In this document: one piece after another, positions 1-64,000 of the stretch
How positions within the stretch are numbered: position 1 is the stretch's first letter
How the letters are laid out: each line of letters opens with the position of its first letter
Assembly: GCA_046327955.1 (NCBI GenBank)
Contig: JAXLXP010000007.1
Coordinates: forward strand, 193,136-257,135
DNA: 64,000 bases
Direction: 5' to 3'
Source of the DNA: Candidatus Binatia bacterium
GTDB taxonomy: Bacteria; Desulfobacterota; Binatia; DP-6
Notes under the pieces: generated by a model
Seen by the model: the letters and a program-made list of their open reading frames with translations, nothing else
Told to the model about the DNA's origin: nothing
Database searches by the model: none
Program-made: the position numbers and the translations under genes

Positions 1-2033
1 AACCGTGCTTCATGATGAGCCCGCTCACGGTCGCGCAGTTCCTGAATCCGAGCGACCACGTGTTCGACCTGGTAGTCTTCGACGAGGCGAGCCAGCTCAC
101 GGCAGAGGACGCCGTCGGCGCGGTCGTCCGCGGGAAGCAGCTCGTCGTCGTCGGCGACCCGAAGCAGCTTCCCCCGACGAACTTCTTCGCCATGCAGTCC
201 GGCCAGGTGGAGCCGGAGCGCGACGAGAATGGCGACCCGCTGGTCGAGGACATGGAGAGCATCCTCGAGCAGTTCATGGCTGCCGGCCTGCCGACCGCGC
301 GCCTTCGGTGGCATTACAGGAGCCGCCACGAATCGCTCATCACGTTCTCGAACGTCAACTTCTACGACTCAGAGCTCAACACGTTCCCGAGCGCGGACAC
401 CGACACCCGCGAGCGCGGCCTCCAGTTCGTCTTCGTCGAGGACGGCGTCTACGGGGGTGCCGGGCTGAATCGCGCGGAAGCGCGGCGGGTGGCCGACGCC
501 GTCGTGGAGTTCGCACGCCGGCAGCTCGCCAAGCCCGACGAGCGGCAACGCCTGACGCTCGGCGTGGGGACGTTCAACCTGCGCCAGCAGATCGCCATTC
601 AAGACGAGATCGAGGGGCGGCGCCGGGAGGACCAGACCCTGGAGCCGTTCTTCGCCCCCCGCGACGAGGGAGGCTTCTTCGTCAAGAACCTCGAGAACAT
701 CCAGGGCGACGACCGCGACGTCATCTTGCTCAGCGTGACGTATGCCCGCGGCCTCGACGGGAAGATGCGGCACAACTTCGGCCCGATTAACGGCGAGAAC
801 GGCTGGCGCCGGATGAACGTGCTAACCACGCGGTCCCGGCTGCGGATGCAGGTGTTCTCGTCGATCCATGCCGACGACATCGACCTGACGAAGACCCAGG
901 CCGCGGGCGCGAAGTACCTGAAGGACTTCTTGGCCTTCGCCGAGCGCGGGCAGCTCGTCGGCGAGACGATCACCGCGGGGGCGAAGACGGAGTCCCCGTT
1001 CGAGTACGGGCTGCTTCAGGAATTGACGCGGCTCGGCTTCGACGTCGTCCCCCAGGTCGGCGTTGCCGGCTACCGGATCGATCTAGGTATCCGGGACAAG
1101 GAGGTCCCCGGGCGCTTCGTCTGCGGCGTGGAGTGCGACGGCGCGGCGTACCACTCGGCCGAGTCGGCGCGCGACCGCGATCGGCTGCGACAGGAGGTGC
1201 TCGAGGGGCTCGGCTGGACGCTCCACCGGGTGTGGTCGACCGACTGGTTCAAGGACCGCGAGGGAACCGTCAAGCGGCTTGCGGAAAAGCTTCGGGCTTC
1301 GCAGCGGCTTGCGCGCGAGCCGAAAGCTGCCCCCCCACAGCAGGATGCTCGTCTCTCGACGCTGCAGCCCGGCGCCGAGTCGATTCTAGTACCGAGGACG
1401 GAGCCACAGTTTTCGAGTGCCGTCGCTCGGCAGCCTACCGCGGACGCGTACGAGATCTGCTCGCTCGGCAGATCGGGCAATGGAGCAGGTGTCCTCGGCA
1501 CGTCACCCGATGTCCTCGTCACCGCGATCAAGGAGGTCGCTCGGGTCGAATCTCCAGTCCACGTGAACGACGTCATGGTGCGCGTTGCGACCGCGTTTGG
1601 CGATCAGAAGGTCGGCTCCCGCATCGCCCGCGCTCTCGACTCGGCGCTCGCCCTCGCGGAACAGCGCGGCCTAATCGTGCGCCGCAAGGGATTCGTCTGG
1701 CTGCCCGACGGCGAGGCGCGGCCGCGGTCACGGTCTGGAACGGGCATCCCTGCCGAACGAATCGCGCCCGAAGAGTACGAGGCCGCGGTGCTGACGGTGC
1801 TTCGGCCCGGGGCACGGCCGCGGAAGGACCTCGTCGCCGCGACCCGCACCCTGCTCGGGTTCAACCGCACGGGCTCGAAGCTCGAGGAACGCATCGAAGA
1901 CGCAATCGATTACCTGATCCGAGAAGGCAGCCTTGGGGAAGGCAGCGCGGGGCTAGCGATCATCGACGGGGCACGTCCCCTGACCGAGAATGATGCTGCG
2001 CCACGCAGCACGGTCGTGGGTGGTGGGCGTTAG
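1..2033 (+). CDS. SF1 (DNA2/NAM7-type) helicase C-terminal region fused to DUF3320 and a Vsr/DUF559 endonuclease-like domain; 5'-truncated by the window edge (Hhe-like candidate defence protein)
   Basis: ORF 12..2033 is open back to the window start. Helicase motif VVVGDPKQLPP is present, and the C-terminal block GVECDGAAYH...RDRDRLRQEVLEGLGWTLHRVWSTDWF is a DUF559/Vsr-like fold. Stop TAG at 2031-2033. Confidence 0.7.
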   Translation, partial: PCFMMSPLTVAQFLNPSDHVFDLVVFDEASQLTAEDAVGAVVRGKQLVVVGDPKQLPPTNFFAMQSGQVEPERDENGDPLVEDMESILEQFMAAGLPTARLRWHYRSRHESLITFSNVNFYDSELNTFPSADTDTRERGLQFVFVEDGVYGGAGLNRAEARRVADAVVEFARRQLAKPDERQRLTLGVGTFNLRQQIAIQDEIEGRRREDQTLEPFFAPRDEGGFFVKNLENIQGDDRDVILLSVTYARGLDGKMRHNFGPINGENGWRRMNVLTTRSRLRMQVFSSIHADDIDLTKTQAAGAKYLKDFLAFAERGQLVGETITAGAKTESPFEYGLLQELTRLGFDVVPQVGVAGYRIDLGIRDKEVPGRFVCGVECDGAAYHSAESARDRDRLRQEVLEGLGWTLHRVWSTDWFKDREGTVKRLAEKLRASQRLAREPKAAPPQQDARLSTLQPGAESILVPRTEPQFSSAVARQPTADAYEICSLGRSGNGAGVLGTSPDVLVTAIKEVARVESPVHVNDVMVRVATAFGDQKVGSRIARALDSALALAEQRGLIVRRKGFVWLPDGEARPRSRSGTGIPAERIAPEEYEAAVLTVLRPGARPRKDLVAATRTLLGFNRTGSKLEERIEDAIDYLIREGSLGEGSAGLAIIDGARPLTENDAAPRSTVVGGGR

Positions 2034-2210
2034 AGATCCGCGTACGGGGCGAGAACGGAGTCGTCGGTGATCACCTTCCGCCTGCCGACCAACCGCACGA
2101 CGTCCAATGCCAGCGTCAGCGCGATGTGAACCTCCCCCGATTTCGTGGACACCCGAACTCGCATGGAAGTGCGCTAGGAGAGCGTCATGGGAATGCGGAC
2201 GCGGAGGACG

Positions 2211-3143
2211 CTACGGCAGCTTCACCATGCCGAACTCCGAGACCCCCTCGGAGGGCGTTCCAACATTGAGCACACCCCCGCTGTTCTGAACCGCGTAGAG
2301 TTCCACGAAATCACCCTGGCCAAGCTGGGCATGGGTGGAGATGCTGATCGCTGTTCGACTCAGTGTCGTTTGCGCGATCGAAGCTGCCGGCACGTTGACA
2401 CGCGCGAGCACGTCGGCATCGACCTGATTCTCCCTGATGAACACGGTGCGGTTTCCCGTGGCATTGGCATCGAAAATGACTTCGCCGAATATCAGGTACT
2501 TTCCCGCGGTCCGCGCGGTGAGTCGAGTCGGGTTCACAGCATCGTGGATGTTATCGGTGTCCCAGCGCTCCGAGTCGAACGCCAGGGCAACCACCGCATC
2601 GCTTGCAATCGACGTCGTCGTTGAGTTGAAGACGCGCGCGCTGGCGTCCGCCGAGGTTCTGCAGGTCTCGCACGTCTCTGAGTGATTCGACTCCCGCGAG
2701 AACGCCACGCTCTGTAGACGCCGCCGTGCCGTGGGGTTACCCGTGGCCGCGAAGTCACAGCCCAGCGTGGTGCTGCCAACCATGACCTCGAGCCAGGCCT
2801 GCCCGTTCGCGGGGAGGAGGACTGGCGACCCATCGCTCCCGATCGTGGCGTTGATCCGCACCGCCTTGCGCGGCGTGACCGAGTCGTACTTGTCGGTGTA
2901 CCGCTTGGCGACGGCCAGGCTCCCCATCGGCACCACGTAGTCGGAGCCGAGCTGGCCCCCGCCCGTCGCGGCGGACCAGAGCCTAAACGCCACGTTGCTC
3001 TGCCCGGCGGCGGCGCTGCGGAAGCTCGGTGTGCCGGTCCGTTGCACGTCACACGTCACGTCGATCCCACCGGGGGACGTTGCGGACCCGGTTGAGGCCA
3101 TGACCAGCAGCCCGAGGATCACAGACAGGAAACGATCTCGCAT
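2211..3143 (-). CDS. hypothetical secreted protein (signal peptide MRDRFLSVILGLLVMASTGSA)
   Basis: Long ORF with an internal ATG at 3143 preceded by GGAGG. The N-terminus is a hydrophobic signal peptide; no recognisable domain. Confidence 0.5.
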   Translation of the reverse strand: MRDRFLSVILGLLVMASTGSATSPGGIDVTCDVQRTGTPSFRSAAAGQSNVAFRLWSAATGGGQLGSDYVVPMGSLAVAKRYTDKYDSVTPRKAVRINATIGSDGSPVLLPANGQAWLEVMVGSTTLGCDFAATGNPTARRRLQSVAFSRESNHSETCETCRTSADASARVFNSTTTSIASDAVVALAFDSERWDTDNIHDAVNPTRLTARTAGKYLIFGEVIFDANATGNRTVFIRENQVDADVLARVNVPAASIAQTTLSRTAISISTHAQLGQGDFVELYAVQNSGGVLNVGTPSEGVSEFGMVKLP

Positions 3144-3212
3144 GGTAACCTCCCTGCGCAGCGTTAGACGGGGCAAACGCTAACACGAGGCCGATAGAGG
3201 GTTCAAAATGCC

Positions 3213-3290
3213 GAATTGCCCTCAACCCCAACCAGCCGGCCCCCTGCGCGTCCACTCGACCGCTGCCCTTCCGTAACGACGCAGCCGCCA
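3213..3290. repeat. left arm of ~70-bp imperfect inverted repeat (partner at 3560-3632)
   Basis: gaattgccctcaaccccaaccagccggccccctgcgcgtccactcgaccgctgcc... is about 95% identical to the reverse complement of 3560-3632. Confidence 0.6.
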
Positions 3291-3388
3291 TCGAGGACCC
3301 CGCCGTCATCCGGAAGATTCTCACCCATCTCGGGCTCTCGACCGCGGCGTCGACGCCCCGACCACTGCTGTCCAGCTTGTTCGGCTAA
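3270..3388 (+). pseudogene. transposase C-terminal remnant (motif EDPAVIRKILTHLGL resembles the C-terminus of IS91/ISCR-type transposases)
   Basis: Translation ...EDPAVIRKILTHLGLSTAASTPRPLLSSLFG* ends at TAA 3386-3388. There is no upstream catalytic region. It lies between the inverted repeat arms. Confidence 0.3.
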
Positions 3389-3559
3389 AGCTGAGTCCGC
3401 CCGGCGCTGTCGCGCTTCCCGCGCTCACGCCCGGACTGTGTCCGCCCGGCCGTGTCTGCCGCCTGCCCCACTGCCAGGTCGGCCCCTCGGCAACTGGCCC
3501 AGCGCCACCGAGTGCACCGGGAGCCCGCTCTAGGACCCCGGCCCACCGATTGTGCCCTC

Positions 3560-3632
3560 AGTCGCTACGGAACGGCAGCGGTCGAGTGGACGCGCAGGGG
3601 GCCGGCTGGTCGGGGTTGAGGGCAATTCGCCC
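3560..3632. repeat. right arm of ~70-bp inverted repeat (partner 3213-3290), abutting tRNA-Ala
   Basis: Reverse complement matches 3213-3290 with few mismatches. Confidence 0.6.
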
Positions 3633-3669
3633 TCTTGGATCCCCTATCGGCAACCGTGCGGAAGATCAG

Positions 3670-4707
<1,038 letters not shown>

Positions 4708-4763
4708 GCGAACCTCCTCGCTGGATTCGGGCCTCATCCCGCTACTGAAATCACCCCACGAGG

Positions 4764-6461
4764 TCAAGCCGAGGCCGCGACTTTTCCGCCTTTTCCCGCC
4801 GCCTGACGGAGCATCTGCTCCGCGTGGTCCTGCGCCTCGCGCGTGATCCGCGCGCCCCCCAGCATGCGCGCCAGCTCGGCGACGCGCTCGGTCGTGCCGA
4901 GCGGGCGCGCCGTCGACACCGTGCGCCCGTCCACCACCCGCTTGACGACGCCGATGTGATGCTCCCCGAACGCCGCGATGATCGGCAGGTGCGTCACGCA
5001 GAGCACCTGGCGCTTGCGGCCGAGGTGGCGCAGCTTCTTCGCAACCACCTCGGCGACCGCCCCGCCGATGCCGGCGTCGACCTCGTCGAAGATGAGCGTC
5101 GCCTCGCGATCCTCGGCCGCCGCCAGGCTCTTCAGCGCGAGCATGATCCGCGAGAGCTCGCCGCCCGAGGCCACTTTCGTGAGCGGTCGCAGATCCTCGC
5201 CGGGGTTGGCCGACAGAAAGAACTCGACCTCGTCGAAGCCGTCGGGCCCGAGTGCCTTTCCCTCGGCCTCGCCGAAGCGCACCGCGAAGCGCGCACCCTC
5301 GAGCGCGAGGGAGCGGAGCTCCGTCGCGAGCGACCGCTCGAGCTGGTGCGCCACCCGCCGCCGCTCGACCGAAAGCTTGCGCGCCCACTCGACCGCGCGC
5401 CGCTCCGCCGCGGCGGCGTCTGCCTCCAGCACCTCGACCGCCGTGAGCTGGCCCGGGCCTCCGGCCAGCTCGTGCACGAGATCCTGGCGACGCCGGACCA
5501 GCTCCTCGACCGTGCCTCCGTACTTGCGCTTGAGCCGCCCGAGCTCGGCGAGTCGCGCCTCGATGGTGTCGAGCCGATCGGGATCCGGGTTGATCGTGCC
5601 CGCGTAGCGCACGAGCGCCGCCGCCGTTTCCTGCACCTCCGCCAGCGCCTGTTCGAGCATGCCGCGCGTCGCGCCGAGCGCGGCGTCGAGACGCTCGGCC
5701 TCGCGCAGCGCGGCAACGGCGCGGCTGAGCGCGTCCACCACCGCCTGCTCGCCCGAATAGAGCCCTGCCTCCACGCCGGTCACCAGGCTGGCGAGCTTCT
5801 CGGCCCCCATGAGCCGGCGGCGCTCGGTCGCGAGCTGGTCCTCTTCGCCCGCGGACAGCTGCGCGCGCTCGAGCTCCTGGAGCTGGAACTGGAGCAGCTC
5901 CGTCCGCTCGGCCGCCGCGGACGCCTCCGCCCGCGCGTCGGCGAGCGCCTGACGCGCGGCGGCCATGCGCGAGTGGCGCTCGCGCATCTCGAGCACGGTC
6001 GTGCCGAGCCCGCCGATGGCGTCGAGCAGCTCGCGGTGGCTCTCCACCCGGCGCAGCGCCTGGTGCTCGTCCTGGCCGTAGACATGGAGCACGTGGGGAG
6101 CGAGGTCGTGCAGGAGCGCCACCGAGCCCATCGCGCCGTTGACGTGAGCGCGCGTCCGGCCGCTGCGGCTCACGACGCGCCGGATGATCAACTCGTCGCG
6201 CGCGTCATCGACCCCGTAGGCCTTCAGCACGGTGCCGACCCCGGGCGCGAGGTCGGTGAACAGGGCCTCGACCACCGCCTCGTCGGCGCCGCCGCGCACG
6301 AGGTCGGCGTCGGCGCGGCCGCCGAGAGCCACGTCGAGAGCATGGAGCAGGATCGACTTGCCCGCGCCCGTCTCGCCCGTGAGGGCGTTCAACCCGGGCT
6401 CGAACACGAGCTCGAGCTCCTCGATGATCGCCAGGTCCGTCACGCGCAACGTTCTCAGCAT
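4764..6461 (-). CDS. recN: DNA repair protein RecN
   Basis: MLRTLRVTDLAIIEELELVFEPGLNALTGETGAGKSILLHALDVALG..., length ~565 aa, Walker A plus coiled-coil, SMC-like C-terminus. Confidence 0.9.
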   Translation of the reverse strand: MLRTLRVTDLAIIEELELVFEPGLNALTGETGAGKSILLHALDVALGGRADADLVRGGADEAVVEALFTDLAPGVGTVLKAYGVDDARDELIIRRVVSRSGRTRAHVNGAMGSVALLHDLAPHVLHVYGQDEHQALRRVESHRELLDAIGGLGTTVLEMRERHSRMAAARQALADARAEASAAAERTELLQFQLQELERAQLSAGEEDQLATERRRLMGAEKLASLVTGVEAGLYSGEQAVVDALSRAVAALREAERLDAALGATRGMLEQALAEVQETAAALVRYAGTINPDPDRLDTIEARLAELGRLKRKYGGTVEELVRRRQDLVHELAGGPGQLTAVEVLEADAAAAERRAVEWARKLSVERRRVAHQLERSLATELRSLALEGARFAVRFGEAEGKALGPDGFDEVEFFLSANPGEDLRPLTKVASGGELSRIMLALKSLAAAEDREATLIFDEVDAGIGGAVAEVVAKKLRHLGRKRQVLCVTHLPIIAAFGEHHIGVVKRVVDGRTVSTARPLGTTERVAELARMLGGARITREAQDHAEQMLRQAAGKGGKVAASA

Positions 6462-6471
6462 GGCCACCCGC

Positions 6472-7326
6472 CTAACGCGCTCCCCACCCGAGCTTGGAGC
6501 GCAGGACGTCGTAGTAGGTCCGGTCGGGCGACCGGACGAGAGAGACCGGGGATCGCCCCCGCCGCACGACCACCACGTCGCCCCCGGCGAGCGGCAGTCC
6601 CTCCTGCCCGTCGATGGTGAGCACCGCGTCCTCGTGCCCCTGCGCGACCTGCAGCCGCATCACCCCGTCGGGCCGCAGGCACACCGGTCGGTTGCTCAGG
6701 GTATGGGGAGAGATCGGGCAGAGAAGGAGCGACTGCACCGTCGGCTCGACGATCGGTCCGCCCGCCGAGAGCGAGTATGCGGTCGAGCCCGTGGGCGTGG
6801 CGACGATCACGCCGTCGGCCCGATAGGTGGCGAGCGGTAGGTCGTCGACCGTCACGATGATGGTAATGACGCGCGCCCGGGCACCGTTCGAGACGACGGC
6901 GTCGTTGAGCGCGCGAAAGCGGTGGACGACACGCCCGCCGCGCACGAGCTCGCCGGCGAGCGTCATGCGATGGTCGAGCTCGAAGTGGCCCGCCAGCACG
7001 CGCGAGAGCATCGGCATGGCCTCGGCCTCGGTGACCTCAGTGAGGAAGCCGAGCTGCCCCATGTTGACGCCCAGGATCGGCACGCGGGCACCGGTCCAGC
7101 GCGCCACCGAGAGCAGCGTGCCATCCCCACCGAGAACCACGATGAGGTCGGCCTCGCGGGCGAGCGCCCTCTTCGAGCGCGCCGGCGGACCGGAGAGTCC
7201 AGCCTCGGTGTCGACGAGAATCGTGCAGCCACGCCGACGGAGGTAGCGGACGACGCGCTCGGCCAATCGGACCGCACGCGGCCGGTCCCGCTTCACCACC
7301 AGTCCGACCGTGCGGATGCCCCCCAT
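6472..7326 (-). CDS. nadK: NAD kinase
   Basis: GGDGTLL motif and NGARARVI...DGVIVATPTGSTAYSLSAGGPIV. Conserved nadK-recN arrangement. Confidence 0.9.
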   Translation of the reverse strand: MGGIRTVGLVVKRDRPRAVRLAERVVRYLRRRGCTILVDTEAGLSGPPARSKRALAREADLIVVLGGDGTLLSVARWTGARVPILGVNMGQLGFLTEVTEAEAMPMLSRVLAGHFELDHRMTLAGELVRGGRVVHRFRALNDAVVSNGARARVITIIVTVDDLPLATYRADGVIVATPTGSTAYSLSAGGPIVEPTVQSLLLCPISPHTLSNRPVCLRPDGVMRLQVAQGHEDAVLTIDGQEGLPLAGGDVVVVRRGRSPVSLVRSPDRTYYDVLRSKLGWGAR

Positions 7327-7370
7327 CAGCCTCCCCGCCGCGGCCCTGTGCTACCACGCACCAGCGCCCT

Positions 7371-8768
7371 ATGCCAGGGCGAACACCCGTGCTAGAGCCC
7401 AAAAACGTGCCGCGGCAGCCCGAGCTCTTCCCTTCCACGCCCGCACCGTCCACGGTTCGCGACACCGCCCGCGCGCGGGCACCCCTGGCCGAGCGGATGC
7501 GCCCGCGTACGCTCGCCGAGTTCGTCGGGCAGCACCACCTCCTCGGCCCCGGCCGCCTGGTCCGCGACCTCCTCGACGGCAGCCAGCTCGAGTCGCTCAT
7601 CCTCTGGGGCCCGCCGGGAAGCGGCAAGACCACCCTCGCACACCTCCTGGCCGAGGCGAGCGGCGCTCATGCGGTCACGTTCTCGGCGGTGCTGCAGGGA
7701 GTGAAGGACCTCCGGCAGGTGATCGACGACGCCCGCGTGCGCCTCGAGGGGACGGGTCAGGCGACTGTTCTCTTCGTCGACGAGATCCACCGCTTCAACA
7801 AGGCCCAGCAGGACGCCTTCCTTCCCCACGTCGAGGCCGGCACGGTGACGCTCATCGGCGCCACCACCGAGAACCCGTCGTTCGAGGTGATCGGCCCGCT
7901 GCTCTCGCGGGCGCGCGTGCTGGTACTCGAGCCGCTCGGTCCCGAGGACGTCGGCACCCTCGTCGACCGGGCACTGGCCGACCGCGCGCGCGGGCTCGGC
8001 GACCTCGGTCTCGCCATGACGCCGGAGGCTCGCACCTTCCTCGTCGACCACGCCCAGGGCGATGCCCGCGTCGCCCTCGGGGCGCTCGAACGCGCCGCCC
8101 GCATCGCGCAGGCCCGGCACACGCCGCGCATCGACCTGGCGATCGCCGAGGAGGCCGCGCAGCGGCGGGCGCTGCGCTACGACAAGACGGGCGAGGAGCA
8201 CTACAACGTCATCTCCGCGTTCATCAAGAGCCTGCGTGGCAGCGACCCCGACGCAGCGATGTACTGGATGCTGCGCATGCTCGACGCGGGCGAGGACCCG
8301 CTCTTCGTGGCACGCCGCATGGTCATCTTCGCCGCCGAGGACGTCGGCAACGCCGAGCCCCAGGCCCTGCAGATCGCGCTCGCCGCCAAGGACGCCGTGC
8401 ATTTCGTCGGCATGCCGGAGGGCCGTATCCCGCTCGCGCAAGCGGTGACCTTCCTCGCGACCTGCCCGAAGTCGAACGCGTCGTACCGCGCCATGCTCGC
8501 CGCGAACGACGACGTGAGCGCGGAGGGGACGCTCGCCGTCCCGCTCCACCTGCGCAATGCGCCCACCACCCTCATGAAGGGGCTCGGATACGGCGCCGGC
8601 TACCAGTACCCCCACGACCACGAGAACGGATTCGTCGCGCAGCAGTACCTCCCGGACGCCCTCGCCGAACGGCGCTACTACGCGCCGACCGACCAGGGGC
8701 ACGAACGGGAGATCGCCGACCGGCTGCGGGCGTGGCGCGCCAAGCGCGGCACCCGCGAGCGGCGGTAG
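7371..8768 (+). CDS. rarA: replication-associated recombination protein A (AAA ATPase RarA/MgsA)
   Basis: [22 protein letters not shown]...[14 protein letters not shown]...[16 protein letters not shown]. Exact start uncertain (ATG 7371 lacks an SD). Confidence 0.85.
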
Positions 8769-8776
8769 CTCCGCAC

Positions 8777-9514
8777 TCAGTACCGTACGGTGACCAGGAC
8801 GAGCCCGTGCGGCGGTGCCGTGGCGCCAGCGGCAGTCCGATCCCGCCCGGCGAGCACCGCCGCCATCGACGCGGCCGGACGCACGCCCAGCCCGATCTCG
8901 ACGAGCGTGCCGACGATGTTGCGCACCATGTGCTTGAGGAACGCGGTCGCCTCGATGCGATAGGTGACGAGCGGCGCCTCGACCGTGAGCCGACTCTCGA
9001 ACACCCGCCGCACGGTCGTCCGCGCCGGCGCGGGGTCGGCGCCCTCGAACGCCGCGAAGTCGTGCTCACCCTCGAGCACCTGCGCCGCCGCGGCCATCGC
9101 GTCCAGCGCGAGCAGCCGCGGAAGGTGCCACGCGTAGCGCCGCCAGAACGGCGACGGCGCCGGCGCGTTCCAGATGCGATACTCGTACCGCCGGCTCTTG
9201 GCGTGGCGGCGCGGGTCGAACGCGTCGTCGACGACGTCGATGGACCGCACCGCGAGCTCGGGCGGCGTGAGCGCGTTCAAGCTCCGCTGGAGGCGGTCCA
9301 GGTCCTCCGGCACCCGCGAGACCGCGGCCGTCGCCACCTGGCCGCACGCGTGCACGCCGGCGTCGGTCCGCCCCGCGCCACGCACGCGCGTCGGCTCGCG
9401 CAGCGCCGTGGTGAGCGCCCGCTCGAGCGCGTCCTGCACCGCGAGCCCGTTCGGCTGCGCCTGCCAGCCGACGAAGGCGTGCCCCTCGTATTCGACGTGA
9501 AGGCGAAGCTGCAT
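8777..9514 (-). CDS. truA: tRNA pseudouridine(38-40) synthase TruA
   Basis: MQLRLHVEYEGHAFVGWQAQP...RTDAGVHA catalytic-Asp region. Start ATG 9514. Confidence 0.85.
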   Translation of the reverse strand: MQLRLHVEYEGHAFVGWQAQPNGLAVQDALERALTTALREPTRVRGAGRTDAGVHACGQVATAAVSRVPEDLDRLQRSLNALTPPELAVRSIDVVDDAFDPRRHAKSRRYEYRIWNAPAPSPFWRRYAWHLPRLLALDAMAAAAQVLEGEHDFAAFEGADPAPARTTVRRVFESRLTVEAPLVTYRIEATAFLKHMVRNIVGTLVEIGLGVRPAASMAAVLAGRDRTAAGATAPPHGLVLVTVRY

Positions 9515-9528
9515 GCGGGTGCGGCGTC

Positions 9529-10554
9529 CTACAGGTAGTCGTGGACGAGGATCTCCGCCACCTGCACGGCGGTCAGCGCCGCCCCTTTGCGCACGCTGTC
9601 GAGCGCGATCCACAGCGACAGCCCATGCTCGACGGTCGCGTCCGCCCGGATGCGACCGACGTGCATGGTGTCGGAGCCGGTGACCTCCGCCGGCGTCGGG
9701 AACGGACCGTCGGGCACGTCGTGCACCGTCACGCCACGCCCGGCGCGCAGGACGTCGGTGGCGGCTTCCACGTCGAGGCGCGTGTCGGTCTCGAGTACGA
9801 CGCTCATCGCCGAGCCGAAGAACATCGGCACGCGCACCGCGGTGACGTGGATCGGCAGGCCGGGGTGGTCGAGTACCCGGCGCGTCTCTTCGGCGACGTG
9901 CAGCTCGTGGACCGTGGCGCCGTCCGGGGCGAGCCCGCCCACCTGCGGCAGGCAGTTGAACGCGAGCGGACGTGAGAAGCGCGAACGCCGCTGGCCGCGC
10001 TGGTTGAGGAGGTCGATCGTCTCCTGCGAGAACGCGCGCAGCGCGCCCTGGCCCGCGCTCGCCACACCCTGGTACGTGGAGACGATCACGCGGCGCAGAC
10101 CCGCCGCCTCCAGGAGCGGCGCCAGCACGACCGTCAGGGCGATCGTCGTGGCACTGGGAATGGCGAGCATCCCCGACTCGCGGCGATCCGCGATCGCGGT
10201 CGGATTCACCTCCGGAACCACGAGCGGAACGGTCGGATCGAGGCGAAAGCGACTCGAACAGTCGATGACCGCCGCTCCCGCCGCGGCCGCCCGCGGCGCG
10301 TGCTCCGCGGCGAGACCGGGGCCGGCGGCGAAGAAGGCGACGTCGATCCCGTCGAACGACTCCGGGCCGAGCAGTGCGACCTTGCAGCTCCCGCCCTCGT
10401 CGTCCTCGACCTCCGCGCCCGCGCTGCGAATGGAGCCCAACGCCCGCAGGCTGCCGACCGTGAGCTGGCGCTCGCGCAGCAGTCCCGCGATCTCGCGGCC
10501 AACCAAACCCGTCGCCCCGACGATCGCAATCGCCAGCGTGCGGTCATTCTCCAC
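9529..10554 (-). CDS. asd: aspartate-semialdehyde dehydrogenase
   Basis: [15 protein letters not shown]... and catalytic-cysteine region NCLPQ. GTG start at 10554 overlaps the leuB 3' end. Confidence 0.85.
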
Positions 10555-11656
10555 TCAGACCTCCAGTCGAGCGCGCACGGGCGCCCATCTCCCGGCAACC
10601 GACCGCCGGCGCACCCTTCTCCACGAGATCCGCCGTGCGTACGCCGTCGGCGAGGACGCCCGCAACGGCGCGCTCGACCGCCTCGGCGACCGCCGGAGCC
10701 CCGAGCGAGTAGCGACAGAGCATCGCCGCCGAGAGGATGGCGGCGAGTGGATTTGCCCGATCCTGGCCGGCGATGTCGGGCGCCGAACCGTGGATCGGCT
10801 CGTAGAGGCCACGGCACCGCTCACCCGGAACGGGCGCACCGGCGAGCGACGCGGACGGCAGCAGGCCCATCGAGCCGGCCAGCATCGACGCCTCGTCCGT
10901 GAGGATGTCGCCGAAGAGGTTCTCGGTCGCGATCACGTCGAAGTCGCGCGGGCGGCGGATGAGGTGCATCGCCATCGCATCGACCAGCACGTGCTCGCAC
11001 GTGACATCGGGATACTCGCGCGCGATCTCGGTGGCGACCTCGCGCCACAGCCGCGACGTCGACAGCACGTTGGCCTTGTCGACGGAGGTGAGCTTCTTCC
11101 GCCGCTGCCGCGCGAGCGCGAAGGACGCGTGCAGGAGCCGCGCGATCTCCTGCTCCGTGTAGACGCAGGTGTCGACCGCCTCGCGGCCGGCGGGTCCCAG
11201 CCGACGCGCGCTCGGCTGGCCGAAGTAGATGCCGCCGACCAGCTCGCGCACGACGACGAGGTCGACGCCCTCGAGGACCTCGCGGCGGAGCGCCGAGCCG
11301 GAGATCAGCTCGGGAACCGTCCAGACCGGACGCAGGTTCGCGTACACCCCGAGCCCCCTGCGCAACCCGAGCAGGCCCTGCTCGGGCCGCACCGCCGCCT
11401 TCGGGTCGTCCCACTTCGGCCCACCGACCGCGCCCAGCAGGACCGCGTCCGCCCGCCGCGCGCGCTCGAGCTCGGCCGGTGGGAGCGCGACGCCCGTGGC
11501 GTCGATGGCTCCGCCGCCGATGAGCCCCTCCTCGAGGTGGATCGCGAGGCCGTGCCGTGGAGCAACCATCTCGAGGACGGCGACGGCCTCGGCCGTGACC
11601 TCCGGTCCGATCCCGTCCCCGGGGAAGACCACGATGGTCGCCCTGGTCCCGCTCAT
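10544..11656 (-). CDS. leuB: 3-isopropylmalate dehydrogenase
   Basis: [20 protein letters not shown]...[26 protein letters not shown]. The ATG overlaps the leuA stop (ATGA). Confidence 0.9.
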
Positions 11657-13197
11657 GGCCCCACCTCACTGCACTGCTGCCGGTACTGGCGCCGATACTC
11701 GAGCTTGTTGAGCGCGTTCAGGTACGCGAGCACGCTCGCCTGGATGATGTCGGTGTGGCTCCCCTGGCCCGTCACCGTGATGCCGTCCTCCGAGACCAGG
11801 CACGAGACCTCGCCCTGCGCGTCGGTCCCGCCGGTGATCGCCTTGACGGCGTACCGCTCGAGCTGCGGGTGGCGCGCCGTCAAGTCGCCGATCGCCTTGT
11901 AACAGGCGTCGACCATGCCGTCGCCCGTCCCGTGGCCGAGCGCCTCCTCGCCGTCGATGCGGAGCTTCACGGTCGCGTGCGGGACGGCCATGCTGGAGGA
12001 CGTGACGTTCAGGTACACGAGCTCGTAGCGGTCGCGGACGGCGCGCGTCGACTCCTGCGCCACGAGCGCGATCAGGTCCTCGTCGTAGACGTGCTTCTTC
12101 GAGTCAGCCAATGCCTTGAACCGATCGAACAGCCGATTCATGTCGACGTCGGTCGCGTCGAGGCCGAGCTCCTTCAGCCGGCTGACGAGCGCGTGACGCC
12201 CCGAGTGCTTGCCGAGCACGATCCGATTGGACGCGAGCCCGACCGTGGCGGGGTTCATGATCTCGTAGCTCTGCCGGTACTTAAGCACCCCATCCTGGTG
12301 GATGCCCGCCTCGTGCGCGAACGCGTTGTCGCCCACGACCGGTTTGTTGATCGGGATCGGGATGCCGGTGATCTGCGAGACGAGATGGCTGGTCGCATAG
12401 ATCTCCTCGGTCACGATGCCCGTCTCGATGCCGAGGAAGCCGTCGGGGCGCGTCTTGATCGCCATGACGACTTCTTCGAGCGAGGTGTTCCCGGCGCGCT
12501 CGCCGAGGCCGTTGATCGTACACTCGATCTGCCGCGCCCCGCCCTGCACCGCCGCGAGTGAGTTCGCCACCGCCATGCCGAGGTCGTTGTGGCAGTGGGC
12601 GCTCCAGATGACCGTCCCCCCGCCCCGGACCTTCTGTCGCAGCGTCCGGAAGAGCTGGCCGTGCTCCTGCGGGAGCGCGTACCCGGTGGTGTCCGGCACG
12701 TTGACCGTGCAGGCTCCGGCCTCGATCACCGCGCCGAACACCTGCATCATGTAGTCGAGGTCGCTGCGCGACGCGTCCTCGGCCGAGAACTCGACGTAGT
12801 CGAGGTGCCGCCGTGCACGCGCTACCGCCCACGCCGCCGCGTCGAGCACCTCCTGCCGGCTCATCATGAGCTTGTGCTGGAGGTGAATGTCCGACGTTGC
12901 GATGAAGACGTGGATCCCGGGACGCTTGGCCTTCTCGACCGCGCGAATGGCGCGGTCGATGTCGTGCTCGCGGGTGCGGGCGAGCGACAGCACGATCGGC
13001 TTGGTCACCGCCTGCGCGATGCGCTGCACCGACTCGAAGTCCCCGTCCGACGAGGCAGCGAAACCCGCCTCGATCACGTCGACGCCGAGTCGCTCGAGCT
13101 GGCGCGCGATGACCAGCTTCTCCTCCGCGTTCATCGTCGCCCCCGGCGACTGTTCGCCGTCGCGGAGCGTCGTGTCGAAGATCTGTACCCGATCCAT
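11653..13197 (-). CDS. leuA: 2-isopropylmalate synthase
   Basis: [19 protein letters not shown]...[17 protein letters not shown]. Start ATG 13197. Confidence 0.9.
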
Positions 13198-13223
13198 GGT
13201 CCGTCCTCTCCCCTTCCGCCCCT

Positions 13224-13267
13224 CCAAAAAGAAAAGCGCCACAGGCGGAAGGCCCGCCCGTGGCGCT
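13224..13267 (-). terminator. intrinsic terminator / attenuator hairpin in the leuA leader
   Basis: Minus strand GCGCCACGGGCGGGCCTTCCGCCTGTGGCGC followed by TTTTCTTTTT, about 25 nt upstream of the leuA ATG. Confidence 0.6.
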
Positions 13268-13291
13268 CACCAGAGTCGTGTTGGTGGTTCC

Positions 13292-13378
13292 CTACACTCC
13301 GGCGAGGGCCGCGGGCGGGCTGCCGAGCAGCAGGCCCAAGGCCAAGCTTTCCGCGAGTCGTAGGGAACGTCGCATCAT
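13292..13378 (-). CDS. leucine-rich leader peptide (leu attenuator), MMRRSLRLAESLALGLLLGSPPAALAGV
   Basis: 28-codon ORF with 8 Leu codons including a CTG-CTG-CTC run, immediately upstream of the terminator hairpin preceding leuA. Confidence 0.5.
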   Translation of the reverse strand: MMRRSLRLAESLALGLLLGSPPAALAGV

Positions 13379-13387
13379 TGGTTGGGC

Positions 13388-14218
13388 TTAGCCGCGGTGT
13401 CCCGGGTTGTCAAGCACGGAGGGCGCGGATGGCGGCGCGTCGCGCCGCCCGGAGGTGTGCCGGTGTCGCACCACGCGCGCGATCCGCCCGACCGGGCCCG
13501 ACAGCGCGTACGTGACCGTGCCGAGGAACAGCATCACCTCCGGCGCCCCGATCGTGACCGCGGCGAGGAAGATGAGCCCGATCAGGACCGAGAAGGGATG
13601 ACGATGATGGAGCCGGATGTCCTTGAAGGAGAAGTAGCGCACCTCGCTCACCATCAAGCCAGCGACGCCGAACGTGACGAGCAGCATCGTCAGATGCTTG
13701 TTCGGGTCGCCGAGAAAGCCGAGACGGTAGTACAGCAGGACCGTCGTGGCGATCACGTCCGCGGCCGCAGGAATCGGAAGGCCGAGGAAATGGCGCTTCT
13801 CGACCGTACCGACCTGGACGTTGAATCGCGCCAGCCGAAGCGCGCCGGCGGTCACATAGAGCGACGCGGCGAGCCAGCCCCACTGGCCCCACTGCCCGAG
13901 GGCCCAGCGATAGAGCAGGATCGCCGGCGCGACGCCGAAGGCGATGAGGTCCGCCAGCGAGTCGTACTGCACGCCGAACGAGCTGGCGGTGCGCGTGAGC
14001 CGGGCGATGCGACCGTCGAGCATGTCCGCGACCTGCGCCAGCAGGATCATGATCGCCGCCTGCCGGTACTGGCCCTTCTGCGTCAGGATGATCGAGTAGA
14101 ACCCGGCGAAGAGCCCGGCCGTCGTGACCAGGTTGGGCAACAGGTAGACGCCGTTGCGCAGTGGCGGGATGCGCCGGCGCGGACGGCCCGACACGACGCT
14201 GAAGCGCGGGCCGGTCAC
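13388..14218 (-). CDS. pssA: CDP-diacylglycerol--serine O-phosphatidyltransferase
   Basis: LPNLVTTAGLFAGFYSI...DMLDGRIAR...SLADLIAFGVAP CDP-alcohol phosphatidyltransferase motifs. Start is either GTG 14218 (GTGA overlap with psd stop) or ATG 14254. Confidence 0.8.
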   Translation of the reverse strand: MTGPRFSVVSGRPRRRIPPLRNGVYLLPNLVTTAGLFAGFYSIILTQKGQYRQAAIMILLAQVADMLDGRIARLTRTASSFGVQYDSLADLIAFGVAPAILLYRWALGQWGQWGWLAASLYVTAGALRLARFNVQVGTVEKRHFLGLPIPAAADVIATTVLLYYRLGFLGDPNKHLTMLLVTFGVAGLMVSEVRYFSFKDIRLHHRHPFSVLIGLIFLAAVTIGAPEVMLFLGTVTYALSGPVGRIARVVRHRHTSGRRDAPPSAPSVLDNPGHRG

Positions 14219-14868
14219 GCGGGGACCCTCGCCACGGCGGTCGTCCCGGCACACACCCGCTCCCCGCGCTGCACGAGGGGCTCGACGCCCGGCGGCACCC
14301 AGAGGTCGACGCGCGAGCCGAACATGATCATCCCCATGCGCTCGCCGCGACGGACTCGCTCACCCGCCGCGACGCGACACACGATGCGGCGGGCGATCGC
14401 GCCTGCGATCTGGACCATGACGAAGGGCCGGCCGTCCGCGGCCTCGATCTCGACGCTGTTGCGCTCGTTGTCGAGCGAGGCCTTGTCGGCGTACGCGGCG
14501 CGAAACCGGCCCGGCGTATGCCGCACGCGCCGGACGACCCCGCTCACCGGGTTGCGGTTCACGTGCACGTTCATCGGCGACATGAAGATCGAGATGCGAG
14601 TGCCAGGAAGGCCCTCCTCGGTGGTCTGCCCCGCCACGACCTCGAGGATGCGTCCGTCCGCCGGAGAGACCACGAGGCGCTCGTCGGCGGGCGGGAACCG
14701 CTCCGGATCGCGAAAGAACCAGAGCGTGAACGCGAGAACGACGACGAGCGGTACGACCGCCGCCACGTGGCCCGCCAGCGTCCCGACCACGGCCACGGTG
14801 CCGAGCACCACGAGCACCGTCGCGATGACCGGCCAGCCCTCGGGCGCGATCGGCAGGACGCGCGGCAC
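14215..14868 (-). CDS. psd: phosphatidylserine decarboxylase (short, archaetidylserine-decarboxylase-like form)
   Basis: SPADGRILEV...ISIFMSPMNVHVNRNPVSG...GERMGMIMFGSRVDL. Confidence 0.8.
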   Translation of the reverse strand: MPRVLPIAPEGWPVIATVLVVLGTVAVVGTLAGHVAAVVPLVVVLAFTLWFFRDPERFPPADERLVVSPADGRILEVVAGQTTEEGLPGTRISIFMSPMNVHVNRNPVSGVVRRVRHTPGRFRAAYADKASLDNERNSVEIEAADGRPFVMVQIAGAIARRIVCRVAAGERVRRGERMGMIMFGSRVDLWVPPGVEPLVQRGERVCAGTTAVARVPA

Positions 14869-14871
14869 TCT

Positions 14872-15888
14872 CTAGTTGCGCGAACGATCGACCAGGCGGT
14901 TCGACTGGAGCCACGGCATGAGCCCGCGAAGCTTCGCGCCGACCTCCTCGATGGGGTGGTTGGCCGCCTCTTTGCGGAGCTCGCGGAAGTGCGGCATGCC
15001 GCACCGGTACTCCGTGATCCATTCGTCGGCGAACTTCCCCGACTGGATGTCGGCGAGAAGGCCCTTCATGGCCTCTCGCGCCTCCTTGCCGATCACGCGC
15101 TTGCCGCGCGTCATGTCGCCGTACTCGGCGGTGTTGCTGATCGAGTAGCGCATGTTGGCGATCCCGCCCTCGTAGATGAGGTCGACGATCAGCTTCACCT
15201 CGTGGACACACTCGAAGTACGCCATCTCGGGCGGGTAGCCGGCGGCGACGAGGGTCTCGTAGCCGGCCCGGATGAGCTCGGTGAGCCCGCCGCAGAGCAC
15301 GGCCTGCTCGCCGAAGAGATCGGTCTCGGTCTCGTCCTTGAACGTCGTCTCGATGACGCCGGCGCGCGCGCCACCGATCCCCTTCGCATAGGCGAGCCCG
15401 ACGCGCTTCGTGTCGCCCTTCGGATCCTGGGCGAGCGCGAGCAGGCACGGGACCCCGCGACCCTTCTGGTACTCGCCGCGCACGAGGTGCCCGGGCCCCT
15501 TCGGCGCGACCATGAACACGTTGACGTCCGCCGGTGGCACGATCTTCCGAAAATGGATGTTGAAGCCGTGGCCGAACGCGAGGTACTTGCCCGCCTTCAG
15601 CCCGGGGGCGATCTCCTTCTCGTATATCTCCGCCCCCTGCTCGTCGGGCACGAGCACCATGACGACGTCGGCCTCCTTCGCGGCCGTGGCCGTGTCGACG
15701 ACCCGGAGGCCTTCTTTCTCGGCCTTGGCGCGCGAGGCGCTGTCGGACCGCAGGCCCACCCGCACGTCGATTCCGCTGTCGCGCAGGTTGAGCGCGTGCG
15801 CATGTCCCTGGCTGCCGTAGCCGAGGATCGCGACTTTCTTGCCCTCCAGCGGCTCGAGGCTCGCATCTCCGTCGTGATAGATGTTCAT
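14872..15888 (-). CDS. ilvC: ketol-acid reductoisomerase
   Basis: [23 protein letters not shown]... full-length IlvC homology. Confidence 0.9.
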
Positions 15889-16403
15889 GCTGCGCGCTCC
15901 TTGTCCTTCCCGTCGACGGTGAGGAGGCGCGTACCGCGGAACATCGCCACCTTGCCGGTCCGTACGATCTCCTGGATGCCGATCGGCTTGAGCAGCTCGA
16001 CCAGCGCCGCAATCTTGTCCTCCGAGCCCGTGACCTCGACGATGTACGATTTCCGCGAGACGTCGATGATCTTGCCGCGGAAGATGTCGACGATGTTGAT
16101 CACCTCGCCGCGCGTGCGCTCGTCGGCCGCCACCTTGATGAGCACCAGCTCGCGCTCGACGTGCTCGGTCTCCGCGAAGTCCGTGACCTTGATCACGCAG
16201 ATCAGCTTGTTCAGCTGCTTCTCGATCTGCTCGAGCACCTGGTCGTCCCCGCGCGTGACGAGCGTGATGCGGGACACCGTCGGGTCGAGCGTCTCGGCGA
16301 CCGACAGGCTCTCGATGTTGAAGCCCCGGCCGGAGAACAGCCCCGCGACGCGCGCGAGCACGCCGAATTCGTTCTCGACCAAGACGGAAATCGTGTGTCG
16401 CAT
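15885..16403 (-). CDS. ilvN: acetolactate synthase small (regulatory) subunit
   Basis: [38 protein letters not shown] domain. ATGA overlap with ilvC. No large-subunit gene is adjacent. Confidence 0.85.
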
Positions 16404-16486
16404 CGTACTCCCTCCCGCGCGCGGGCGGACGGTGGCACTCCCCCCGCGCCGAGGAGTCGCCCGGGTGGCTCGCGAACCCGGCCGGG

Positions 16487-16723
16487 CTAGTGGTCTCGGT
16501 GCCGGGCGAGAATCTCCATGATCCTGTCCTTGCCGGCGAGCTTGAGCTTCTGCAGCCGCTTGCGCTCCACTTCCTCGTCGGGCGTGAGGTACGCTTTCTG
16601 ATGGAACGCGTTCAACCGCCGCTCGAGATCGACGTGTTCGTCGTAGTAGCGCCGCAGGTCCGGCTCACCATCGAGCAGCGTCTGGATGAGCTCCTCGTCC
16701 TTCTTCTCCATAGGGTCCCTCAA
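16487..16723 (-). CDS. DUF465 (YdcH-like) family protein
   Basis: 78 aa, ...[37 protein letters not shown]. Confidence 0.6.
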
Positions 16724-16776
16724 CCAGTCGCGATGCCAGCCAGGGGTGGCAGCCTAGCGTGCGGCAAAACGCCTTG

Positions 16777-17454
16777 TCAACGCGAGCCCGAGCGGTTGAT
16801 CTCCGCTTCCGATGGTCGCACGTAGACCGGCTCGGTCTCGCCCGGACTCGCCTCCTCGCCCGCGGCCAACCGTGCCCAGCCGAGGCGCGCCACCACGACG
16901 CCGCGCGGCGGGCAGAGGTCGAGCGCCAGGACGCGCGCGCGGGCCCCGAGCTGCGGATACGTCGCCGCCGCGTCGCCGACCAGGACGCAGCCCGTCGGAA
17001 GCCGCTCCAGCAACCGTGCCGGCGACAGCACCGCGTCCGGCGTCAAGCGGCGGCGCCCGGCCTCGGTCACGTCGAAGAGCGCGGCGTACACCTCCTGCTT
17101 GCGCGCGTCGAGCGCCGCGCAGACGATGGCGCCCGGCGCAACGGGGGCGGCGTGCGCCAACGCCTCCAGCGTCGGCACGGTGGCGAGCTTCAGCCCGCCC
17201 GCGAACACGATCCCCTTGGCGAGCGCGAGCCCGATCCGGAGCCCGGTGAACGATCCCGGCCCGATCGACACCGCCACCGCTTCGACGTCCTCGAGGCGCC
17301 GCTTGGCCCGCGCGAGCGCCTGCTCCACGAGCGCCGGGAGCGATGCCGCGTGCCCTCGCGTGGCGGGCGCACTCACCTCCGCGAGCGGGGCTCCATCGCT
17401 CACGACGCCCACCGCCGCGGTCCACGTCGCGGTGTCGATGCCGAGGACGAGCAG
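16777..17454 (-). CDS. tsaB: tRNA threonylcarbamoyladenosine biosynthesis protein TsaB
   Basis: ...LLVLGIDTATWTAAVGVVSDGAP...SIGPGSFTGLRIGLALAKG. The conserved N-terminus is encoded in frame upstream of the first canonical start (GTG 17412). The proposed start is CTG 17454, 5 nt after the rseP stop. Confidence 0.7.
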   Translation of the reverse strand: MLVLGIDTATWTAAVGVVSDGAPLAEVSAPATRGHAASLPALVEQALARAKRRLEDVEAVAVSIGPGSFTGLRIGLALAKGIVFAGGLKLATVPTLEALAHAAPVAPGAIVCAALDARKQEVYAALFDVTEAGRRRLTPDAVLSPARLLERLPTGCVLVGDAAATYPQLGARARVLALDLCPPRGVVVARLGWARLAAGEEASPGETEPVYVRPSEAEINRSGSR

Positions 17455-17458
17455 TGGA

Positions 17459-18541
17459 CTAGCCCTGCACGAGCCGATGGATGTCGTTGTAGAACACGAA
17501 CACCATCAGCGTGAGGAGCAGGAGGAGTCCCACCTGCTGCGCGATCTCGCGGTGCCGAGGCCGCAGCGGCTGCCGGATGACGGCTTCGATGCCGACCATC
17601 GCCAGGTGCCCGCCGTCGAGCGCCGGGATCGGCAGCAGGTTGAGCACGCCGAGGTTCACCGACAGAAACGCGAGCATCGAGAGGAAATAGCGCAGCCCGG
17701 CGCGGGCCTGCTGGCCGGCAGCCCGCGCAATTGCGATCGGGCCGCCGAGCTCGCGCAGCGGCACTCGCCCCTGCAGCATGAGAACGAGCCCCTTGGCGAC
17801 GACGGCCGACGCCATCCAGGTCTGCTCCGCGGCCATGCGGACTCCCTCGAAGGGGCCCACCGAAACCCAGTCGCGCGAGGCCTCGATCCCGATCCGGTAC
17901 GACGATCCCTGCTCCTCGCCGAAGAGGTTACGGTCGAGACGAAGCTCCGGCGTGACTTCGAGCGGGAACTGCGACTCGCCGCGCCGAACCTCGAGGTGCA
18001 ACCGCGCGCCCCCCGAGCGCAGCACCGCCTTCGAGAGCTGCTCCCACGTGGCGATCTGCTCGTCGTTCACGGACGCGATGCGGTCTCCGATCTCGAGGCC
18101 TGCGGCCTCGGCCGGCGAGCCCTGCCCTACGCCACCCACGCGCGGCTCCGAGGAGGGCACCTCCGCGCCCACGAGCGCGAAAAGGAGCGCGTAGGTCACG
18201 AAGGCGAACAAGAAGTTCATCGCTGGGCCCGCGAAGACGATCGCGGCCCGCCGCAACGGCACCTGGGTCGAGAACGATCGATCCGGGTCGACGGCCGCCT
18301 CCTCCTCGTCGTCCTCGCCCTGCATCTTCACGTAGCCGCCGAGCGGGACTGCCGACAGCGCGTACTCGGTCTCGCCCCGCCGGCGCGCCAGCACGACCGG
18401 GCCGAACCCGATCGAGAAGCGGAGGACCTTCACCCCGATCCGCTTGGCGACCAGGAAGTGCCCGAGCTCGTGCACGAACACGAGCACGCCCAGGGCCACC
18501 GCGAAGGCGACGAATGTGAGTACGGGGGGCGGAAGGTGCAT
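17459..18541 (-). CDS. rseP: RIP metalloprotease RseP (site-2 protease, M50)
   Basis: HELGHFLVAKRIGV zinc motif, PDZ domain, LLPIPALDGGH. Start ATG 18541. Confidence 0.9.
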   Translation of the reverse strand: MHLPPPVLTFVAFAVALGVLVFVHELGHFLVAKRIGVKVLRFSIGFGPVVLARRRGETEYALSAVPLGGYVKMQGEDDEEEAAVDPDRSFSTQVPLRRAAIVFAGPAMNFLFAFVTYALLFALVGAEVPSSEPRVGGVGQGSPAEAAGLEIGDRIASVNDEQIATWEQLSKAVLRSGGARLHLEVRRGESQFPLEVTPELRLDRNLFGEEQGSSYRIGIEASRDWVSVGPFEGVRMAAEQTWMASAVVAKGLVLMLQGRVPLRELGGPIAIARAAGQQARAGLRYFLSMLAFLSVNLGVLNLLPIPALDGGHLAMVGIEAVIRQPLRPRHREIAQQVGLLLLLTLMVFVFYNDIHRLVQG

Positions 18542-18546
18542 CGTCC

Positions 18547-19344
18547 TCAACCGTGAGGCAGCGCTGCGTAGTAGTACGCGTAGACGAAGGGGAAGAGCAG
18601 GCTGTCCAGCCGATCCAGAATGCCACCGTGCCCGGGGATAATCCAGCCCGAGTCCTTGGCACCAAACGCCCGCTTGAGAGCCGACTCGCAGAGGTCGCCG
18701 AACTGGGCGAGCACGCTCACCATTACGGCCAGTGGGACCATCTCGGCGATGCCGAGCACTCGGAAGAACGCCAAGCGGCAGAGCAGCGCGACGACGACGG
18801 CCCCTCCGACGGCGCCCAAGGCCCCTTCCACCGTCTTGCCCGGGCTCACGGCCGGCAACAGCTTGCGCCGCCCCCACGCCCGGCCGGCGAAATAGCCCCC
18901 GGTGTCGGAGCCCATCGCAGCGAACAAGGTGAACAGCACCCAGCGCCATCCCTCGGGAATGCCACGGAGGAGCACGACGTGCGGGATGAAGAACCCGACG
19001 TAGAGCGCGCCCAGGAGGAGCAGGCCGAGCCGGTTCATCGCCCCGGGCAGATCCTCGTGCCGCCAGAGCGTCCGCGCGAACCCGGTGACCACGGTGAGCG
19101 CGAGACCCGCGCCCCAGAGGTCCGGCCGGCGGGCGATCACGCCGGCGGTGACCGCGAGCCCGCACCCGATGCCGAGGACCCGTTCGGTCCGCGCATCGGG
19201 GAGCGCCATCGTGAAGAACTCGTAGAGACCGACCGCGGCGACCGCCCCGATGAAGCCCGCGAACAGCGCCTCGGGGAGGTACTGGACGATCAGCCAGAGC
19301 GCCGGGATGGCGAGCGCGGCGGTGGCGAGTCTAGTTCGCAGCAC
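18547..19344 (-). CDS. cdsA: phosphatidate cytidylyltransferase
   Basis: Multi-TM protein with ...GDLCESALKRAFGAKDSGWIIPGHGGILDRLDS. GTG start 19344. Confidence 0.85.
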   Translation of the reverse strand: MLRTRLATAALAIPALWLIVQYLPEALFAGFIGAVAAVGLYEFFTMALPDARTERVLGIGCGLAVTAGVIARRPDLWGAGLALTVVTGFARTLWRHEDLPGAMNRLGLLLLGALYVGFFIPHVVLLRGIPEGWRWVLFTLFAAMGSDTGGYFAGRAWGRRKLLPAVSPGKTVEGALGAVGGAVVVALLCRLAFFRVLGIAEMVPLAVMVSVLAQFGDLCESALKRAFGAKDSGWIIPGHGGILDRLDSLLFPFVYAYYYAALPHG

Positions 19345-20086
19345 GCAGACGTTGCCGCTCCGCCTGCGCGGAGGTGAGACCGAAGCGGCGCTGGCGTTGC
19401 TGGAAGTAAGCGAGCGCCTGGAGGAACTCCCGCTCGCGGAAGTCGGGCCAGAGCGTCTCGGTGAAGTACAACTCGGTGTAGGCGAGCTGCCAGAGAAAGA
19501 AGTTGCTGATCCGCATCTCGCCGCTGGTGCGGATGAGCAGGTCGGGGTCGGGGATGCCGGCGGTGCCGAGGTGCTCGGCGAGCGTGCCGGCGGTGATCTG
19601 TCCCGGATCGAGATCCCCGCGTTCGACCTGCCGGGCGATCGCCCGGGCGGCGCGAACGATGTCGTCGCGCCCGCCGTAGCTCACCGCCAGGATCACCGTC
19701 ATTCCGGTGTTCTGCCGCGTGCGCGCGATCGTGCTGCGCAGCGCCTGCCGGACGGCCGGCGGGAGCTTGGCGAGCTCGCCCACCGCGAGGAGCCGGATCT
19801 GATGGTGCATCATCTTCTGCAGCTCGCTCTCGAGGTACCGGCGCAAGAGCGTCATGAGGCCGTCCACTTCGCGCGGCGGCCGCTGCCAGTTCTCGCTCGA
19901 GAACGCGAACAGCGAGAGGTACTGAACCCCGAGACGGCGCGCCGTCTCGACCACCGAGCGCACCGATTCCTTGCCGGCCCGGTGCCCGTGGAGACGCGTG
20001 AGCCCGCGCTGCTGCGCCCACCGGCCGTTGCCGTCCATGATCACGGCGACGTGCGCGGGCAACCGAGTGGGATCGATCTGCACCAT
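19331..20086 (-). CDS. uppS: undecaprenyl diphosphate synthase
   Basis: HVAVIMDGNGRWA...FAFSSENWQRP...ELYFTETLWPDF. Confidence 0.9.
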   Translation of the reverse strand: MVQIDPTRLPAHVAVIMDGNGRWAQQRGLTRLHGHRAGKESVRSVVETARRLGVQYLSLFAFSSENWQRPPREVDGLMTLLRRYLESELQKMMHHQIRLLAVGELAKLPPAVRQALRSTIARTRQNTGMTVILAVSYGGRDDIVRAARAIARQVERGDLDPGQITAGTLAEHLGTAGIPDPDLLIRTSGEMRISNFFLWQLAYTELYFTETLWPDFREREFLQALAYFQQRQRRFGLTSAQAERQRLRAAN

Positions 20087-20655
20087 CAGACCGCCAGGAT
20101 GTCCTCTTCCTTGGCCTTGAGGAGCTTCTCGAGCCGCTCGATGGCGTCCTTGGTGAGTGCCTCGATCTTCTCGGCGGCGTGCCGGCGATCGTCCTCGGTG
20201 ATGTCCTTCTCCTTCTCGAGCTCCTTCAGCATCTCGAGCGCGTCGCGTCGGTGGCTGCGCTGGGAGACCCGGAAGTCCTCCGCGACCTTCTTGATGTGCT
20301 TGACCAGGTCGCGCCGGCGCTCTTCGGTGAGCGGCGGGATCGGCACCCGGATGAGCTTGCCGTCGTTCAGCGGGTTGAGGCCGAGGTCCGCACTCTGAAT
20401 CGCCTTCTCGATCGCCTGGACGACGCTCTTGTCGTAGGGTTGGACGACCAGCAGCGTCGCGTCTGGCGCCGAGACCGACGCGATCTGGTTCAGCGGCGTC
20501 CGCGTCCCGTAGTACTCGACGAAGATGCCCTCCAGGAGCGACGTCGCGGCGCGCCCCGTTCGCACGTGGCTCAGCTCCTTGCGGAACGAGCCGATCGTCT
20601 TGTCCATTTCCTGGCGGGTGTTCTCGATGATCTCGGAGGTCATGTCGGAGGTCAT
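20086..20655 (-). CDS. frr: ribosome recycling factor
   Basis: [36 protein letters not shown]... 189 aa. RBS GGAGG. ATGA overlap with uppS. Confidence 0.9.
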
Positions 20656-21368
20656 GGCCGTCCTCCGTGCACGAGCGTCCCGATCCGAACGCCGCGCACC
20701 GCCTTCAGGACGTTCCCGGGCTGCATCATGTTGAACACGAGGATCGGCATCGCGTTGTCCATGCACAGAGAGATCGCCGTCGCATCCATGACCTGCAGGT
20801 GGCGATTGAGCACTTCGATGTAGGTGAGCTCGTCGAAGCGGACCGCGTTCGGGTGCTTGATCGGATCGGCGTCGTAGATGCCGTCGACGCGCGTGGCCTT
20901 GAAGATAACCTCGGCGCCGATCTCCATCGCACGCAGGCTCGCGGCCGTGTCGGTCGTGAAGAACGGGTTGCCGGTGCCCGCCGCGAAGATGACCACCCGG
21001 CCTTTCTCGAGGTGCCGAGTCGCCCGCCGACGGATGTAGGGCTCGGCCACCTGGCGCATCTCGATCGCGGAGAGCACCCGGGTCGCAACGCCGAGCTTCT
21101 CGAGCGAGTCCTGCAGGGCCAGCGCGTTGATGACCGTCGCCAGCATCCCCATGTAGTCGCCCGTCGCCCGCTCCATGCCCCGCGTGCTGGCGGCGACGCC
21201 GCGAAAGATGTTCCCCCCGCCGATGACCAGGGCCAGCTCGCAGCCGAGGGCGCGGACCTCACGCACCTCCGCCGCGAAGTCCCCGAGGACCGTGGGGTCG
21301 ATGCCATAGCCCGAGGAGCCGGCCAGTGCCTCCCCGCTGATCTTGAGGAGGACGCGCCGGTAACGGAT
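20652..21368 (-). CDS. pyrH: UMP kinase
   Basis: [16 protein letters not shown]...[18 protein letters not shown]. The conserved N-terminus (to ~21368) lies upstream of the first canonical start (GTG 21266). No ATG/GTG/TTG exists between the tsf stop and the conserved region, so the 5' end given here is approximate. Confidence 0.65.
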
Positions 21369-21393
21369 CGCGCCGGATTCCCCCGGCGCGGGC

Positions 21394-22020
21394 TCAGGCT
21401 CCGGCCTCGCCTCCAGCGGGGTTCTCCTTGGCCGTCTCGCCGAGCTGGAACCGGACGAACCGCCGCACCGCCACGTTGACCCCGAAGCGGACGATGGCCT
21501 CTTGGACGATCTCGCCCACGGTTCGATCGCTCTGCTTCACGAACGGCTGCTCGAGCAGACAGAAGTCCTTGTAGAAGCGGTCGACCTGACCTTCGACGAT
21601 CCGGTCGATCACCTTCTCCGGCTTGCCCTGCTGCTGCGCCTGGACGCGATATATCTGACGCTCGCTGTCGAGCTCCGCTGCCGGCACCTCTTCGCGACGG
21701 ACCCAGCGCGGGGACGCGGCCGCCACCTGCATCGCCAGGTCCCGCACGAGCTGCTGGAACTCCGCCGTCTTGGCGACGAAGTCGGTCTCGCAGTTCACCT
21801 CGATCAGGACACCGATCTTCCCGCCCGGGTGGATGTACGACCCGACCGCCCCGTCGGTCGCCTCGCGCGTTGCCTTCTTCGCCGCCTTGGCGAGACCTTT
21901 CTCCCGCAGGAGACGGAGCGCCTTCTCGCCGTCACCCGCGGCCTCGCCGAGCGCCTTCTGGCAGTCGAGCAGCCCCGCGCCGGTCTTCTCGCGGAGCTCT
22001 TTGACGATCGCCAGGCTCAT
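21394..22020 (-). CDS. tsf: translation elongation factor Ts
   Basis: [24 protein letters not shown]... ATGA overlap with the rpsB stop. Confidence 0.9.
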
Positions 22021-22805
22021 GACGGCGGGGCCTCCATCCCGGCCGGCTCGGCCTCGGCCGTGTACGCGGCGCCATTGCCCTCGGTCGGCTCCTGGCCCGC
22101 TCCCCGCTGGCGCTCCTCGTATACGTTGCGGCCCTCGATCACGGACTCGGAGACCGCCGCACAGAAGAGGCGGATCGCCCGAATCGCATCGTCGTTGCCC
22201 GGGATCTTGTAGTCGACGAGGTCCGGGTCGCAGTTGGTGTCGACCACGGCCACGACCGGAACGCCGAGCTTGTTGGCCTCCTTGACCGCGATCTCCTCCT
22301 TGGCAGGGTCGATCACGAACAGGGCGTCGGGCAGCTTGCGCAGCCCCTTGATGCCGCCCAGCGACAACAGGAGCTTGTCCCGCTCGCGACGGATGCCTTG
22401 CATCTCCTTCTTCGTGAGCGCCTCGAGCACCTCGGGGTCCTCGAGCATGTCGTCGAGCTTCTTCAGGCGCTCGATCGACTGCTTGATCGTCTGGAAGTTG
22501 GTGAGCGTGCCGCCGAGCCAGCGCGTGTTCACGTAGAACGCGCCACAGCGCTCGGCCTCCTCGCGGATGACGTCCTGCGCCTGCTTCTTCGTGCCGACGA
22601 AGAGCATCTGCCCACCCTGCGCGGTGAGGTCGCGCACGAAGTCGTAGGCCTCGCGGAACATCTTCACCGTCTGCTGCAAGTCGATGATATAGATGCCGTT
22701 GCGGGCACCGAAGATGTAGGGCTTCATCTTCGGGTTCCAGCGACTGGTCTGGTGGCCGAAGTGGACCCCGGCCTCCAGCAGATTCTTCATCGTCACATCC
22801 GTCAT
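22017..22805 (-). CDS. rpsB: 30S ribosomal protein S2
   Basis: [27 protein letters not shown]... Confidence 0.9.
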
Positions 22806-22891
22806 AGGCGTTCCCTGATCATCCCCCTCCGGCCGACTCGATCAAACGCGGCTCAATACCAGAAACCGGAGCCCGCGCGCAATTGTGGGGC

Positions 22892-24244
<1,353 letters not shown>

Positions 24245-24367
24245 GGACGTCCTCCCCGCGGCAGCGACCGCGGCGGTGCGGCCCCGGCCTCGACGCTGGC
24301 GGTCGGCTCGAGACGGGACCAAACGGGCTTGTCGTGACGTGTCGTGGGATGCGAGCGCGGTGGGTCG

Positions 24368-24396
24368 AACGCGGCCGACACTAGGCAAAGGCCTCT
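24368..24396 (-). promoter_or_regulatory. candidate sigma70-type promoter for rho (TTGACA-17 nt-TAGTGT)
   Basis: Minus strand reads CTTGACAccccagaggcctttgccTAGTGT. It lies about 125 nt upstream of the proposed rho start, just downstream of the rluD-like stop. Confidence 0.45.
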
Positions 24397-24402
24397 GGGG
24401 TG

Positions 24403-25353
24403 TCAAGGCGTTTTGCCGCGGAATTCCGCGATCAGCGCGACGATGTCGGGCGGCAGCGGGGCACGCACGACGATGTCCTCGCCCCGCGTCGGATGGCGGA
24501 AGCGGATCTCGGCCGCGTGCAGGGCCTGGCGCGGGCAGCAGGCGCCCGGCGGCGTACCGGCGCGTCCCGTTCTCCGCGCACCGTACACGGGATCGCCCAC
24601 GACCGGATGGCCGAGGGCCGCCAGGTGCACCCGCAGCTGGTGCGTGCGGCCGGTCTCGGGAAAGAGATCGAGCACCGTCGCGCCCGTGAGCCGCTCCCGC
24701 ACGACGAAACGCGTCACGGCCGCACGACCACGCCGGCTGTGCACGCTCATCCGCTTGCGCTCGTGCGGATGGCGGCCGATCGGCTGGTCGATCAGGCCGC
24801 GGTCCGCACGCACGCGACCGTGCACGACCGCGACGTAGCGCTTGTGGACCTCGCGGTCGTGAAACTGGCGCGCCAGCGCGGCCAGTGCCCCGGGGCTCCG
24901 GGCGACGACCAGGACGCCCGAGGTGTTCTTGTCGAGTCGGTGCACGATCCCGGGGCGCTCCGGGTCGCCCACGCCCACGAGCTGCCCGAGCCGGTGCAGC
25001 ACGGCCGCCGCCACGGTGCCGCGCCGGGAGCCCGGGGCGGGATGCACCACCATACCCGGCGGCTTGTCGATCACCAGCAGCTCGGCGTCCTCGTAGAGCA
25101 CGGTGAGGGGCAGCGCCTCGGGCTCGAGCGTCGACGGCTCGGACGCGGGCACCTCCACGTCCACGCGCATCCCCGTCCGCAGCACGTGTCCCGGCTTGCG
25201 CACGACGCCCTCGACGCGCACGCATCCCCGCTCGACGAGCTGCTTCGCCTGCGAGCGGCTGCCGAGCTCCCGGACGCCGCCGAGGAAACGATCGAGCCGC
25301 ACCCCATCCGCCGTCTCCGGCACGGCGAGCGTCACGTGCCGTGCGGCGCTCAC
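24403..25353 (-). CDS. RluA-family 23S rRNA pseudouridine synthase (RluD-like, S4 domain + catalytic HRLD)
   Basis: [18 protein letters not shown]... (S4), ...[19 protein letters not shown]... Start GTG 25353 is tentative. It sits immediately after the ribF stop. Confidence 0.8.
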
Positions 25354-25363
25354 GGCACGCCCG

Positions 25364-26305
25364 TCACGCGCCCGGGTCGTGCGCCGCCACGACCACACGG
25401 GCACGAGCCACGTCGGCCGCGATGGCCTCGCGGAGCGCCGACGGACTGCTGAACGCCCGCTCGTCGCGCAGGCGTTCGAGCAGGGCGACGGTGAGCAGTC
25501 GGCCGTAGAGCTCGCCGCTCCAGTCGAGGAGGTGCGCCTCGATCGTGTGCCGCTGCTCGCCAAACGTCGGCCGGACCCCGATGTTGAGCACCCCCGCGAC
25601 GCGCCGCCCGTCGACCGTCGCCGCGATCGCGTAGACGCCGTCCGCCGGCAGCAGCATCCGCGACCGCACGTGGAGATTGGCGGTCGGGAAGCCGAGGAGG
25701 CGCCCGCGGCGCTCCCCGGCGACGACGCGGCCCCGCAACGTGTACGGGCGCCCGAGGAACCGGAGCGCCTGCCCGACGTCGCCCTCCCGGAGAACGCGGC
25801 GCAGCGCGGTGCTGCTCACCTTCGTCCCGCCCTCGGTGACGGGACCGACGATGTCGACCGTGAACCCGCACACCGCCCCGAGCGTCCGCAACGTGTCGAC
25901 GTTGCCACTGCGCCCGCGGCCGAAGTTCACGTTGTACCCCACCACCACGTGACGCAGGTCGAGCCGCGACAGCAGGAAGTCGCGCACGAATGCCTCCGGC
26001 TCGAGCGCCGCAAAGGCCCGCGTGAACCGCTGCAGGACGACGAGATCGAGGCCGAGCTGCCGGAACACGGCAAGGCGATCGGCGAGCGACTGGAGGAGCG
26101 CCGGGGCCCGCGCCGGTGCCAGCACGGCCATCGGGTGGGGCTCGAAGGTGACGGCGACCGACTCCCCGCCGAGGGCACGCGCCTGCGCCACGGCAGCGCG
26201 GATGATGGTCTGGTGCCCGATGTGGACGCCGTCGAAGTTGCCGAGCGTCAGCGCTATGGGACCAGCGCGGCGCCCCTCGCGGCGCAGGTGGCGGATGACC
26301 CGCAT
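25364..26305 (-). CDS. ribF: bifunctional riboflavin kinase / FAD synthetase
   Basis: LTLGNFDGVHIGHQ...riboflavin-kinase C-terminus GRRVAGVLNIGVRPTF. Confidence 0.9.
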   Translation of the reverse strand: MRVIRHLRREGRRAGPIALTLGNFDGVHIGHQTIIRAAVAQARALGGESVAVTFEPHPMAVLAPARAPALLQSLADRLAVFRQLGLDLVVLQRFTRAFAALEPEAFVRDFLLSRLDLRHVVVGYNVNFGRGRSGNVDTLRTLGAVCGFTVDIVGPVTEGGTKVSSTALRRVLREGDVGQALRFLGRPYTLRGRVVAGERRGRLLGFPTANLHVRSRMLLPADGVYAIAATVDGRRVAGVLNIGVRPTFGEQRHTIEAHLLDWSGELYGRLLTVALLERLRDERAFSSPSALREAIAADVARARVVVAAHDPGA

Positions 26306-26345
26306 CGCCGACCAGCAATATACCGGACGGCGCGCCGTTTGAAGG

Positions 26346-27185
26346 TCAGCGCTCGAGCTCCGTGATCTTCTGCCGCGCCCGTGCCGCTTCGTCCGAGTTC
26401 GGGTACTCCCGGATCAGCTTGCCCAGCGCGAGCCGGGCGTCCGGCGTATCGCCGACGGCGACGAAGAGATTGCCCTGCGCCCAGAGCGCCGCCGGCGTCT
26501 TGTCTCCCCGCGGATACTTCGTCACGACGTCGTAGAATTTGGAGATCGCCTGCTTGTTGTCGCCGCGCTGCTGGTAGCAGCGCGCAACCCAGTAGGTGGC
26601 GTTGTCGGCAAGCGGCGAGTCCTTGTACGCCGACGCGAAGCTGTTGAGCTGCGGGACGGCCTTGGCGCAGTCCTTGCGCCCCAGCACCTCGACGATCCCG
26701 AGGTACTCGGCCTTCTCCTTGACGTTGGTGGCACCCACGGCGGCCTGCTCGTGCTCGACGTCGCGGCGCCACTCGTCGTCACCGGCCGGCGGCACGGCCG
26801 GCGGCGCCGGCGCCGCCGCCGCGGGCTGTGGCGGTTCCGGTCTGGCCGCCGGCTGCGGCGCGGGACGCTCCGCGGTCGCAGGCGGCGGCTCCGCCGGCTC
26901 CGCCCCGGACGGGGCGACGCTGCTGGCGCCGGGGCGGCCCTCGAGCTCGTCGAGGCGCTTCTCGAGCGCCGCGACCCGATCTCCGCCCCTGGCCCCGCCC
27001 CGGCCCTCGTCGACCGCACGCTGCAGCCGCTCGAGCGTACGCTGCATCTGCTCGATCTTCTTGCGGTCCTCCAGGATCATCTGGCGAACCTGCCGGTCGG
27101 CTCGCATGACCTCGCCCTGCGAGGCGCACCCCGCGAGCGCGACGACGAAGAGCGCGGAGAGCCCCGCGCGGGCGCCGGCCGGCAT
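26346..27185 (-). CDS. ybgF: Tol-Pal system protein YbgF/CpoB (lipoprotein signal, coiled coil, TPR C-terminus)
   Basis: MPAGARAGLSALFVVALAGC... C-terminal TPR. The ATG overlaps the pal stop (ATGA). Confidence 0.8.
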   Translation of the reverse strand: MPAGARAGLSALFVVALAGCASQGEVMRADRQVRQMILEDRKKIEQMQRTLERLQRAVDEGRGGARGGDRVAALEKRLDELEGRPGASSVAPSGAEPAEPPPATAERPAPQPAARPEPPQPAAAAPAPPAVPPAGDDEWRRDVEHEQAAVGATNVKEKAEYLGIVEVLGRKDCAKAVPQLNSFASAYKDSPLADNATYWVARCYQQRGDNKQAISKFYDVVTKYPRGDKTPAALWAQGNLFVAVGDTPDARLALGKLIREYPNSDEAARARQKITELER

Positions 27186-27712
27186 CACTTCCCGAGCACG
27201 ACCGAGTGCACGCGCCGGTTGCGGGTCCAGCAAGCGTCGGTCTCCTCCCGACAGAGGGGAAGCTCCTCGCCGTAGCTGATCGTGGAGATCCGGTCGTCGC
27301 TGATCCCCTGGGACGCCAGGTAGTCCTTCACCGACTTCGCGCGCCGCGCCCCCAGTCCCAGGTTGTATTCGACGGTGCCCCGGCTGTCGCAGTGCCCCTC
27401 GAGCTCGACCTTGGCCCGTGGGTTCTGCCTCAGCCACTCGACGTTGCGGCCGAGCACGGTGCGCGCCTCGCCGTCGAGGTCGGCCTTGTCGTACCCGAAG
27501 CGGACGTCCTTCAGGATGCCGTCCTCCTCGGGGCCGAGACCCCGCTTGGCGCGCTCGAGGCTCGAGCCGCTCCCGGCGAGGCCGTCCTCGCCCAGTCCCG
27601 CACCGCCGGCACCCTCGTCGCCGGGCTTCGGACCCTTCTTCCCGCAGGCACCCGCCAGCGGTGCGAGCAGCGCCACCACCAGCACCAGACGGAACCACGC
27701 TGCGCGTCGCAT
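27185..27712 (-). CDS. pal: peptidoglycan-associated lipoprotein Pal (OmpA-like domain)
   Basis: Lipobox LAGACG. OmpA-C motif NRRV. Strong SD GGGAGGGG. Confidence 0.85.
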   Translation of the reverse strand: MRRAAWFRLVLVVALLAPLAGACGKKGPKPGDEGAGGAGLGEDGLAGSGSSLERAKRGLGPEEDGILKDVRFGYDKADLDGEARTVLGRNVEWLRQNPRAKVELEGHCDSRGTVEYNLGLGARRAKSVKDYLASQGISDDRISTISYGEELPLCREETDACWTRNRRVHSVVLGK

Positions 27713-27725
27713 CACCAACCCCTCC

Positions 27726-29042
27726 CTACTCCAACCGCGGCGACCATGCCGGCGAGGTATCATCGGCCGCTCCACGGGTCAATTCTTTCTGCGTCTTCCC
27801 GTCACGGTCGGCGAGCACCAGATGGTGGCGCCCTGCGCGTGTCGACGAGAAGACGACGTAGCGCCCGTCGGGTGACCACGACGGGTCCTCGTTGCTGCCC
27901 GCCGACGTGATCGTCTGCGCGCCGCTGCCGGACGCGGTCGCCACGACGACCTGGAAGCCGCCGCCGGCGCGCGTCGACCAGGCGAGCCGGTCGCCCTTGG
28001 GCGACCAGGACGGCGACGTGTTGTAGTTGCCCGTGAAGGACACACGCTCGAGCCCACCGCCGTCGACGTTCATGACGTAGATCTGCGGCGACCCGGAGCG
28101 TGCGGAGCAGAATGCGAAGCGGCGGCCGTCCGGCGCCCACGCCGGCGAGACGTCGACGCCCCAGTGCTCGGTCAGGTGGCGCAGCACCTGCCCCGCGCGA
28201 TCGACGAGGTCGATGTCGGGGTTCCCCGCTTCCTCGCGCGTGACGAGGAGCTGCGCGCCGTCGGGTGACCAGGCGCCGCCGAGATAGGCGCCCGGCGCGG
28301 CGAAGAGCTTGCCGACCCGCTTGGTCGCGACCTCGACCTCGAAGAGGCGCGGCGTGTGCTCGCGATAGGAGACGAAGAGCGCGCGCCGCGCATCGGGCCG
28401 CCAACGGGGTCCCACGACGATCGAGCGCTCGTCGGTGACGCGCGCGGGCTCGTCGCGGTCGAAGCTCCACACGTAGAGGTCCTTGGTGAGCTTTCCGGCG
28501 CGGTTGCTCACCAGCACGATCTGCGAGTCGAAAGGACCACGCTCGCCGGTGAGGAACTCGAGGATCGCGTCGGCGACCTTGTGCGCCATCCGCGGGAGAT
28601 CCGCACGCGCCCCGGAGAAGCGCCGCCCGACCTGCGGCACGTCCTTGCGGCCGGCGACGTCGAAGAGGCGCACCTCGACCGTGACCCCATCGCCGGCGAC
28701 GGTGACGCCGCCCTTCACCACCGCCTGCGCACCGATCGCCGCCCAGCCGATGAAGTCGGTTTCGCCCGCGGTGAGGCCCGTCTTCTCCGCGTCCTCGACG
28801 AAGGTCTTGGGGTCGACGAGCCGGAAATAGCCGGACAGATCGAGGTCACGCGACAGCGCAGCGGCGAACCGTCCGCCCGCCGCTCCCCCGACGTCGCCGC
28901 CGAGATTCTTGAGCGGCAGCACGGCGATCGGAAAGGCCGCGCTCCCCGGACCGTAGATCGCCCCCGTCACCACCGCGCTCGCCGTCCGTCCGACCAGCAG
29001 CACCACGAGCGCGAGCCCTGCCCTCGTCCACGATCGCTTCAT
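27726..29042 (-). CDS. tolB: Tol-Pal system beta-propeller protein TolB
   Basis: Signal peptide, TolB N-domain, and repeated SP(A/S)WSPDG propeller motifs. Confidence 0.9.
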   Translation of the reverse strand: MKRSWTRAGLALVVLLVGRTASAVVTGAIYGPGSAAFPIAVLPLKNLGGDVGGAAGGRFAAALSRDLDLSGYFRLVDPKTFVEDAEKTGLTAGETDFIGWAAIGAQAVVKGGVTVAGDGVTVEVRLFDVAGRKDVPQVGRRFSGARADLPRMAHKVADAILEFLTGERGPFDSQIVLVSNRAGKLTKDLYVWSFDRDEPARVTDERSIVVGPRWRPDARRALFVSYREHTPRLFEVEVATKRVGKLFAAPGAYLGGAWSPDGAQLLVTREEAGNPDIDLVDRAGQVLRHLTEHWGVDVSPAWAPDGRRFAFCSARSGSPQIYVMNVDGGGLERVSFTGNYNTSPSWSPKGDRLAWSTRAGGGFQVVVATASGSGAQTITSAGSNEDPSWSPDGRYVVFSSTRAGRHHLVLADRDGKTQKELTRGAADDTSPAWSPRLE

Positions 29043-30091
29043 CCGGTGCCTTCGCCTCCCTTGTCCTCGGAATGGAACTCGATCAGAAACTCGCGGAACT
29101 CGTTGACGTACCGCGACGGCGGTGCGGGCAGCGGATTGGCCCGCTGGACGGCCCGGACGACGGACGCGTCGTAGGCGGCATTGCCGGACGCCTGCTCCAG
29201 GCGGACATCACTCACGTTCCCGTCGGACGCGATGCCGAAGCGGACTTTCGCCACCAGCCCGGCATGGCTGATCACGTTCGTCCAGTGGGCCTTGATCGTG
29301 TTGATCACGTTCTGCTGGTACGCGATGAACTCGAGACCGACGACCTGCCCGCCACCGCCCGGGCCCGGGCCGCCGGTGCCGATCGGGCCGCTGCCGGTGT
29401 CGGCGCCGCCAAGCCCGCCGCCGCCCTCGCGCCCGCGCCAGCGGGACGCCGCGGCGGCGTACGCATCCTGGCCGGCGGCGTCCTCGGCTCCCGCGCCGGT
29501 GCCGCCGGGTCGCGCGTCCGGGCGTGGCTGCGCAGCAGCCGGCGGCACACTCGTCTTCGTCGGGTGGGCCGGCTCCGAGTGCGCAGGCTCCGGCGCCGCC
29601 GGTTTGGGAGCCGGCTTCGGCTCCGCAGGCTTCGCGACCGGCTTCGGCTCCGGCTTGGTCTCCGGCTTGGGCTCCGGCTTGGGCTTTGGCTCGGGCTTCG
29701 GCTTCTCCACCGGCTTGGTCGGGTCCGGCAGCTTCACCGCATCGTCGGGTTTCGGCTCGGGCTTCGGTTCGGGTTTCGGCTCGGGTTTCGGTTCAGCCGG
29801 CTTGGCCGGCTCCGGTGTTGCCGCGGGCGGGGGGCCGGGCCTGGGGCCACTCGCCGACGCGCCAGAGAGGTCCCGGCCGGGTGCACCGGGTGGCAGCCGC
29901 CCACCGATGGCACTCGGATCGGTGAGCTCGACCGTGTACGCCACCATCGGCAGCGGGCGCAGTCCGCCCACCTCCGCGAGCAACACGACCAGACCGAGGA
30001 CGGCCACGTGCGCCACCGCGGACAGGCCGATCATCCGCGTGAAGCGCCCGTCCCACTCGGGCGCGAGCCGGAGTGCCGGGGTCCGCGCCAT
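29039..30091 (-). CDS. tolA: cell envelope integrity protein TolA (TM anchor, Pro/Lys/Glu-rich linker, TonB/TolA C-terminal domain)
   Basis: PEPKPEPKPEPK linker; C-terminal ...NAAYDASVVRAVQRANPLP. Confidence 0.8.
   Translation of the reverse strand: MARTPALRLAPEWDGRFTRMIGLSAVAHVAVLGLVVLLAEVGGLRPLPMVAYTVELTDPSAIGGRLPPGAPGRDLSGASASGPRPGPPPAATPEPAKPAEPKPEPKPEPKPEPKPDDAVKLPDPTKPVEKPKPEPKPKPEPKPETKPEPKPVAKPAEPKPAPKPAAPEPAHSEPAHPTKTSVPPAAAQPRPDARPGGTGAGAEDAAGQDAYAAAASRWRGREGGGGLGGADTGSGPIGTGGPGPGGGGQVVGLEFIAYQQNVINTIKAHWTNVISHAGLVAKVRFGIASDGNVSDVRLEQASGNAAYDASVVRAVQRANPLPAPPSRYVNEFREFLIEFHSEDKGGEGTG
29605..29815. repeat. tandem degenerate 6-bp/12-bp repeats encoding the (PEPK)n linker of TolA
   Basis: Repeated ggcttcggctccggcttgg units. 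Confidence 0.6.
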
Positions 30092-30097
30092 CGGCTC

Positions 30098-30514
30098 CTA
30101 GTGCCGCGACGGCGGCTCGGTGACGAGCCCCACGCGCGCCAGCCCCGACGCGCGCACCGCTCCCATCGCCCGCATCACCTGCCCATACGGCACCGCCTGA
30201 TCGGCGCGGACGTAGAGCGCGCGATCGGGGCGCGACGCGGCGATCGCGTGGAGCTTCTCGGTGAGCTGATCGAGCGACATCGCGGTGTCGTTCAAGTACA
30301 CCTCGCCCGTCTTGGTGACGTTGACGACGAGCTGCTCCTGGTCGCCCGACAGCGGCCCGGCGGCGACTTTGGGCAGGTCGATCGTGACCCCCTGCTGCAG
30401 GATCGGCGCGGTCACCATGAAGATGATGAGCAGCACCAGCATCACGTCGACCAGTGGCGTGACGTTGATCTGGGAGATCGCGTCGCTGCCCTGGGTTCCC
30501 TGGTCGAACGCCAT
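30098..30514 (-). CDS. tolR: Tol-Pal system protein TolR (ExbD family)
   Basis: INVTPLVDVMLVLLIIFMVTAP... Confidence 0.85.
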   Translation of the reverse strand: MAFDQGTQGSDAISQINVTPLVDVMLVLLIIFMVTAPILQQGVTIDLPKVAAGPLSGDQEQLVVNVTKTGEVYLNDTAMSLDQLTEKLHAIAASRPDRALYVRADQAVPYGQVMRAMGAVRASGLARVGLVTEPPSRH

Positions 30515-30523
30515 CCGCCGCTC

Positions 30524-31279
30524 CTACTTGAGGAAGTGCCGCTCGGCGATGTTGAGGAACTCGGACGCGAAGGTGTCCATCTCGGCGGTGAGCACGCGGA
30601 GCTGCCGCGCGAACCGGTTGTACATCACGACCGCCGGGATGGCGGCCCCGAGCCCGACGGCGGTCGCGATCAGCGCCTCGGCGATGCCTGGCGCCACGGC
30701 CTGGATGCTCGACGACGTGGTCGTCGAGAGGCCGCGGAACGCGGTCATGATCCCCCACACGGTGCCGAACAACCCGACGAACGGCGCCGTGCTCGACGTC
30801 GTGGCGAGAAACGTGAGGCCGCGCTCGAGGCGCGTGATCTCCTGCGTGCGTGCCCGCTGCATCGCCCGCTGGACGTTCTCGATCCCGCCGAAGTCGGCCT
30901 CCTCTTCCTCGCTGCCGCGCTTCGACTTGGTGAACCGCTGCAGCTCCTGGTAGCCGGCGCGAAAGATCTGGGCGACCGGGCTCTCCTTCATGTCGACCGA
31001 TGCCGTCTGGATCGTGGCCAGGTTCTTGGCGTCCCAGAAGATGTCGACGAAGCGATCCGACTGTTTGCGCGCGCGCCGCATCTCGCTCGCCTTGGCGAGC
31101 GCGATCCCCCAGCTCCCCACGGAGGCACCGACCAGGGAGAAGAGCACGAGGCGGACGACCCAGCCCGTCCCCCACACGAGCGTGAGGAGATCGTCGTGCC
31201 CAGCGCCACCCGCGGGCAGCGCGGACTGGGCGGCCAGACCGCCGAGCGGCCCGAGCACTCCCAGGAGCATCTGGATCAT
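30524..31279 (-). CDS. tolQ: Tol-Pal system protein TolQ (MotA/TolQ/ExbB family)
   Basis: Three TM segments, ...LATTSSTAPFVGLFGTVWGIM... Start ATG 31279. Confidence 0.85.
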   Translation of the reverse strand: MIQMLLGVLGPLGGLAAQSALPAGGAGHDDLLTLVWGTGWVVRLVLFSLVGASVGSWGIALAKASEMRRARKQSDRFVDIFWDAKNLATIQTASVDMKESPVAQIFRAGYQELQRFTKSKRGSEEEEADFGGIENVQRAMQRARTQEITRLERGLTFLATTSSTAPFVGLFGTVWGIMTAFRGLSTTTSSSIQAVAPGIAEALIATAVGLGAAIPAVVMYNRFARQLRVLTAEMDTFASEFLNIAERHFLK

Positions 31280-31487
31280 GCTGTCAGCGAACGACGTCGT
31301 GCCTGCGGCCCCGCCCCACAACCAATCACCGCGCAAACCCTACTGCACGACCCCGGGGCCGTCAACGTCGCGCGGCCACTTACCTTGACCACCCGGAGCG
31401 GATTTGGGATAGGGCACAACCGTCCTGGCGGCCGTGCGCCATCGACGCGGGCCGCACCACGAACCCCACCAAGGAGGCGCAGCACCC

Positions 31488-32492
31488 ATGGCAATTCGCG
31501 TTGGCATCAATGGCTTCGGCCGCATCGGCCGCAACGTCTTGCGGGCCTGTCTCGACGAGGCCGGGCTCGAGTTCGTCGCGGTCAACGACATCACCGACGC
31601 GAAGACGCTGGCGCACCTCCTCAAGCACGACTCCGTTCACGGCGCCCTTTCGCGCGACGTGCAAGCGGCCGAGGGCGGTCTCGTCGTCGGCGGCAAGACC
31701 ATCAAAGTGCTCGCCGAGCGCGACCCGGGCAAGCTCCCGTGGAAGGCCCTCGGCGTCGACCTCGTGCTCGAGTGCAGCGGCCTCTTCACCGAGCGCGACA
31801 AGGCCGCGAAGCACCTCGAGGCGGGCGCCAAGAAGGTGATCATCTCGGCGCCGGCCAAGGGCGCCGACCACACCCTCTGCTTCGGCGTGAACCACGCCAC
31901 CTACGATCCGGCCAAGCACCACGTCGTGTCGAACGCGTCGTGCACGACGAACTGCCTGGCGCCGGTCGCGAAGGTGCTGCACGACACGTTCGGCATCCGG
32001 CGCGGTCTCATGACCACGGTGCACGCGTACACCAACGACCAGCGCATCCTCGACCTGCCGCACGAGGACATGCGGCGCGCCCGCGCCGCCGCGCTCTCGA
32101 TGATCCCGACCAGCACCGGCGCGGCGCGTGCCATCGGCGAGGTCATTCCGTCGCTCAAGGGCAAGCTCGACGGCATGGCCGTGCGCGTGCCCACGCCGAA
32201 CGTCTCGATCGTCGACTTGACCGCCGAGCTCGAGAAGCCGGCGACGAAGGACGCGATCAACGCCGCGATGAAAGAGGCCGCGCACGGTCCGCTCAAGGGC
32301 GTGCTCAACTATGTCGACGAGCCGCTCGTGTCGATCGACTTCAACCACTCGCCGTACTCCTCGTCCTTCGACGCGGCGCTGACCAACGTGCTCGACGGCA
32401 ACTTCGTGAAGGTGCTGTCGTGGTACGACAACGAGTGGGGCTTCTCGAACCGCATGCGGGACGTCGCGCTGCTCATCGGCAAGCGCCTCTGA
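31488..32492 (+). CDS. gap: glyceraldehyde-3-phosphate dehydrogenase
   Basis: [19 protein letters not shown]...[11 protein letters not shown]... SD AAGGAGG. Confidence 0.9.
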
Positions 32493-32508
32493 GCCGGTCG
32501 GTCCCGTC

Positions 32509-33684
32509 ATGCGCGCGCTCGACTCGCTGAACGTCCAGGGCAAGCGCGTCTTCATCCGGGCCGACCTGAACGTCCCGCTCGAGGGCGGGACGGTCGCGGA
32601 CGCGACCCGGATCGACGCGACACTGCCCACGCTGCGGTGGGTGCTGGACCACGGCGGCCGCCCGATTCTCGCCTCCCACCTCGGCCGCCCCAAGGGCACG
32701 CCCGATCCGAAGTACTCGCTCCGCCCGGTCGCGGCCTACCTCCAGCAGACGCTCGGCCGGCCCGTCCACCTCGCTTCCGACTGCGTCGGACCCGCCGCCG
32801 AGGCGACCGTCGCCGCCGCGACGCCGGGCGAGGTCGTGCTGCTCGAGAACCTCCGCTTCCATCCCGGCGAGGAGAAGAACGACCCCACCTTCGCCGCCCA
32901 GCTCGCCCGCCTCGCCGACGTCTACGTGAATGACGCCTTCGGCGCCGCGCACCGCGCGCACGCGTCGACGGCGGGGATGGTCGTCCACTTCGCCGAGCGC
33001 GCCGGGGGTCTGCTCCTCCACCGCGAGGTCGAGGTGCTCGGACGCCTGCTCGCCGGCGCCGAGAAGCCGTTCGTCGCGATCCTGGGTGGCGCCAAGGTCT
33101 CCGACAAGATCGCGGTGATCGACCACCTGCTCGATCGGGTGCAGGCGCTGCTGATCGGCGGCGCGATGGCGTACACGTTCCTCAAGGCGCAGGGAAAGCC
33201 GATCGGTCGCTCGCGGGTCGAGGAGGACCGCGTCGAGTTGGCGCGCACGGTGCTCGCCGACGCGGCCGCCAAGCGCGTCGCGCTGTTGCTGCCGGTCGAC
33301 CACCTCGCGGCCGACAAGCCGGAGGCCGGTGCGACGACCCGCATCGTCTCCGCCGACGCCTTCCCGGCCGACCTGCTCGGGGTCGACATCGGTCCAGCGA
33401 CGGCCGCCCGCTACGCGCAGGAGATCGAGACCGCGCGCACGGTGCTCTGGAACGGCCCGATGGGCATCTTCGAGATCGAGGCGTTCAGCCGCGGGACGAT
33501 GGCGATCGCCGAGGCGCTCACGCGCTGCAAGGGCACGACGGTCGTCGGCGGCGGCGACTCGGTCGCCGCGCTCGAGAAGTCGGGGAAGACGAACGCCGTG
33601 ACGCACGTCTCCACGGGCGGCGGCGCATCGCTCGAGTTCCTGGAGGGCCGCACGCTGCCCGGCGTGGCGGCGTTGGAGGGCTGA
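32509..33684 (+). CDS. pgk: phosphoglycerate kinase
   Basis: KRVFIRADLNVPL...ASHLGRPKG... Confidence 0.9.
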   Translation: MRALDSLNVQGKRVFIRADLNVPLEGGTVADATRIDATLPTLRWVLDHGGRPILASHLGRPKGTPDPKYSLRPVAAYLQQTLGRPVHLASDCVGPAAEATVAAATPGEVVLLENLRFHPGEEKNDPTFAAQLARLADVYVNDAFGAAHRAHASTAGMVVHFAERAGGLLLHREVEVLGRLLAGAEKPFVAILGGAKVSDKIAVIDHLLDRVQALLIGGAMAYTFLKAQGKPIGRSRVEEDRVELARTVLADAAAKRVALLLPVDHLAADKPEAGATTRIVSADAFPADLLGVDIGPATAARYAQEIETARTVLWNGPMGIFEIEAFSRGTMAIAEALTRCKGTTVVGGGDSVAALEKSGKTNAVTHVSTGGGASLEFLEGRTLPGVAALEG

Positions 33685-33689
33685 TATCC

Positions 33690-34448
33690 GTGAGTCGCGT
33701 CCCACTACTGGCCGGCAACTGGAAGATGCACTGCACCCGCGCCGAAGCGACGGCCCTCGCCCGCGCGCTCGCCGAACGCGTCGGCCGGGTGACCGGGCGC
33801 GAGGTGCTCGTCGCCCCGCCGTTCACCGCGCTCGAGGCCGTGGCCGCTGCGATCGCGGGCACCGCCATCCGCCTGGCGGCGCAGAACGTCCACTGGGAGG
33901 CCAAGGGAGCCTTCACCGGCGAGATCTCGACCGCGATGCTGCGGGACGTGGGCTGCACGCACGTCATCATCGGGCACTCGGAGCGCCGGCAGTACTTCGG
34001 CGAGACCGACGAGACCGTGGCCAAGCGCGTCGGCGCGGCGCTGGCCGCCGGGCTCACCCCGATCGTGTGCGTCGGCGAGACCTTGGCCGAGCGCGAGGCG
34101 GGCGCGACCGCCGCCGTGATCCAGCGCCAGATCGCGGGCGGCCTGGCCGGGCGGTCGGCGGCCGACCTCGACCGCTGCGTCGTGGCCTACGAGCCGGTGT
34201 GGGCAATCGGCACCGGCAGAACCGCCACGCCCGCGCAGGCGCAGGAGGTCCACGCCGCGATCCGAGCGCAGCTCGCCGGACTCGGCGGCGCCGCGCTTGC
34301 GACGCGGGTCCGCATCCTCTACGGAGGAAGCGTGAAGGCGGACAACGTCGACACGCTGATGCGCGAGCCCGACATCGACGGCGCGCTCGTGGGCGGCGCA
34401 AGTCTCGACGTCGCGGCCTTCGCGCGCATCGTCGGGTTCGAGGGGTGA
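33690..34448 (+). CDS. tpiA: triose-phosphate isomerase
   Basis: LLAGNWKMH...IGHSERR...AYEPVWAIGTG. GTG start. Confidence 0.9.
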   Translation: MSRVPLLAGNWKMHCTRAEATALARALAERVGRVTGREVLVAPPFTALEAVAAAIAGTAIRLAAQNVHWEAKGAFTGEISTAMLRDVGCTHVIIGHSERRQYFGETDETVAKRVGAALAAGLTPIVCVGETLAEREAGATAAVIQRQIAGGLAGRSAADLDRCVVAYEPVWAIGTGRTATPAQAQEVHAAIRAQLAGLGGAALATRVRILYGGSVKADNVDTLMREPDIDGALVGGASLDVAAFARIVGFEG

Positions 34449-34455
34449 TCCCATC

Positions 34456-34818
34456 ATGTTGATGACGCTGGTGACGTACGTCGTGCCCGTGATCCACGTG
34501 GCCTCGTGTCTCTTCCTGATCGGGGTCGTGCTGTTGCAGACCGGCAAGGGGGCGGACGTGGGGGCCGTGTTCGGCGGTGGCAGCCAGACGCTGTTCGGCT
34601 CGGGCGGCGCGGGCAACTTCCTCACCAAGCTCACCACCGGCACCGCGATCGCGTTCATGGTGACGTCGCTGCTGCTCACCTGGGGCCAGAGCCACTCGAA
34701 CACGTCGCGCCTGCTCGAGAAGCTCCCGGCGGCGACGGAGTCCGCGCCGGCAGCGAGCGCACCGCAGGACACGGCACCGGCCAACGACAAGCCGGTCGAT
34801 GCCCCGGCAACCGAGTGA
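34456..34818 (+). CDS. secG: preprotein translocase subunit SecG
   Basis: Two TM segments, ...LQTGKGADVGAVFGGGSQTLFGSGGAGNFLTK. Confidence 0.85.
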   Translation: MLMTLVTYVVPVIHVASCLFLIGVVLLQTGKGADVGAVFGGGSQTLFGSGGAGNFLTKLTTGTAIAFMVTSLLLTWGQSHSNTSRLLEKLPAATESAPAASAPQDTAPANDKPVDAPATE

Positions 34819-34879
34819 ATCGGCGCGCTGCGCTCGACAGCGGTCGTCCCCTCTGTTAGGAAATCCCGCTCCACCCCCT

Positions 34880-34964
34880 GCGAGGATGGCGGAACTGGCA
34901 GACGCGCTAGTTTGAGGGGCTAGTGGGCTAATAACCCGTGGGGGTTCAAGTCCCCCTCCTCGCA
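34880..34964 (+). tRNA. tRNA-Leu (anticodon GAG)
   Basis: GCGAGGA...GGCGGAACTGGCAGACGC...CTAGT-TTGAGGG-GCTAG...long variable arm...GGGGGTTCAAGTCCCCC...TCCTCGCA, 85 nt. It closely resembles enterobacterial tRNA-Leu. Confidence 0.85.
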
Positions 34965-35789
34965 TTTCGCAGCCCTTGCGTTTCCGCGTACTTGCGATGC
35001 CCTTGTCCCTCCCCCTCGGCGAGGGAGGGACAATTTGCCTGCTGTCCCGCTCGCGAACAGGGCCGGTTCCAGCTTTGCGAAGCGACGTAGCTCGCTCTCA
35101 CCTTCGGTTGGTAGCCACCGACCGTAGTGCCTTCGCAGCGTCGCGTAGCTGACGCCGGTCTGCGTCTCCAACCATGCGATCTTGACGCCGAGGGAGAGCG
35201 CCGTCGAGACGAACGTGTCCTTGGTGCAGTAGATGCCACGGACCCGGACGCCGAGCACGCGCAGGCAAGCGTACCAGTAGCGCGATGCGAACGCCTTTGG
35301 CTCGATTGGCTGCCCCTCGGTCGTCGTGAAGACGGGCGTGTTGGGTGCCACCCGAAGAGGTTGGATCGCGTGGAGCACGCGCACGCTTTCAGGGAACAGC
35401 TCGACCCAGCGATCCGCGCTCGCGGTCTTCGGCGCGCCGTACTCGTAGAGGTGCCGGCTCCGCTGGACGTGCAGGCGAGGGCCGTCGAAGTCCACGTCGC
35501 CCCACTGCAAGCCAGCCGCTTCGCTCGGGCGCATCCCGGTCCAGAAAAGAAGATGCACAAGGGCGTGGTACGGCAGGTGCGGTCGCATGCGGACCGACTC
35601 GGCGCCCCCGCGTCCGACGTGGAAGCCGAAGCGCTTGCGCTCGAACCAACCGAGGATGCGCTGGCGCTCCTGCGGCGTGAATGGGTCCGGACCTGGCGGG
35701 GTCCACTTCGGCCACTTCAACCGGCGCGGGAAAGGATCGACGAGCAACACGCGGTCGTCAAGTGCCTGGGCGATCACGGCGCCGAGCGT
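34920..35789 (-). pseudogene. int: tyrosine integrase, C-terminal (catalytic) fragment, disrupted by an IS256-family insertion
   Basis: ...TLGAVIAQALDDRVLLV...TGMRPSEAAGL...LRRHYGRW. The reading frame rejoins the N-terminal fragment across the 8-bp target duplication. The 3' end overlaps the tRNA-Leu 3' end on the opposite strand. Confidence 0.7.
34942..34968. repeat. attL: 27-bp direct repeat (tRNA-Leu 3' end) GGGTTCAAGTCCCCCTCCTCGCATTTC
   Basis: Identical copy at 46716-46742. Confidence 0.8.
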
Positions 35790-37227
35790 GGGGATGTCCC
35801 GGAATCTGCTGAACGGCTGACCTGAAACCAGAGAGAGCGGCGGCTCCTTTCCCCGTCCTGTAAAGGACGGGTCACCACAACCAAGGGAAAGGAAGCCGCC
35901 ATGAAGAGAAGTCGCACAGGATCGTCCGCAGAGAAAGCCCCCGCCGCCCCGCCGGCCGTGAGCGTGCAGGTGCCGCTGCCGCTGATCGACGTGCTCGCTG
36001 ACATGAAGACGTCGTTCTTCGGTCTCTGCCTGACCGCGGGCCAGCAGGTCTTCCAGGCGATGATGGAACAGGACCGAGAGCAACTCTGCGGGCCGAAGAA
36101 TCTCCCGAATCCCGATCGGCGCGCCATCCGAGGGGGCAGTGCACCGAGTGAGGTCGTGCTCGGGGCGGCGCATCTCGATGCCCCGGCTTCGAGCGCGCAG
36201 TACAGACGGCAAGGAGCTCCACTTGCCGAGCTTCAGCTACGCCAGCGCCCACGACCCACTCGACGCCTACACGCTCGAACAGATGGCCATTGGCGTCGCC
36301 ACGCGGAAATATCGTCGCACGCTCGATCCGCTGCCGGGCCACGTGACCGAGCGAGCGAGCTCGAAGAGCGCCGTGTCCCGTCGCTTCGTCGCTCTCACCA
36401 GCCACAAGCTCACGACGTGGATGGCGGCGCCCCTCGATGGCCTGGACATCCGCGTCCTCTTCATCGACGGACTCCATTTCCGGGATCACGTGATTCTCCT
36501 GGTCCTGGGCCTCGATTCGCACGGGGTGAAGCATGTGCTCGGCCTGCGGGAGGGACGACGGAGAACGCGACAGTGTGGGGATTGCTCGCCGATCTGCGGC
36601 AGAGAGGTCTCGATCTCGACCGCCCGGTGCTGTTCGTCATCGACGGCGGGACGGGACTTCGGAAAGCGATCGAGACTCGTGCGGGGACGCGGCCCTCGTC
36701 CATCGCTGCCACGTCCACAAGAGACGGAATGTCTTGAGCATCTGCCCGAAGCCATGCGGCCTCGGGTGAAGAAGGCGATCAACGAAGCGCACGGCCTGGC
36801 CGATGCCGATCTCGCGCGGCGGCGTCTCGAGCAACTCGCTGCCGGTCTCCACCGCACGCACCCTGGAGCTGCCGCTTCCCCTTCGAGAAGGACTCGACGA
36901 GACGCTGACCCTGCAACAGCTCGGCGTCTCCAGCGCCCTCTACCGCACACTGCGCTCGACGAACGCGATCGAGAACCTCAACGGCCTCGTCGGGCACTTC
37001 GTCCGCAACGTGCGACGATGGCGAGACGGCCACATGCTGGTCCGTTGGATCGCTGCGGGGCTCGAAGAGGCACGTCGAAGCTTCCGTCGCGTCCGTGGCT
37101 ACACGGACATTCCGAAGCTGATCGCCGCACTCGATCGCCGAACTCTGGACACGAAGAAGGAGGTCGCGTAGACGCCCGTCAACCGAGCCGCCGCTCTCGA
37201 CCGTTCAACAGAGAACGGGACGACCCC
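35790..37227. mobile_element. IS256-family insertion sequence (1438 bp) with ~27-bp terminal IRs (GGGGaTGTCCCGgaatCTGcTGAACGG) and 8-bp TSD CCGAGCGT
   Basis: TSD copies at 35782-35789 and 37228-37235. Mutator-type transposase homology spans the interior. Confidence 0.7.
35901..37171 (+). pseudogene. IS256-family (mutator-type) transposase, interrupted by at least 5 frameshifts
   Basis: Homologous segments lie in four frames: ...LCGPKN...SEVVLG | GRRISMPRLRARSTDGKELHLPSFS...LFIDGLHF...GLDSHGVKHVLGL | TTENATVWGLL...FVIDGGTGLRKAI | VHKRRNVL | LPEAMRPRVKKAI... | ...STNAIENLNGLVGHFVRNVRRWRDG. One shift maps to a G4 homopolymer. Confidence 0.7.
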
Positions 37228-37721
37228 CCGAGCGTGCCGCTGATGATGTTGCGGACGTACTTCACGGACCGCCCGCGAGCGAACAGCTCGGCTTGCAAAC
37301 CGCGGATGATCGCGGGCGTCAGGTCGGTCAGAGAGACGTGACCGACCAGCCTGGCGATGATCTTGCCGTGCCGCACGTAATCGCGCGCCTGCGCCTTCCG
37401 CACCTGCGGGGGACGGTTGTAGGGCAAGAACGACTCGCGGAGGTACTCCGCAAGCGTCGGCCCGCGGGACATCGCCTGGTCCGGTTCTCGCTCGGGGCGT
37501 GCGAAGTAGGACCGGAGTGTCGAGATGGGATCACGCCCCTTCTTGAGCACCACACCGACCGTCGAGCAGAGCGGCGCGAGACGGGCTCGATTCTCAGCAG
37601 TGTCGTCGAGTCCCGTCGAATACGCGACGTGCCGCACGCGGCCGTCCGTCACAGCGACTCGGAAGCGGAGACGCAGGCGGCCCTTGTCCGCGTCAACCGA
37701 GCAACCGGCGTAGACCTTCAT
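37228..37721 (-). pseudogene. int: tyrosine integrase, N-terminal fragment (arm-binding/SAM-like domains), separated from its C-terminal part by the IS256 element
   Basis: MKVYAGCSVDADKGRLRLRFRVAVTDGRVRHVAYSTGL...VKYVRNIISGTL then runs into the IS IR. Confidence 0.7.
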
Positions 37722-38295
37722 GCGCTCGCTCGATGTTCAGCACGGGGTGCGACACTCGCGCGTCTACCATGGCAGCCAGCTCGCCGGCCACTCCGCCCTC
37801 GATCAGCTCGACGATAGCGGCCCACTTGAGCAGGACGCTTCCACCCCGCCCCGTCGGTTGGAACCAGTGGACACCGTGTCGGAGCACGCCGCGGCGCTGC
37901 ATGCGCCGGATCGCCTGAACGCTCCACGGGGTGAGCTGGGCGAGCTGGTCGGCCGACAAGTATGGCGGAATGGTCACCGCTGGCCGGTGTGATAGCGCTC
38001 CTCGTTGAGCTTCAGGTACCGCGCTCGTCCACTTGGACGGTGCGGGCCCGGTTGGCGCGGATGGTCCGGCCGTCCCCGATCTCCTGCGGACGGGGAATCG
38101 GCGTCGCGTCGGCGCGTCGGTCTCTTCGCGAACCAAGTGCAACGGCGTGAGGATGATCTCTCGGCCGCACCCCGGGCACGCGAGCGGGCCCCAGCCTGAC
38201 GGAAGCGGCGTATCACACCGCCGACAGCGACGGCCGAGGAGGTGGTTCTCGACACGTCTCGGATTCGCCACCGTGAGGTCAGGGCGGTCGCTCAC
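37693..38295 (-). CDS. zinc-ribbon + C-terminal excisionase/MerR-like HTH domain protein
   Basis: CRRCDTPLPSGWGPLACPGCGR zinc ribbon; C-terminus ...LSADQLAQLTPWSVQAIRRMQRRGVLRHGVHWFQPTGRGGSVLLKW. The proposed GTG start 38295 overlaps the DUF3631 stop (GTGA). Confidence 0.55.
   Translation of the reverse strand: MSDRPDLTVANPRRVENHLLGRRCRRCDTPLPSGWGPLACPGCGREIILTPLHLVREETDAPTRRRFPVRRRSGTAGPSAPTGPAPSKWTSAVPEAQRGALSHRPAVTIPPYLSADQLAQLTPWSVQAIRRMQRRGVLRHGVHWFQPTGRGGSVLLKWAAIVELIEGGVAGELAAMVDARVSHPVLNIERAHEGLRRLLG
38130..38245. repeat. copy 1 of a ~115-bp diverged direct repeat encoding a Cys4 zinc-ribbon segment (copy 2 at 38308-38425)
   Basis: About 70% nt identity; encodes RCRRC..LPSGWGP..CP.CGR...TPL.LV.E on the minus strand in both copies. 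Confidence 0.6.
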
Positions 38296-39710
38296 GGCTC
38301 GCCCGCCTCCGTGACCAAGCGTAACGGCGTGAAGTGTCCGACGCGCCCGCATCGCGGGCAGCCGATGGGCCCCCAGCCGGAGGGGAGTCCCGCAGTGCAG
38401 CGCCGACACCGGTGCGGGCGACCTGGCGGCCGACCGGCGCCCTTGCTAACGGGCTTCTTCCGTAGGGGGGCGACGACGTGACGAGGTGACAAGCCTTGTG
38501 CCCCAATGCATTCGTCGCCGTTCGACGACGTGACGTCACTGCGCGCGTCACCTTGTCTATCAGCCCGGAAACCCGTGTCTCGCGCAGGTTGTCTCGTCGT
38601 CACGTCGTTGAGATAGCGGGCGAAGGCATCCGCGAAGTCTGTTCGCTCAAAACCTTTGCCGCGCCGGTGGCCGGCGCGGACAGTCTTCGAGACGATGCCG
38701 AACGGACGGAGGAGCTGCATGAGCTTGTAGCCTGGACCGCGGGCGTCCTTCGTTTCGAGCGCCCCTCCCCACCACTCTCCCCACGGCTCGCCCTCGCGCT
38801 CGACGAGCGCCGCGAGGAGTTCGACGGTGAGGAGCCGGGCCGAGCGCGACTCGGCGAAAACCTGGCTGATTGCCCGCAGGAGCTGAACACCGGCACTCTC
38901 GGTGTCCTGTTGCCCGCCGTGGAGTTCCACGGCGGCTCGTCGCGCCCGGGCTGGCCAGTCGCCGCCCGCGAGGTCCGCTATCGCAAGCAGAGGCTCCCAT
39001 CCCTCCGCCGCCCGATCGTCAAGTGCCGCGGGCGTGGTCGGCGTAGGCCCTCGGAGAGTCGGCGTCGCTTCGGCTCCCCAGGCTGCGACGGCCGCCCGCA
39101 GCGGCTCGGCTTCCGCCCTAAACGTGGCAAGGCGGAAGCGGGCCACGGTCTCGGCCTTCTTCTTCCGGCGGAGCGGAATCGTAGTGCCGCGATCCGTCAC
39201 CGTATCCGGAAGAGCGCCGATAGCTGCTATGATCTTCGCGCAGAAGACTTCGAAGTCCACGAGTGTTTGGGTCGAGCCTTGACAGCGCGATACGACCGCG
39301 CCACGCCGGTTGCCGGCGTTGAGAACCGCGCGGAGGCCCTCCGTACCTTGGTCGGCCTTCTTGCCAAAGATGGTGTCAACTTCGTCGAGCAAGAGCGTCG
39401 GCCGATCGCGCGCGATCTTGCGGAAGAGGACTGCCTCGCTCGGTCGAACGAGACGCCATGCCCGCGGGACGAGTCCCTCCAGCACTTCCAGCAGCCGGGT
39501 CTTGCCGCACCGCTTCTCGGGTGAGGTCACCACGAGGTACGGCGTCACGTCGAATGCCTCGATCGCGTGCGCGTGCGCGATCCAGAGCGCGATGGCGACG
39601 AGGGCTGGCTGTGGGATGATGACGTAGCGCGCGATGAGACACTCGACGTCGGCAAGGAGGTCCGCGAGGCCGCGCTGCTCTTCCGCAACCTGCTGCAGGT
39701 ACGTTCGCAT
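38292..39710 (-). CDS. DUF3631-family protein (primase-associated C-terminal domain, found in integrative/plasmid replication modules) with C-terminal zinc ribbon
   Basis: MRTYLQQVAEEQRGLADLLADVECLIARYVIIPQPALVAIALWIAHAHAIEAF...LLDEVDTIFGKK... Start ATG 39710 overlaps the upstream small-ORF stop (ATGA). Confidence 0.65.
   Translation of the reverse strand: MRTYLQQVAEEQRGLADLLADVECLIARYVIIPQPALVAIALWIAHAHAIEAFDVTPYLVVTSPEKRCGKTRLLEVLEGLVPRAWRLVRPSEAVLFRKIARDRPTLLLDEVDTIFGKKADQGTEGLRAVLNAGNRRGAVVSRCQGSTQTLVDFEVFCAKIIAAIGALPDTVTDRGTTIPLRRKKKAETVARFRLATFRAEAEPLRAAVAAWGAEATPTLRGPTPTTPAALDDRAAEGWEPLLAIADLAGGDWPARARRAAVELHGGQQDTESAGVQLLRAISQVFAESRSARLLTVELLAALVEREGEPWGEWWGGALETKDARGPGYKLMQLLRPFGIVSKTVRAGHRRGKGFERTDFADAFARYLNDVTTRQPARDTGFRADRQGDARSDVTSSNGDECIGAQGLSPRHVVAPLRKKPVSKGAGRPPGRPHRCRRCTAGLPSGWGPIGCPRCGRVGHFTPLRLVTEAGEP
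38308..38425. repeat. copy 2 of the zinc-ribbon-coding direct repeat (C-terminus of the DUF3631 protein)
   Basis: See 38130-38245. Confidence 0.6.
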
Positions 39711-39892
39711 CACCGGCCTCGCTGCGGGTCGACGGACGAGGCTAGAGCCGTCCGTGTTGCGGCTTCGGTCATCCTGCCCATCGCGGTGCGAGAGTCGGCG
39801 GATGGCCGCCGCCATACATCTTCGAGGAAGGCGGCGAGCGCCCCTGACTCGTCCCCGCGCATGACGACTCGGCCGAGCGCGCGTCTGCTCAC
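39710..39892 (-). CDS. hypothetical small protein (60 aa), translationally coupled on both sides
   Basis: GTG start overlaps the upstream stop (GTGA); its stop overlaps the DUF3631 ATG (ATGA). Confidence 0.35.
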   Translation of the reverse strand: MSRRALGRVVMRGDESGALAAFLEDVWRRPSADSRTAMGRMTEAATRTALASSVDPQRGR

Positions 39893-40215
39893 TCTCGTGC
39901 CCCCCGGAGCCCGACAAACACAGCGACGTCGGCCTCGTCCAGCCGAACAGCGCGCAGTTGAACCCGGCCGGTGCTTGCGAGATCGTTGAGCGCCCGATTA
40001 ACCGCCGCGCGCGTCCACCGGCGGCGCCACGGGGGTACGGAATCGATGAGGGTCGAGTAAAGACGGCAGAGGGAAACCCGCTTGCCACCGAAGCTCCCAA
40101 GAACCGCATATAGGCTGTCAGCGAGGACGGCGCGCACGGGCGAGAGGGTTTGCCGTCGTCGCGGCGTGCGTGCCGGGCTCTTCCCGCTGCGCCGGTGGGG
40201 CGATATGGTCCGCAT
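39889..40215 (-). CDS. hypothetical protein (108 aa; C-terminal region resembles a winged-helix DNA-binding fold)
   Basis: ORF fitting the operon; no confident domain. Confidence 0.4.
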   Translation of the reverse strand: MRTISPHRRSGKSPARTPRRRQTLSPVRAVLADSLYAVLGSFGGKRVSLCRLYSTLIDSVPPWRRRWTRAAVNRALNDLASTGRVQLRAVRLDEADVAVFVGLRGARE

Positions 40216-40280
40216 CGGATCGTCGACCGCGAGCGCCGTGGCCTGCGAGGTAGGCTCCCCGGGCTACGGCGTCCGCGATC

Positions 40281-40469
40281 TTAGCGGGTGGGCTTGGTTT
40301 CCTCGCCCTGCGTGGCGATCCAGCGGCGGAGCGCCTCAGCTGGCACACGCACCGATCCCCTCAGCCGCACGCTGGGCAGGTCCCCGGCGGCGAGGAGGTC
40401 GTAGACCGTGGATCTTCCAAGACCCAGCAGCTCGGCGACCTCAGGCGGGCGGAGCAGAAGCTTTTCCAT
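40281..40469 (-). CDS. xis: excisionase/AlpA-like helix-turn-helix DNA-binding protein (62 aa)
   Basis: MEKLLLRPPEVAELLGLGRSTVYDLLAAGDLPSVRLRGSVRVPAEALRRWI. SD GGAGG. Confidence 0.65.
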   Translation of the reverse strand: MEKLLLRPPEVAELLGLGRSTVYDLLAAGDLPSVRLRGSVRVPAEALRRWIATQGEETKPTR

Positions 40470-40637
40470 ATCCCCTCCTTCCTTCGAGAGTCTCGTCCCC
40501 TCGGTCTTCTGAGGACTAATCGGCCCCCCTCGTAGCGCAGGGACGCAGCTTAGTCCCTCGGTCGACACCTCAAAACCGGCCAATGGTCGACGGGTCAAAC
40601 CCGGCCAATGGCGACGGCGCGGATGTCATGATCGCTC

Positions 40638-41397
40638 TTACTGCGTAGCGCCCTCCGCGGGCAAGGCATGGTGGCGCATCCGCCAGCTGCGCGGGCCGCA
40701 CTTGAGGACGTGGGCGTGGTGGAGGAGCCGATCGAGGAGCGCCGTCACGGCGGCGGTATCGCCGAGGAGCTTGCCCCAATCGTCGACCGGGCGGTTGGAG
40801 GTGAGGAGCGTGCTGGCCCGCTCGTAGCGGCGCATGACGAGCTCGAGGAGGTCTTCGGCGGCGGTGGCCGGGAGCTTCCGCATGCCGAGGTCGTCGATGA
40901 TGAGGAGTGGGACGGTGGCGAGCTCGGTCATCTTCGCGCGGCGGGTGCCGTCGACGCTGGCCTCGGCGAGCTCGTCGAGGAGGCCGTGGGCCTCGGTGTA
41001 GCGGACGCGGTAGCCCTGCTGGATGGCGGCATGGCCGATCGCCTGCGCGAGATGGCTCTTGCCGGTGCCGGGTGGGCCGAGGAAGAGCGCGTCTTCGCGC
41101 TGGGCGATGAAGCGGCCGGTCGCGAAGCTCGAAGACGAGCGTCCGGTGGAGCTTCTTGTTGAAGTCGAAATCGAAGGTGTCGAGGGTCTTGTCGGGATCG
41201 CGGAAGCGCGCGTGCGTTCGGCGCCGGGCGAGGAGGCGATCTTGGCGCCGGACGAGCTCATCGCTGACGAGCGTGGCGACGAGATCGAGTGGCGCGAGGC
41301 GCTCGGCCTGCGCTTGGCGGAGCCGCGCTTCGAGGACGTCGGCCATCCCCGAGAGCCGGAGCTGGCGGAGGGCGCGATCGAGTTCGGGCAGCGTCAT
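40638..41397 (-). pseudogene. istB: IS21-family helper ATPase IstB, single +1 frameshift
   Basis: MTLPELDRALRQLRLSGM...KLHRTLVFEL | (shift) ATGRFIAQREDALFLGPPGTGKSHLAQAIG...LLDRLLHHAHVL. Confidence 0.7.
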
Positions 41398-43000
41398 TCG
41401 GGAGTCTCCTTCTCGGCGCGGCGATCGAGGAGATCGCGGTAGAGGGTGAGCTGACGGATGAGCGGATCGACCTGGGTGAGCGTGAGCGGGCCGGCGACGC
41501 GCCGCTCGAGATAGCGGCGCACGAAGCGATAGGTCGGGACGCCGAGGTCCCGTGCCGCGGCACACGCGGCCTCGACGGCGGGCACGCCGTGGTGCTTGGC
41601 GAGGGCGAGGACGCCGAGGATGCGGCGGACGCCGGCGGCGCCGTCCTGCTGATGGATCGTCGCGCAGAGCAGGCCGATCGCCCGCCCCGCGCCGGTCGCG
41701 CGCGCGAGGACGGCGAGGACATCGGGCGGCGTCCGCCGGGGGCGATCGGCGGCCGCAATGCGATGCTGGCCGCGCGCCTGCCAGCGATGCTCGCGCAGGA
41801 GCTGCCCCGTGCGCGGATCGAGGAGGCGCACGGTCTGGCCATCCCACTGCACCGGGGAGGCGCTGGCCGAGATAGCCCGGCGGGGCGCCGTAGTACGCGC
41901 CGTCGACCTCGACGCAGCCGTCGAGATGCACGGTCCGCGTCCCGTGCTGGTAGTAGCGAAACGGCGTGAGCGGCAGCGCTCGCAGCGCGGGCTGCTCCTC
42001 GGCAAACATCGCCGCCACTTGCCGCTTCGTCGTGCCGTGGATGCGCGTGTCGGCCCAGCGCGTCTCCCAGTGATCGAGGTAGGCCTGGCCGTCCTCGAGG
42101 TTCTCGAAGCGCATGCCGCGCAGCGGCGTCTTCTGCGCATGGCCGACGCTCGCTTCGACCTTGCCCTTGCGATCGGGATGGCGGACCCGACACGGGAGGG
42201 CCACGGCGCCGTAGTGCGCGAGCACGTCGCGGTAGAGGGGATTGACCGTCGGGTCGTACACGTCCGCGGCGAGCACGCCCTCCTTGAGATTGTCGAGGAC
42301 GACCGTCTGCGGGACGCCGCCCAGCTGGCGAAACGCGCGCTCGTGAAGTTCGGCCCAGATCTGGCTGCTCGATTTCCAGGTGAGCAGCCGGACGGCCTTG
42401 CGGCTGTAGCCGAGCGTGAGGACGAAGAGCCGCGTGCGCCGGTATTTCCCGGTCTGCGGGTGGCGCACCATGGCGCCGTCGCCGTAGTCGACCTGGGCTT
42501 CCTCGCCGGGCGCCGTCCGGATCACGGGATGGGCATCGGGCGGCGCGACCGCGCGCAGCCGATGGACGAAGCGTTGGACGCTCTGCGTAGCCGGCGGCGA
42601 AGCCGTGGCGGTCGACCAGGTCCTGCCAGATCGCCATGGCGTTGCGGCCGCGGCCGAGCGCCTCCGTGATCAGCTCGCGGTACGGCTCGCACGTGCTCGC
42701 CGCCGGGCTCCGGCCGGGGCGCGGGGGGCACGGCGGCGGCCCCGAGTCGGTCGACACCCCATTGGCCGGTTTTGCCGTCGATCCCGGCTCCGAGTCGGTC
42801 GACACCTCGTTGGCCGGTTTTGATGGTGGTCGTCGGCCCCAGCTGCCCGGCGGCCGCACCGCGATCCCCGCGGCCTTCAAGTAGGCGCTCGCCGTCTCGC
42901 GGCGCACGCCCGTCTCGTCTTCGATGCGCCGCAGCGGCCAGCCGAGTCGGCCGAGGGCGAGGACCTGCTGTCGTTTCGTGTCGCTCAAGACGTTGGCCAT
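41394..43000 (-). pseudogene. istA: IS21-family transposase IstA, two +1 frameshifts
   Basis: MANVLSDTKRQQVLALGRLGW...DRHGFAAGYA | SVQRFVHRLR...IRTAPGEEAQVDYG...DDE region...GYLGQRLP | VQWDGQTVRLLDPRTGQLLREHRW... Confidence 0.7.
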
Positions 43001-43204
43001 CCTGACGAGGGGACCCCAGTCCCCATCGTCCGTTCAACGTCCGAGCCGTCCGCCTATTGGCCGGTTTTCAGGTGTCGATCATTGGCCGGTTTTGGGTGTC
43101 GACCGAGGCTTAGTCAAGCGGCGCTACTTACCTTGGTGAGACACGGCACCGCTTGCTCGCTCTCTATTCTACCCCTCGACAGGCACAGCCTGGAAGGCGT
43201 GCTC

Positions 43205-43720
43205 TCAGATTGGCAGAGAACGGGGACGACGGACCGCGACCCGCGCTTCAGGCGCATCCTCTTCGACCCCGTCAACATCGATCGTCCGTGGCCCCTCCGC
43301 CGGACGACGTTGCCTGGGCCACTCGCCCGTGGCGGCGAAATGATCCAACTCCTCACCAGTCCAGCCATCGAACACGCGATCGGCCTCGGCCTCGTCGCGC
43401 CCATACGCACCCGTAAGCCGGTACGCCATGTCGAGGGCTTTCAGGCCGAGAGCCTTCTCTCGCGGGTCAGCCGATCGGTACAGAGCCAGGAAGTGCGCGT
43501 GTATCCTGTGCAGCTTCCGGTCACTGATGCCCTCCCGGTCGAGCAGCTCGGTCACCGTGGCCTGCACTGTAGGGGATCGGAGGGTCTCGACCGCGATGGC
43601 ATGAGCGGTGTCCGGATCGCGGGTGTCATAGGCGACCAGCGCCGCGGCCGTCCCGTTACCGGTGGCGATGTAGTGCTTGAGGAAGCGGCGTTGCTTCAGG
43701 GTGAGGGAGCCTCGTCCCAT
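43205..43720 (-). CDS. phage terminase small subunit (Terminase_2-like), orphan
   Basis: LTLKQRRFLKHYIATGNGTAAALVAYDTRDPDTAHAIAVETLRSPTVQATVTELL. No large-subunit gene is adjacent. Confidence 0.6.
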   Translation of the reverse strand: MGRGSLTLKQRRFLKHYIATGNGTAAALVAYDTRDPDTAHAIAVETLRSPTVQATVTELLDREGISDRKLHRIHAHFLALYRSADPREKALGLKALDMAYRLTGAYGRDEAEADRVFDGWTGEELDHFAATGEWPRQRRPAEGPRTIDVDGVEEDAPEARVAVRRPRSLPI

Positions 43721-43795
43721 AGGGCAAGCCTACCACACTAGCGGAGCCGCATCCTAGCGCAGGCAGAATGAGTCGAGCGGGTGTGGCCTCCGGCC

Positions 43796-44776
43796 CTACC
43801 AGAACGGCGTAGCCCGCACAGGACGGCCGAACTGATCCATGCCGACCCCGAGCCCATACGCATTCGGCTTCACGGGCCCGATGATCGCCTCGCCCTGCTC
43901 CGTCCGCCACGAGAACGGACGGCCCGTTGCATCGGCGTTGACGCCGGGCCCGTAGGCGTCGGCTCGACCCGGGCCGAGCAAGCCGGATGTGGCGGCGCCT
44001 AGGTCAATTGCGCGCGCTCGTGGAGGTGATGCTCCGGGAGCCAGCCCCACGAGCGGGACCCAGCCCTTCGTAGGTCGCACCGCGGCGAAGCGTCCCAAGT
44101 AGGTTCCTTCGGGGGATTCCTGCCTGAACGTCCCTTCAAGGATGTCGCCCTGACGCGCCCCCTCGATTTCGACTGCGCCGAGAGTGTGTCCCCCGGATTC
44201 CAGGATGCCGCGGAGGGAGAGCCTGCCGCCGCGGTCGTCCCCAAGCAGCGAAGCGCTGCCATCGAAGCCGAGCGTCTGATTCCGGAAGATGACGCGCGCG
44301 GTGAGCCCGGCAGCTTGGCGCCGGAACATCATCCGCAAGACGCCGAGCTGACCCTCGGTCGGCAGCTCGTACGCGCCGACCCACTCGCCGTCGGCAACCA
44401 TGGCACCTTCTGCCACGGGCAGTCCGGTCGGAGCACGCTCGTCTCTATCCGCAGCCGGCGATCCAGTCGCGTCGCCTATGGGCATAAAGTCCTGTGCCGC
44501 TTCTCCCCGACCGCGGCAATACTCAGCCGGTACCCAACCCCGCGCCCGCATGCATCGTTCCCAACGTGCCCTTAGGCCGGCCTCTTGGGCGATGCACGCG
44601 AGCGCCCCAACGCAGAAAGACGCGCCGTTGCTCTCGCGCTCACACGTCACATACTCCGTGAAGAAATCTCGCTCAGTGGCGCCAGCGCGCGACCAGTGGA
44701 CGGCGCGGCGGCAGCACCCGCCGGGCGAGAGGAGGACCACCGCTGCCACTAGGACTGGGACCCGGAAGGTGCGCAT
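43796..44776 (-). CDS. hypothetical lipoprotein (signal MRTFRVPVLVAAVVLLSPGGC), Cys-rich N-region, Gly-rich C-terminal repeats
   Basis: ORF with lipobox. Repeats GPGVNADATGRPF / GPVKPNAYGLGVGMDQFGRPV. Confidence 0.5.
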   Translation of the reverse strand: MRTFRVPVLVAAVVLLSPGGCCRRAVHWSRAGATERDFFTEYVTCERESNGASFCVGALACIAQEAGLRARWERCMRARGWVPAEYCRGRGEAAQDFMPIGDATGSPAADRDERAPTGLPVAEGAMVADGEWVGAYELPTEGQLGVLRMMFRRQAAGLTARVIFRNQTLGFDGSASLLGDDRGGRLSLRGILESGGHTLGAVEIEGARQGDILEGTFRQESPEGTYLGRFAAVRPTKGWVPLVGLAPGASPPRARAIDLGAATSGLLGPGRADAYGPGVNADATGRPFSWRTEQGEAIIGPVKPNAYGLGVGMDQFGRPVRATPFW

Positions 44777-44867
44777 GAGGGCGCCATCTACCCTGGCGAC
44801 TTCGCTGCGGCTAGAGCCGCACTCGCCGGCGGCAAGAGCTGGTACCGCCACCGCCAATGGCTGCACG

Positions 44868-45155
44868 TTACGCATGCCCGAGGTCACGGAAGGAAACTGC
44901 CCGGCGCTGCAGACAGTCGACGTTGAACGCCTCGCCGAAGAAGCGCGACGCTCCCGTGCAGGCGCGGAGTGTCCCCCGCTTGCACGTCACGCTCCCCACG
45001 GCGAGGGAAGGGGAGAGAACCTTGAGGTTGGCCGTGAGGCGCACGAAGCCGCCTTGGACGCTAGCGATGGTCCCCGCGTACCTGAGGCGTGTGGCGTCAG
45101 CCCGAGCGGGGCCAAGTACAAGGATAGCAAGCACGATGACGGCAAGCATCCTCAT
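44868..45155 (-). CDS. hypothetical small secreted protein (95 aa)
   Basis: Signal peptide MRMLAVIVLAILVLGPARADA. Confidence 0.4.
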   Translation of the reverse strand: MRMLAVIVLAILVLGPARADATRLRYAGTIASVQGGFVRLTANLKVLSPSLAVGSVTCKRGTLRACTGASRFFGEAFNVDCLQRRAVSFRDLGHA

Positions 45156-45574
45156 GGACGCCGTATAACATTCGTGGCAATGTGGGCGCTATAGGGGTGG
45201 GCGGTCCCGCCAAGGGCTCTGAGCTTTCACCAAACCCTCTCGGGGGCGCCGAACCTATCCCAGGGCGAGCGCCCTGGGAGGAGGGTTGTCAAGCCGCCCG
45301 GGGCCCCAATGCGCCACTGTTTGCGGAAGTGAGCTAGCGAGCGTGCTAGCTAGCATGAGGTGCCACCTCCGACGGGGTCGGGCCTCCGGGGCCGGGTGGA
45401 TAGGGGCGCTTCGGGTCCAGCCACACGAGAGACCGAGCCCGCGGAGCGATCGACCGCCCCCCCGGCTGGCGGCCGTAGCTTGCTGAAACGCCTGGCGATA
45501 GGAGCCAGTTGACGGGGTCGGTTCTGAGGGGCTAACGTGCCTATGAGAACAGAGGTTCTCGAAGGAGCATTGCA

Positions 45575-46546
45575 ATGGGCGACGCCCCGACAAGCCTGGT
45601 ACCGAATGCGGCCGGTGACCTGGTCCACCCCGAGACCCTTCCCCCGGACCGTAACCCGGCCCGAGTCTACCTGACCCGGCTCGGGCAGGGGTCCCGGCGA
45701 ACGATGGCGGCGGCCCTCGACACGGTGGCCGGGCTCGTCACGGGCGGGGCCTGTGACGCCGATAGCCTCGCCTGGGCCCGTCTCCGCTACCAGCACACTC
45801 AGGCGGTCCTGGCGGCGCTCCGGGGCCGCTACAAGCCCGCGACGGCGAACAAGCACCTGGCGGCCCTCCGCGGGGTCCTCAAGGAGTGCTGGCGGCTCGG
45901 GCTCATGGCGGCCGACGACTACCAGCGGGCGACCGACCTGCAGCGGGTGAAGGCGACGACGCTCCCCCGGGGCCGCGCCCTCATGCGGCGTGAGCTGCGC
46001 GCCCTCTTCCGCGTGTGCCGAGCGGACACCCGGCCGAGCGGCGCCCGCGATGCGGCGCTCCTGGCCGTCGTCTACGGCGCCGGGCTCCGCCGCAGCGAGG
46101 TGGTCGCCCTCGACATGGCCGACTACGCGCCCGAGACCGGCGCGCTGACGATCCGGGCGGCGAAGGGCCGCAAGGACCGCCTCACCTACGCGACGAACGG
46201 GAGCCGGATCGCCCTCGACGGCTGGCTACGGGTGCGCGGGACGGAGCCCGGGCCGCTCTTCTGGCCGGTCGACCAGGCGGGGCGGATGACCGCGCGGCGC
46301 CTGACGGCGCAGAGCGTGCTAGAGCTGCTCGCGCGCCGAGCCCGGCGGGCGCGGGTCGCCCGGTTCAGTCCGCATGATCTCCGGCGCACGTTCATCAGCG
46401 ACTTGCTCGACGCGGGGGCGGATATCACGACCGTGGCGGGGCTCGCAGGGCACGCGAGCGTCACGACCACGGCGCGCTATGACCGGCGGGGTGAGGAGAC
46501 GAAGCGGCGGACGGCGGAGCTGCTCGTGGTGCCGTTCGAGGGCTAG
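45575..46546 (+). CDS. tyrosine-type site-specific recombinase/integrase (XerC/D-like, 323 aa)
   Basis: ...AVVYGAGLRRSE...RFSPHDLRRTFISDLLDAGADITTVAGLAGHASVTTTARYDRR carries the R, HxxR and Y motifs. The 3' end lies 170 bp from attR. Confidence 0.8.
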   Translation: MGDAPTSLVPNAAGDLVHPETLPPDRNPARVYLTRLGQGSRRTMAAALDTVAGLVTGGACDADSLAWARLRYQHTQAVLAALRGRYKPATANKHLAALRGVLKECWRLGLMAADDYQRATDLQRVKATTLPRGRALMRRELRALFRVCRADTRPSGARDAALLAVVYGAGLRRSEVVALDMADYAPETGALTIRAAKGRKDRLTYATNGSRIALDGWLRVRGTEPGPLFWPVDQAGRMTARRLTAQSVLELLARRARRARVARFSPHDLRRTFISDLLDAGADITTVAGLAGHASVTTTARYDRRGEETKRRTAELLVVPFEG

Positions 46547-46715
46547 GTGGGGAGAGCCCCCTACTGCGTGCGACACCTAGCTAGCTTGCACAGCTCCGAT
46601 TCCGCACAACCACCGGACCTTCGTGATTGTCCCTCAGAGGGACAATTCATGCCCACAGACGCCCTCTGACGCCTACCGCCGCCCGCGATTTCGTTGACTC
46701 TTCGGGCGACCTGCC

Positions 46716-46742
46716 GGGTTCAAGTCCCCCTCCTCGCATTTC
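46716..46742. repeat. attR: second copy of the 27-bp tRNA-Leu 3'-end repeat
   Basis: GGGTTCAAGTCCCCCTCCTCGCATTTC, identical to 34942-34968. Confidence 0.8.
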
Positions 46743-46800
46743 CAATCCCGGGCAATCCGCCCGTCCGCGCGCTGCGCCGGAGACGCCGCCCGCGACCCGG

Positions 46801-47664
46801 CTACCGGCGCCCCGTGTCGTCCACGCCGTAGAGCCGCGCCATGAGCTGCGACACCAGGCCCCCGACGGGCAGCGCCACGCCCGACGTGCGCGCCAGCTCG
46901 AGCGCCCACGCGAGGTCCTTCTCGGCCACCTGCATGAAGCCGCGCAGCGCCGCCTGCATGGCCCCGCTGTGCCGCGTCTCGTCGGGTACCTTGTGCAGCG
47001 CGAGGTACGACAGCATGAGCGGCGTGAGCTGGCCGTTCGACTGACCGGCCTCCTCCAGCACTTCCTGCGGAAGCCCGACGGCCCTCGCCAGCGCGAACGA
47101 CTCGTAGGCCGCCGCCCACTGGATGTACGTGACGAGGTTGAGGCACAGCTTGAGCTTCGCACCGTCACCGAGCGCACCAGCGTGGATGATCTTCGCTGCG
47201 CTGGCCTCGAACACGGGGCGCGCCACCGCGAGCGCCGCGGCGTCGCCGCCGACCAGGAACGTGAGCTGGCGCTGCTCGGCGCGCGCAGCGCCACCGGTGA
47301 CGCACGCATCGAGCACGGCCACACCCGTGCCGGCGGCGGCCTCCCCCAGCGCGATCGCCGTCTCGGGAAGGATCGTGCTGTGGATGACCACGACGGCTCC
47401 GCGGCGTGCGCCCGCGAGCACGCCGTCCTCCCCGGACATGACCGCGCGGACGTGGCGGTCCTCGGGCACGCAGATGCCGATCACGTCGGCGTGCGCGGCC
47501 ACCTCGCGCGGAGAGGCCGCCGCGCGCGCACCGGCTGCGACGAGCGCCTCGACCGGCGGCCGGGCGACATCGTACACGCTGAGCGCGAATCCCGCCCGGA
47601 CCAGATTCACGGCCATCGGCCTGCCCTGGTTCCCGAGGCCGATGAATCCCGCGCGGACCGTCAC
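46801..47664 (-). CDS. NAD(P)-dependent oxidoreductase, 3-hydroxyisobutyrate dehydrogenase family
   Basis: AGFIGLGNQGRPMAVNL... Confidence 0.8.
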   Translation of the reverse strand: MTVRAGFIGLGNQGRPMAVNLVRAGFALSVYDVARPPVEALVAAGARAAASPREVAAHADVIGICVPEDRHVRAVMSGEDGVLAGARRGAVVVIHSTILPETAIALGEAAAGTGVAVLDACVTGGAARAEQRQLTFLVGGDAAALAVARPVFEASAAKIIHAGALGDGAKLKLCLNLVTYIQWAAAYESFALARAVGLPQEVLEEAGQSNGQLTPLMLSYLALHKVPDETRHSGAMQAALRGFMQVAEKDLAWALELARTSGVALPVGGLVSQLMARLYGVDDTGRR

Positions 47665-47739
47665 TTGCTGCGCCCCTCCGTCTGTGCGACGCGCATCCGA
47701 TCACGTCCCCTGGACCGCGCACACGTCGACGGGTGGGAG

Positions 47740-48498
47740 ATGAGCTATCCTGGGATCGAAGGCAAGGTCGCAGTCGTCACCGGCGCCGGCGGCGGCATCG
47801 GGCTCGGCTATGCCCGCGCGCTGGCTGCCGAGGGAGCGAAGGTGGTCGTCGCCGAGATCGACGCGGCCCGGGGCGAGGCGGCTGCCGCCGCGATCCGCGG
47901 CACCGGCGGGCACGCCACCTTCGTGGCGGTGGACGTGAGCCGCGAGGACTCCACCCGGGCCATGGCCGCACGGGCGCTCGAGACCTACGGCGGCATCGAC
48001 TTGCTGGTGAACAACGCCGCGATCTTCCGCGACATGCGGCAGGAGTCCCTGCTCACCGTCGACTGGACCTACTACCAGGCGTTCCTGAACGTGAACCTGA
48101 ACGGCGCGCTCCTGTGCGCGCGCGCGTGCGTGCCGAGCATGGGCGCGCGCGGCGGCGGGGCGATCGTGAACCAGTCCTCGACCGCAGCGTGGATGGGGGC
48201 CGGATACTACGGCCTGGCGAAGCTCGCACTGAACGGCCTCACGCACTGTTTGGCGCGCGAGCTCGGCCCGATGAAGATCCGCGTGAATGCGATCGCGCCC
48301 GGCCCCACCGACACGGAGGCCTTGGCAAAGCAGGTGCCCGCCGCGTACCGCAACCAGCTCGTGGCGCAGCTCCCGTTGGCGCGCCTGGGCACGCCCGAGG
48401 ACATGGCGCACGCCTGCCTGTTCCTGCTCTCCGACGCGGCGGCCTGGATCACGGGGCAGGTGCTCGCCGTGGACGGCGGGCAGATCGTTCGCGCGTAG
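47740..48498 (+). CDS. SDR-family oxidoreductase
   Basis: KVAVVTGAGGGIGLGYA...NNAAI...YGLAKLAL... Confidence 0.85.
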   Translation: MSYPGIEGKVAVVTGAGGGIGLGYARALAAEGAKVVVAEIDAARGEAAAAAIRGTGGHATFVAVDVSREDSTRAMAARALETYGGIDLLVNNAAIFRDMRQESLLTVDWTYYQAFLNVNLNGALLCARACVPSMGARGGGAIVNQSSTAAWMGAGYYGLAKLALNGLTHCLARELGPMKIRVNAIAPGPTDTEALAKQVPAAYRNQLVAQLPLARLGTPEDMAHACLFLLSDAAAWITGQVLAVDGGQIVRA

Positions 48499-48738
48499 GG
48501 GTTCTCGGCGCGAGGCGGGTCCGACGTCGCCGTGCGGCCGAAGGCGGGGCTCGAGGCCGTGGCGCTGTGGCAGCGCTGGGGCCTGCCCCTGACGCTCGAC
48601 GTGGTGGCGGTCACACGGGCAGCGACGGCAATCGCGGATGCGTTCGCGATCCCGGCGACCGAGGGCGGCATCGTGCCGTTCGCGCTCCTGCCCGCGCCGA
48701 CGCCCGCGTGCCGCTGGAGCGGGTCGCCGGGGACAGCG

Positions 48739-49167
48739 TCAGCCGGCGAGACGGCCGCGGCCGCGCCACAGGCGCACCATGGTCGCGGGTCCGAACGTCA
48801 GGCAGACGACGTTGATCCCGGTCTCGACCGCCATCTCGGCGTTCATGTCGGCGTACTTGGCGTGCTCCAGGTTGAAGAGCGTGTCCATGCAGCCAAGGAA
48901 CACCATCGCGCTGCCGGCGGCGATCCCGACCGGGACGGCGAGCGCGCGGCCGCGCCAGAGGAGCACGGCGGCGGCGACGTACGCCGTGGCCATGTAGCCA
49001 TCGGCGAGCGGGAAGGCGTTCTCGAAGCCGACGTAGACCGCGTCGTCCGCGGTCTGGACGGCGCCGGCGAAGACGTAGGCGAGCCAGTACGCGAGCGTGC
49101 CAGCCGCGGCGATCAGCATGAGCACGGCGTGGACACGGTCGGCGGGTGGCGCGTGACCGCGGCTCAT
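48739..49167 (-). CDS. hypothetical membrane protein (4 TM)
   Basis: Hydrophobic ORF. The internal ATG 49167 is chosen over the Arg-rich 5' extension. Confidence 0.45.
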   Translation of the reverse strand: MSRGHAPPADRVHAVLMLIAAAGTLAYWLAYVFAGAVQTADDAVYVGFENAFPLADGYMATAYVAAAVLLWRGRALAVPVGIAAGSAMVFLGCMDTLFNLEHAKYADMNAEMAVETGINVVCLTFGPATMVRLWRGRGRLAG

Positions 49168-49342
49168 GCGGGTTGGCGCCCCTCGACCGAACGGCGCCGA
49201 GGCAACCGATTGTCCGGCGGGCTCGGTTCCTTCATGCTCGATTCCTCGTATGACAAGAAGGCCCGCCGGAGAAGGGCAACCGTGGTGGCGGCGCTGACCG
49301 CGCTCGCCGGCCGTTGACGCGCGTGCTGGAGAGGCAGGACAC

Positions 49343-50746
49343 GTGACGCGGTGGGCGCTCCTGATCGGGGGCAAGGACACGGACAAGTCGGCGGCGGCCC
49401 TGCGTGTGGCCGGCGCGCTCACCGCGCGGGGCGTGACGGTCGCGGGCGTCGTCCAGCAGGCGATCGAGGAAGACGGCGAGCGCGTGGCCTATCGGCTCTG
49501 CCGGCTCGGGCGCGCGGACGCCGCGTTGGTCGCCCGCCGGGCCGTTGCGCCGCGTTCCGAGCACGAAGAGGCGTTCTGCTCGTTCGTCTTCGACACCACG
49601 GCGTTCACGGCCGCCAGGCGATGGCTCGCCGAGGACGCGGTAGGCGCGCGCGTCGTGCTCATCGACGACGTCAGCAAGCTCGAGGCGGCGGGCCGCGGGC
49701 ATCACGATGCCATTCGCGCAGCCCTCGACCGGGATGCCCTCCCCGTGCTCGTCGTGCGGGCAGATCAGCTCTTCGCGATCATGGAGCGCTTCGGGCTCGA
49801 CGAGCCGCTCGCGGTGCTCGATCTGGCCGGCGACGGCACCGTCGACGGATTCGCCGACGCGGTGGCCGCCGCGGCGCTGGCCGAGGACGGCTCGGGTAGG
49901 AACGACGCGCTCGCGCGCTGGCGCGCCATGCACGCGGCGGCCGAGGGGGCCCGCGTGCGCCAGCAGGATCCGGACGGGGACCGCTGGGCGGCGCGCGCGG
50001 CACGATTCGACCGGATGAGCCGCCGTGAAGGTGCAGCCGACGGCACGATGGACGTCCTCGATCGGCATCTGCGCGCAACCGACGTCATCGTGGACGTGGG
50101 GGCGGGAACCGGACGCCACACCGTGGCACTCGCCCGGCGCGCGGCGCGCGTCATCGCGGTCGAGCCCTCCGCGGCGATGCGGGGCCGACTCGAAGCCCGG
50201 CTGGCCGACGAGCGACTCGCGACCGTGACGATCGTGCCCGAGGCGTGGCCGCTCGCACACCCGATCGCCGGCGACGTCGTACTCTCGTCGCACGTGCTCT
50301 ACGGCGTCGAGAGCGTCGAGGCGTTCCTCCGTGCCATGACGGCGTCGGCGCGCCGGCTCTGCGCCGTGGTGCTCGGCATGCGACCGCCCGAGCACGCGTT
50401 CGCGGCTCTCTGGGAGAGGATCCACGGCACCGCGCGCCCGCCGCGTCCGGCCGCGCCAGAGGCGTTTGCGGTGCTCCGCCAGCTCGGGCTTCGCCCGCTG
50501 CTCGAGCAGATTCCCGGATCGGATCGCCCCCTGTCGTTCGCGCAGACCGATGAGGACCTCACCGAGATCTGTCACCGCCTGGGGCTCGCGCCGGCGCCGC
50601 ACGCGTTCGCGCGCGTGCGGGATGCGCTCGCGGCGCTCGCACCGACGGGGCCCGACGGCGCACACGTGCTCGGCCGCGTCGGCCCGAACGCCCTCGTGTG
50701 GTGGGCGACCGACGCGGACCCCACGTGCCACGACCCGAGCCTCTAG
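49343..50746 (+). CDS. fusion protein: N-terminal DUF2478/THEP1-like NTPase domain + C-terminal class I SAM-dependent methyltransferase
   Basis: MTRWALLIGGKDTDKSAAAL... P-loop-like region, ...VIVDVGAGTGRHTVALARRAARVIAVEPS. Confidence 0.6.
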   Translation: MTRWALLIGGKDTDKSAAALRVAGALTARGVTVAGVVQQAIEEDGERVAYRLCRLGRADAALVARRAVAPRSEHEEAFCSFVFDTTAFTAARRWLAEDAVGARVVLIDDVSKLEAAGRGHHDAIRAALDRDALPVLVVRADQLFAIMERFGLDEPLAVLDLAGDGTVDGFADAVAAAALAEDGSGRNDALARWRAMHAAAEGARVRQQDPDGDRWAARAARFDRMSRREGAADGTMDVLDRHLRATDVIVDVGAGTGRHTVALARRAARVIAVEPSAAMRGRLEARLADERLATVTIVPEAWPLAHPIAGDVVLSSHVLYGVESVEAFLRAMTASARRLCAVVLGMRPPEHAFAALWERIHGTARPPRPAAPEAFAVLRQLGLRPLLEQIPGSDRPLSFAQTDEDLTEICHRLGLAPAPHAFARVRDALAALAPTGPDGAHVLGRVGPNALVWWATDADPTCHDPSL

Positions 50747-50881
50747 CGCATCCCGCACGGCGCCTGCGCGGTCGGACCGCCACGCCCGTACCGCGCCGGT
50801 CGCGAATTTGGCGGTCCATCTCCCGTCGAATCGACCGGGGCATCGGTCGCCACTCGGCACAGGCGTTGCTGGTCCGCACGG

Positions 50882-53800
50882 ATGGCCTTCTTCCGCAGCG
50901 CCCGCCGGGAGCCGCCGCCCGCGGCTCCGGCCCCGCCGCCAGTGCGCGCGGCCCCGGTCGCTGCAACCCCGCCACCACAGCCCACCGCGCCGCCGATCGC
51001 CGCGCGCCTGCGCGAGATCGCCGCGACGGCGCTCGCACCCGAGGACGCGCTCGAGCCGGCGCTGCAGAGCATCGTCGAGGGTATCGGCGTCACCGCGGGC
51101 GCGGTCTGTCTCTACGACGCCCGCCGGGAGCTGCTCCGCCTCGCGGTCGAGACCGGCCTCTCCGACGACGGCTGCCGCAAGCTCCGCAACGTCCGGCGCA
51201 GCGACCCGGTGACGTGGGACATGCCCCTGCAGGGGCTCCTCAACCGTCGCGTCTACTTGATCGACAACGCCGCGCAGAACCGCTACGTCCCGCCGCTCGT
51301 CGAACAGGCCGGCTCCATGCGGACGGTGGCGTGCCTGCCGCTCCTGAGCGGTACATCGCCGCTCGGCAGCCTGATCCTCATCGCGGTGGGAGCACAGGTC
51401 ATCACCGAGCTCACACTGCGCACGCTCCAGGAGCCGCTGCGCGAGCTGGCCCAGATGATCGAGACGGTACGCCGTCGGGTCGCCGGCGAGGCCGCCCCCG
51501 CCGCTCCCCCCCCGCGCACTCCCGGCCCAGCCGGGGCCGAGCCCGCCACGAAATCGAAGTTCAACGTCCCGTTCGCGCCCCCGGCGACCAAGATCGAGGC
51601 ACCGGCCCCGACACCGACCGCCAGCCGCGTCGACGTACCGGCGACGCCGCCGCGTCCCGAGCTGATCCGGTCTCCGCTTCCCATCGGCGCCACGATACCG
51701 TCGACGGAGGCCGCCGAGCTCGCGAGCGTGAAGCAGGCACTCACTGCCGCCCAGAGTGAGCGCAACCGCCTCGCCGCCGAGCTCGACGCGGTGCGCACCG
51801 CCGGCGCGGAAAGCGTCGCGGCGGCGGAGGCACGCGTCGCGCAGCACATCGCCGCCCTCGAGGCCCTGCGCGCCGAGGTCGCAACCCAGGCCCGCGCCCA
51901 TCACCAGCAGGTCCACGCCCTCACCGCCAACCTCGAGGAGGCGGAACGAAACGCCACACGGGCGGAACACCTGCGCGCCGAGCTCGATGCCAGCCTGCAG
52001 AGCCACACGGCAGCGACGGACATGGACCTCGACCAGGCGCGCGCCGCCGCACGGACCGCCGAGGCGGCGCGCGACGCCGCCATAGCCGACGCGACGTCCG
52101 CACGCCTGGCGTTCACGGACGCGGAGGCCGACCGCGCCCACCAGCGCGCCGAAGTGGCCCGCCTGACGAGCGACGTCGAGCGGACCACCGCCGAGGCACG
52201 CGCGGCCATCGGCGACCGTGACCGACTCGAGGCCCAACTGCGCGACGTCAGCGCCCGTACCGAGGCGACCGCCGCCGCACACGCAGGCCGCGAGCACGAG
52301 CTCACCGCCGAGGTCGAGCGGCTCCGGGTGCACCTGGCCGAGGCCGAGAGCCTCGTCGAACGCGAGCGCGCGCAGCGGGAGGCGCTCGAGGCGGCCAGCC
52401 TGGAGAGCGCGCCCGAGCTGCAGGCGGCCGTCCATGCCGCGCAGCAGGCGGCGCGCAACGCCGAAGAGGCGCGCGCCGCCGCCACGGCCGAGGCCGCGGC
52501 GGCCCAGAGCACACTCGCCGAGCGCGACGCACAGCTCGCCGAGCTCGCCGCCGCGCTCGAGCAGGCCCGCACCACGGTCGCGACGCTCGAGGTCGCGACG
52601 CGCGAGACCAGGGCCGAGCGCGAGGCGCTCGCGCACGAGCACGGTCTCACACGCGCACGCCTCGCCCAGCTCGAGACCGACGCCACGGCGCTGCACGACG
52701 AGCAGGTCTCCGCCGCCGAGCGCGAGCGCCTGCTCCACGAAGCCCTGTCCGCCGCCAACGCCGAACGGCAGCGCCTCGAGGACTCACAGGAAGAACTGCG
52801 CGCGCGCGAGCGCGACGCCGCACACCGCGCCGGCGAGGCCGAGGCCGAGCTCACCGCGCTGCGCGACGCCGCCGCCCGCTCCGCCCAGGCGCTGGACACG
52901 CTCGAAGCGCAGCACGCGGCGCTCGAGGCGCAGCACGAGGAGCTCGAAGCGGGGCACCGGAGGCTCGTCGAACGCCATCACGAGCTCGAGGCCCGCGGCA
53001 AGCGCTTCGAGGAGCAGTACCGCACGACGCAGGACCAGCTTCTCGTGCGCGAGGAGGAGCGGGACGCGTTCCAGGAGCAGGCCCGCGTGCTCAGCGAGCA
53101 GAACCGGGCCCTGGCACACCGCCTCGAGGAGCTCATCGAGGCCGAGCTCGCGCGCGAGGCGGCTTGGGGCGTCATCGAGTCGGTCACCGACGAGCTACAG
53201 GGCGAGGAGACGTCGGATATCGAGCCGGGCGACGAATCGGACGCAGGCGCGGGCGCCCCTCAGGCCGACGCGGCTGCGGCCGACGACACCTCGGCCGACG
53301 ACGCCGCCGGCACCTCCCGCGCCGCCCGCGTGCTGTCCCTCGTCCCGACACGAGACGCGAGCGTCACGACCCCCGGCACCCATGCCCGGCACGTCGAGGC
53401 CGAGCCGAAGATCCTCGTCGTGCTCGACGCGCACCTCGCATGGGAGGCGCTCGCGGTGGGCGACCGTCAGGTCGTCGTCGTGAGCCCGGAGAGCGACATC
53501 GCCGCACGGCTCGCCGAGATCGGCCCAGCGCGCCTGCTCGCGAACCTGGCCGTTCCGGGCGTTTTCGACGCGATCACCGCGCTGCGTGCCGCCGGGTCCA
53601 CGCAACGCGTCTGGGGATGCGTCGGCGCGCCGGGCACCGGCAAGGTGCTCCGCCTCGGCATGATCGAGGCGACCCCGCGGCCGCTCGACCCCGATGCCGT
53701 CCTCGGCCTCCTCGCCGGTTACGCGGCACGCGGAACGCGCGTCTTCACGGCGGGCGCCGATGCGGATGCCCTCATCAGTCTGCGGCAGGCCCTGTCGCGG

Positions 53801-54106
53801 CAGGGCATGTCGGTGTCGATCGCGTGGGACGCGAAGCAGGCCGCCGACATGCTCGGCGTCGTCCGCCCCGAGGTCGCCGTGATCGACCTCGAGCTGCCGC
53901 CCCGCGACGGCTTCGCGGTGGCCGCGCAGCTGGGCGGGCTCGATCCGCTGCCCAACCTCGTGCTGGTCACGGCCGGCGAGGACATCGCGGCCGGCTTCAC
54001 GGCCGCACTGGCCGGGCGAGCGGCCACCGGACTCGCGCGGTCGCTCGAGGCCGTCGTCATCGACGTCCTCCGCCGCAAGGAGACCCCGCCGTCGGACCGC
54101 CGGTGA
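50882..54106 (+). CDS. large signalling protein: N-terminal GAF domain, ~500-aa Ala/Glu/Arg-rich coiled coil, two C-terminal receiver(-like) domains
   Basis: 1074-aa ORF; the coiled-coil segment shows heptad-compatible periodicity; C-terminal PEVAVIDLELPPRDGF...LVLVT. Confidence 0.65.
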   Translation: MAFFRSARREPPPAAPAPPPVRAAPVAATPPPQPTAPPIAARLREIAATALAPEDALEPALQSIVEGIGVTAGAVCLYDARRELLRLAVETGLSDDGCRKLRNVRRSDPVTWDMPLQGLLNRRVYLIDNAAQNRYVPPLVEQAGSMRTVACLPLLSGTSPLGSLILIAVGAQVITELTLRTLQEPLRELAQMIETVRRRVAGEAAPAAPPPRTPGPAGAEPATKSKFNVPFAPPATKIEAPAPTPTASRVDVPATPPRPELIRSPLPIGATIPSTEAAELASVKQALTAAQSERNRLAAELDAVRTAGAESVAAAEARVAQHIAALEALRAEVATQARAHHQQVHALTANLEEAERNATRAEHLRAELDASLQSHTAATDMDLDQARAAARTAEAARDAAIADATSARLAFTDAEADRAHQRAEVARLTSDVERTTAEARAAIGDRDRLEAQLRDVSARTEATAAAHAGREHELTAEVERLRVHLAEAESLVERERAQREALEAASLESAPELQAAVHAAQQAARNAEEARAAATAEAAAAQSTLAERDAQLAELAAALEQARTTVATLEVATRETRAEREALAHEHGLTRARLAQLETDATALHDEQVSAAERERLLHEALSAANAERQRLEDSQEELRARERDAAHRAGEAEAELTALRDAAARSAQALDTLEAQHAALEAQHEELEAGHRRLVERHHELEARGKRFEEQYRTTQDQLLVREEERDAFQEQARVLSEQNRALAHRLEELIEAELAREAAWGVIESVTDELQGEETSDIEPGDESDAGAGAPQADAAAADDTSADDAAGTSRAARVLSLVPTRDASVTTPGTHARHVEAEPKILVVLDAHLAWEALAVGDRQVVVVSPESDIAARLAEIGPARLLANLAVPGVFDAITALRAAGSTQRVWGCVGAPGTGKVLRLGMIEATPRPLDPDAVLGLLAGYAARGTRVFTAGADADALISLRQALSRQGMSVSIAWDAKQAADMLGVVRPEVAVIDLELPPRDGFAVAAQLGGLDPLPNLVLVTAGEDIAAGFTAALAGRAATGLARSLEAVVIDVLRRKETPPSDRR

Positions 54107-54116
54107 GCCGGCGGCG

Positions 54117-54596
54117 CTATCGCTGCATCGCGGGATGGTAGAGCACGACCATCTCGTAGATGAGCGCCGGCTTCTCGCTCCCTGCGACGTGGACGTTGAT
54201 CTCGGTCGTGATCTGCGTCCCTTTCGGGTGCGCCTCCGCGGCCAACAGCCGCGAGCGCGCCTGGATCCTCGCGCCCGCCGGAACCGGCGCGACGAAGCGG
54301 AGCTTGTTCGCGCCGTAGTTCGTGGCGTTGCCGTAGCCAGCGATCCGCCACGTCTGCTTGGTCCGCATCGCGGGGAGGAGGCTGAGGGTGAGGAAGCCGT
54401 GCGCGATCGTCCCCTTGAAGGGACTCTCGCGCTTGGCGCGCTCGACGTCGACATGGATCCACTGGTGGTCGCCGGTCAGCTCGGCGAATCGGTCGATCAT
54501 GCCCTGGGTCACTTCGATCGGCTCGCTCCAGTCGCTGAACGCGGCGCCGACCTTGGCCTTGAGGGCAGCGATATCGTCGAAGCGGATGTCCTCCAC
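54117..54596 (-). CDS. MaoC-like (R)-specific enoyl-CoA hydratase, hotdog fold
   Basis: ...GDHQWIHVDVERAKRESPFKGTIAHGFLTLSL... Confidence 0.8.
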   Translation of the reverse strand: MEDIRFDDIAALKAKVGAAFSDWSEPIEVTQGMIDRFAELTGDHQWIHVDVERAKRESPFKGTIAHGFLTLSLLPAMRTKQTWRIAGYGNATNYGANKLRFVAPVPAGARIQARSRLLAAEAHPKGTQITTEINVHVAGSEKPALIYEMVVLYHPAMQR

Positions 54597-54671
54597 CGTC
54601 CGTTACCTCCTTGGGGTGCCCGTGGCTTAGCCCAGGTGGGCGCCGCGGCTCAAGCGTGCTAGACCCGAACC

Positions 54672-54989
54672 ATGTCGGCCGTGCCCGACCGAACCGGACC
54701 CGATCGCTGGCAGCTCCTCCGATTCCTGCTCAATCTGCCGCGGTGGCTGCGGCTCTACGCGCGCCTTCTGCGCGACCGGCGGGTGTCGCTTTGGGTGAAG
54801 GCCATGCTGGTCGGGGCGGTGGCGTACGTGGTCGTTCCCTTCGACCTCCTGCCCGACACCATCCCGCTCCTCGGCGAGGTGGACGACGTCGTCGTGCTCG
54901 CCGCGGCCGCGCACTGGTTCCTGCAATGGTGTCCACCGGACGTCGTGGCCGAGCACGTGCACGCGCTCTCCGTTCCCCGCGCGGCGTAG
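54672..54989 (+). CDS. DUF1232 (YkvA-like) membrane protein
   Basis: ...KAMLVGAVAYVVVPFDLLPDTIPLLGEVDDVVVL... Confidence 0.65.
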   Translation: MSAVPDRTGPDRWQLLRFLLNLPRWLRLYARLLRDRRVSLWVKAMLVGAVAYVVVPFDLLPDTIPLLGEVDDVVVLAAAAHWFLQWCPPDVVAEHVHALSVPRAA

Positions 54990-55036
54990 CCTCCACCGGT
55001 TGCCGCCGTCCCGCCGGGTCTGCTAGCTGGCTCGGG

Positions 55037-55843
55037 ATGCGTTGGACCGTCCTCGCCGCCGCCCTGCTCGCGCTCACCACCGCCCTCGGGATCCAGCCCG
55101 CCCGCGCGAGCATCACCATCGACCTCACGGCGGAGACGCGTGTCGACACGGTCGTGACGGTCAAGGTCTCTGCGGCAAACCACGGCACCGAGCCGGCCCA
55201 CGAGGTGCAGCCCGAGGTCCGCATCCGCGGCGAGACCCAGCAGCGCGAGCGCATCGCCATCCTCGCGCCGGGTGACACGCACGTCTGGGAGGCCTCCACC
55301 GCCGTGCCCGCCGACCCCGGCTTCTTCCCGATCGAGGTGTTGGTCCGATACGCCGACGCGAACGCCTACCCGCTCTCTGCCCTGCTCGTGCAGGTGGCTC
55401 GCACTCCCGGGGCGTCGGCGGGACCAGCCACCGTCACCGTCGGCCGCACGCAGGTGGCCACGAGCGGCGCCGTGCGCGTCACCGTGGGCAACCCCGGGCC
55501 CCGGCCGCTCGCCGGTCGGGTCAGCCTGATGCTCCCCGCCGAATTCCAGACGGCGCAGGCGAGCCAGCCCCTCGACGTCCCCGCGCAGGGCACGGCGGCC
55601 ATCTCCGTGCCGATCGAGAACGCCGGGGCGCTCCCGGGCAGCACCTACCCGACGTACGCCGTCTTCGAGTACGAGGCGGGGGACTTCCACCAGGCGGCCG
55701 TCGGATCGGTCGGCGTCGAGGTGGTCGCCACCTCGACGACAAGGCTCCCGCTGGTCGTCGGCGCCATCGCCCTCGTCGTCGCGCTCGCCGCCCTCGGTGC
55801 CACCTTGCTCCTCGTGCGCCGCGGCCGGGCGATTTCCTCCTAG
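55037..55843 (+). CDS. hypothetical secreted/C-terminally anchored protein
   Basis: Signal peptide MRWTVLAAALLALTTALG; C-terminal TM segment. Confidence 0.5.
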   Translation: MRWTVLAAALLALTTALGIQPARASITIDLTAETRVDTVVTVKVSAANHGTEPAHEVQPEVRIRGETQQRERIAILAPGDTHVWEASTAVPADPGFFPIEVLVRYADANAYPLSALLVQVARTPGASAGPATVTVGRTQVATSGAVRVTVGNPGPRPLAGRVSLMLPAEFQTAQASQPLDVPAQGTAAISVPIENAGALPGSTYPTYAVFEYEAGDFHQAAVGSVGVEVVATSTTRLPLVVGAIALVVALAALGATLLLVRRGRAISS

Positions 55844-55917
55844 ACCGCCGCTCCACTGGCATGCTAGAAGCCCGACGGGTCGCCGCCCGTCGATGCGACC
55901 GCCCCGGGGGAGATAGA

Positions 55918-56187
55918 ATGGGACGAAGGCTGTTCGTCGGTAACATTCCGTACCAGACCGAGGAGGGCCAGCTGAAGACCCTTTTCGAACAGGACGGACG
56001 CGAGGTGTCCGAGGTCAAGGTCGTGATCGACCGCGAAACCGGCAGGCCGCGTGGATTCGCGTTCGTGGAGATGGCCAGCGACGACCAGGCACAGGCCGCA
56101 GTGACGGCGCTCAACGGCAAGCCGTTCGGCGGCCGGCCACTCACGGTGAGCGAGGCACGCGAGCGCGGTCCACGCCCGGGGCACTGA
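55918..56187 (+). CDS. RNA-binding protein (RRM domain)
   Basis: MGRRLFVGNIPYQTEEGQLKTLF...RGFAFVEMAS... carries RNP2/RNP1 motifs. Confidence 0.8.
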   Translation: MGRRLFVGNIPYQTEEGQLKTLFEQDGREVSEVKVVIDRETGRPRGFAFVEMASDDQAQAAVTALNGKPFGGRPLTVSEARERGPRPGH

Positions 56188-56320
56188 GCCCCCACCCGTC
56201 CCGTCCACCTGCCGCCCGCCGGCCGTGAGGCCGCGACGGGCACGCGGAAATCCTCGGCCGGCCGCGAGGCCTGCCGCCCGGCGGGTTGCGGCCTGCACGC
56301 CCCCCCGCTAAGGACGCGCC

Positions 56321-57001
56321 ATGATCGCCCTCGTCCCGCTCCTCCTCCTGGCGCTGCTTCCAACGGCCTCCGTCGCCAGCGCCACCGCCTGGCAGGACGC
56401 GGCAGGGCGAATCGGCGAGATCGTCACCGTCGAGGGGGACGTCGCCCAGGCGGTCACCAGCGGCAGCACCTGCACGCTCGAGTTCGTACCGGCCGGCGAG
56501 CTCCACTTCCACGCGGTGCTCCTGGTACCCCTCATCTCCGACCTGCCTCGCGCGCCCGATCGCCTGTACCGTGGTCGCCGCGTGCGCGTGACGGGGAAGC
56601 TCAAACGCTTCCACGACCAGCTCGAGATCGTGCTCACCGACCCCGGGCTGCTCGAGGTCGTCGACGTCGTAGCCGTTTCGCCACCGACACCCGAACCCGT
56701 GCCACCACCGACACCGGCCCCGCTCGCCACCGTTCCGGTCGAGCCCGGGGTCGAGCCCGAAGCGCCCCCGGCCCCTCGCGGTCTCATCGAGGCGGTCGCC
56801 CCGCAACTCGCGCAGGACCCCTGCGACCGGGCGCGGACGCGCTGGCGGGACGCCGCCGCGGCGGCGCGCACCCGCAGCGAGGCCTTCTCCCGCTGTCTGG
56901 CGGCCGGCGGCTACCGCTGCCGCGCGGAGAGCGCCGGCCTGGCCCCCGCGCTCAGCGCGCTCGAGTGGGCCGAGCAGCAGCTCGACGACGCCTGCCCCTG
57001 A
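56321..57001 (+). CDS. hypothetical secreted protein with Pro-rich linker
   Basis: Signal peptide MIALVPLLLLALLPTASVASA. Confidence 0.5.
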   Translation: MIALVPLLLLALLPTASVASATAWQDAAGRIGEIVTVEGDVAQAVTSGSTCTLEFVPAGELHFHAVLLVPLISDLPRAPDRLYRGRRVRVTGKLKRFHDQLEIVLTDPGLLEVVDVVAVSPPTPEPVPPPTPAPLATVPVEPGVEPEAPPAPRGLIEAVAPQLAQDPCDRARTRWRDAAAAARTRSEAFSRCLAAGGYRCRAESAGLAPALSALEWAEQQLDDACP

Positions 57002-57014
57002 GAGCGCCGGTCCC

Positions 57015-57452
57015 TCAGTTGCCGCCCTCGTCGTCGGTCTCGACGAAGATGTCGATCTCGTCGTTCCCTTTGTTGCCCTTCTGATCGGTGACCGTGAGGG
57101 TGGCCGTGTACTCGCCCACCTTCTCGTAGACGTGTACCGGGTTCTGGTCGGTGCTGTTCTTCCCGTCCCCGAAGTCCCACTTGAAGGCGAACGGCCCGCC
57201 CTCCTCCTCCTCGACGGAGGCGGTGAACTGGACCTTGAGGGGCGGAGCGCCCTCGTCCGGCTCGGCCTCGGCGATCACGTCGAGCTCGTACTCGTCCTCG
57301 TCGGCCGCGGCCGGCGCGGTCGTGGGCGTCGTGGCGGGCATCGCCGCCGTCGACGGCGGCGTGCTCGTGGTCGGCGTCTTCTCGGAGCCGCCGCACCCGA
57401 CGAGCACGAGCGGCACCAGCACGAAACCACCGAGCAGCAGGAACGATCGCAT
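57015..57452 (-). CDS. PKD-domain lipoprotein
   Basis: Lipobox LVGCG; ...[38 protein letters not shown]. Confidence 0.7.
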
Positions 57453-57559
57453 TCTACCCCTCCCCTTCACGGTCCGGAGTCCGAGCCGGGATAGCTACCT
57501 GAGGGGCCGGGGGAAAGGCAAGGCGGACCCCCGCCCCACCCCGGCGGGCCCGAGTGGCG

Positions 57560-58471
57560 TCAGACGTAGGCCAGCCAGGAGCGGTACCGGTCCTGGCGCC
57601 CACGGACGACCGCGAAGAAGAGCTCCTGGAGTCGGCGCGTGATCGGACCAGGGCGCCCGTCCCCGATGCGCCGGTCGTCGAGCTCGCGGATCGGCGTGAC
57701 CTCGGCCGCGGTCCCGGTGAAGAACGCCTCGTCCGCGAGGTAGACCTCGTCGCGCGTGAAACGCTCCTCGCGCACCGAGATGCCCAGATCGCCGAGCATG
57801 GTGAGCGCCGCGTCGCGCGTGATGCCGGCCAGAACCGTCGGCAAGGGCGTGGTCTTCACCACCCCGCGCGAGACGACGAAGATGTTCTCGCCGCTCGCCT
57901 CGGAGACGTAGCCATCGACGTCGAGCAACAGCGCCTCGTCGTAGCCGGCACTGCGCACCTCGCGCGAGGCGAGGATCGAGTTCACGTAATGGCCCGACGC
58001 CTTCGCCTTGGTGAGGAGCGTGTTCGGGTGAAAGCGCGTGAAGGAGCTCGTCTTCACCCGGATGCCGTTCTTCATCCCCTCGTCGCCCAGGTACGCGCCC
58101 CACGGCCACGCCGCCACGGCGACCCGCGTCGCAGGCCGTGCCGCCAATCCCATCTCCCCATCGCCCATGAAGGCGATCGGGCGGATGTAGCACTCCTTGA
58201 GCCGGTTCGCGCGGACGACCTCGCGGCACGCCGCCGTGAGCTGCGCGCGGTCGAACGGCATCGCCAGATCGAGGACGTGCGCCGACCCGAACAGCCGGTC
58301 GACGTGCTCTGGGAGCCGGAAGATGGCCGAGCGGCCGTCGTGGCACTCGTAGCAACGGATGCCCTCGAACACCCCGAGGCCGTAGTGCAGCGTGTGCGTG
58401 AGCACGTGGACCTGCGCGGCCGCCCAGGGGACGAGGCGGCCGTCGAGCCAAATCACGTCGGTCGTCTGCAT
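57560..58471 (-). CDS. ilvE: branched-chain amino acid aminotransferase
   Basis: MQTTDVIWLDGRLVPW...GLGVFEGIRCY...(fold type IV PLP). Start ATG 58471. Confidence 0.85.
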   Translation of the reverse strand: MQTTDVIWLDGRLVPWAAAQVHVLTHTLHYGLGVFEGIRCYECHDGRSAIFRLPEHVDRLFGSAHVLDLAMPFDRAQLTAACREVVRANRLKECYIRPIAFMGDGEMGLAARPATRVAVAAWPWGAYLGDEGMKNGIRVKTSSFTRFHPNTLLTKAKASGHYVNSILASREVRSAGYDEALLLDVDGYVSEASGENIFVVSRGVVKTTPLPTVLAGITRDAALTMLGDLGISVREERFTRDEVYLADEAFFTGTAAEVTPIRELDDRRIGDGRPGPITRRLQELFFAVVRGRQDRYRSWLAYV

Positions 58472-58536
58472 GCGCGGTGTCAGGTAGCCCGAAGGCCCGA
58501 CCCACGCAAACCGGCGCGCACCGGCGCACCCGGCGA

Positions 58537-61500
58537 TCAGGAGCCGGTCGTGAGCTGCCCGACGAGCCGGTCGAACGTCGCCCGGATCGCCTCGCCGACC
58601 GCGACGTGCTCGACACGCAGCCGCTCGGCGGCGTCCGGCCCGGCGTAGCCGAGGCGGTGCGCGAGAGCGCCGAGCGTCTCGGGCGCGGTGTCCAGGTACT
58701 CGGCTGGCTGGTCCTGCTCGATCCGCAGCCGATTCTCGAGGGCGCGCAGGAACCCGTAGCCGTCGGCGAGCGTCCGCGCGTCGTCCGGCCCGAGGACCCC
58801 CGCCTCCGCCAGGGCCGCGATCGCCGCCGTGGTTTCGCGCGCCCGCACCGCCGCAATCGTCCCGCCATGTCGGAGCTGCAGCATCTGCACCACGAACTCG
58901 ACGTCGACGAGCCCACCGCGTCCGGTCTTGATGTTCACCCGCGCGTCGGCCGGCCCACCCCGCTCCAGCTCGATGCGCTCGCGCATCCGCGCGATCTCCG
59001 CCGCCTCGGCCGGGCTGAGCCCCGGCCCGTAGACGAAGCGCGCGATCGCATCGTCGACTGCCGCGCGCAGCGCCGGCGGCCCCGAGACCACCCGCGCCTT
59101 GATCAGCGCCTGCCGCTCCCAGATGGCCGCGCCCTCCTGGTGGTAGGCGACGAAGGACTCGAGCGACGACACGAGCGGCCCTTGGTTGCCCGACGGCCGC
59201 AGGCGCGTGTCGATCTTGTAGGCGATGCCCTCGCGCGTCGGCGTCTGCAGCGCGCTGATCGTCCGCTGCGCCACGCGCGTGAAGAAGGCGTGCGGGTCGG
59301 CGCGGGCGCTCCACCATCCCCGCTCGCCCGGATCGTAGACGAAGATCACGTCCAGGTCCGAGTTGTAATTGAGCTCGGCGCCGCCGAGCTTCCCCATGGC
59401 CACGATGGCGAGCCCATCCACCGGCGCCTCGGGCGGGAGCCCCGTCCGCGCGAGCACTTCCTGGCGCGCGATTCCGATCGCCGCCCGCACGCACGCCTCG
59501 GCAACCGCCGTGAGCTGGCGGCCGACGGCGGCGACCGGCATCTCCGCCTCGACGTCGTGCACCCCGATGCGCAGGAACTCCTCGTGTCGGAAGCGGCGCA
59601 GGTCGTCGAGCCGCGTCTCCAGGTCGGGGGCCGCGGCCAGCCGCGCTCCGAGCTCTGCCTCGAGCTCCTCGGGCGCACGGAACACGCGCACCTGATCGGC
59701 GCGCACGAGGCTGTCGAGCAGCTCGGGGTGGCGCAGGAAGAAGCGGGAGAGGAACTCGCTGGTCGCGAACAGGCGGACGAGCAGCCGCATCACGCCCGGG
59801 TTCTCGAGCAGCAAGTGCAGGTAGCTCGTGCGGGCCCCGACCGTGCTGATGAACGTCGCGGTGTGGTGCAACGCGCGGTCGGGAGCCGCCGACCGCGCGA
59901 TCTCGCCCACCAGGTTCGGCGCGAGGCGCTCGAGGGCCTGCCGCCGGCGCGGCGACGCCGGGGCGTGCGGCGGGCCGTCGCGCAGCAGGCGAAGATCCTG
60001 GTAAGCCGCCTCGAGGTCCGCGAACCCGAGCTGCGACAAACGCCAGAGCGCCTGTTCCTCGTGCTCCAGCTCGTCGACGAGCGTGGTGAGCTCGACCTGC
60101 TCGTCGCGCCGGCGCTCCGCCTCGGCCCCGTGAAAGAGCCCATCGAAAGCCGCCCGGACGGCGCCGGTGTGCCGGGCGTGCGCCCCCCAGAACACCTCCA
60201 CCCCGTCGCCCCCACGGAACCCCATGCGGCGCGCGAGCGCCCGCTCCGCGTCCGCGTCGCTCGGGATGAGCTGCGTCTGGCGCTGCTGGACGATCTGCAG
60301 CTTGTGCTCGACGTCGCGCAGGAAGCGGTACGCGGCCGCCAAGACTTGGGCCTGTGCGGGCTCGACGTAGCCGGACTCGGCGAGGCGCGCGAGGGTGGCG
60401 AGGGTCCCGCGCTCGCGCAGGCGCGCGTCCTTGCCGGCGTGCACGAGCTGCTGCGCCTGAACGAAGAACTCGACCTCGCGAATGCCACCGCGCCCGAGCT
60501 TGACGTCACGATCCCGCGCGGTCGGACCTCGCAGCGACGCGTCGACCTTGCGCTTCATGGTCTTCAGGTCCTCGACCGTCCCGTAGTCGAGGTACCGCCG
60601 GTAGATGAACGGCTCGAGCTCCGCCAACAGGACCGTACCGAGCCCGCGATCTCCCCCGACCGGCCGCGCCTTGAGCCAGGCCGCCCGTTCCCACGTCTGC
60701 CCCCACGCCTCGAAGTACGCGAGCGCGGCCGGCAGCGACGCCGCGACCAGGCCCTGCTCCCCCGCTGGCCGCAGGCGCAGGTCGACGCGGAAGCAGAACC
60801 CCTCGGCCGTGACCTCGGCGAGCGCACGCGTCACCTCCTCGCCCAGCCGACAGCAGAACTCCCGGATCGTGCGGCCCGCGCCGTACTCGCCCTCGTGACC
60901 GTACACGTACACGAGGTCGATGTCGGAGCTGTAGTTGAGCTCCCCGCCGCCGAGCTTGCCCATGCCGAGGACCACGAAGTCGGCCGGCGCGTCGCCCCAC
61001 TCGAGCGCCAGCCGGGCACGCGTACACAGCACCGCGGTGTCGATCGCGGCCTCGGCGAGCGCGGAGAGCTCCCGCACCGTGTCGTCGACGGTGGCGAGTC
61101 CGAGGAGATCGCGCCCGCCGATGCGCACCAGCTCGCGGCGGTGATGGCGGCGGAGCTCGGCCTGCAGCTCGGCGCGGCCGAGCGGGCCCGTCACCCCGGC
61201 CGCGACGAGCGCCGCCCGCTGCGCCGCGACATCGCGCGCGCCGACCGCGAGGGCCGTCGCCAGCAGCGCAGGCCAGCTGCTCCCTTCGGCCACGAGCGCC
61301 TGGCCGAGCGTGACGCTGCCGCCGAGGATGCCGAGCAGTGGGACGATCGTCCGCGGATCGGCGGGCACCGGCGCCGCCTCGACCAGGCGACCGAGCGCGT
61401 GCACCGCCGCCGCCGGGTCGCCGGCCGTCGAGAGCCCCTCCGCGACGGTCTCCGGTGGCACGGGTGCGAGCCATGCGGCGAGCGGCTCGATGGCCGCCGC

Positions 61501-61557
61501 AACCGCCGTCGCGTCCGGCACGCCCGCGCGACCGAGCACCTCCGCCGTCACGCCCAC
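58537..61557 (-). CDS. glnE: bifunctional glutamine synthetase adenylyltransferase/adenylyl-removing enzyme
   Basis: Two nucleotidyltransferase modules (GMGKLGGGELNYSSDIDLVYVY and AMGKLGGAELNYNSDLDVIFVY). GTG start (61557 or 61551) overlaps the ppx stop. Confidence 0.85.
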   Translation of the reverse strand: MGVTAEVLGRAGVPDATAVAAAIEPLAAWLAPVPPETVAEGLSTAGDPAAAVHALGRLVEAAPVPADPRTIVPLLGILGGSVTLGQALVAEGSSWPALLATALAVGARDVAAQRAALVAAGVTGPLGRAELQAELRRHHRRELVRIGGRDLLGLATVDDTVRELSALAEAAIDTAVLCTRARLALEWGDAPADFVVLGMGKLGGGELNYSSDIDLVYVYGHEGEYGAGRTIREFCCRLGEEVTRALAEVTAEGFCFRVDLRLRPAGEQGLVAASLPAALAYFEAWGQTWERAAWLKARPVGGDRGLGTVLLAELEPFIYRRYLDYGTVEDLKTMKRKVDASLRGPTARDRDVKLGRGGIREVEFFVQAQQLVHAGKDARLRERGTLATLARLAESGYVEPAQAQVLAAAYRFLRDVEHKLQIVQQRQTQLIPSDADAERALARRMGFRGGDGVEVFWGAHARHTGAVRAAFDGLFHGAEAERRRDEQVELTTLVDELEHEEQALWRLSQLGFADLEAAYQDLRLLRDGPPHAPASPRRRQALERLAPNLVGEIARSAAPDRALHHTATFISTVGARTSYLHLLLENPGVMRLLVRLFATSEFLSRFFLRHPELLDSLVRADQVRVFRAPEELEAELGARLAAAPDLETRLDDLRRFRHEEFLRIGVHDVEAEMPVAAVGRQLTAVAEACVRAAIGIARQEVLARTGLPPEAPVDGLAIVAMGKLGGAELNYNSDLDVIFVYDPGERGWWSARADPHAFFTRVAQRTISALQTPTREGIAYKIDTRLRPSGNQGPLVSSLESFVAYHQEGAAIWERQALIKARVVSGPPALRAAVDDAIARFVYGPGLSPAEAAEIARMRERIELERGGPADARVNIKTGRGGLVDVEFVVQMLQLRHGGTIAAVRARETTAAIAALAEAGVLGPDDARTLADGYGFLRALENRLRIEQDQPAEYLDTAPETLGALAHRLGYAGPDAAERLRVEHVAVGEAIRATFDRLVGQLTTGS

Positions 61558-62519
61558 GGTCCCTCCGCGCGCAGGGCGACCCCCTCCGCGGTCAGCCGTT
61601 CGACCAGGTAGGCGTGCCGTACGCCGTGGTCGCTCACCCGCAAGCCCGGGACGTCGAGCGCGCTCACCAGCGCGAGCGCAATGAGCGCGCCGGCCGGCAG
61701 GATGCGGGCCCGTCCGGAATCGAGGCCGCCGAGCCCCTCGCGCGCGGCGATCGGCTGGCGCGCCAGGCGCACGACGAGCCCCTCGAGCGCAGCACGCGCG
61801 AGCACGTGGCCGTGCACCCGCGCCGCGTCGTACACCGTGAGCCCGAGGTCGACGGTCGCGAGCGCCGTCGCAGTCCCGCCCGATATCGCGAGGGTTGCTC
61901 CGGCCGTGCGCGCGTGCGCGAGCACCGGAGCGCCCGCGAGCACGTCGGCGACGTGGACCGCGAGCCGGTCCCACGCGTCGGCCGGGGCAGGATCGCCCGC
62001 CAGAGCAGTCTCCGTCAGCCGCAGCGCTCCGAGCGGGAGGCTCACGGCCTCGCGCACCACGGTCCCGATGCCGAGGGTCAACTCCGTCGTCCCGCCGCCG
62101 ACGTCGGCGACGAGAACCGGCGCCGTCCCCGGCCCGAGCCCCGCCGCCACGGCGGCGTACGCGAGGCGCGCCTCGGCCTCACCGGTGAGCACCACGATCG
62201 ACACCCCGCTGGCGACCGCCAGCTCGCCGACGAACGCCGCACCGTCGGCCGCGCGGCGTGCCGCGCCCGTGGCGAATCCCCACAGTCGCGCCGCCCCGGC
62301 CGCCCGTGCGCGCGCCACCAGCGCTGCCACCGCGCGCGCCGTCCGCTCCCGTGCGCCCGCAGCGAGGGGACCGCCGTCGACGAGCCCCGCGCCGAGCTGC
62401 GTGGTGACGAGCGCGCGATCGACGATGGCGAGCTGCCCCTCGGGGTCGACGGCTGCCACCAGCAGGAGGACCGAGTTCGAGCCGATGTCGAGGACGCCGG
62501 CGGCCCGAACCGTCGCCAT
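61548..62519 (-). CDS. ppx: Ppx/GppA family phosphatase
   Basis: AAGVLDIGSNSVLLLVA...DVGGGTTEL. The ATG overlaps the trmFO stop (ATGA). Confidence 0.8.
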   Translation of the reverse strand: MATVRAAGVLDIGSNSVLLLVAAVDPEGQLAIVDRALVTTQLGAGLVDGGPLAAGARERTARAVAALVARARAAGAARLWGFATGAARRAADGAAFVGELAVASGVSIVVLTGEAEARLAYAAVAAGLGPGTAPVLVADVGGGTTELTLGIGTVVREAVSLPLGALRLTETALAGDPAPADAWDRLAVHVADVLAGAPVLAHARTAGATLAISGGTATALATVDLGLTVYDAARVHGHVLARAALEGLVVRLARQPIAAREGLGGLDSGRARILPAGALIALALVSALDVPGLRVSDHGVRHAYLVERLTAEGVALRAEGPWA

Positions 62520-63859
62520 CACGCGAGCTGGCGCACGCCCGAGGTCGTGGGACCGAGCCCGTTGCGCTCCCGCCACCGCGTGAGGTCGTCGAGCGCCCGT
62601 GCCGCGAGCGCGAGCTTCTTCTCCCGCCCGCGGAGCATTCTCGCCAGCGGTGGGAAGAGGCCGTAGTTCGCGTTCATCGGCTGGAACTCGCGGCGCCCAC
62701 GCTGTGTCACGTACGCGATCAATGCCCCCATCGCGGTCGTACGCGGCGGGACGAGCGTCGCCTCACCGCGCACCAGCCGGACGGCGTTCAGCCCCGCCAA
62801 GAGCCCCATCGCCGCCGACTCGACGTACCCCTCGACGCCGACGATCTGTCCGGCGAGCAGGAGCGTCCGTCGCGCCACCACCTGCAGCGACGGCAGCAGA
62901 AGGTCGGGCGCGTTGACGTAGGTGTTGCGGTGCAGGCTGCCGAGTCGGACGAACTCCGCCCGCTCGAGCCCGGGGATCATACGGAAGACACGCCGCTGCT
63001 CGGGGTGCTTCATGCGCGTCTGGAAGCCGACCATGTTGAAGAGGCGGCCCTCGGCGTCGTCCTGCCGCAGCTGCACGCACGCGAAGGCGCGTTTGCCGGT
63101 CTGCGGGTCGACGAGGCCAACGGGCCGCATCGGGCCGAAGGCGAGCGTGTCGCGGCCACGCCGCGCCATCTCCTCGATCGGCATGCAGCCCTCGAAGTAG
63201 ACGCAGCGTTCGAACTCGCGCGTGGGAACCTTCTCCGCCGCGAGCACGGCGTCGACGAAGGCGTAGTATTGCTCGCGCGAGAGCGGGCAGTTGACGTAGT
63301 CGTCGCCCCCCTTGTCGTAGCGCGAGGCGCGCCACGCGACGCGCATGTCGATCGAATCGGCGGCGACCGTCGGGGCGATCGCATCGTAGAAGTAGAGTTG
63401 CTTCGAGCCGAGGGCGTGCTGGAGCTGCTCGGCCAGGGGGGCCGAGGTGAGCGGCCCGGTGGCGAGAATCGCGAGACCCGTGGGCAGGGTGGTCGCCTCC
63501 CCGCGGACGAGCCGGATCATGGGCTCGTCCGTGATCGCGCGCGTGAGGGCGTCGGCGAAGCCGACGCGGTCGACGGCAAGGCAGGCACCCGCGGGAACCC
63601 GATGGCCATCGGCGACCTGCATGATCAGCGAGCCGAGCTGGCGCATCTCGTCCTTCAGGAGGCCGACGGCCGTCTCGAGCGTCGCGTTGCGGAAGGAGTT
63701 GGAACAGACGAGCTCGCCCAGCCGGTCGGTCGCGTGCGCGGCGGTGCGCACCTGCGGGCGCATCTCGTGCAGATCGACGGGAATCCCGGCCCGCGCCAGC
63801 TGCCATGCCGCCTCGCTCCCGGCGAGCCCCCCCCCGATGATCGTGACGCGCACGTTCAC
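62519..63859 (-). CDS. trmFO: methylenetetrahydrofolate--tRNA-(uracil54-C5)-methyltransferase (FADH2-oxidising) TrmFO
   Basis: [18 protein letters not shown]... full-length TrmFO/Gid homology. GTG start overlaps the upstream stop. Confidence 0.85.
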
Positions 63860-64000
63860 GACGGCGTCCGGCCGGCGCGACGGGCACCCGCGGTCTTCTT
63901 CGACGCCGCGGCCTTCTTGCGCTTGGTCGGGGCCGGCGCGCCTTCGACACCCGCGGCCGTCTTCGCCGCCTTCGCGGCGCCCGTCCGCGCCGCGGGCCGC
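63856..64000 (-). CDS. topA: 3' end of an upstream gene with a Lys/Ala-rich basic tail, probably DNA topoisomerase I; 5' part lies beyond the window
   Basis: ...[37 protein letters not shown] topA-trmFO order is common in bacteria. Confidence 0.4.

Follow-up and report, generated by a model that had tools for sequence, protein, structure and literature searches.

The segment between pssA and leuA in a Candidatus Binatia genome very probably constitutes a ribosome-mediated, leucine-responsive transcription attenuator that controls leuA, and probably also leuB-asd-truA, from a promoter of its own inside the end of pssA. The in silico basis for this assignment comprises the parts themselves, the mutual exclusivity of two hairpins, a codon-position logic, conservation in relatives and covariation; the start of transcription, leader translation and the leucine response itself are what we infer. 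The whole 64,000-nucleotide stretch of DNA that was analyzed is called the window below.

RESULTS

A Leu-rich leader ORF adjoins a strong terminator upstream of leuA

The gene order on the minus strand of the window runs from rseP, via an ORF with a weak match to DUF465, to ilvN, ilvC, psd, pssA, the leader, leuA, leuB, asd, and truA (Table 1). The leuA product, a protein of 514 residues with its initiation codon at 13197, is recognized as 2-isopropylmalate synthase at 737 bits (NCBIfam). The leader ORF extends from an ATG at 13378 to a TAG at 13294-13292, and the stop codon of pssA (TAA, 13390-13388) lies 9 nt 5′ of its ATG. Two plus-strand ORFs over the same region, at 12589-13515 and 13382-14875, were discarded as artifacts of GC-rich sequence; they are without Pfam matches.

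Eight of the 28 leader codons specify Leu (CTA, CTC, TTG, TTG, CTG, CTG, CTC, and CTC), five of them within the seven codons 12 to 18, compared with 9.9% Leu in the neighboring genes. TTG and CTA are rare, representing 4.2% and 2.0%, respectively, of the Leu codons in nine window genes. We compared this ORF with all short ORFs of the window, namely, the 117 that start with ATG and have 15 to 45 codons on either strand, and found it to be the only one with at least eight Leu codons and a run of three consecutive Leu residues. It has no match in Pfam.

The hairpin downstream of the leader, GAGCGCCACGGGCGG-gcctt-CCGCCTGTGGCGCTT followed by TTCTTTTT, begins 23 nt past the leader stop codon. Its stem comprises 16 pairs, 11 of them G-C, and its folding energy is about −31.9 kcal/mol (z −6.7 relative to dinucleotide shuffles). 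No other terminator on either strand of the window combines a stem of at least 10 bp with at least six T in the next nine bases. The hairpin leaves the Shine-Dalgarno region of leuA free, and only 26 nt separate the end of the U-run at 13224 from the ATG of leuA at 13197, so that there is no space for another promoter between them. The leader ORF and the strong terminator, each unique of its kind in the window, adjoin each other, a pairing that is more than chance.

An earlier interpretation based on the letters alone (the sequence-only reading) had proposed a classical leucine attenuator at this position. The 28-codon minus-strand ORF that it described, with eight Leu codons including CTG-CTG-CTC, is present where it was placed, and its estimates of a GC-rich hairpin within about 25 nt of the ORF and of a U-tract about 25 nt before leuA agree well with the measured 23 and 26 nt. 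Its assignment of the DNA to a deltaproteobacterium-like genome was mistaken: the source is a Candidatus Binatia, of the phylum Candidatus Binatota, many MAGs of which carry the label “Deltaproteobacteria.”

The surroundings of the locus show some further features. ilvN has no adjoining ilvB large-subunit gene, and a search for a second attenuator upstream of ilvN found only the ORF mentioned above, of 74 residues (16487-16711, minus strand), whose DUF465 match of 21.6 bits lies under the cutoff of 25; it has a promoter-like site of its own, TTGACA-N17-TAGGCT, at about 16751-16779. At gathering score, Rfam identifies two tRNAs and nothing else in the whole window, namely, tRNA-Leu(GAG), which reads CUC and CUU (34879-34965, plus strand), and tRNA-Ala(GGC) (3669-3742, minus strand). 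The tightly packed leuA-leuB-asd-truA string behind the attenuator ends with truA (8777-9613, minus strand), which encodes tRNA pseudouridine 38-40 synthase. In Salmonella, truA (hisT) mutants derepress the his, leu, and ilv attenuators. A feedback loop from truA onto the attenuator is conceivable; ordinary synteny is equally possible.

TABLE 1 Features of the leuA upstream region, in coordinates of the window
Feature	Position	Strand	Basis or remark
Predicted −35 box, TTGACA	13408..13413	−	Inside the 3′ end of pssA; read from sequence
Predicted −10 box, TAAGCC	13385..13390	−	17-nt spacer; promoter geometry of relatives
Leader ORF, 28 codons and TAG, MMRRSLRLAESLALGLLLGSPPAALAGV	13292..13378	−	Read from sequence
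5′ “protector” hairpin (region 1:2)	13288..13367	−	Over most of the leader ORF; folding
Putative regulatory Leu codons L12 TTG, L14 TTG, L16 CTG, L17 CTG, L18 CTC	13325..13345	−	Ribosome-masking model
Region 2, antiterminator 5′ strand, GCCCGCCCGCGGC	13308..13320	−	Pairs with 13264..13252
Complete antiterminator, 69 nt	13252..13320	−	One long imperfect hairpin; folding
Terminator hairpin (regions 3:4)	13234..13268	−	5′ arm 13264..13252 common to the antiterminator
U-run, TTTTCTTTTT	13224..13233	−	Read from sequence
leuA Shine-Dalgarno region, GGGGAGAGGA	13204..13213	−	Read from sequence
leuA (2-isopropylmalate synthase)	11653..13197	−	First gene of the string leuA-leuB-asd-truA

The position of the leader ribosome would select between two hairpins

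Region 2 corresponds to codons S20 to A24 of the leader, including a conserved Pro-Pro pair, and it can pair with GCCACGGGCGGGC, the 5′ arm of the terminator. The complete antiterminator, with the leader stop codon near its tip, has a folding energy of −51.2 kcal/mol (z −8.4). Since the antiterminator and the terminator both use 13264..13252, they are mutually exclusive. The sequence-only reading had pointed to mutually exclusive structures as what folding ought to reveal, and the hairpin at 13320..13252 bears this out. The 5′ protector hairpin pairs the Leu-codon region with region 2 (−48.5 kcal/mol, z −3.8), and none of 200 shuffles was equally stable. In 24 relatives, the pairing of region 2 to upstream sequence was no better than in shuffled controls.

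We modeled the effect of a translating ribosome by masking the RNA from its 5′ end to the 3′ edge of the ribosome and by calculating, for each codon in the A site, how probable the base pairs are. When one of codons ~11 to 16 of the window leader (S-L-A-L-G-L) occupies the A site, the probability of the antiterminator is ~1 and that of the terminator is ~0; once codon 17 is reached, and up to the stop codon, the terminator probability is ~0.9. When the ribosome is at codons 2 to 9, region 2 pairs with what is left of region 1, which is predicted to lead to termination. Footprint edges of +9, +12, and +15 moved the permissive range by one codon either way and left the logic unchanged. In this model, the dependence on codon position follows the scheme of four regions known from classical attenuators. 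Both of the rare TTG codons are sensitive, as are the first one or two codons of the CTG-CTG-CTC run. The sequence-only reading had singled out this run, but the model places the sensing mainly at codons 11 to 16, with the two TTG.

We propose the following course of events. Transcription would start from the promoter within the end of pssA, at the leader AUG or a few bases from it, and a ribosome would translate the 28-codon leader while RNA polymerase moves on. If charged tRNA-Leu is scarce, the ribosome would stall in the L-A-L-G-L-L-L stretch and cover region 1, leaving codons 20 to 24 free to pair with GCCACGGGCGGGC as it emerges. Formation of the 69-nt antiterminator hairpin would prevent that of the terminator, and the polymerase would read into leuA. 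If leucine is plentiful, the ribosome would reach the UAG near the hairpin tip, unwind the 5′ strand of the antiterminator, and free GCCACGGGCGGGC, which would then pair with the downstream arm, and the polymerase would terminate at the U-run.

A putative promoter in the end of pssA suggests a leaderless start

The first three bases of the predicted −10 box of the window are the stop codon of pssA. At 49 of 53 related loci, TTGAC(A/T) precedes the leader ATG by 35 to 42 nt, with a mode of 38 to 39 nt; four relatives differ, with 47 to 63 nt and Shine-Dalgarno-like sequences. In metagenome relatives, TTGAC lies 34 to 41 nt before the leader ATG. The −10 box of the relatives is a TA(G/C)AAT-like hexamer that follows a spacer of 16 to 18 nt, and its T1 and its A2 are each present in 46 of 49 loci. 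A generic sigma-70 scan of the window region called no promoter, because the −10 box of the window is weak. From these positions and sequences, we infer that TTGACA/TAAGCC functions as a promoter.

Between the end of the −10 box and the ATG there are 6 to 13 nt in the relatives (mode, 9 nt) and 6 nt in the window, and transcription is therefore expected to start at the A of the ATG or 1 to 2 bases from it. No Shine-Dalgarno sequence precedes the leader ATG in the window, and usually none is found in the relatives. The promoter geometry and the missing Shine-Dalgarno sequence together make a leaderless mRNA the probable template for translation of the leader.

Window-type leaders start with GTG in L082 and L093 (and in the truncated L002), with TTGACA at the same distance (38 nt) as in ATG-type leaders; on a leaderless transcript, initiation of the L082/L093 type would use a 5′-terminal GUG. 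In the window, ribosomes that terminate at the end of pssA do so 9 nt before the leader ATG. Translational coupling between pssA and the leader is possible on long transcripts in the window genome, and it is unlikely in the relatives because the gap between pssA and the leader is about 100 nt there.

The probable attenuator unit accompanies leuA in many Binatia

Scanning for loci anchored on LeuA, with one genome per species, yielded 80 loci whose LeuA proteins are 56 to 81% identical. Nearly all come from Candidatus Binatia MAGs, many of them under the deltaproteobacterial label. Of the 80, 53 carry the attenuator unit, which makes 54 of 81 Candidatus Binatia loci once the window is counted. 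Screening metagenomes with a pattern that contains regions 2 and 3 yielded a further 22 contigs of the window type (e.g., L087, MRKISLRLAESLPGLLLTSPPAALAGV). The shared characters are the Leu run, the rare Leu codons, the in-frame ATG, and compensatory changes in both helices.

The Leu-rich ORF of the relatives is located 90 to 190 nt upstream of leuA and has 23 to 38 codons, with a median of 26% Leu. Two subfamilies can be distinguished, one with the core GLLLGLLLS-PP, to which the window belongs, and one of the Binataceae type with the core LL-ELLLSLALTGAHA. At 51 of 53 loci, the first ATG that follows the −10 box shares its frame with the Leu run, over 13 different spacings from 21 to 66 nt. 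CTT makes up 21.6% of the Leu codons in the leaders versus 3.5% in the adjacent leuA genes, and CTA makes up 9.7% versus 0.9%. The kept frame and the rare codons speak, indirectly, for translation of the ORF. CUU, the most enriched codon in the leaders of the relatives, is one that the tRNA-Leu(GAG) of the window can read. The synteny ilvC-psd-pssA-leuA-leuB is kept in most relatives. The attenuator unit stays with leuA even at loci without an upstream pssA, which supports the idea of an autonomous promoter-leader-terminator module.

Given that the hairpin sits after pssA and that spurious ORFs are common in high-GC DNA, it might be a plain intrinsic terminator of ilvN-ilvC-psd-pssA, with an ORF present by chance and leuA expressed from leaky read-through. 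About 22 relatives, which have a terminator-like hairpin at the same position without a leader ORF, would also fit this explanation. It does not account, however, for an ORF, a Leu run, and a reading frame that are kept over the 13 spacings, for a promoter-like site at a fixed distance from the leader ATG, or for a unit that goes with leuA where pssA is absent. An alternative hairpin of −51 kcal/mol over the terminator arm would have no role, and only 1 of 117 short window ORFs is this rich in Leu. We thus regard a plain terminator as very improbable and retain the attenuator.

At the loci without a leader, about 22 in Binatia, only a conserved hairpin precedes leuA, and the leader is therefore not indispensable in the class. 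This hairpin, ACUCCCG-YN-GGC...GCC-GCGGGAGU followed by a U-run, is situated between pssA and leuA, 25 to 35 nt before the ATG of the latter; it is conserved in sequence and terminator-like, with a conserved asymmetric bulge (L018:2895-2992; L005, L008, L015, L022 to L024, L029, L032 to L039, L052, L053, L056, L059, L062, L072, and L079). An Rfam scan of 16 leader-less relatives revealed no T-box, and the hairpin itself is without an Rfam match.

Other hairpins were observed in relatives that have the attenuator. In many of them, a second hairpin with a U-run directly follows the first terminator (L009:2930-2975, L011:2900-2950, L083, L085, and others), with either a different stem (GGGCUGCGGG...CUCGCAGCCC) or another copy of the GGGCCACGGGC motif; the window has one terminator only. 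At L044:2955-2997 and in the Binataceae-type loci L043, L047, L073, L075, and L076, the conserved hairpin CCCGCGGCGAYGAUGCGGGAGG is found between the terminator and leuA. Its 3′ arm overlaps the leuA Shine-Dalgarno sequence in the Binataceae-type loci, and it could be an additional translational control.

Both helices covary, and the permissive positions end with the Leu cluster

In an alignment of 25 sequences (group 1), 94.4% of the terminator cells are paired and five pairs are doubly changed, a level that none of 500 shuffles reached, it being understood that the aligned sequences are kin and that shuffle statistics therefore overstate their independence. The terminator is the sole structure that RNAalifold predicts without guidance. 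The 7-bp core of the antiterminator can pair in essentially all 25 aligned relatives, with four pairs changed on both sides, and its compensatory changes were matched by 3 of 500 shuffles, a figure subject to the same reservation. In L027, a C>U change in region 2, a G>A change in region 3, and a C>U change in region 4 occurred together. Exchanges of A-U to G-C or C-G are found in the inner antiterminator helix of 18 close relatives of the window; the pair counts of this helix and of the 5′ half of the leader are lowered by a one-base register shift between subgroups, as MAFFT is not structure-aware. In the Binataceae (group 2), the antiterminator is formed by GGCCCAC with GUGGGCC and is 97% paired, with A-U to U-A exchanges, and the main helix of the terminator is 99% paired, with five doubly changed pairs.

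Covariation also bears on the nature of the ORF product. If the ORF encoded a functional small hydrophobic peptide, e.g., a membrane microprotein, rather than a sensor, one would understand that the peptide is kept in many genomes and that its conserved core, LLLGLLL, is hydrophobic. However, the conserved residues outside the Leu run track their RNA partners: Pro-Pro is encoded by CCGCCC, which pairs with GGGCGG, and in the Binataceae the alternatives Ala-His-Ala and Ala-Leu-Ala covary with GTGGGCC and GAGGGCC in the terminator loop. The N terminus is not conserved, the leader has no Pfam counterpart, and its stop codon is inside the antiterminator. A peptide with a function of its own is thus extremely improbable, and we consider the ORF to be the sensor part of the attenuator.

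We extended the ribosome model to the relatives. In 44 loci, the 3′ limit of the antiterminator-permissive positions coincides with the end of the Leu cluster, the limit being determined with a “before the 3′ arm is made” model, which is a weaker, kinetic argument. Leu accounts for 70% of the six codons up to the permissive limit versus 16% elsewhere in these leaders, and the match between the limit and the Leu cluster is seen in two subfamilies whose antiterminator sequences differ. The kinetic model was used because, when folding was computed at equilibrium with the ribosome masked, the antiterminator outcompeted the terminator in only a subset of the relatives. For the remaining ones, one has to assume, as is customary, that the antiterminator has a kinetic advantage and is formed first.

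Several leader codons are conserved at synonymous positions, which argues for a constraint at the RNA level: the first Pro codon is CCG in 25 of 25 leaders, and CTG-CTG-CTT-AGC occurs in many loci. Such a constraint is what a structured RNA switch would impose that senses a protein, a tRNA, or a metabolite rather than the translating ribosome, the ORF being a by-product, and a T-box is indeed found 5′ of leuA in Geobacter (PMC2700814). Nevertheless, a cmscan of 12800-13800 with Rfam at E ≤ 10 gave only weak, terminator-shaped matches to unrelated families, with no Leu_leader and no T-box. The 5′ half of the ORF varies in sequence and length but always keeps its frame and an ATG at the promoter-defined 5′ end, and the amino acid that is enriched, with rare codons among those used, is the one that the regulated pathway makes. 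In addition, the switch point of the ribosome model is the Leu cluster in both subfamilies despite their different pairing sequences. A switch of this kind therefore appears quite improbable to us. The classical leucine attenuator upstream of leuA is, by contrast, supported by folding, by the ribosome model, by covariation, and by the conservation of the leader ORF, the Leu run, the terminator, and the antiterminator in the 53 loci and the 22 metagenome contigs. Neither of the contrary outcomes that the sequence-only reading had named and that computation can address, a lack of alternative pairing and a leader missing from relatives, was observed.

DISCUSSION

A more comprehensive reading combines these elements, and we advance it tentatively, as a possibility that we would not yet back. 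An independently evolved attenuator family would exist throughout Binatota, with its leader on a leaderless mRNA transcribed from the promoter in the end of pssA; long ilvN-ilvC-psd-pssA transcripts, devoid of ribosome entry at the leader, would default to the terminator fold, which would make the element an operon boundary. Were this true, one element would be both an insulator and a leucine sensor. It would moreover take the pssA-leuA site, which is occupied by a T-box in Geobacter and, in other Binatia, by a conserved hairpin that is unexplained, and such differing elements would suggest repeated replacement of leuA regulators at one locus.

The mechanism of the Binatia attenuator family is textbook, and our understanding of attenuation itself is unchanged. 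Nevertheless, the family is unreported in Binatota and matches no Rfam family; a search of the literature on leucine attenuators in Binatia/Binatota or in deltaproteobacteria found no report. It provides a well-supported regulatory annotation for an uncultured, soil-abundant phylum with almost no known gene regulation, and it extends leader-peptide attenuation past Proteobacteria, Actinobacteria, and Firmicutes. The approximately 75 natural variants fall into two subfamilies that differ in their pairing sequences, and a covariance model for genome annotation could be built from them. Binatia would also be a second lineage in which attenuator leaders appear leaderless, which bears on transcription-translation coupling with ribosome loading at the 5′ end.

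Leader-peptide attenuation of leu and ilv genes was reportedly predicted in alpha- and beta-proteobacteria by Vitreschak et al. in 2004. The view of the sequence-only reading that leu attenuation is mainly a gamma-proteobacterial matter proves too narrow, since it has been described or predicted in Actinobacteria (PMC1262725, PMC5784534) and in Staphylococcus (PMC5794164). A leucine-rich attenuator peptide is described for the branched-chain amino acid genes (ilv-leu) of Staphylococcus aureus. Unlike the Binatia element, it belongs to Firmicutes, precedes the entire ilv-leu operon, and acts in combination with CodY; the two apparently have no sequence relationship.

The Corynebacterium attenuators (ilvB, leuA, and trp) resemble the Binatia element in being high-GC, with a Leu-run leader before leuA, and in being leaderless, probably so in Binatia. 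Corynebacterium diphtheriae, a high-GC organism, has a Leu-run leader before leuA, MNRANLLLLRRGGSQA. The Corynebacterium ilvB leader transcript was mapped to the start codon and is thus leaderless (PMC5784534), and in a three-hairpin model the 5′ end of a leaderless mRNA forms an anti-antiterminator (PMC11857589). The two groups belong to different phyla and have unrelated sequences, and the leaderless start mapped in Corynebacterium is suggested by promoter geometry in Binatia. In the actinobacterial LEU element, too, leuA is preceded by an ORF that contains consecutive Leu codons, but the element is described as a pseudoknot in which the basal stem joins the Leu codons to the Shine-Dalgarno box of leuA; its control is translational, with no obvious terminator (PMC1262725). 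In contrast, the Binatia element has a canonical terminator and an antiterminator and leaves the Shine-Dalgarno sequence free.

In Geobacter, leuA presumably lies in the same psd-pssA-leuA neighborhood. The T-box leader 5′ of it (PMC2700814) likewise regulates leuA by a choice between terminator and antiterminator that reports the charging of tRNA-Leu. A T-box, however, binds uncharged tRNA directly and needs no translation, and none is detectable in the window.

The enterobacterial leuL (Rfam RF00512, Leu_leader) is similar in design. Like the Binatia element, it has a leader of 28 codons with clustered Leu codons, some of them rare, and an intrinsic terminator that immediately precedes leuA and whose 5′ arm also serves the antiterminator; in both, a stalled ribosome selects the fold, as predicted by the model for Binatia. 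The leuL architecture ascribed to the locus by the sequence-only reading thus applies to the working design but not to ancestry, as there is no homology in sequence or structure and no match to RF00512 at E ≤ 10. The Leu codons of the Binatia leader are interspersed (L-A-L-G-L-L-L), whereas leuL has four in a row. In Binatia, the antiterminator forms a single long hairpin that carries the stop codon close to its tip, a 5′ UTR and a Shine-Dalgarno sequence are apparently lacking from the leader, the predicted promoter is inside the preceding gene, and the operon is leuA-leuB-asd-truA rather than leuABCD. The Binatia element is therefore analogous, not homologous, to enterobacterial leuL.

Follow-up and report, generated by a model that had tools for sequence, protein, structure and literature searches.

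A decayed tRNA-Leu(GAG) island with an integrase split by an IS256-family element and a second, Xer-like recombinase

The window (the whole 64-kb stretch of DNA that we analysed) holds an island of 11.8 kb, or about 8.1 kb without its two IS elements, whose borders and flanks are composed of the following features.

34456-34818, plus strand: secG, in the left flank, directly upstream of tRNA-Leu(GAG)
34880-34964, plus strand: tRNA-Leu(GAG), intact integration target (Rfam RF00005, 49.1 bits, full model; 34879-34965 by ARAGORN)
34942-34968, plus strand: attL core, 27-bp exact direct repeat
46716-46742, plus strand: attR core, displaced 3' tRNA fragment, identical to attL at 27 of 27 positions
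46801-47664, minus strand: NAD-binding dehydrogenase gene, in the right flank

The sequence GGGTTCAAGTCCCCCTCCTCGCATTTC is present in exactly two copies in the window, a direct repeat at 34942-34968 and 46716-46742, and no further copy was found there at up to 3 mismatches, where chance predicts 0. This agrees with the first-pass annotation, which had read the repeat as an attL/attR signature; it had also taken all 27 nt of the repeat to be the end of the tRNA, but only the first 23 of them belong to the gene, as its last 23 nt, and the other 4 nt lie downstream. Since neither ARAGORN nor Rfam called a tRNA at 46716-46742, this copy is a displaced 3' fragment and not part of another tRNA gene, a possibility that the annotation had raised. 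The identity at attL begins at GGGTTC, a boundary shared by two related loci, L063 and L147. The G+C content of 500-bp windows was 0.64-0.76 inside the island (mostly 0.65-0.69) and 0.67-0.76 in the flanks (mostly above 0.70). A search for an empty tRNA-Leu site, as had been proposed, found none among 48 relatives of the right-flank gene, which share only 41-77% identity with it and have not retained secG and tRNA-Leu as neighbours.

The left end of the island is occupied by an integrase gene, int1, that is split by an insertion sequence.

34920-35790, minus strand: C-terminal fragment of Int1, catalytic domain, stopping within the tRNA at 34920-34922
35791-37227, plus strand: IS256-family element, 1437 bp, within int1 (NCBIfam transpos_IS256 matches in three frames; frame plot)
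37237-37721, minus strand: N-terminal fragment of Int1, arm-binding and core-binding parts, continuing into 34920-35790 once the IS is excised

The IS256-family element has imperfect terminal inverted repeats and a transposase scattered over three reading frames (35901.., 36139.. and 36770-37171), and is flanked by a clean 9-bp target duplication, CCGAGCGTG, at 35782-35790 and 37228-37236. Deleting the element and one copy of the duplication in silico gave a single Int1 ORF of 451 aa. The long integrase noted earlier therefore does run toward the tRNA, but it is not an intact gene. ORF 34920-36212 was rejected as a single integrase; over its upstream third, this ORF reads antisense into the IS256-family element. 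As judged from this arrangement, Int1 is inactivated by the insertion.

Reconstructed Int1 had 302 homologs with 45-62% identity among 5.8 billion proteins searched. Among the 120 matches listed of these 302, about half span at least 95% of Int1, 73 end in antisense tRNA-Leu sequence, and 116 have YxxK as the HxxR box, with Tyr for the first His; the second Arg is Lys throughout the family. The homologous ORF reads into a tRNA-Leu gene at seven of eight related loci, and L145/L146 and L149 are Int1-type loci at the same secG-tRNA-Leu(GAG) site. Here, the int1 ORF crosses an arm palindrome and the attL core before its stop in the tRNA. The 3' end of the gene is therefore altered by integration, and the encoded tail is ...DLNPHGLLAH in the prophage form but ...DLNPAGRPKSQRNRGRR in the reconstructed attP form. 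Because the family reads this tail in two different frames, it is probably not functional protein.

Upstream of int1, a string of genes runs leftward toward attL.

37693-38409, minus strand: ORF overlapping the int1 start, candidate directionality factor (tblastn matches in Int1 loci)
38292-40109, minus strand: DUF3631/RepAM-type replication protein (Pfam PF12307, E = 7e-45)
39889-40215, minus strand: 108-aa ORF between the HTH and replication genes, with coding-frame signal
40281-40469, minus strand: AlpA-type/HTH_17 excisionase-like regulator, 62 aa, heading the string (Pfam HTH_17, 55.7 bits; Phage_AlpA, 23.8 bits with a cutoff of 21; PHROG 66, annotated as excisionase and transcriptional regulator)

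These matches bear out the excisionase-like HTH and the DUF3631 protein with a zinc ribbon that had been noted. The DUF3631 protein carries Walker A (RCGKT, about 39512) and Walker B (LLLDEVD, about 39395) motifs, with a CxxC..CxxC ribbon at its C-terminus, and its homologs include fusions to Prim-Pol, PriCT, Toprim or DnaB_N domains. The domain has been named RepAM, the pMEA300-type initiator, and is distinct from RepSA of pSAM2 (PMC3218068). The 108-aa ORF had no family match above threshold in Pfam and PHROG profile searches. In ORF 37693-38409, the N-terminal zinc ribbon is a second copy of the sequence that ends the DUF3631 gene, and the C-terminal part of about 100 aa (from about 37959) corresponds to a small protein located directly upstream of every Int1 homolog, with tblastn matches in L051, L058, L060, L061, L063 and L145-L149. 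The C-terminal part is likely an excision/directionality factor.

The rest of the island carries a second IS element, cargo genes and a second tyrosine recombinase.

40556-43108, minus strand: IS21-family element, 2553 bp, intergenic, upstream of the HTH gene and the xis-rep-int string, with terminal motif repeats ATTGGCCGGTTTTG
43205-43720, minus strand: TerS-like protein, 171 aa, N-terminal DNA-binding domain (Pfam Terminase_2; PHROG 51)
43796-44776, minus strand: cargo protein, about 326 aa, whose N-terminus MRTFRVPVLVAAVVLLSPGGC resembles that of a lipoprotein or a signal peptide (the mechanical ORF reaches 44887)
44868-45155, minus strand: cargo protein, 95 aa, with a signal-peptide-like N-terminus MRMLAVIVLAILVLGPARA (ORF)
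45545-45560, no strand: palindrome GAGAACAGAGGTTCTC, possible operator, directly upstream of the int2 ribosome-binding site
45575-46546, plus strand: Int2, intact simple Xer-like tyrosine recombinase, 323 aa, with R, HxxR, H and Y all present

The two IS elements of the first-pass annotation are thus of the IS256 and IS21 families. The IS21-family element has a 7-bp target duplication (CTTAGTC, at 40549-40555 and 43109-43115), and both its istA and istB are frame-shifted; the frameshifts within the transposases of both IS elements could be assembly errors. The terminase small subunit that had been called does match Terminase_2, but only at profile positions 1-54 of 141, the N-terminal DNA-binding part. 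The two proteins described as secreted cargo do have signal-peptide-like N-termini, and the one at 43796-44776 had no family match in Pfam or PHROG.

Int2 consists of core-binding and catalytic domains and lacks an arm-binding domain. The XerC/D-like integrase running toward attR was correctly recognised, as were two tyrosine recombinase genes pointing at opposite ends, and the best NCBIfam matches of Int2 are XerC and XerD. It resembles Xer-like simple recombinases and plasmid multimer-resolution recombinases in its size (about 320 aa), its two domains and its catalytic residues, but differs in scoring far under the cutoffs (115 versus 335 bits), in lying inside a mobile island, in the lack of an identified dif-like site and in the many unrelated contexts of its family, among which no conserved neighbour gene was found. 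At 16 of 81 loci, where about 1 was expected, the int2 homolog is preceded by a GAAY-N4-RTTC palindrome.

We then compared the sequences beside the two att cores.

35003-35033, no strand: int-proximal arm palindrome TTGTCCCTCCCCCTCGGCGAGGGAGGGACAA, separated from the core by 34 bp, within the 3' tail of the int1 ORF, putative arm-type protein-binding site
46627-46645, no strand: distal arm palindrome TTGTCCCTCAGAGGGACAA, separated from the attR core by 70 bp, with a half-site matching the int1-proximal arm

The arm motif TTGTCCCTC..GAGGGACAA occurs only at these two places in the window, and the 9-mer TTGTCCCTC is likewise restricted to the two outer arms. Since one element-specific palindrome marks both arms and nothing else, both ends belong to one Int1-type attP. 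Five other Int1 loci (L060, L061, L147, L148 and L149) have palindromes of their own at distances of 35-60 bp from the core. In L063, a motif particular to that island forms direct repeats at the equivalent position of the int-proximal arm and recurs as a palindrome on the other side, 71 bp from the attR core of L063. The palindromes may be bound by the N-terminal domain of Int1 or by the Xis-like protein, and two of them could also be terminator hairpins; the predicted hairpin energy of the 35003-35033 palindrome is -21.6 kcal/mol. These results suggest that the region between the repeats is probably one tRNA-integrated element of an uncharacterised family.

From these features we infer how the ancestor may have worked. 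Int1 would have integrated it into the 3' end of tRNA-Leu(GAG), beside secG, by acting on a core of about 23-27 bp; this core copies the T-arm and acceptor 3' half of the tRNA, so that integration would regenerate the gene. The core and the int-proximal arm would both sit within the 3' tail of the int1 reading frame, and the palindromes about 34 bp and about 70 bp from the cores would serve as arm-type sites for Int1 or the Xis-like protein. Transcription toward attL would cover the AlpA/Xis-like HTH, the 108-aa ORF, the RepAM P-loop protein, the small Xis-like protein and Int1, and the excised circle would replicate via RepAM. The TerS-like protein may redirect helper-phage packaging, or may just bind DNA.

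The first-pass annotation had also suggested a two-recombinase element. On such a reading, Int1 and Int2 would be partners, with Int1 perhaps integrating the element and Int2 controlling excision or resolving multimers of the RepAM replicon, and their convergent layout around the reconstituted attP would be by design. L063, an independent island in tRNA-Leu(CAG) bordered by 24-bp repeats, repeats the pair: its intact Int1 homolog (49% identity) reads into the tRNA, and its Int2 homolog (73% identity) has the same orientation to the tRNA as here. Because the Int1 family is rare, this one co-occurrence in 82 Int2 loci far exceeds what chance would give. Plasmid-maintenance modules are also present in other Int1-type elements: L145 has ParAB, and L149 has a serine resolvase. 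However, Int2 is absent from the sequence examined at eight other Int1 loci (L051, L058, L060, L061, L145, L147, L148 and L149), Int1 is absent from 81 of the 82 other Int2-family loci, the distance from int2 to attR is 170 bp here and 2.9 kb in L063, and across the family no site or neighbouring gene proved to be consistently linked to Int2. The GC3 of Int2 (0.92) is close to that of host genes (0.92-0.93), whereas the rest of the island has 0.74-0.83, and in L063, too, the GC3 of Int2 differs from that of the rest of the island. We therefore regard a two-recombinase element as a minority possibility, unlikely though not negligible.

A temperate-phage remnant, that is, an Int1-integrated prophage that lost its structural genes and kept the int, xis, replication and small terminase genes, is also unlikely. 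It would account for the TerS-like gene, and DUF3631 relatives were found in 52 IMG/VR contigs, of which the prophage-like ones carry portal and large terminase genes; in L166, portal, large terminase and DUF3631 genes occur with an integrase adjoining tRNA-Leu(CAG). However, profile searches detected no phage gene in the island beyond the TerS-like one, the elements of Int1 relatives carry plasmid- or conjugation-type cargo and no phage cargo, and IMG/VR gave a single weak Int1 relative (41%). Both att arms are intact, and any deletion must therefore be internal.

Elements are well known to form tandem arrays at tRNA genes (PMC4383910), and the tandem or nested acquisition raised earlier would have brought elements of Int1 and of Int2 successively into the same tRNA-Leu with loss of the middle att site, which fits integrases at opposite ends and the distinct codon composition of Int2. 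We consider it very unlikely: the island holds no third core copy at up to 3 mismatches, its best ungapped internal match to the core (17/27) is no better than in control regions, and the Int1-element-specific palindrome found on both outer arms lies outside Int2, beside attR. Only 6 of the 82 other Int2-family loci have any tRNA gene, and only in L063 does that tRNA gene stand beside an Int1-type island. That Int2 made the 27-bp repeats and Int1 is an old broken gene would fit an intact Int2 170 bp from attR and a disrupted Int1, but is highly improbable, as Int1-family ORFs enter tRNA-Leu at seven of eight related loci, with the same core boundary, Int2-family loci almost never adjoin tRNAs, and arm-type repeats flank the core although Int2 has no domain to bind them; Int2 thus very likely did not create the att sites.

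Known systems resemble the single Int1-type element in part. Like Mx8- and SSV-type integrases, Int1 has attP inside its coding sequence, and this overlap is family-wide; the feature has been described for Mx8 (PMC6070905, PMC4383910), where an altered C-terminus reportedly changed activity. Int1 differs in that the cultured-phage integrases closest to it reach at most 28% identity and only its final 6-12 residues differ between the prophage and attP forms; its element targets tRNA-Leu and has cargo other than a phage genome. By description (Smyshlyaev et al. 2021, PMC8138268), Int1 resembles IntBPP-1 in the DUF3596/Arm-DNA-bind_2 domain of many homologs and IntDes in the Tyr of its YxxK box; the Lys for the second Arg is absent from that description of IntDes, and the hosts are not Desulfovibrio. 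Actinomycete elements with RepAM (pMEA300) or RepSA (pSAM2) share the layout at the 3' end of a tRNA, where genes for an Xis-like HTH, DUF3631 and a tyrosine integrase all point the same way, with int as the last (PMC3218068). The likeness to pSAM2 drawn earlier was imprecise, as the protein is RepAM and not RepSA, profile searches found no FtsK/SpoIIIE-type Tra gene in the island, and DUF3631 relatives also occur in prophage-like contigs. The host differs as well, being an uncultured Myxococcota/Binatia-like MAG. PICI satellites are similar in size once the IS elements are discounted. Like the island, they have a terminal integrase and encode an AlpA-type HTH, a replication protein and a TerS-like protein, while genes for capsid and lysis are missing; but the PICI int diverges from the alpA operon whereas the island genes all run toward int, and the TerS match is N-terminal only with no terS homolog found in related loci.

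Our best guess for Int2 is that it would resolve multimers of the replicating circle, or else be a solo recombinase gene inserted in the element; the pairing in L063 suggests that it may be more than a passenger. Overall, the tRNA-Leu island is ordinary and decayed, with some instructive details, and in all likelihood the element is now immobilised, crippled by its two IS insertions.

The 27-mer GGGTTCAAGTCCCCCTCCTCGCATTTC was found exactly twice in the 64-kb window, in direct orientation, and no third copy with up to three mismatches was present in the window (chance expectation, none). The two copies, attL and attR, bound an island with the following features.

Features of the island at tRNA-Leu(GAG), in window positions
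Left flank: TIM-secG
34879-34965 (ARAGORN) or 34880-34964 (Rfam): tRNA-Leu(GAG)
34942-34968: attL
35003-35033: palindrome, candidate arm site, 34 bp inside attL
35791-37227: IS256-family element, 1437 bp, imperfect terminal inverted repeats
40556-43108: IS21-family element, repeated terminal motifs, 7-bp duplication CTTAGTC
45575-46546, plus strand: Int2, Xer-like recombinase, the island's only plus-strand gene, stop 170 bp before attR
46627-46645: palindrome, candidate arm site, 70 bp inside attR
46716-46742: attR
Right flank: NAD-binding dehydrogenase
Minus strand, order from attR to attL: 95-aa protein; ~326-aa protein; terminase-small-subunit-like (TerS-like) gene; the IS21 element; AlpA/Xis-like HTH gene (62 aa, HTH_17/AlpA-type); 108-aa ORF; DUF3631 protein; zinc-ribbon/Xis-like ORF; Int1, the integrase interrupted by IS256

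By these coordinates, the repeat consists of the last 23 nt of the tRNA and 4 nt downstream; the exact direct repeat reported by the first-pass annotation stands, its description as the last 27 nt of the tRNA does not. Neither ARAGORN nor Rfam called a tRNA at the second copy, which removes the explanation that this copy lies within a second tRNA gene. Under Islander-type rules (integrase inside or overlapping an interval of 2-200 kb), we found an intact tRNA gene, a displaced 3' fragment downstream in direct orientation, an integrase within the interval (split Int1, and Int2) and a length of 11.8 kb. The repeat, intact tRNA, integrase and displaced fragment bear out the proposal of an integrative element at tRNA-Leu. 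The G+C content per 500-bp window was 0.64-0.76 (mostly 0.65-0.69) in the interval and 0.67-0.76 (mostly above 0.70) in the flanks. The predicted empty-site junction (attB) reads ...GGGTTCAAGTCCCCCTCCTCGCATTTC followed by CAATCCCGGGCAATCCGCC, and the predicted attP junction ...TTCGGGCGACCTGCC, the 27-bp core and GCAGCCCTTGCGTTTCC. Searching for an empty site with the right-flank dehydrogenase gave 48 reference-genome loci, none with a tRNA-Leu/secG neighbourhood; the relatives of this gene were from Myxococcota MAGs, with identities of 56-77% except for a single outlier at 41%. Exact-protein look-ups with Int2 and SecG found identical proteins only on short contigs of the same sample. Two short-read contigs from SRR26348421 correspond to window 33543-34909 (L050) and 43079-53833 (L001), the latter being an independent, exact match of the attR side; L050 breaks within the tRNA at 34909, before the repeat, and L001 inside the right end of IS21 at 43079. 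Other variants of tRNA-Leu, or a population with both occupied and empty sites, could account for the break of L050. The second tRNA gene of the window, tRNA-Ala(GGC), is located at 3669-3742 on the minus strand.

Because the genome has about 70% G+C, mechanically called ORFs were unreliable, and a codon-position G+C plot was used for gene calls. The minus-strand ORF at 34920-36212 had been read as an intact long integrase running toward the tRNA, but its coding signal ends at about 35880, and beyond this point three successive plus-strand frames each matched an IS256-family transposase; the gene is actually split by this element. After deleting the IS256 element and one copy of its 9-bp target duplication (CCGAGCGTG, at 35782-35790 and 37228-37236), 37721-37237 joined 35790-34920 in a single 451-aa ORF, Int1, with the IS-free junction ...GATCACGGCGCCGAGCGTGCCGCTGATGATG... 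The reconstructed protein had 302 database homologs with up to 62% identity, and coverage was at least 95% in about half of the 120 homologs listed, which validates the reconstruction. The element agrees with the IS256 family (about 1.3-1.5 kb, 8-9 bp duplication) in its Mutator-type transposase, size, inverted repeats and duplication. The other insertion is intergenic, between the TerS-like gene and the HTH gene, and has the istA and istB genes, multiple terminal repeats and short duplication of the IS21 family. The two IS elements noticed earlier in the island are thus identified by family and target duplication. The IS256 transposase is frame-shifted, as are istA and istB, each of which extends over more than one frame; these frameshifts may reflect genuine decay or errors of assembly.

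The Int1 family retains Arg I and the Lys, and a YxxK motif replaces the HxxR box (116 of the 120 homologs listed). Profile alignment to a canonical recombinase, at low hhalign probability, matched K352 to Arg II and Y384 to the catalytic Tyr, and Y384 is assigned as the putative nucleophile. A change of the first His of the RKHRH pentad to Tyr is the trait of IntDes, and the DUF3596 arm-binding domain that is described for IntBPP-1 (PMC8138268) was precomputed (PF12167) on many Int1 homologs; on reconstructed Int1 itself it was not reported at E <= 0.1. A PDB search with the single Int1 sequence gave no match, and the Int1 profile aligned to Tn1549-type integrases only over their core-binding part and the beginning of the catalytic part. 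No Int1 relatives were found in IMG/VR beyond one weak match (41%), and tblastn against 50,697 phage records gave 219 weak matches, the best 20 of which had at most 28% identity and included no myxophage.

The int1 reading frame spans the att core, and its 3' tail contains both the core and the int-proximal arm, an arrangement also known from Mx8 and SSV-type integrases, which have attP within the int coding sequence (PMC6070905, PMC4383910). The tail reads ...DLNPHGLLAH in the integrated form and ...DLNPAGRPKSQRNRGRR in the reconstructed attP, so that only the last 6-12 residues differ. In 73 of the 120 homologs listed, the terminus is a peptide read antisense from the tRNA-Leu T-arm and acceptor stem, in either of two frames (..CEEGDLNPHG.. 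and ..RGGGLEPPRVL..); therefore, the tRNA overlap is a DNA-level property of the family and not a conserved peptide. Because the ORF overlaps the tRNA, Int1-family genes are easily missed or truncated by gene callers and island finders: an intact 432-aa homolog overlapping tRNA-Leu(CAG) at 1767-3065 of comparison locus L063 was absent from the JGI gene calls.

Subtracting the two IS elements leaves an island of about 8.1 kb. The DUF3631 protein (PF12307, E = 7e-45) contains both Walker motifs, A and B, and a zinc ribbon at its C-terminus, and fusions to Prim-Pol, PriCT, Toprim or DnaB_N domains are seen in its homologs; a PDB search with its single sequence gave no match. The initiator RepAM of pMEA300-type actinomycete elements corresponds to DUF3631, and pSAM2 uses RepSA (PMC3218068). 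The earlier pSAM2-type lead is therefore half right, the initiator being of actinomycete type and RepAM rather than RepSA. The island thus has a replication initiator of the kind required of AICEs such as pSAM2 and pMEA300 (RepSA, RepAM or Prim-Pol), whereas no Pfam match to their FtsK/SpoIIIE-domain Tra protein was found in any island ORF. AICE hosts are Actinomycetales, unlike the host of the island, where the flank relatives are Myxococcota and the NCBI MAG in which an identical Int2 is annotated bears the label Candidatus Binatia. DUF3631 relatives also occur on 52 IMG/VR contigs; one of these, L166, is a fragment of a prophage in which DUF3631 is accompanied by portal and large terminase genes and by an integrase beside tRNA-Leu(CAG). 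Thus, the module is not diagnostic of conjugative elements. PICI-like satellites share with the island an integrase, an AlpA-type regulator, a replication module, a size of about 10 kb and the lack of structural genes. The candidate counterpart of their packaging-redirection gene would be the TerS-like gene. This gene had been called an orphan terminase small subunit, and a profile match does exist, but it covers only the N-terminal DNA-binding domain (54/141 profile positions), with PHROG 51 and 2606 matches also partial. A satellite-like lifestyle would be possible on this gene content.

A gene for a protein of about 100 aa lies just upstream of, and overlaps, every Int1 homolog, and its product is the best candidate for a directionality factor. 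The zinc ribbon of the DUF3631 gene (CRRCTAGLPSGWGPIGCPRCGR, 38307-38411) is repeated about 180 nt downstream as CRRCDTPLPSGWGPLACPGCGR (38125-38226), in frame with the next ORF and fused to its Xis-like domain; the 66% identity (E = 3e-10) points to a local tandem duplication. Toward attR, the 95-aa protein has a signal-peptide-like N-terminus, and that of the ~326-aa protein is signal-peptide or lipoprotein-like.

In comparison loci L058, L063, L145/L146, L148 and L149, the Int1 homolog runs straight into an antisense tRNA-Leu (GAG or CAG). In L060 and L061 the homologs run to a contig edge and end there in the same tRNA sequence, both contigs stopping inside the tRNA and no more than about 25 bp from the int stop. 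The secG-tRNA-Leu(GAG) locus of the window is also occupied by Int1-type elements in other metagenomic genomes, with quite different cargo: ParA/ParB and a Rep_O-like gene in L145/L146, and an AAA_25 ATPase, a serine resolvase and a transposase in L149; it looks like an integration hotspot. The elements of L060 and L061, with a terminal Int1 homolog, carry Replic_Relax, TraG/TrwB-like and VWA genes; conjugative or mobilisable elements are thus also served by the Int1 module. The 24-bp repeat bounding the L063 island starts at the same GGGTTC position as in the window, where the tRNA identity of L147 also ends; L147 as an attP form was ruled out, since no partner palindrome is present past the core. 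Repeat searches found no attR copies within the available locus sequence of L058, L060, L061 and L145-L148.

Four copies of the half-site TTGTCCCTC/GAGGGACAA are present in the window, paired as the two palindromes inside attL and attR. L063 has its own motif, GGGGGCCAA, with two direct copies starting 47 bp from the attL core and a palindrome 71 bp from the attR core, and no occurrence elsewhere in 17 kb; each of L060, L061, L147, L148 and L149 has its own palindrome 35-60 bp from the core. These sequences behave like candidate arm-type sites that differ between elements and match within one. Plain terminators as their sole explanation were rejected, given the shared half-site and the direct copies on one arm of L063. 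The shared palindromes place both island ends in one attP, with Int2 inside it. No internal att remnant was found, the best ungapped match being 17/27 and not above control regions. The first-pass annotation had explained two opposed integrases by tandem or nested acquisition or by a two-recombinase element; the two opposed integrases are there. Because of the arm palindromes, the lack of an internal att remnant and the varied contexts of the Int2 family, we favour a single Int1-type element, now decayed, with its integrase split by IS256 and its operon cut off by IS21.

Int2 is intact, with R, HxxR, H and Y all present, and is a simple two-domain recombinase without an arm-binding domain. Its catalytic residues are canonical as in XerC and XerD, but its scores were far below both NCBIfam equivalog cutoffs (115.6 vs 335 bits for XerC, 93.3 vs 330 bits for XerD). 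Its GC3 was host-like (0.92, vs 0.74-0.83 in the remaining island). The family had 6464 matches at E < 1e-10, many at 50-80% identity, and no relatives in IMG/VR. A tRNA gene of any kind was present in 6 of the 82 other Int2 loci, and only L063 has one beside an Int1-type island. No conserved neighbour gene was found in the 83 loci apart from small subclusters, such as the RadC-like gene and small ORF that precede, on the same strand, the closest Int2 homologs outside tRNA islands, as seen at L062 7134-7858 and L064 5888-6585. Closely paired Int2-family paralogs were seen in L085, L086 and L110, the last pair being convergent (10001-10897, plus; 10974-11879, minus).

The palindrome GAGAAC-N4-GTTCTC (45545-45560), just upstream of the int2 start, has the GAAC-N4-GTTC shape of a Cheo/LexA-like box and may be an operator. 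A GAAY-N4-RTTC palindrome was found within 150 nt upstream in 16 of 81 Int2 homologs, about one being expected, mostly in the closest relatives (L062, L064-L067, L115 and others) and not in L063. The only two exact copies of the 9-mer CTAGCTAGC in the window flank int2, 220 bp upstream (45346-45354) and 31 bp downstream (46577-46585); the motif was not conserved around Int2 homologs, so the copies were not taken as Int2 sites.

Int2 is most likely a passenger in the island. The alternative is that Int1 and Int2 form a recurrent two-recombinase module of tRNA-Leu-targeting replicative islands, in which Int2 would have a dedicated role, for example resolving multimers of the excised RepAM replicon or controlling its directionality. 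The L063 island in tRNA-Leu(CAG) has the intact Int1 homolog (49% identity), an Int2 homolog (73%) that is oriented to the tRNA as in the window, and the small upstream protein, all its other content being different; such recurrence is unlikely by chance given the rarity of the Int1 family, and we therefore retain this alternative, although we consider it improbable. Against it, Int2 was absent from eight other Int1 loci within the available locus sequence, and its distance to attR is not constant (170 bp in the window, 2.9 kb in L063).

The analysis mostly describes an ordinary IS-riddled integrative element, with annotation corrections (the split integrase, RepAM and the partial TerS), and the island adds another member to a known kind of tRNA-integrated element. 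Element-specific palindromes on both att arms can link two distant ends to one attP, which makes it easy to tell a single element apart from a tandem array. The Int2 family consists of very large numbers of highly conserved solo Xer-like recombinases in many unrelated contexts, twice within Int1-type islands. The Int1 family, with more than 300 members, is an uncharacterised group from uncultured Myxococcota-like bacteria that targets tRNA-Leu, often at secG.

Follow-up and report, generated by a model that had tools for sequence, protein, structure and literature searches.

A RepAM-type initiator with putative in-gene iterons, coupled to an Xis-like gene and an integrase, in a decaying tRNA-Leu element of a Candidatus Binatia genome

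Here we describe the replication–excision–integration arm of a small, IS-riddled integrative element in a Candidatus Binatia genome, contained in a window of 64 kb (the whole stretch of DNA analysed, 64,000 nucleotides). In our preferred reading, to which we give a probability of about 0.75, a RepAM-type initiator with iterons inside its own gene is coupled to an Xis-like gene and an integrase within a decaying element lodged in a tRNA-Leu gene. A preliminary description of this DNA had proposed an operon of four genes around a DUF3631 protein, possibly the replication module of an island. The assignment to an island replication module holds; an apparently mysterious DUF operon becomes a recognizable rep–ori–xis–int arm of a decaying island, and two probable non-genes (orf108 and orf60) are removed from consideration.

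The island spans 34942–46742 (11.8 kb, or about 7.9 kb without IS elements) in a tRNA-Leu and is bounded by 27-bp direct repeats on the plus strand. The first, attL (34942–34968), lies over the 3′ end of tRNA-Leu(gag) (34879–34965), and attR (46716–46742) is the second copy, GGGTTCAAGTCCCCCTCCTCGCATTTC. The repeats are perfect over 27 bp, where none is expected by chance. A search for a third att copy that would split the island into two elements found none, and Rfam returned no family besides the tRNA. The deposits of the flanking PGK and TIM and of RepAM itself place the host as a Candidatus Binatia MAG, not an actinomycete. A tyrosine integrase is encoded on the minus strand in two parts: the N-terminal part (37179–37721; phrog_1 integrase, E = 1e-5), which is collinear with the integrase of the related locus L083, is truncated by an IS256-like insertion, and the C-terminal, catalytic part (34920–35783; PF00589) ends inside the tRNA-Leu/attL region. 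The integrase junction ‘TLG’ is duplicated on either side of this IS, whose own transposase is frameshifted. A second integrase, intact, is located at the opposite end of the island. Directly upstream of the cluster lies an IS21 with a frameshifted istA, and neither a primase gene nor a transfer gene was found in the island, which also has no FtsK/SpoIIIE-type Tra ORF between 34942 and 46742. The split integrase, the second IS close to the upstream side of the cluster and the missing primase and transfer genes mark the element as decaying; given the broken integrase and the insertions, the replication module may no longer function.

The four ORFs described as chained, namely orf108 (39889–40215), orf60 (39710–39892), the DUF3631 gene (38292–39710) and a 200-aa ORF (37693–38295), were all found on the minus strand with overlapping ends, but only two of them are supported as genes. 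Both GTGA overlaps, at the orf108/orf60 and DUF3631/200-aa ORF junctions, were confirmed, whereas the orf60/DUF3631 junction is a 1-base overlap (TGATG) and not the ATGA first reported. The 200-aa ORF in turn overlaps the start of the integrase fragment (37179–37721) by 29 nt, so the cluster extends downstream. At its other end, 65 nt upstream of orf108, a gene with a strong AGGAGG ribosome-binding site (40281–40469, minus strand; NCBI MFN8544621.1) encodes a 62-aa HTH_17 protein of the excisionase-family or AlpA-like DNA-binding type (PF12728, E = 6e-15; TIGR01764, E = 2e-13; phrog_66). In 12 related loci, too, the primase or RepAM gene has a similar HTH_17 gene upstream. Probably this is the first gene of the cluster, and its product is likely to be a regulator or simply the first protein encoded there. 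The GTGA-type 4-nt overlap of RepAM with the downstream gene recurs in 15 of 44 relatives and is thus a family trait. Within the cluster, searches revealed no sigma-70-like promoter and no terminator that was convincing. None of the four proteins had a match in PHROGs, NCBIfam or PADLOC, a genome-contig scan returned two distant loci only, and exact look-ups of the GTG-start ORFs (with M as the first residue) returned none.

The DUF3631 assignment is firm. The 472-aa protein (NCBI MFN8544620) matches PF12307 with a score of 154.7 bits (cut-off 24; E = 4e-45), over residues 180–366 and the full 182-position profile, and the presence of GAGG 8 nt ahead of the ATG at 39710 speaks for that start. 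The PF12307 family is that of RepAM, which initiates replication as a standalone protein in pMEA300-type elements (PMC3218068 Table 1, PMC2440964) and has been studied experimentally in the actinomycete element pMEA300 (PMC3218068, PMC2440964). The view that DUF3631 is normally a C-terminal domain and stands alone here as an exception is therefore not borne out: about one-third of 74 non-redundant relatives have almost no N-terminal extension, and since standalone forms are common in the family, the RepAM described here is not unusual. In about 40% of these relatives the extension is at least about 240 aa long, which fits the primase fusions among the matches; primases of the Prim-Pol, Toprim, DUF3854 or zf-CHC2 type occur in relatives, either fused to the protein or encoded ahead of it. 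Homologues number more than 3,400, mostly from soil and sediment metagenomes, and RepAM-type replicons are thus abundant well beyond actinomycetes.

RepAM is complete in length and retains all of its conserved motifs (Walker A G69 and K70; Walker B D109 and E110; invariant N131, the R136 region and R174). Its AF2 model (mean pLDDT 81.5; confident over residues 10–366, with pLDDT >90 over most) comprises N-terminal helices (residues 1–48), a P-loop ATPase (55–180; Walker A GKT69–71, Walker B DE109–110), a helical domain (194–288) and a winged helix (292–367). A disordered tail (368–431), in which the coding signal is weak, leads to a Cys4 ribbon, RCRRCTAGLPSGWGPIGCPRCGRVGHFTPLRLVTEA (residues 434–469; 38304–38411, minus strand), that can be seen directly in the sequence. 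The Pfam domain spans only the back half of the conserved module, and the Walker A/B ATPase core precedes it. Foldseek matched the model to MCM subunits (E = 5e-6), the C-terminal helicase region of NrS-1 (6lrb), ComM, SV40 large T antigen and SaPI Rep (7pds; E about 2e-4), and to phage primase-helicases of the Toprim, Prim-Pol, DUF927 and SF3 kinds (lowest E = 6e-18), all with modest TM-scores (0.3–0.5). Sequence searches of the PDB, with the single sequence or a 67-sequence profile, gave no useful match and detected no homology to SaPI Rep. As modelled, the RepAM core is an AAA+/SF3-type ATPase plus a C-terminal winged helix.

The DNA encoding the disordered tail contains a putative origin (38478–38603). 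Six pentamer cores on the plus strand, GTGAC at 38478, 38486 and 38530 and GTCAC at 38535, 38547 and 38599, are arranged three per orientation, meet at the palindrome GTGACGTCAC and form the densest such cluster in the window. Three 13-mers, CGACGACGTGACG, at 38471–38483, 38523–38535 and 38598–38610 (the last in reverse orientation with one mismatch), fall within 140 bp, compared with two comparable matches in the rest of the 64 kb. A look for an origin-like AT-rich or iteron region nearby had been recommended; the iteron-type repeats are present (38471–38610), but a clear AT-rich centre is not, as GC content stays at 0.55–0.65 with just a dip to about 0.60. Nor is the family uncharacterised: RepAM has already been shown to bind repeats within its own 3′ coding sequence (PMC2440964), and such repeats occur here.

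Comparison among loci supports these repeats. The same sites are found in eight relatives, where the core, specific to each lineage, switches in concert (GTCAC, GTCGC, GTCAG or GTGAC) despite the sites being in different reading frames and orientations, and third-position codon identity reaches the level of positions 1 and 2 only within the repeat segments. At the corresponding position, a 7-mer is repeated at least four times in 46 of 63 loci versus 3 of 252 control windows. A Streptomyces control element (order Tra, Prim-Pol, DUF3631, HTH, Int) has 11 perfect copies of an 8-mer in the same place, against six pentamer cores or three 13-mers here; the best 7-mer has three copies in the window versus 5–9 in relatives, and the repeats are fewer and less perfect than those of many relatives. 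The hexamer GTCACG showed no enrichment across the window, and the signal consists of local clustering plus conservation between loci. Winged-helix residues that differ by iteron class were rejected as evidence because the sequences form a single clade. Together, these sequence patterns identify a candidate RepAM-type origin inside its own gene, with the repeats as putative binding sites. Iterons with a fixed place and a variable 2–3-nt core that changes in concert should make origin specificity and incompatibility groups predictable from sequence alone.

The next gene encodes a 200-aa Xis-like protein (GTG start) in which an R/P-rich linker joins an N-terminal Cys4 ribbon (residues 23–58; 38122–38229, minus strand) to an Xis-like winged HTH and its conserved tail at the C terminus (residues ~110–200; 37696–37968, minus strand). 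The excisionase/MerR-like HTH that had been proposed at its end is only weakly detectable by sequence: the HTH_17 (PF12728) match stays below threshold (E = 0.05; 14.3 bits versus a cut-off of 27), and an hhalign profile comparison of the C-terminal family with true HTH_17 neighbours gave nothing (probability 0.3). Homologues (P0128, P0129) exist for the C-terminal half only. P0128 lies directly before, and overlaps, an integrase in related loci L083–L086, and homologues of the HTH adjoin an integrase after a different primase-helicase, one containing DUF3854. The C-terminal Xis-like domain accompanies integrases of the type found here. From this position and synteny we infer an Xis role, and the protein is probably a recombination directionality factor.

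Both Cys4 motifs in the preliminary description were confirmed. The ribbon of the 200-aa protein is a paralogue of the C-terminal ribbon of RepAM, and the two are under purifying selection (dN/dS about 0.22); sequence comparison thus marks the former as an old, selected copy. Over its N-terminal half, the 200-aa ORF shows a weak coding signal. C-terminal CxxC..CxxC motifs occur in 8 of 68 RepAM relatives, and no other case of a ribbon and an HTH combined in one downstream ORF was found among 44 examined, which contradicts the notion of a zinc-ribbon–HTH protein as a conserved DUF3631 companion. That RepAM and the Xis-like protein here carry the same ribbon suggests that they may share a partner or DNA target.

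We propose a role for RepAM as self-loading replicative helicase, with the C-terminal winged helix recognizing the short iterons right behind the winged-helix coding region, where three GTGAC and three GTCAC cores face each other. Hexamers of the AAA+/SF3-like ATPase would then assemble there and unwind the excised circle. The Xis-like directionality factor would be made from the next gene, translationally coupled to RepAM by the GTGA overlap, and the coupling from RepAM through the Xis-like gene to the integrase would allow replication and excision functions to be expressed together. Because no primase is encoded, the host or a helper would have to supply the priming function.

The arrangement resembles that of the actinomycete integrative and conjugative elements pMEA300, pMEA100 and pSE211 in its standalone PF12307 initiator, in having several short repeats of identical sequence, grouped in inverted sets, at the 3′ end of rep, and in the order small upstream ORF, rep, xis, int beside a tRNA att site (the HTH of xis being weakly detected here); in both, RepAM relatives are often associated with Prim-Pol. 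Unlike those elements, it belongs to a Candidatus Binatia MAG, has no Prim-Pol, Kor or Nudix genes and no FtsK/SpoIIIE transfer gene (the Streptomyces relative has one), and encodes a RepAM with a C-terminal Cys4 ribbon duplicated on the Xis-like protein. SaPI Reps have a winged-helix C-terminal domain, and their opposed iteron sets lie just behind rep (PMC9371898). RepAM is like SaPI Rep/PriRep (7pds; PMC9371898) in its predicted ATPase ring-helicase core and C-terminal winged helix, and the locus is like SaPI Rep/ori in its two opposed iteron sets (3+3) and in placing the module in an int–xis–rep island. The iterons here, however, are inside the coding sequence and not downstream of rep, their centre is a palindrome without a clear AT-rich stretch, there is no cognate primase gene, and RepAM has no detectable sequence similarity to SaPI Rep. 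The best fold matches of RepAM are phage and plasmid primase-helicase modules (NrS-1 6lrb; DUF927, DUF3987, VirE and D5-like SF3; MCM), and many DUF3631 relatives have the same N-terminal Prim-Pol, Toprim or zf-CHC2 fusions; in contrast to these modules, the RepAM of the window has no primase domain, and is not placed in SF3, D5 or MCM by Pfam. Its hexamers are putative.

An older proposal, from the 2006–2011 literature, is that RepAM elements replicate by rolling circle; the reviews point to a hairpin, together with a sequence resembling CTTGAT, between the repeats (PMC2440964, PMC3218068). Here, the inverted repeats would extrude a hairpin with a pC194-like nick site, and RepAM would nick the DNA and prime the leading strand. 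The minimum-energy single-stranded DNA fold does pair the left and right 13-mers, and CTTGTC adjoins the right-hand repeats. This fold is, however, no better than that of shuffled sequence (z = −0.97), so we claim no hairpin, and RepAM has no HUH motif, catalytic-tyrosine domain or Rep-family Pfam match. Its predicted fold, a P-loop AAA+/SF3-like ATPase with a winged helix, is unlike a rolling-circle nuclease and argues for SaPI- or MCM-type helicase-driven replication; relatives often have a primase fused or next to them, something that rolling-circle replication does not require; and the same reviews note that several binding sites, their 3′ position and the sizes of the elements are not typical of that mechanism (PMC2440964, PMC3218068). 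We therefore consider rolling-circle initiation very improbable. Another reading is that the island is a PICI-like phage satellite and not a plasmid-like integrative element. Once induced by a helper phage, it would be amplified through RepAM and its origin, and a TerS-like protein would redirect packaging. The inventory fits (int, xis, an HTH_17/AlpA-like regulator, rep with an adjacent origin, and a TerS-like, or small-terminase-like, gene at 43205–43720 with Terminase_2 E = 3.6e-9 and phrog_51 E = 2e-10), conjugation genes are lacking, and the closest mechanistic analogue of the replicon is SaPI Rep/ori. Such a lifestyle nevertheless seems unlikely, as the TerS match is limited to the N-terminal HTH part, neither capsid-remodelling nor other packaging genes were recognized, there is no known helper phage, the size is small (about 7.9 kb once the IS elements are left out), and the annotated RepAM relatives sit in conjugative actinomycete elements.

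A stronger competitor, though still one we hold to be somewhat less than an even bet, is that the locus is a non-functional remnant: RepAM and the Xis-like protein would be relics, the repeats leftovers, and orf108 and orf60 chance frames in GC-rich DNA, with no four-gene operon. The split integrase and the frameshifted transposase and istA, the missing primase and transfer genes, small ORFs with neither homologues nor annotation, iterons fewer and more degenerate than those of relatives, and the weak coding signal over both the tail of RepAM and the N-terminal half of the 200-aa ORF all agree with it. Against this stand the full-length RepAM with its intact motifs, purifying selection on both zinc ribbons, the perfect att repeats and the intact integrase at the other island end. 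This reading concerns present activity and is compatible with the identification of the parts. We also entertain, as a speculative combined hypothesis, that DUF3631/RepAM may be a large, unrecognized family of self-loading helicase-initiators whose origin is dual-coded in the segment for its own disordered tail, with a lineage-specific iteron code, TGT-NN(N)-CG, co-evolving with the winged helix. In this element the Xis-like protein would, through its old, selected Cys4 duplicate, couple excision physically to the start of replication, and the island could be phage-satellite-like and use its TerS-like gene.

The small ORFs upstream of RepAM, orf108 (108 aa, ATG start; an orphan ORF) and orf60 (60 aa, GTG start; an unsupported one), have no recognizable domains, as first described. 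They are not conserved beside DUF3631 genes, an outcome that the preliminary description had named as refuting its proposal: orf108 had no homologues among 5.8 billion clusters and orf60 none among 1.84 billion representatives, and neither had a match in 86 related loci. NCBI numbers the DUF3631 (MFN8544620) and HTH_17 (MFN8544621) proteins consecutively and thus annotates neither ORF, and its start for the DUF3631 protein (507 aa, 39815) would overlap most of orf60. By codon-usage score, the orf60 frame is marginally the best of six (+3.7); orf60 is probably not a gene but a 5′ leader or a start-site artefact. The orf108 frame is also the best of six (+14.0), and the ORF lies where relatives carry a primase. 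The orf108/orf60 region shows no trace of a decayed primase, as tblastx against related loci gave only scattered, non-collinear fragments that we read as GC-rich noise. A single-sequence AF2 model of orf108, of low confidence (pLDDT 60), has the topology H-b-H-H-b-b, and every one of its fold matches, though weak, is to a winged-helix domain; by analogy with the dispensable orfA of pMEA300, orf108 may encode a small winged-helix accessory protein.

The four minus-strand ORFs were confirmed at the coordinates of the preliminary description: orf108 (39889–40215), orf60 (39710–39892), the DUF3631 protein (38292–39710, 472 aa) and a fourth ORF (37693–38295, 200 aa). Of the overlaps said to chain them, GTGA was found at orf108/orf60 and at DUF3631/fourth ORF, but the orf60/DUF3631 junction is a one-base TGATG overlap rather than ATGA. 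The cluster extends past these genes, as the fourth ORF overlaps an integrase fragment (37179–37721) by 29 nt. In addition, orf108 is preceded at a distance of 65 nt by an HTH_17/excisionase-family gene of 62 aa (40281–40469, minus strand; PF12728, E=6e-15; TIGR01764, E=2e-13), which has a strong AGGAGG ribosome-binding site. The four ORFs have a GC3 of 0.73–0.77 versus ~0.9 in the flanking host genes, which fits acquired DNA.

The DUF3631 protein matches PF12307 with 154.7 bits (cut-off 24) over aa 180–366. The literature identifies this family with RepAM, which initiates replication of pMEA300, an actinomycete element (PMC3218068). For RepAM, binding to repeats within the 3′ part of its own coding sequence, an orfA–repAM transcript with a dispensable orfA, a xis gene directly 3′ of repAM and a rolling-circle mechanism, though an atypical one, have been described or put forward (PMC2440964). 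The family is therefore neither poorly characterised nor normally a C-terminal domain, as had been assumed: many of >3400 homologues are standalone proteins of 370–550 aa. Others are fused to Prim-Pol, DUF3854/Toprim, zf-CHC2, DnaB_N or DnaJ, and the N-terminal extension ranges from none to >300 aa among 74 non-redundant relatives. For RepAM in the window we favour the ATG at 39710 over NCBI's start at 39815, because GAGG stands 8 nt before that ATG. In one DUF3631 subgroup (P0013, P0014, P0017, P0018 and P0020; locus L012, 3971–5617), a DnaJ (J) domain (PF00226) replaces the primase at the N terminus, which hints at possible chaperone recruitment at initiation.

In RepAM, the Walker A motif reads SPEKRCGKT, its G69 and K70 being nearly invariant, and the Walker B motif reads LLLDEVD, its D109 and E110 being invariant; N131, G133, R174 and R182 are likewise invariant. 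No solved structure in the PDB matched by sequence, either with the single sequence or with a 67-sequence profile. Structure prediction, proposed in the preliminary description, gave an AlphaFold2 model (67 homologues, mean pLDDT 81.5) that is confident over aa 10–366, disordered over aa 370–431 and of low confidence in the ribbon. The predicted layout comprises N-terminal helices, a P-loop alpha/beta core (aa 55–180), a helical domain (aa 194–288) and a winged helix (aa 292–367). Foldseek against the PDB retrieved MCM subunits (best E=4.7e-6), the helicase region of the NrS-1 primase-polymerase (6lrb) and SaPI Rep bound to DNA (7pds), as well as ComM, BrxL, RuvB and SV40 large T antigen. Viral models matched down to E=5.9e-18 were primase-helicases annotated as Toprim, Prim-Pol, DUF927, DUF3987, VirE, SF3 or 'NrS-1-like helicase'; TM-scores of the fold matches were modest (0.3–0.5). 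From the model we infer that RepAM is probably an ATPase of the ring-helicase type whose winged helix would bind the origin. An HUH nuclease was considered and rejected on this predicted fold.

Iteron-like repeats, which the preliminary description proposed to look for near the cluster, lie within the RepAM gene itself. The DNA encoding the disordered tail contains three copies of CGACGACGTGACG, at 38471, 38523 and 38598 (the third inverted, with one mismatch), and only two matches of comparable quality occur in the rest of the 64 kb. Six GTGAC/GTCAC pentamers, three in each orientation, lie within 126 bp and converge on the palindrome GTGACGTCAC; this cluster is the densest in the window (6 versus a mean of 0.37 per 170 bp), and local GC falls to 0.55–0.65. 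We regard this region as the putative origin. Its arrangement resembles SaPI origins, in which 6–12 penta- or hexanucleotide iterons directly behind rep form two opposed sets that the winged helix of Rep recognises (PMC9371898). Many relatives, however, have more repeats than the window. Since the single-stranded DNA of the region folds no better than shuffles (z=-0.97), we do not claim a hairpin.

The repeats were compared across related loci. Repeat sites occupy the same positions in eight relatives over the aligned region, and the core shifts in concert at each locus: GTCAC in the window and L003–L005, GTCGC in L006–L008, GTCAG at most sites of L010 and GTGAC in L014, the left-hand sites being reverse-complemented throughout. 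The copies span different reading frames and orientations, so that one nucleotide change yields V to A, T to A and H to R; selection on the peptide would hardly explain such concerted changes. Mean pairwise identity at codon position 3 in the gene core is 0.44–0.54, versus 0.66–0.82 at positions 1 and 2. The two repeat segments reach 0.64–0.67 at position 3, equal to positions 1 and 2, and the stretch separating them is back at 0.44. Across the family, 46/63 non-redundant loci have four or more copies of a 7-mer in the 220 nt past residue 366, versus 3/252 control windows from the same genes; the repeats follow the pattern TGT-NN(N)-CG with a lineage-specific middle. As a positive control for the published repeat feature, a Streptomyces 13.5-kb element (order Tra, Prim-Pol, DUF3631, HTH, Int) carries 11 copies of GTAGCGGA/TCCGCTAC over the 3′ end of its DUF3631 gene and the next spacer.

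Together, the domain, the internal 3′ repeats and the xis-int-tRNA synteny place the locus in the known RepAM kind, from which it departs in three minor respects: its host belongs to the Binatota, it lacks a primase and its zinc ribbon is duplicated. Two features that define actinomycete integrative and conjugative elements, the Tra protein and the actinomycete host, are missing. By exact sequence, the PGK and TIM proteins of the flanks and the DUF3631 protein itself all belong to an NCBI MAG of Candidatus Binatia. SaPI-type self-loading helicase replicons appear closest in predicted working, but have no sequence relationship with the locus. Two family-level points outweigh the locus in interest, although both are still predictions: a helicase fold, in contrast to the earlier rolling-circle proposal, and an iteron code at a fixed position that would be readable and co-varying.

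For the fourth ORF, homologues (P0128 and P0129) exist for the C-terminal half alone, which starts at PPYLS and runs to the end of the protein (...EGLRRLLG). P0128 sits right in front of an integrase and overlaps it by 44 nt; the elements concerned encode a DUF3854 primase-helicase, not DUF3631, as their replication protein, and tblastx showed the window to be collinear with such elements over the HTH part and the integrase N terminus. We therefore assign the C-terminal half to the integrase module, and it is most likely a recombination directionality factor. The HTH ascribed to it was recovered as a weak match (HTH_17, E=0.05); hhalign was negative for the HTH_17 fold.

The N-terminal Cys4 ribbon, which P0128 and P0129 lack, is a paralogue of the RepAM C-terminal ribbon, with 23/36 residues identical, including all four cysteines. 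The copies are 182 nt apart, an offset that compensates the frame difference between the two ORFs. Differences by codon position (9, 9 and 19), dN/dS of ~0.22 and dS of ~1.3 indicate an old duplication with both copies translated and under selection, which would link the helicase-type RepAM and the Xis-like protein. Cys4 motifs recur loosely near RepAM genes (8/68 C-terminal tails, 5/44 downstream ORFs), in the latter usually behind a TubC_N-like domain. Among the 44 downstream ORFs, no other locus joins a ribbon to an Xis-like domain in one ORF, and a zinc-ribbon–HTH protein is not a conserved partner of DUF3631. Direct downstream neighbours vary (TubC_N-like, HTH_17, integrase, PC4-like, VRR-NUC), and 15/44 overlap RepAM by 4 nt. 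The TubC_N-like docking domain (PF18563, up to E=6e-14) recurs in the small ORF after DUF3631 at L003, L006, L012, L022, L045 and L082, often with a Cys4 ribbon next, and also forms the N terminus of some RepAM proteins (P0003, P0005), which suggests a modular protein–protein contact in replication modules.

Neither small upstream ORF was found in 86 related loci; in relatives their place is taken by a primase, encoded separately or as an N-terminal fusion. No homologue was detected for orf108 among 5.8 billion clusters or for orf60 among 1.84 billion representatives scored exhaustively, and neither is annotated at NCBI, as is evident from the consecutive accessions of the RepAM and HTH_17 proteins. 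The orf108 frame has the best codon-usage score of six (+14.0; next best, +3.4), and its low-confidence single-sequence model (pLDDT 60) has a winged-helix topology with weak fold matches, all to winged-helix domains. It may be an orphan accessory gene whose position recalls that of orfA, which is dispensable in pMEA300. The orf60 frame scores barely positive (+3.7) and is unsupported as a gene.

The perfect 27-bp direct repeat GGGTTCAAGTCCCCCTCCTCGCATTTC (34942–34968 and 46716–46742; no such repeat expected by chance) bounds an 11.8-kb island. From attL the gene order is split integrase, fourth ORF, DUF3631, orf60, orf108, HTH_17, IS21, TerS-like, two hypotheticals and second integrase; neither a primase nor an FtsK-type transfer gene is present. 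The island is visibly decaying. An IS256-like (IS256/Mutator-family) element (~35784–37222), its transposase split over three frames, sits inside the tyrosine integrase, whose frame continues beyond it with 'TLG' duplicated at the junction (...ISGTLG / ...PTLGAVIAQ). An IS21-family element (~40556–43140; IstB 40638–41261, MFN8544622.1; istA frameshifted) has 25-bp terminal repeats in tandem at 40560–40609 and lies directly upstream of the HTH_17 gene, in the expected promoter region of the cluster. The TerS-like gene (43205–43720, minus strand, 171 aa; Terminase_2, E=3.6e-9; phrog_51, E=2e-10; 'terminase small subunit' at NCBI) matches only in its N-terminal HTH part; together with int, xis and rep/ori, and without conjugation genes, it gives an inventory resembling a phage satellite (PICI-like). 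The two hypothetical ORFs (43796–45155, minus strand; 363 and 95 aa, the latter with a signal-peptide-like N terminus) had no match in Pfam, PHROG or PADLOC and may be cargo. An apparently intact second tyrosine integrase (45575–46546, plus strand; PF00589, E=1e-23) reads outward at the attR end; metagenome locus L072 contains a homologue with 62% identity ~2 kb upstream of a DUF3631 gene. A search for a third att copy dividing the island into two elements found none. The attachment site is the 3′ end of tRNA-Leu(gag) (34879–34965, plus strand), and only this end of the tRNA gene falls in the repeat. On the host side (32509–34965, plus strand) stand pgk, tpiA, a small ORF (34456–34818) that we take to be probably secG, and the tRNA gene.
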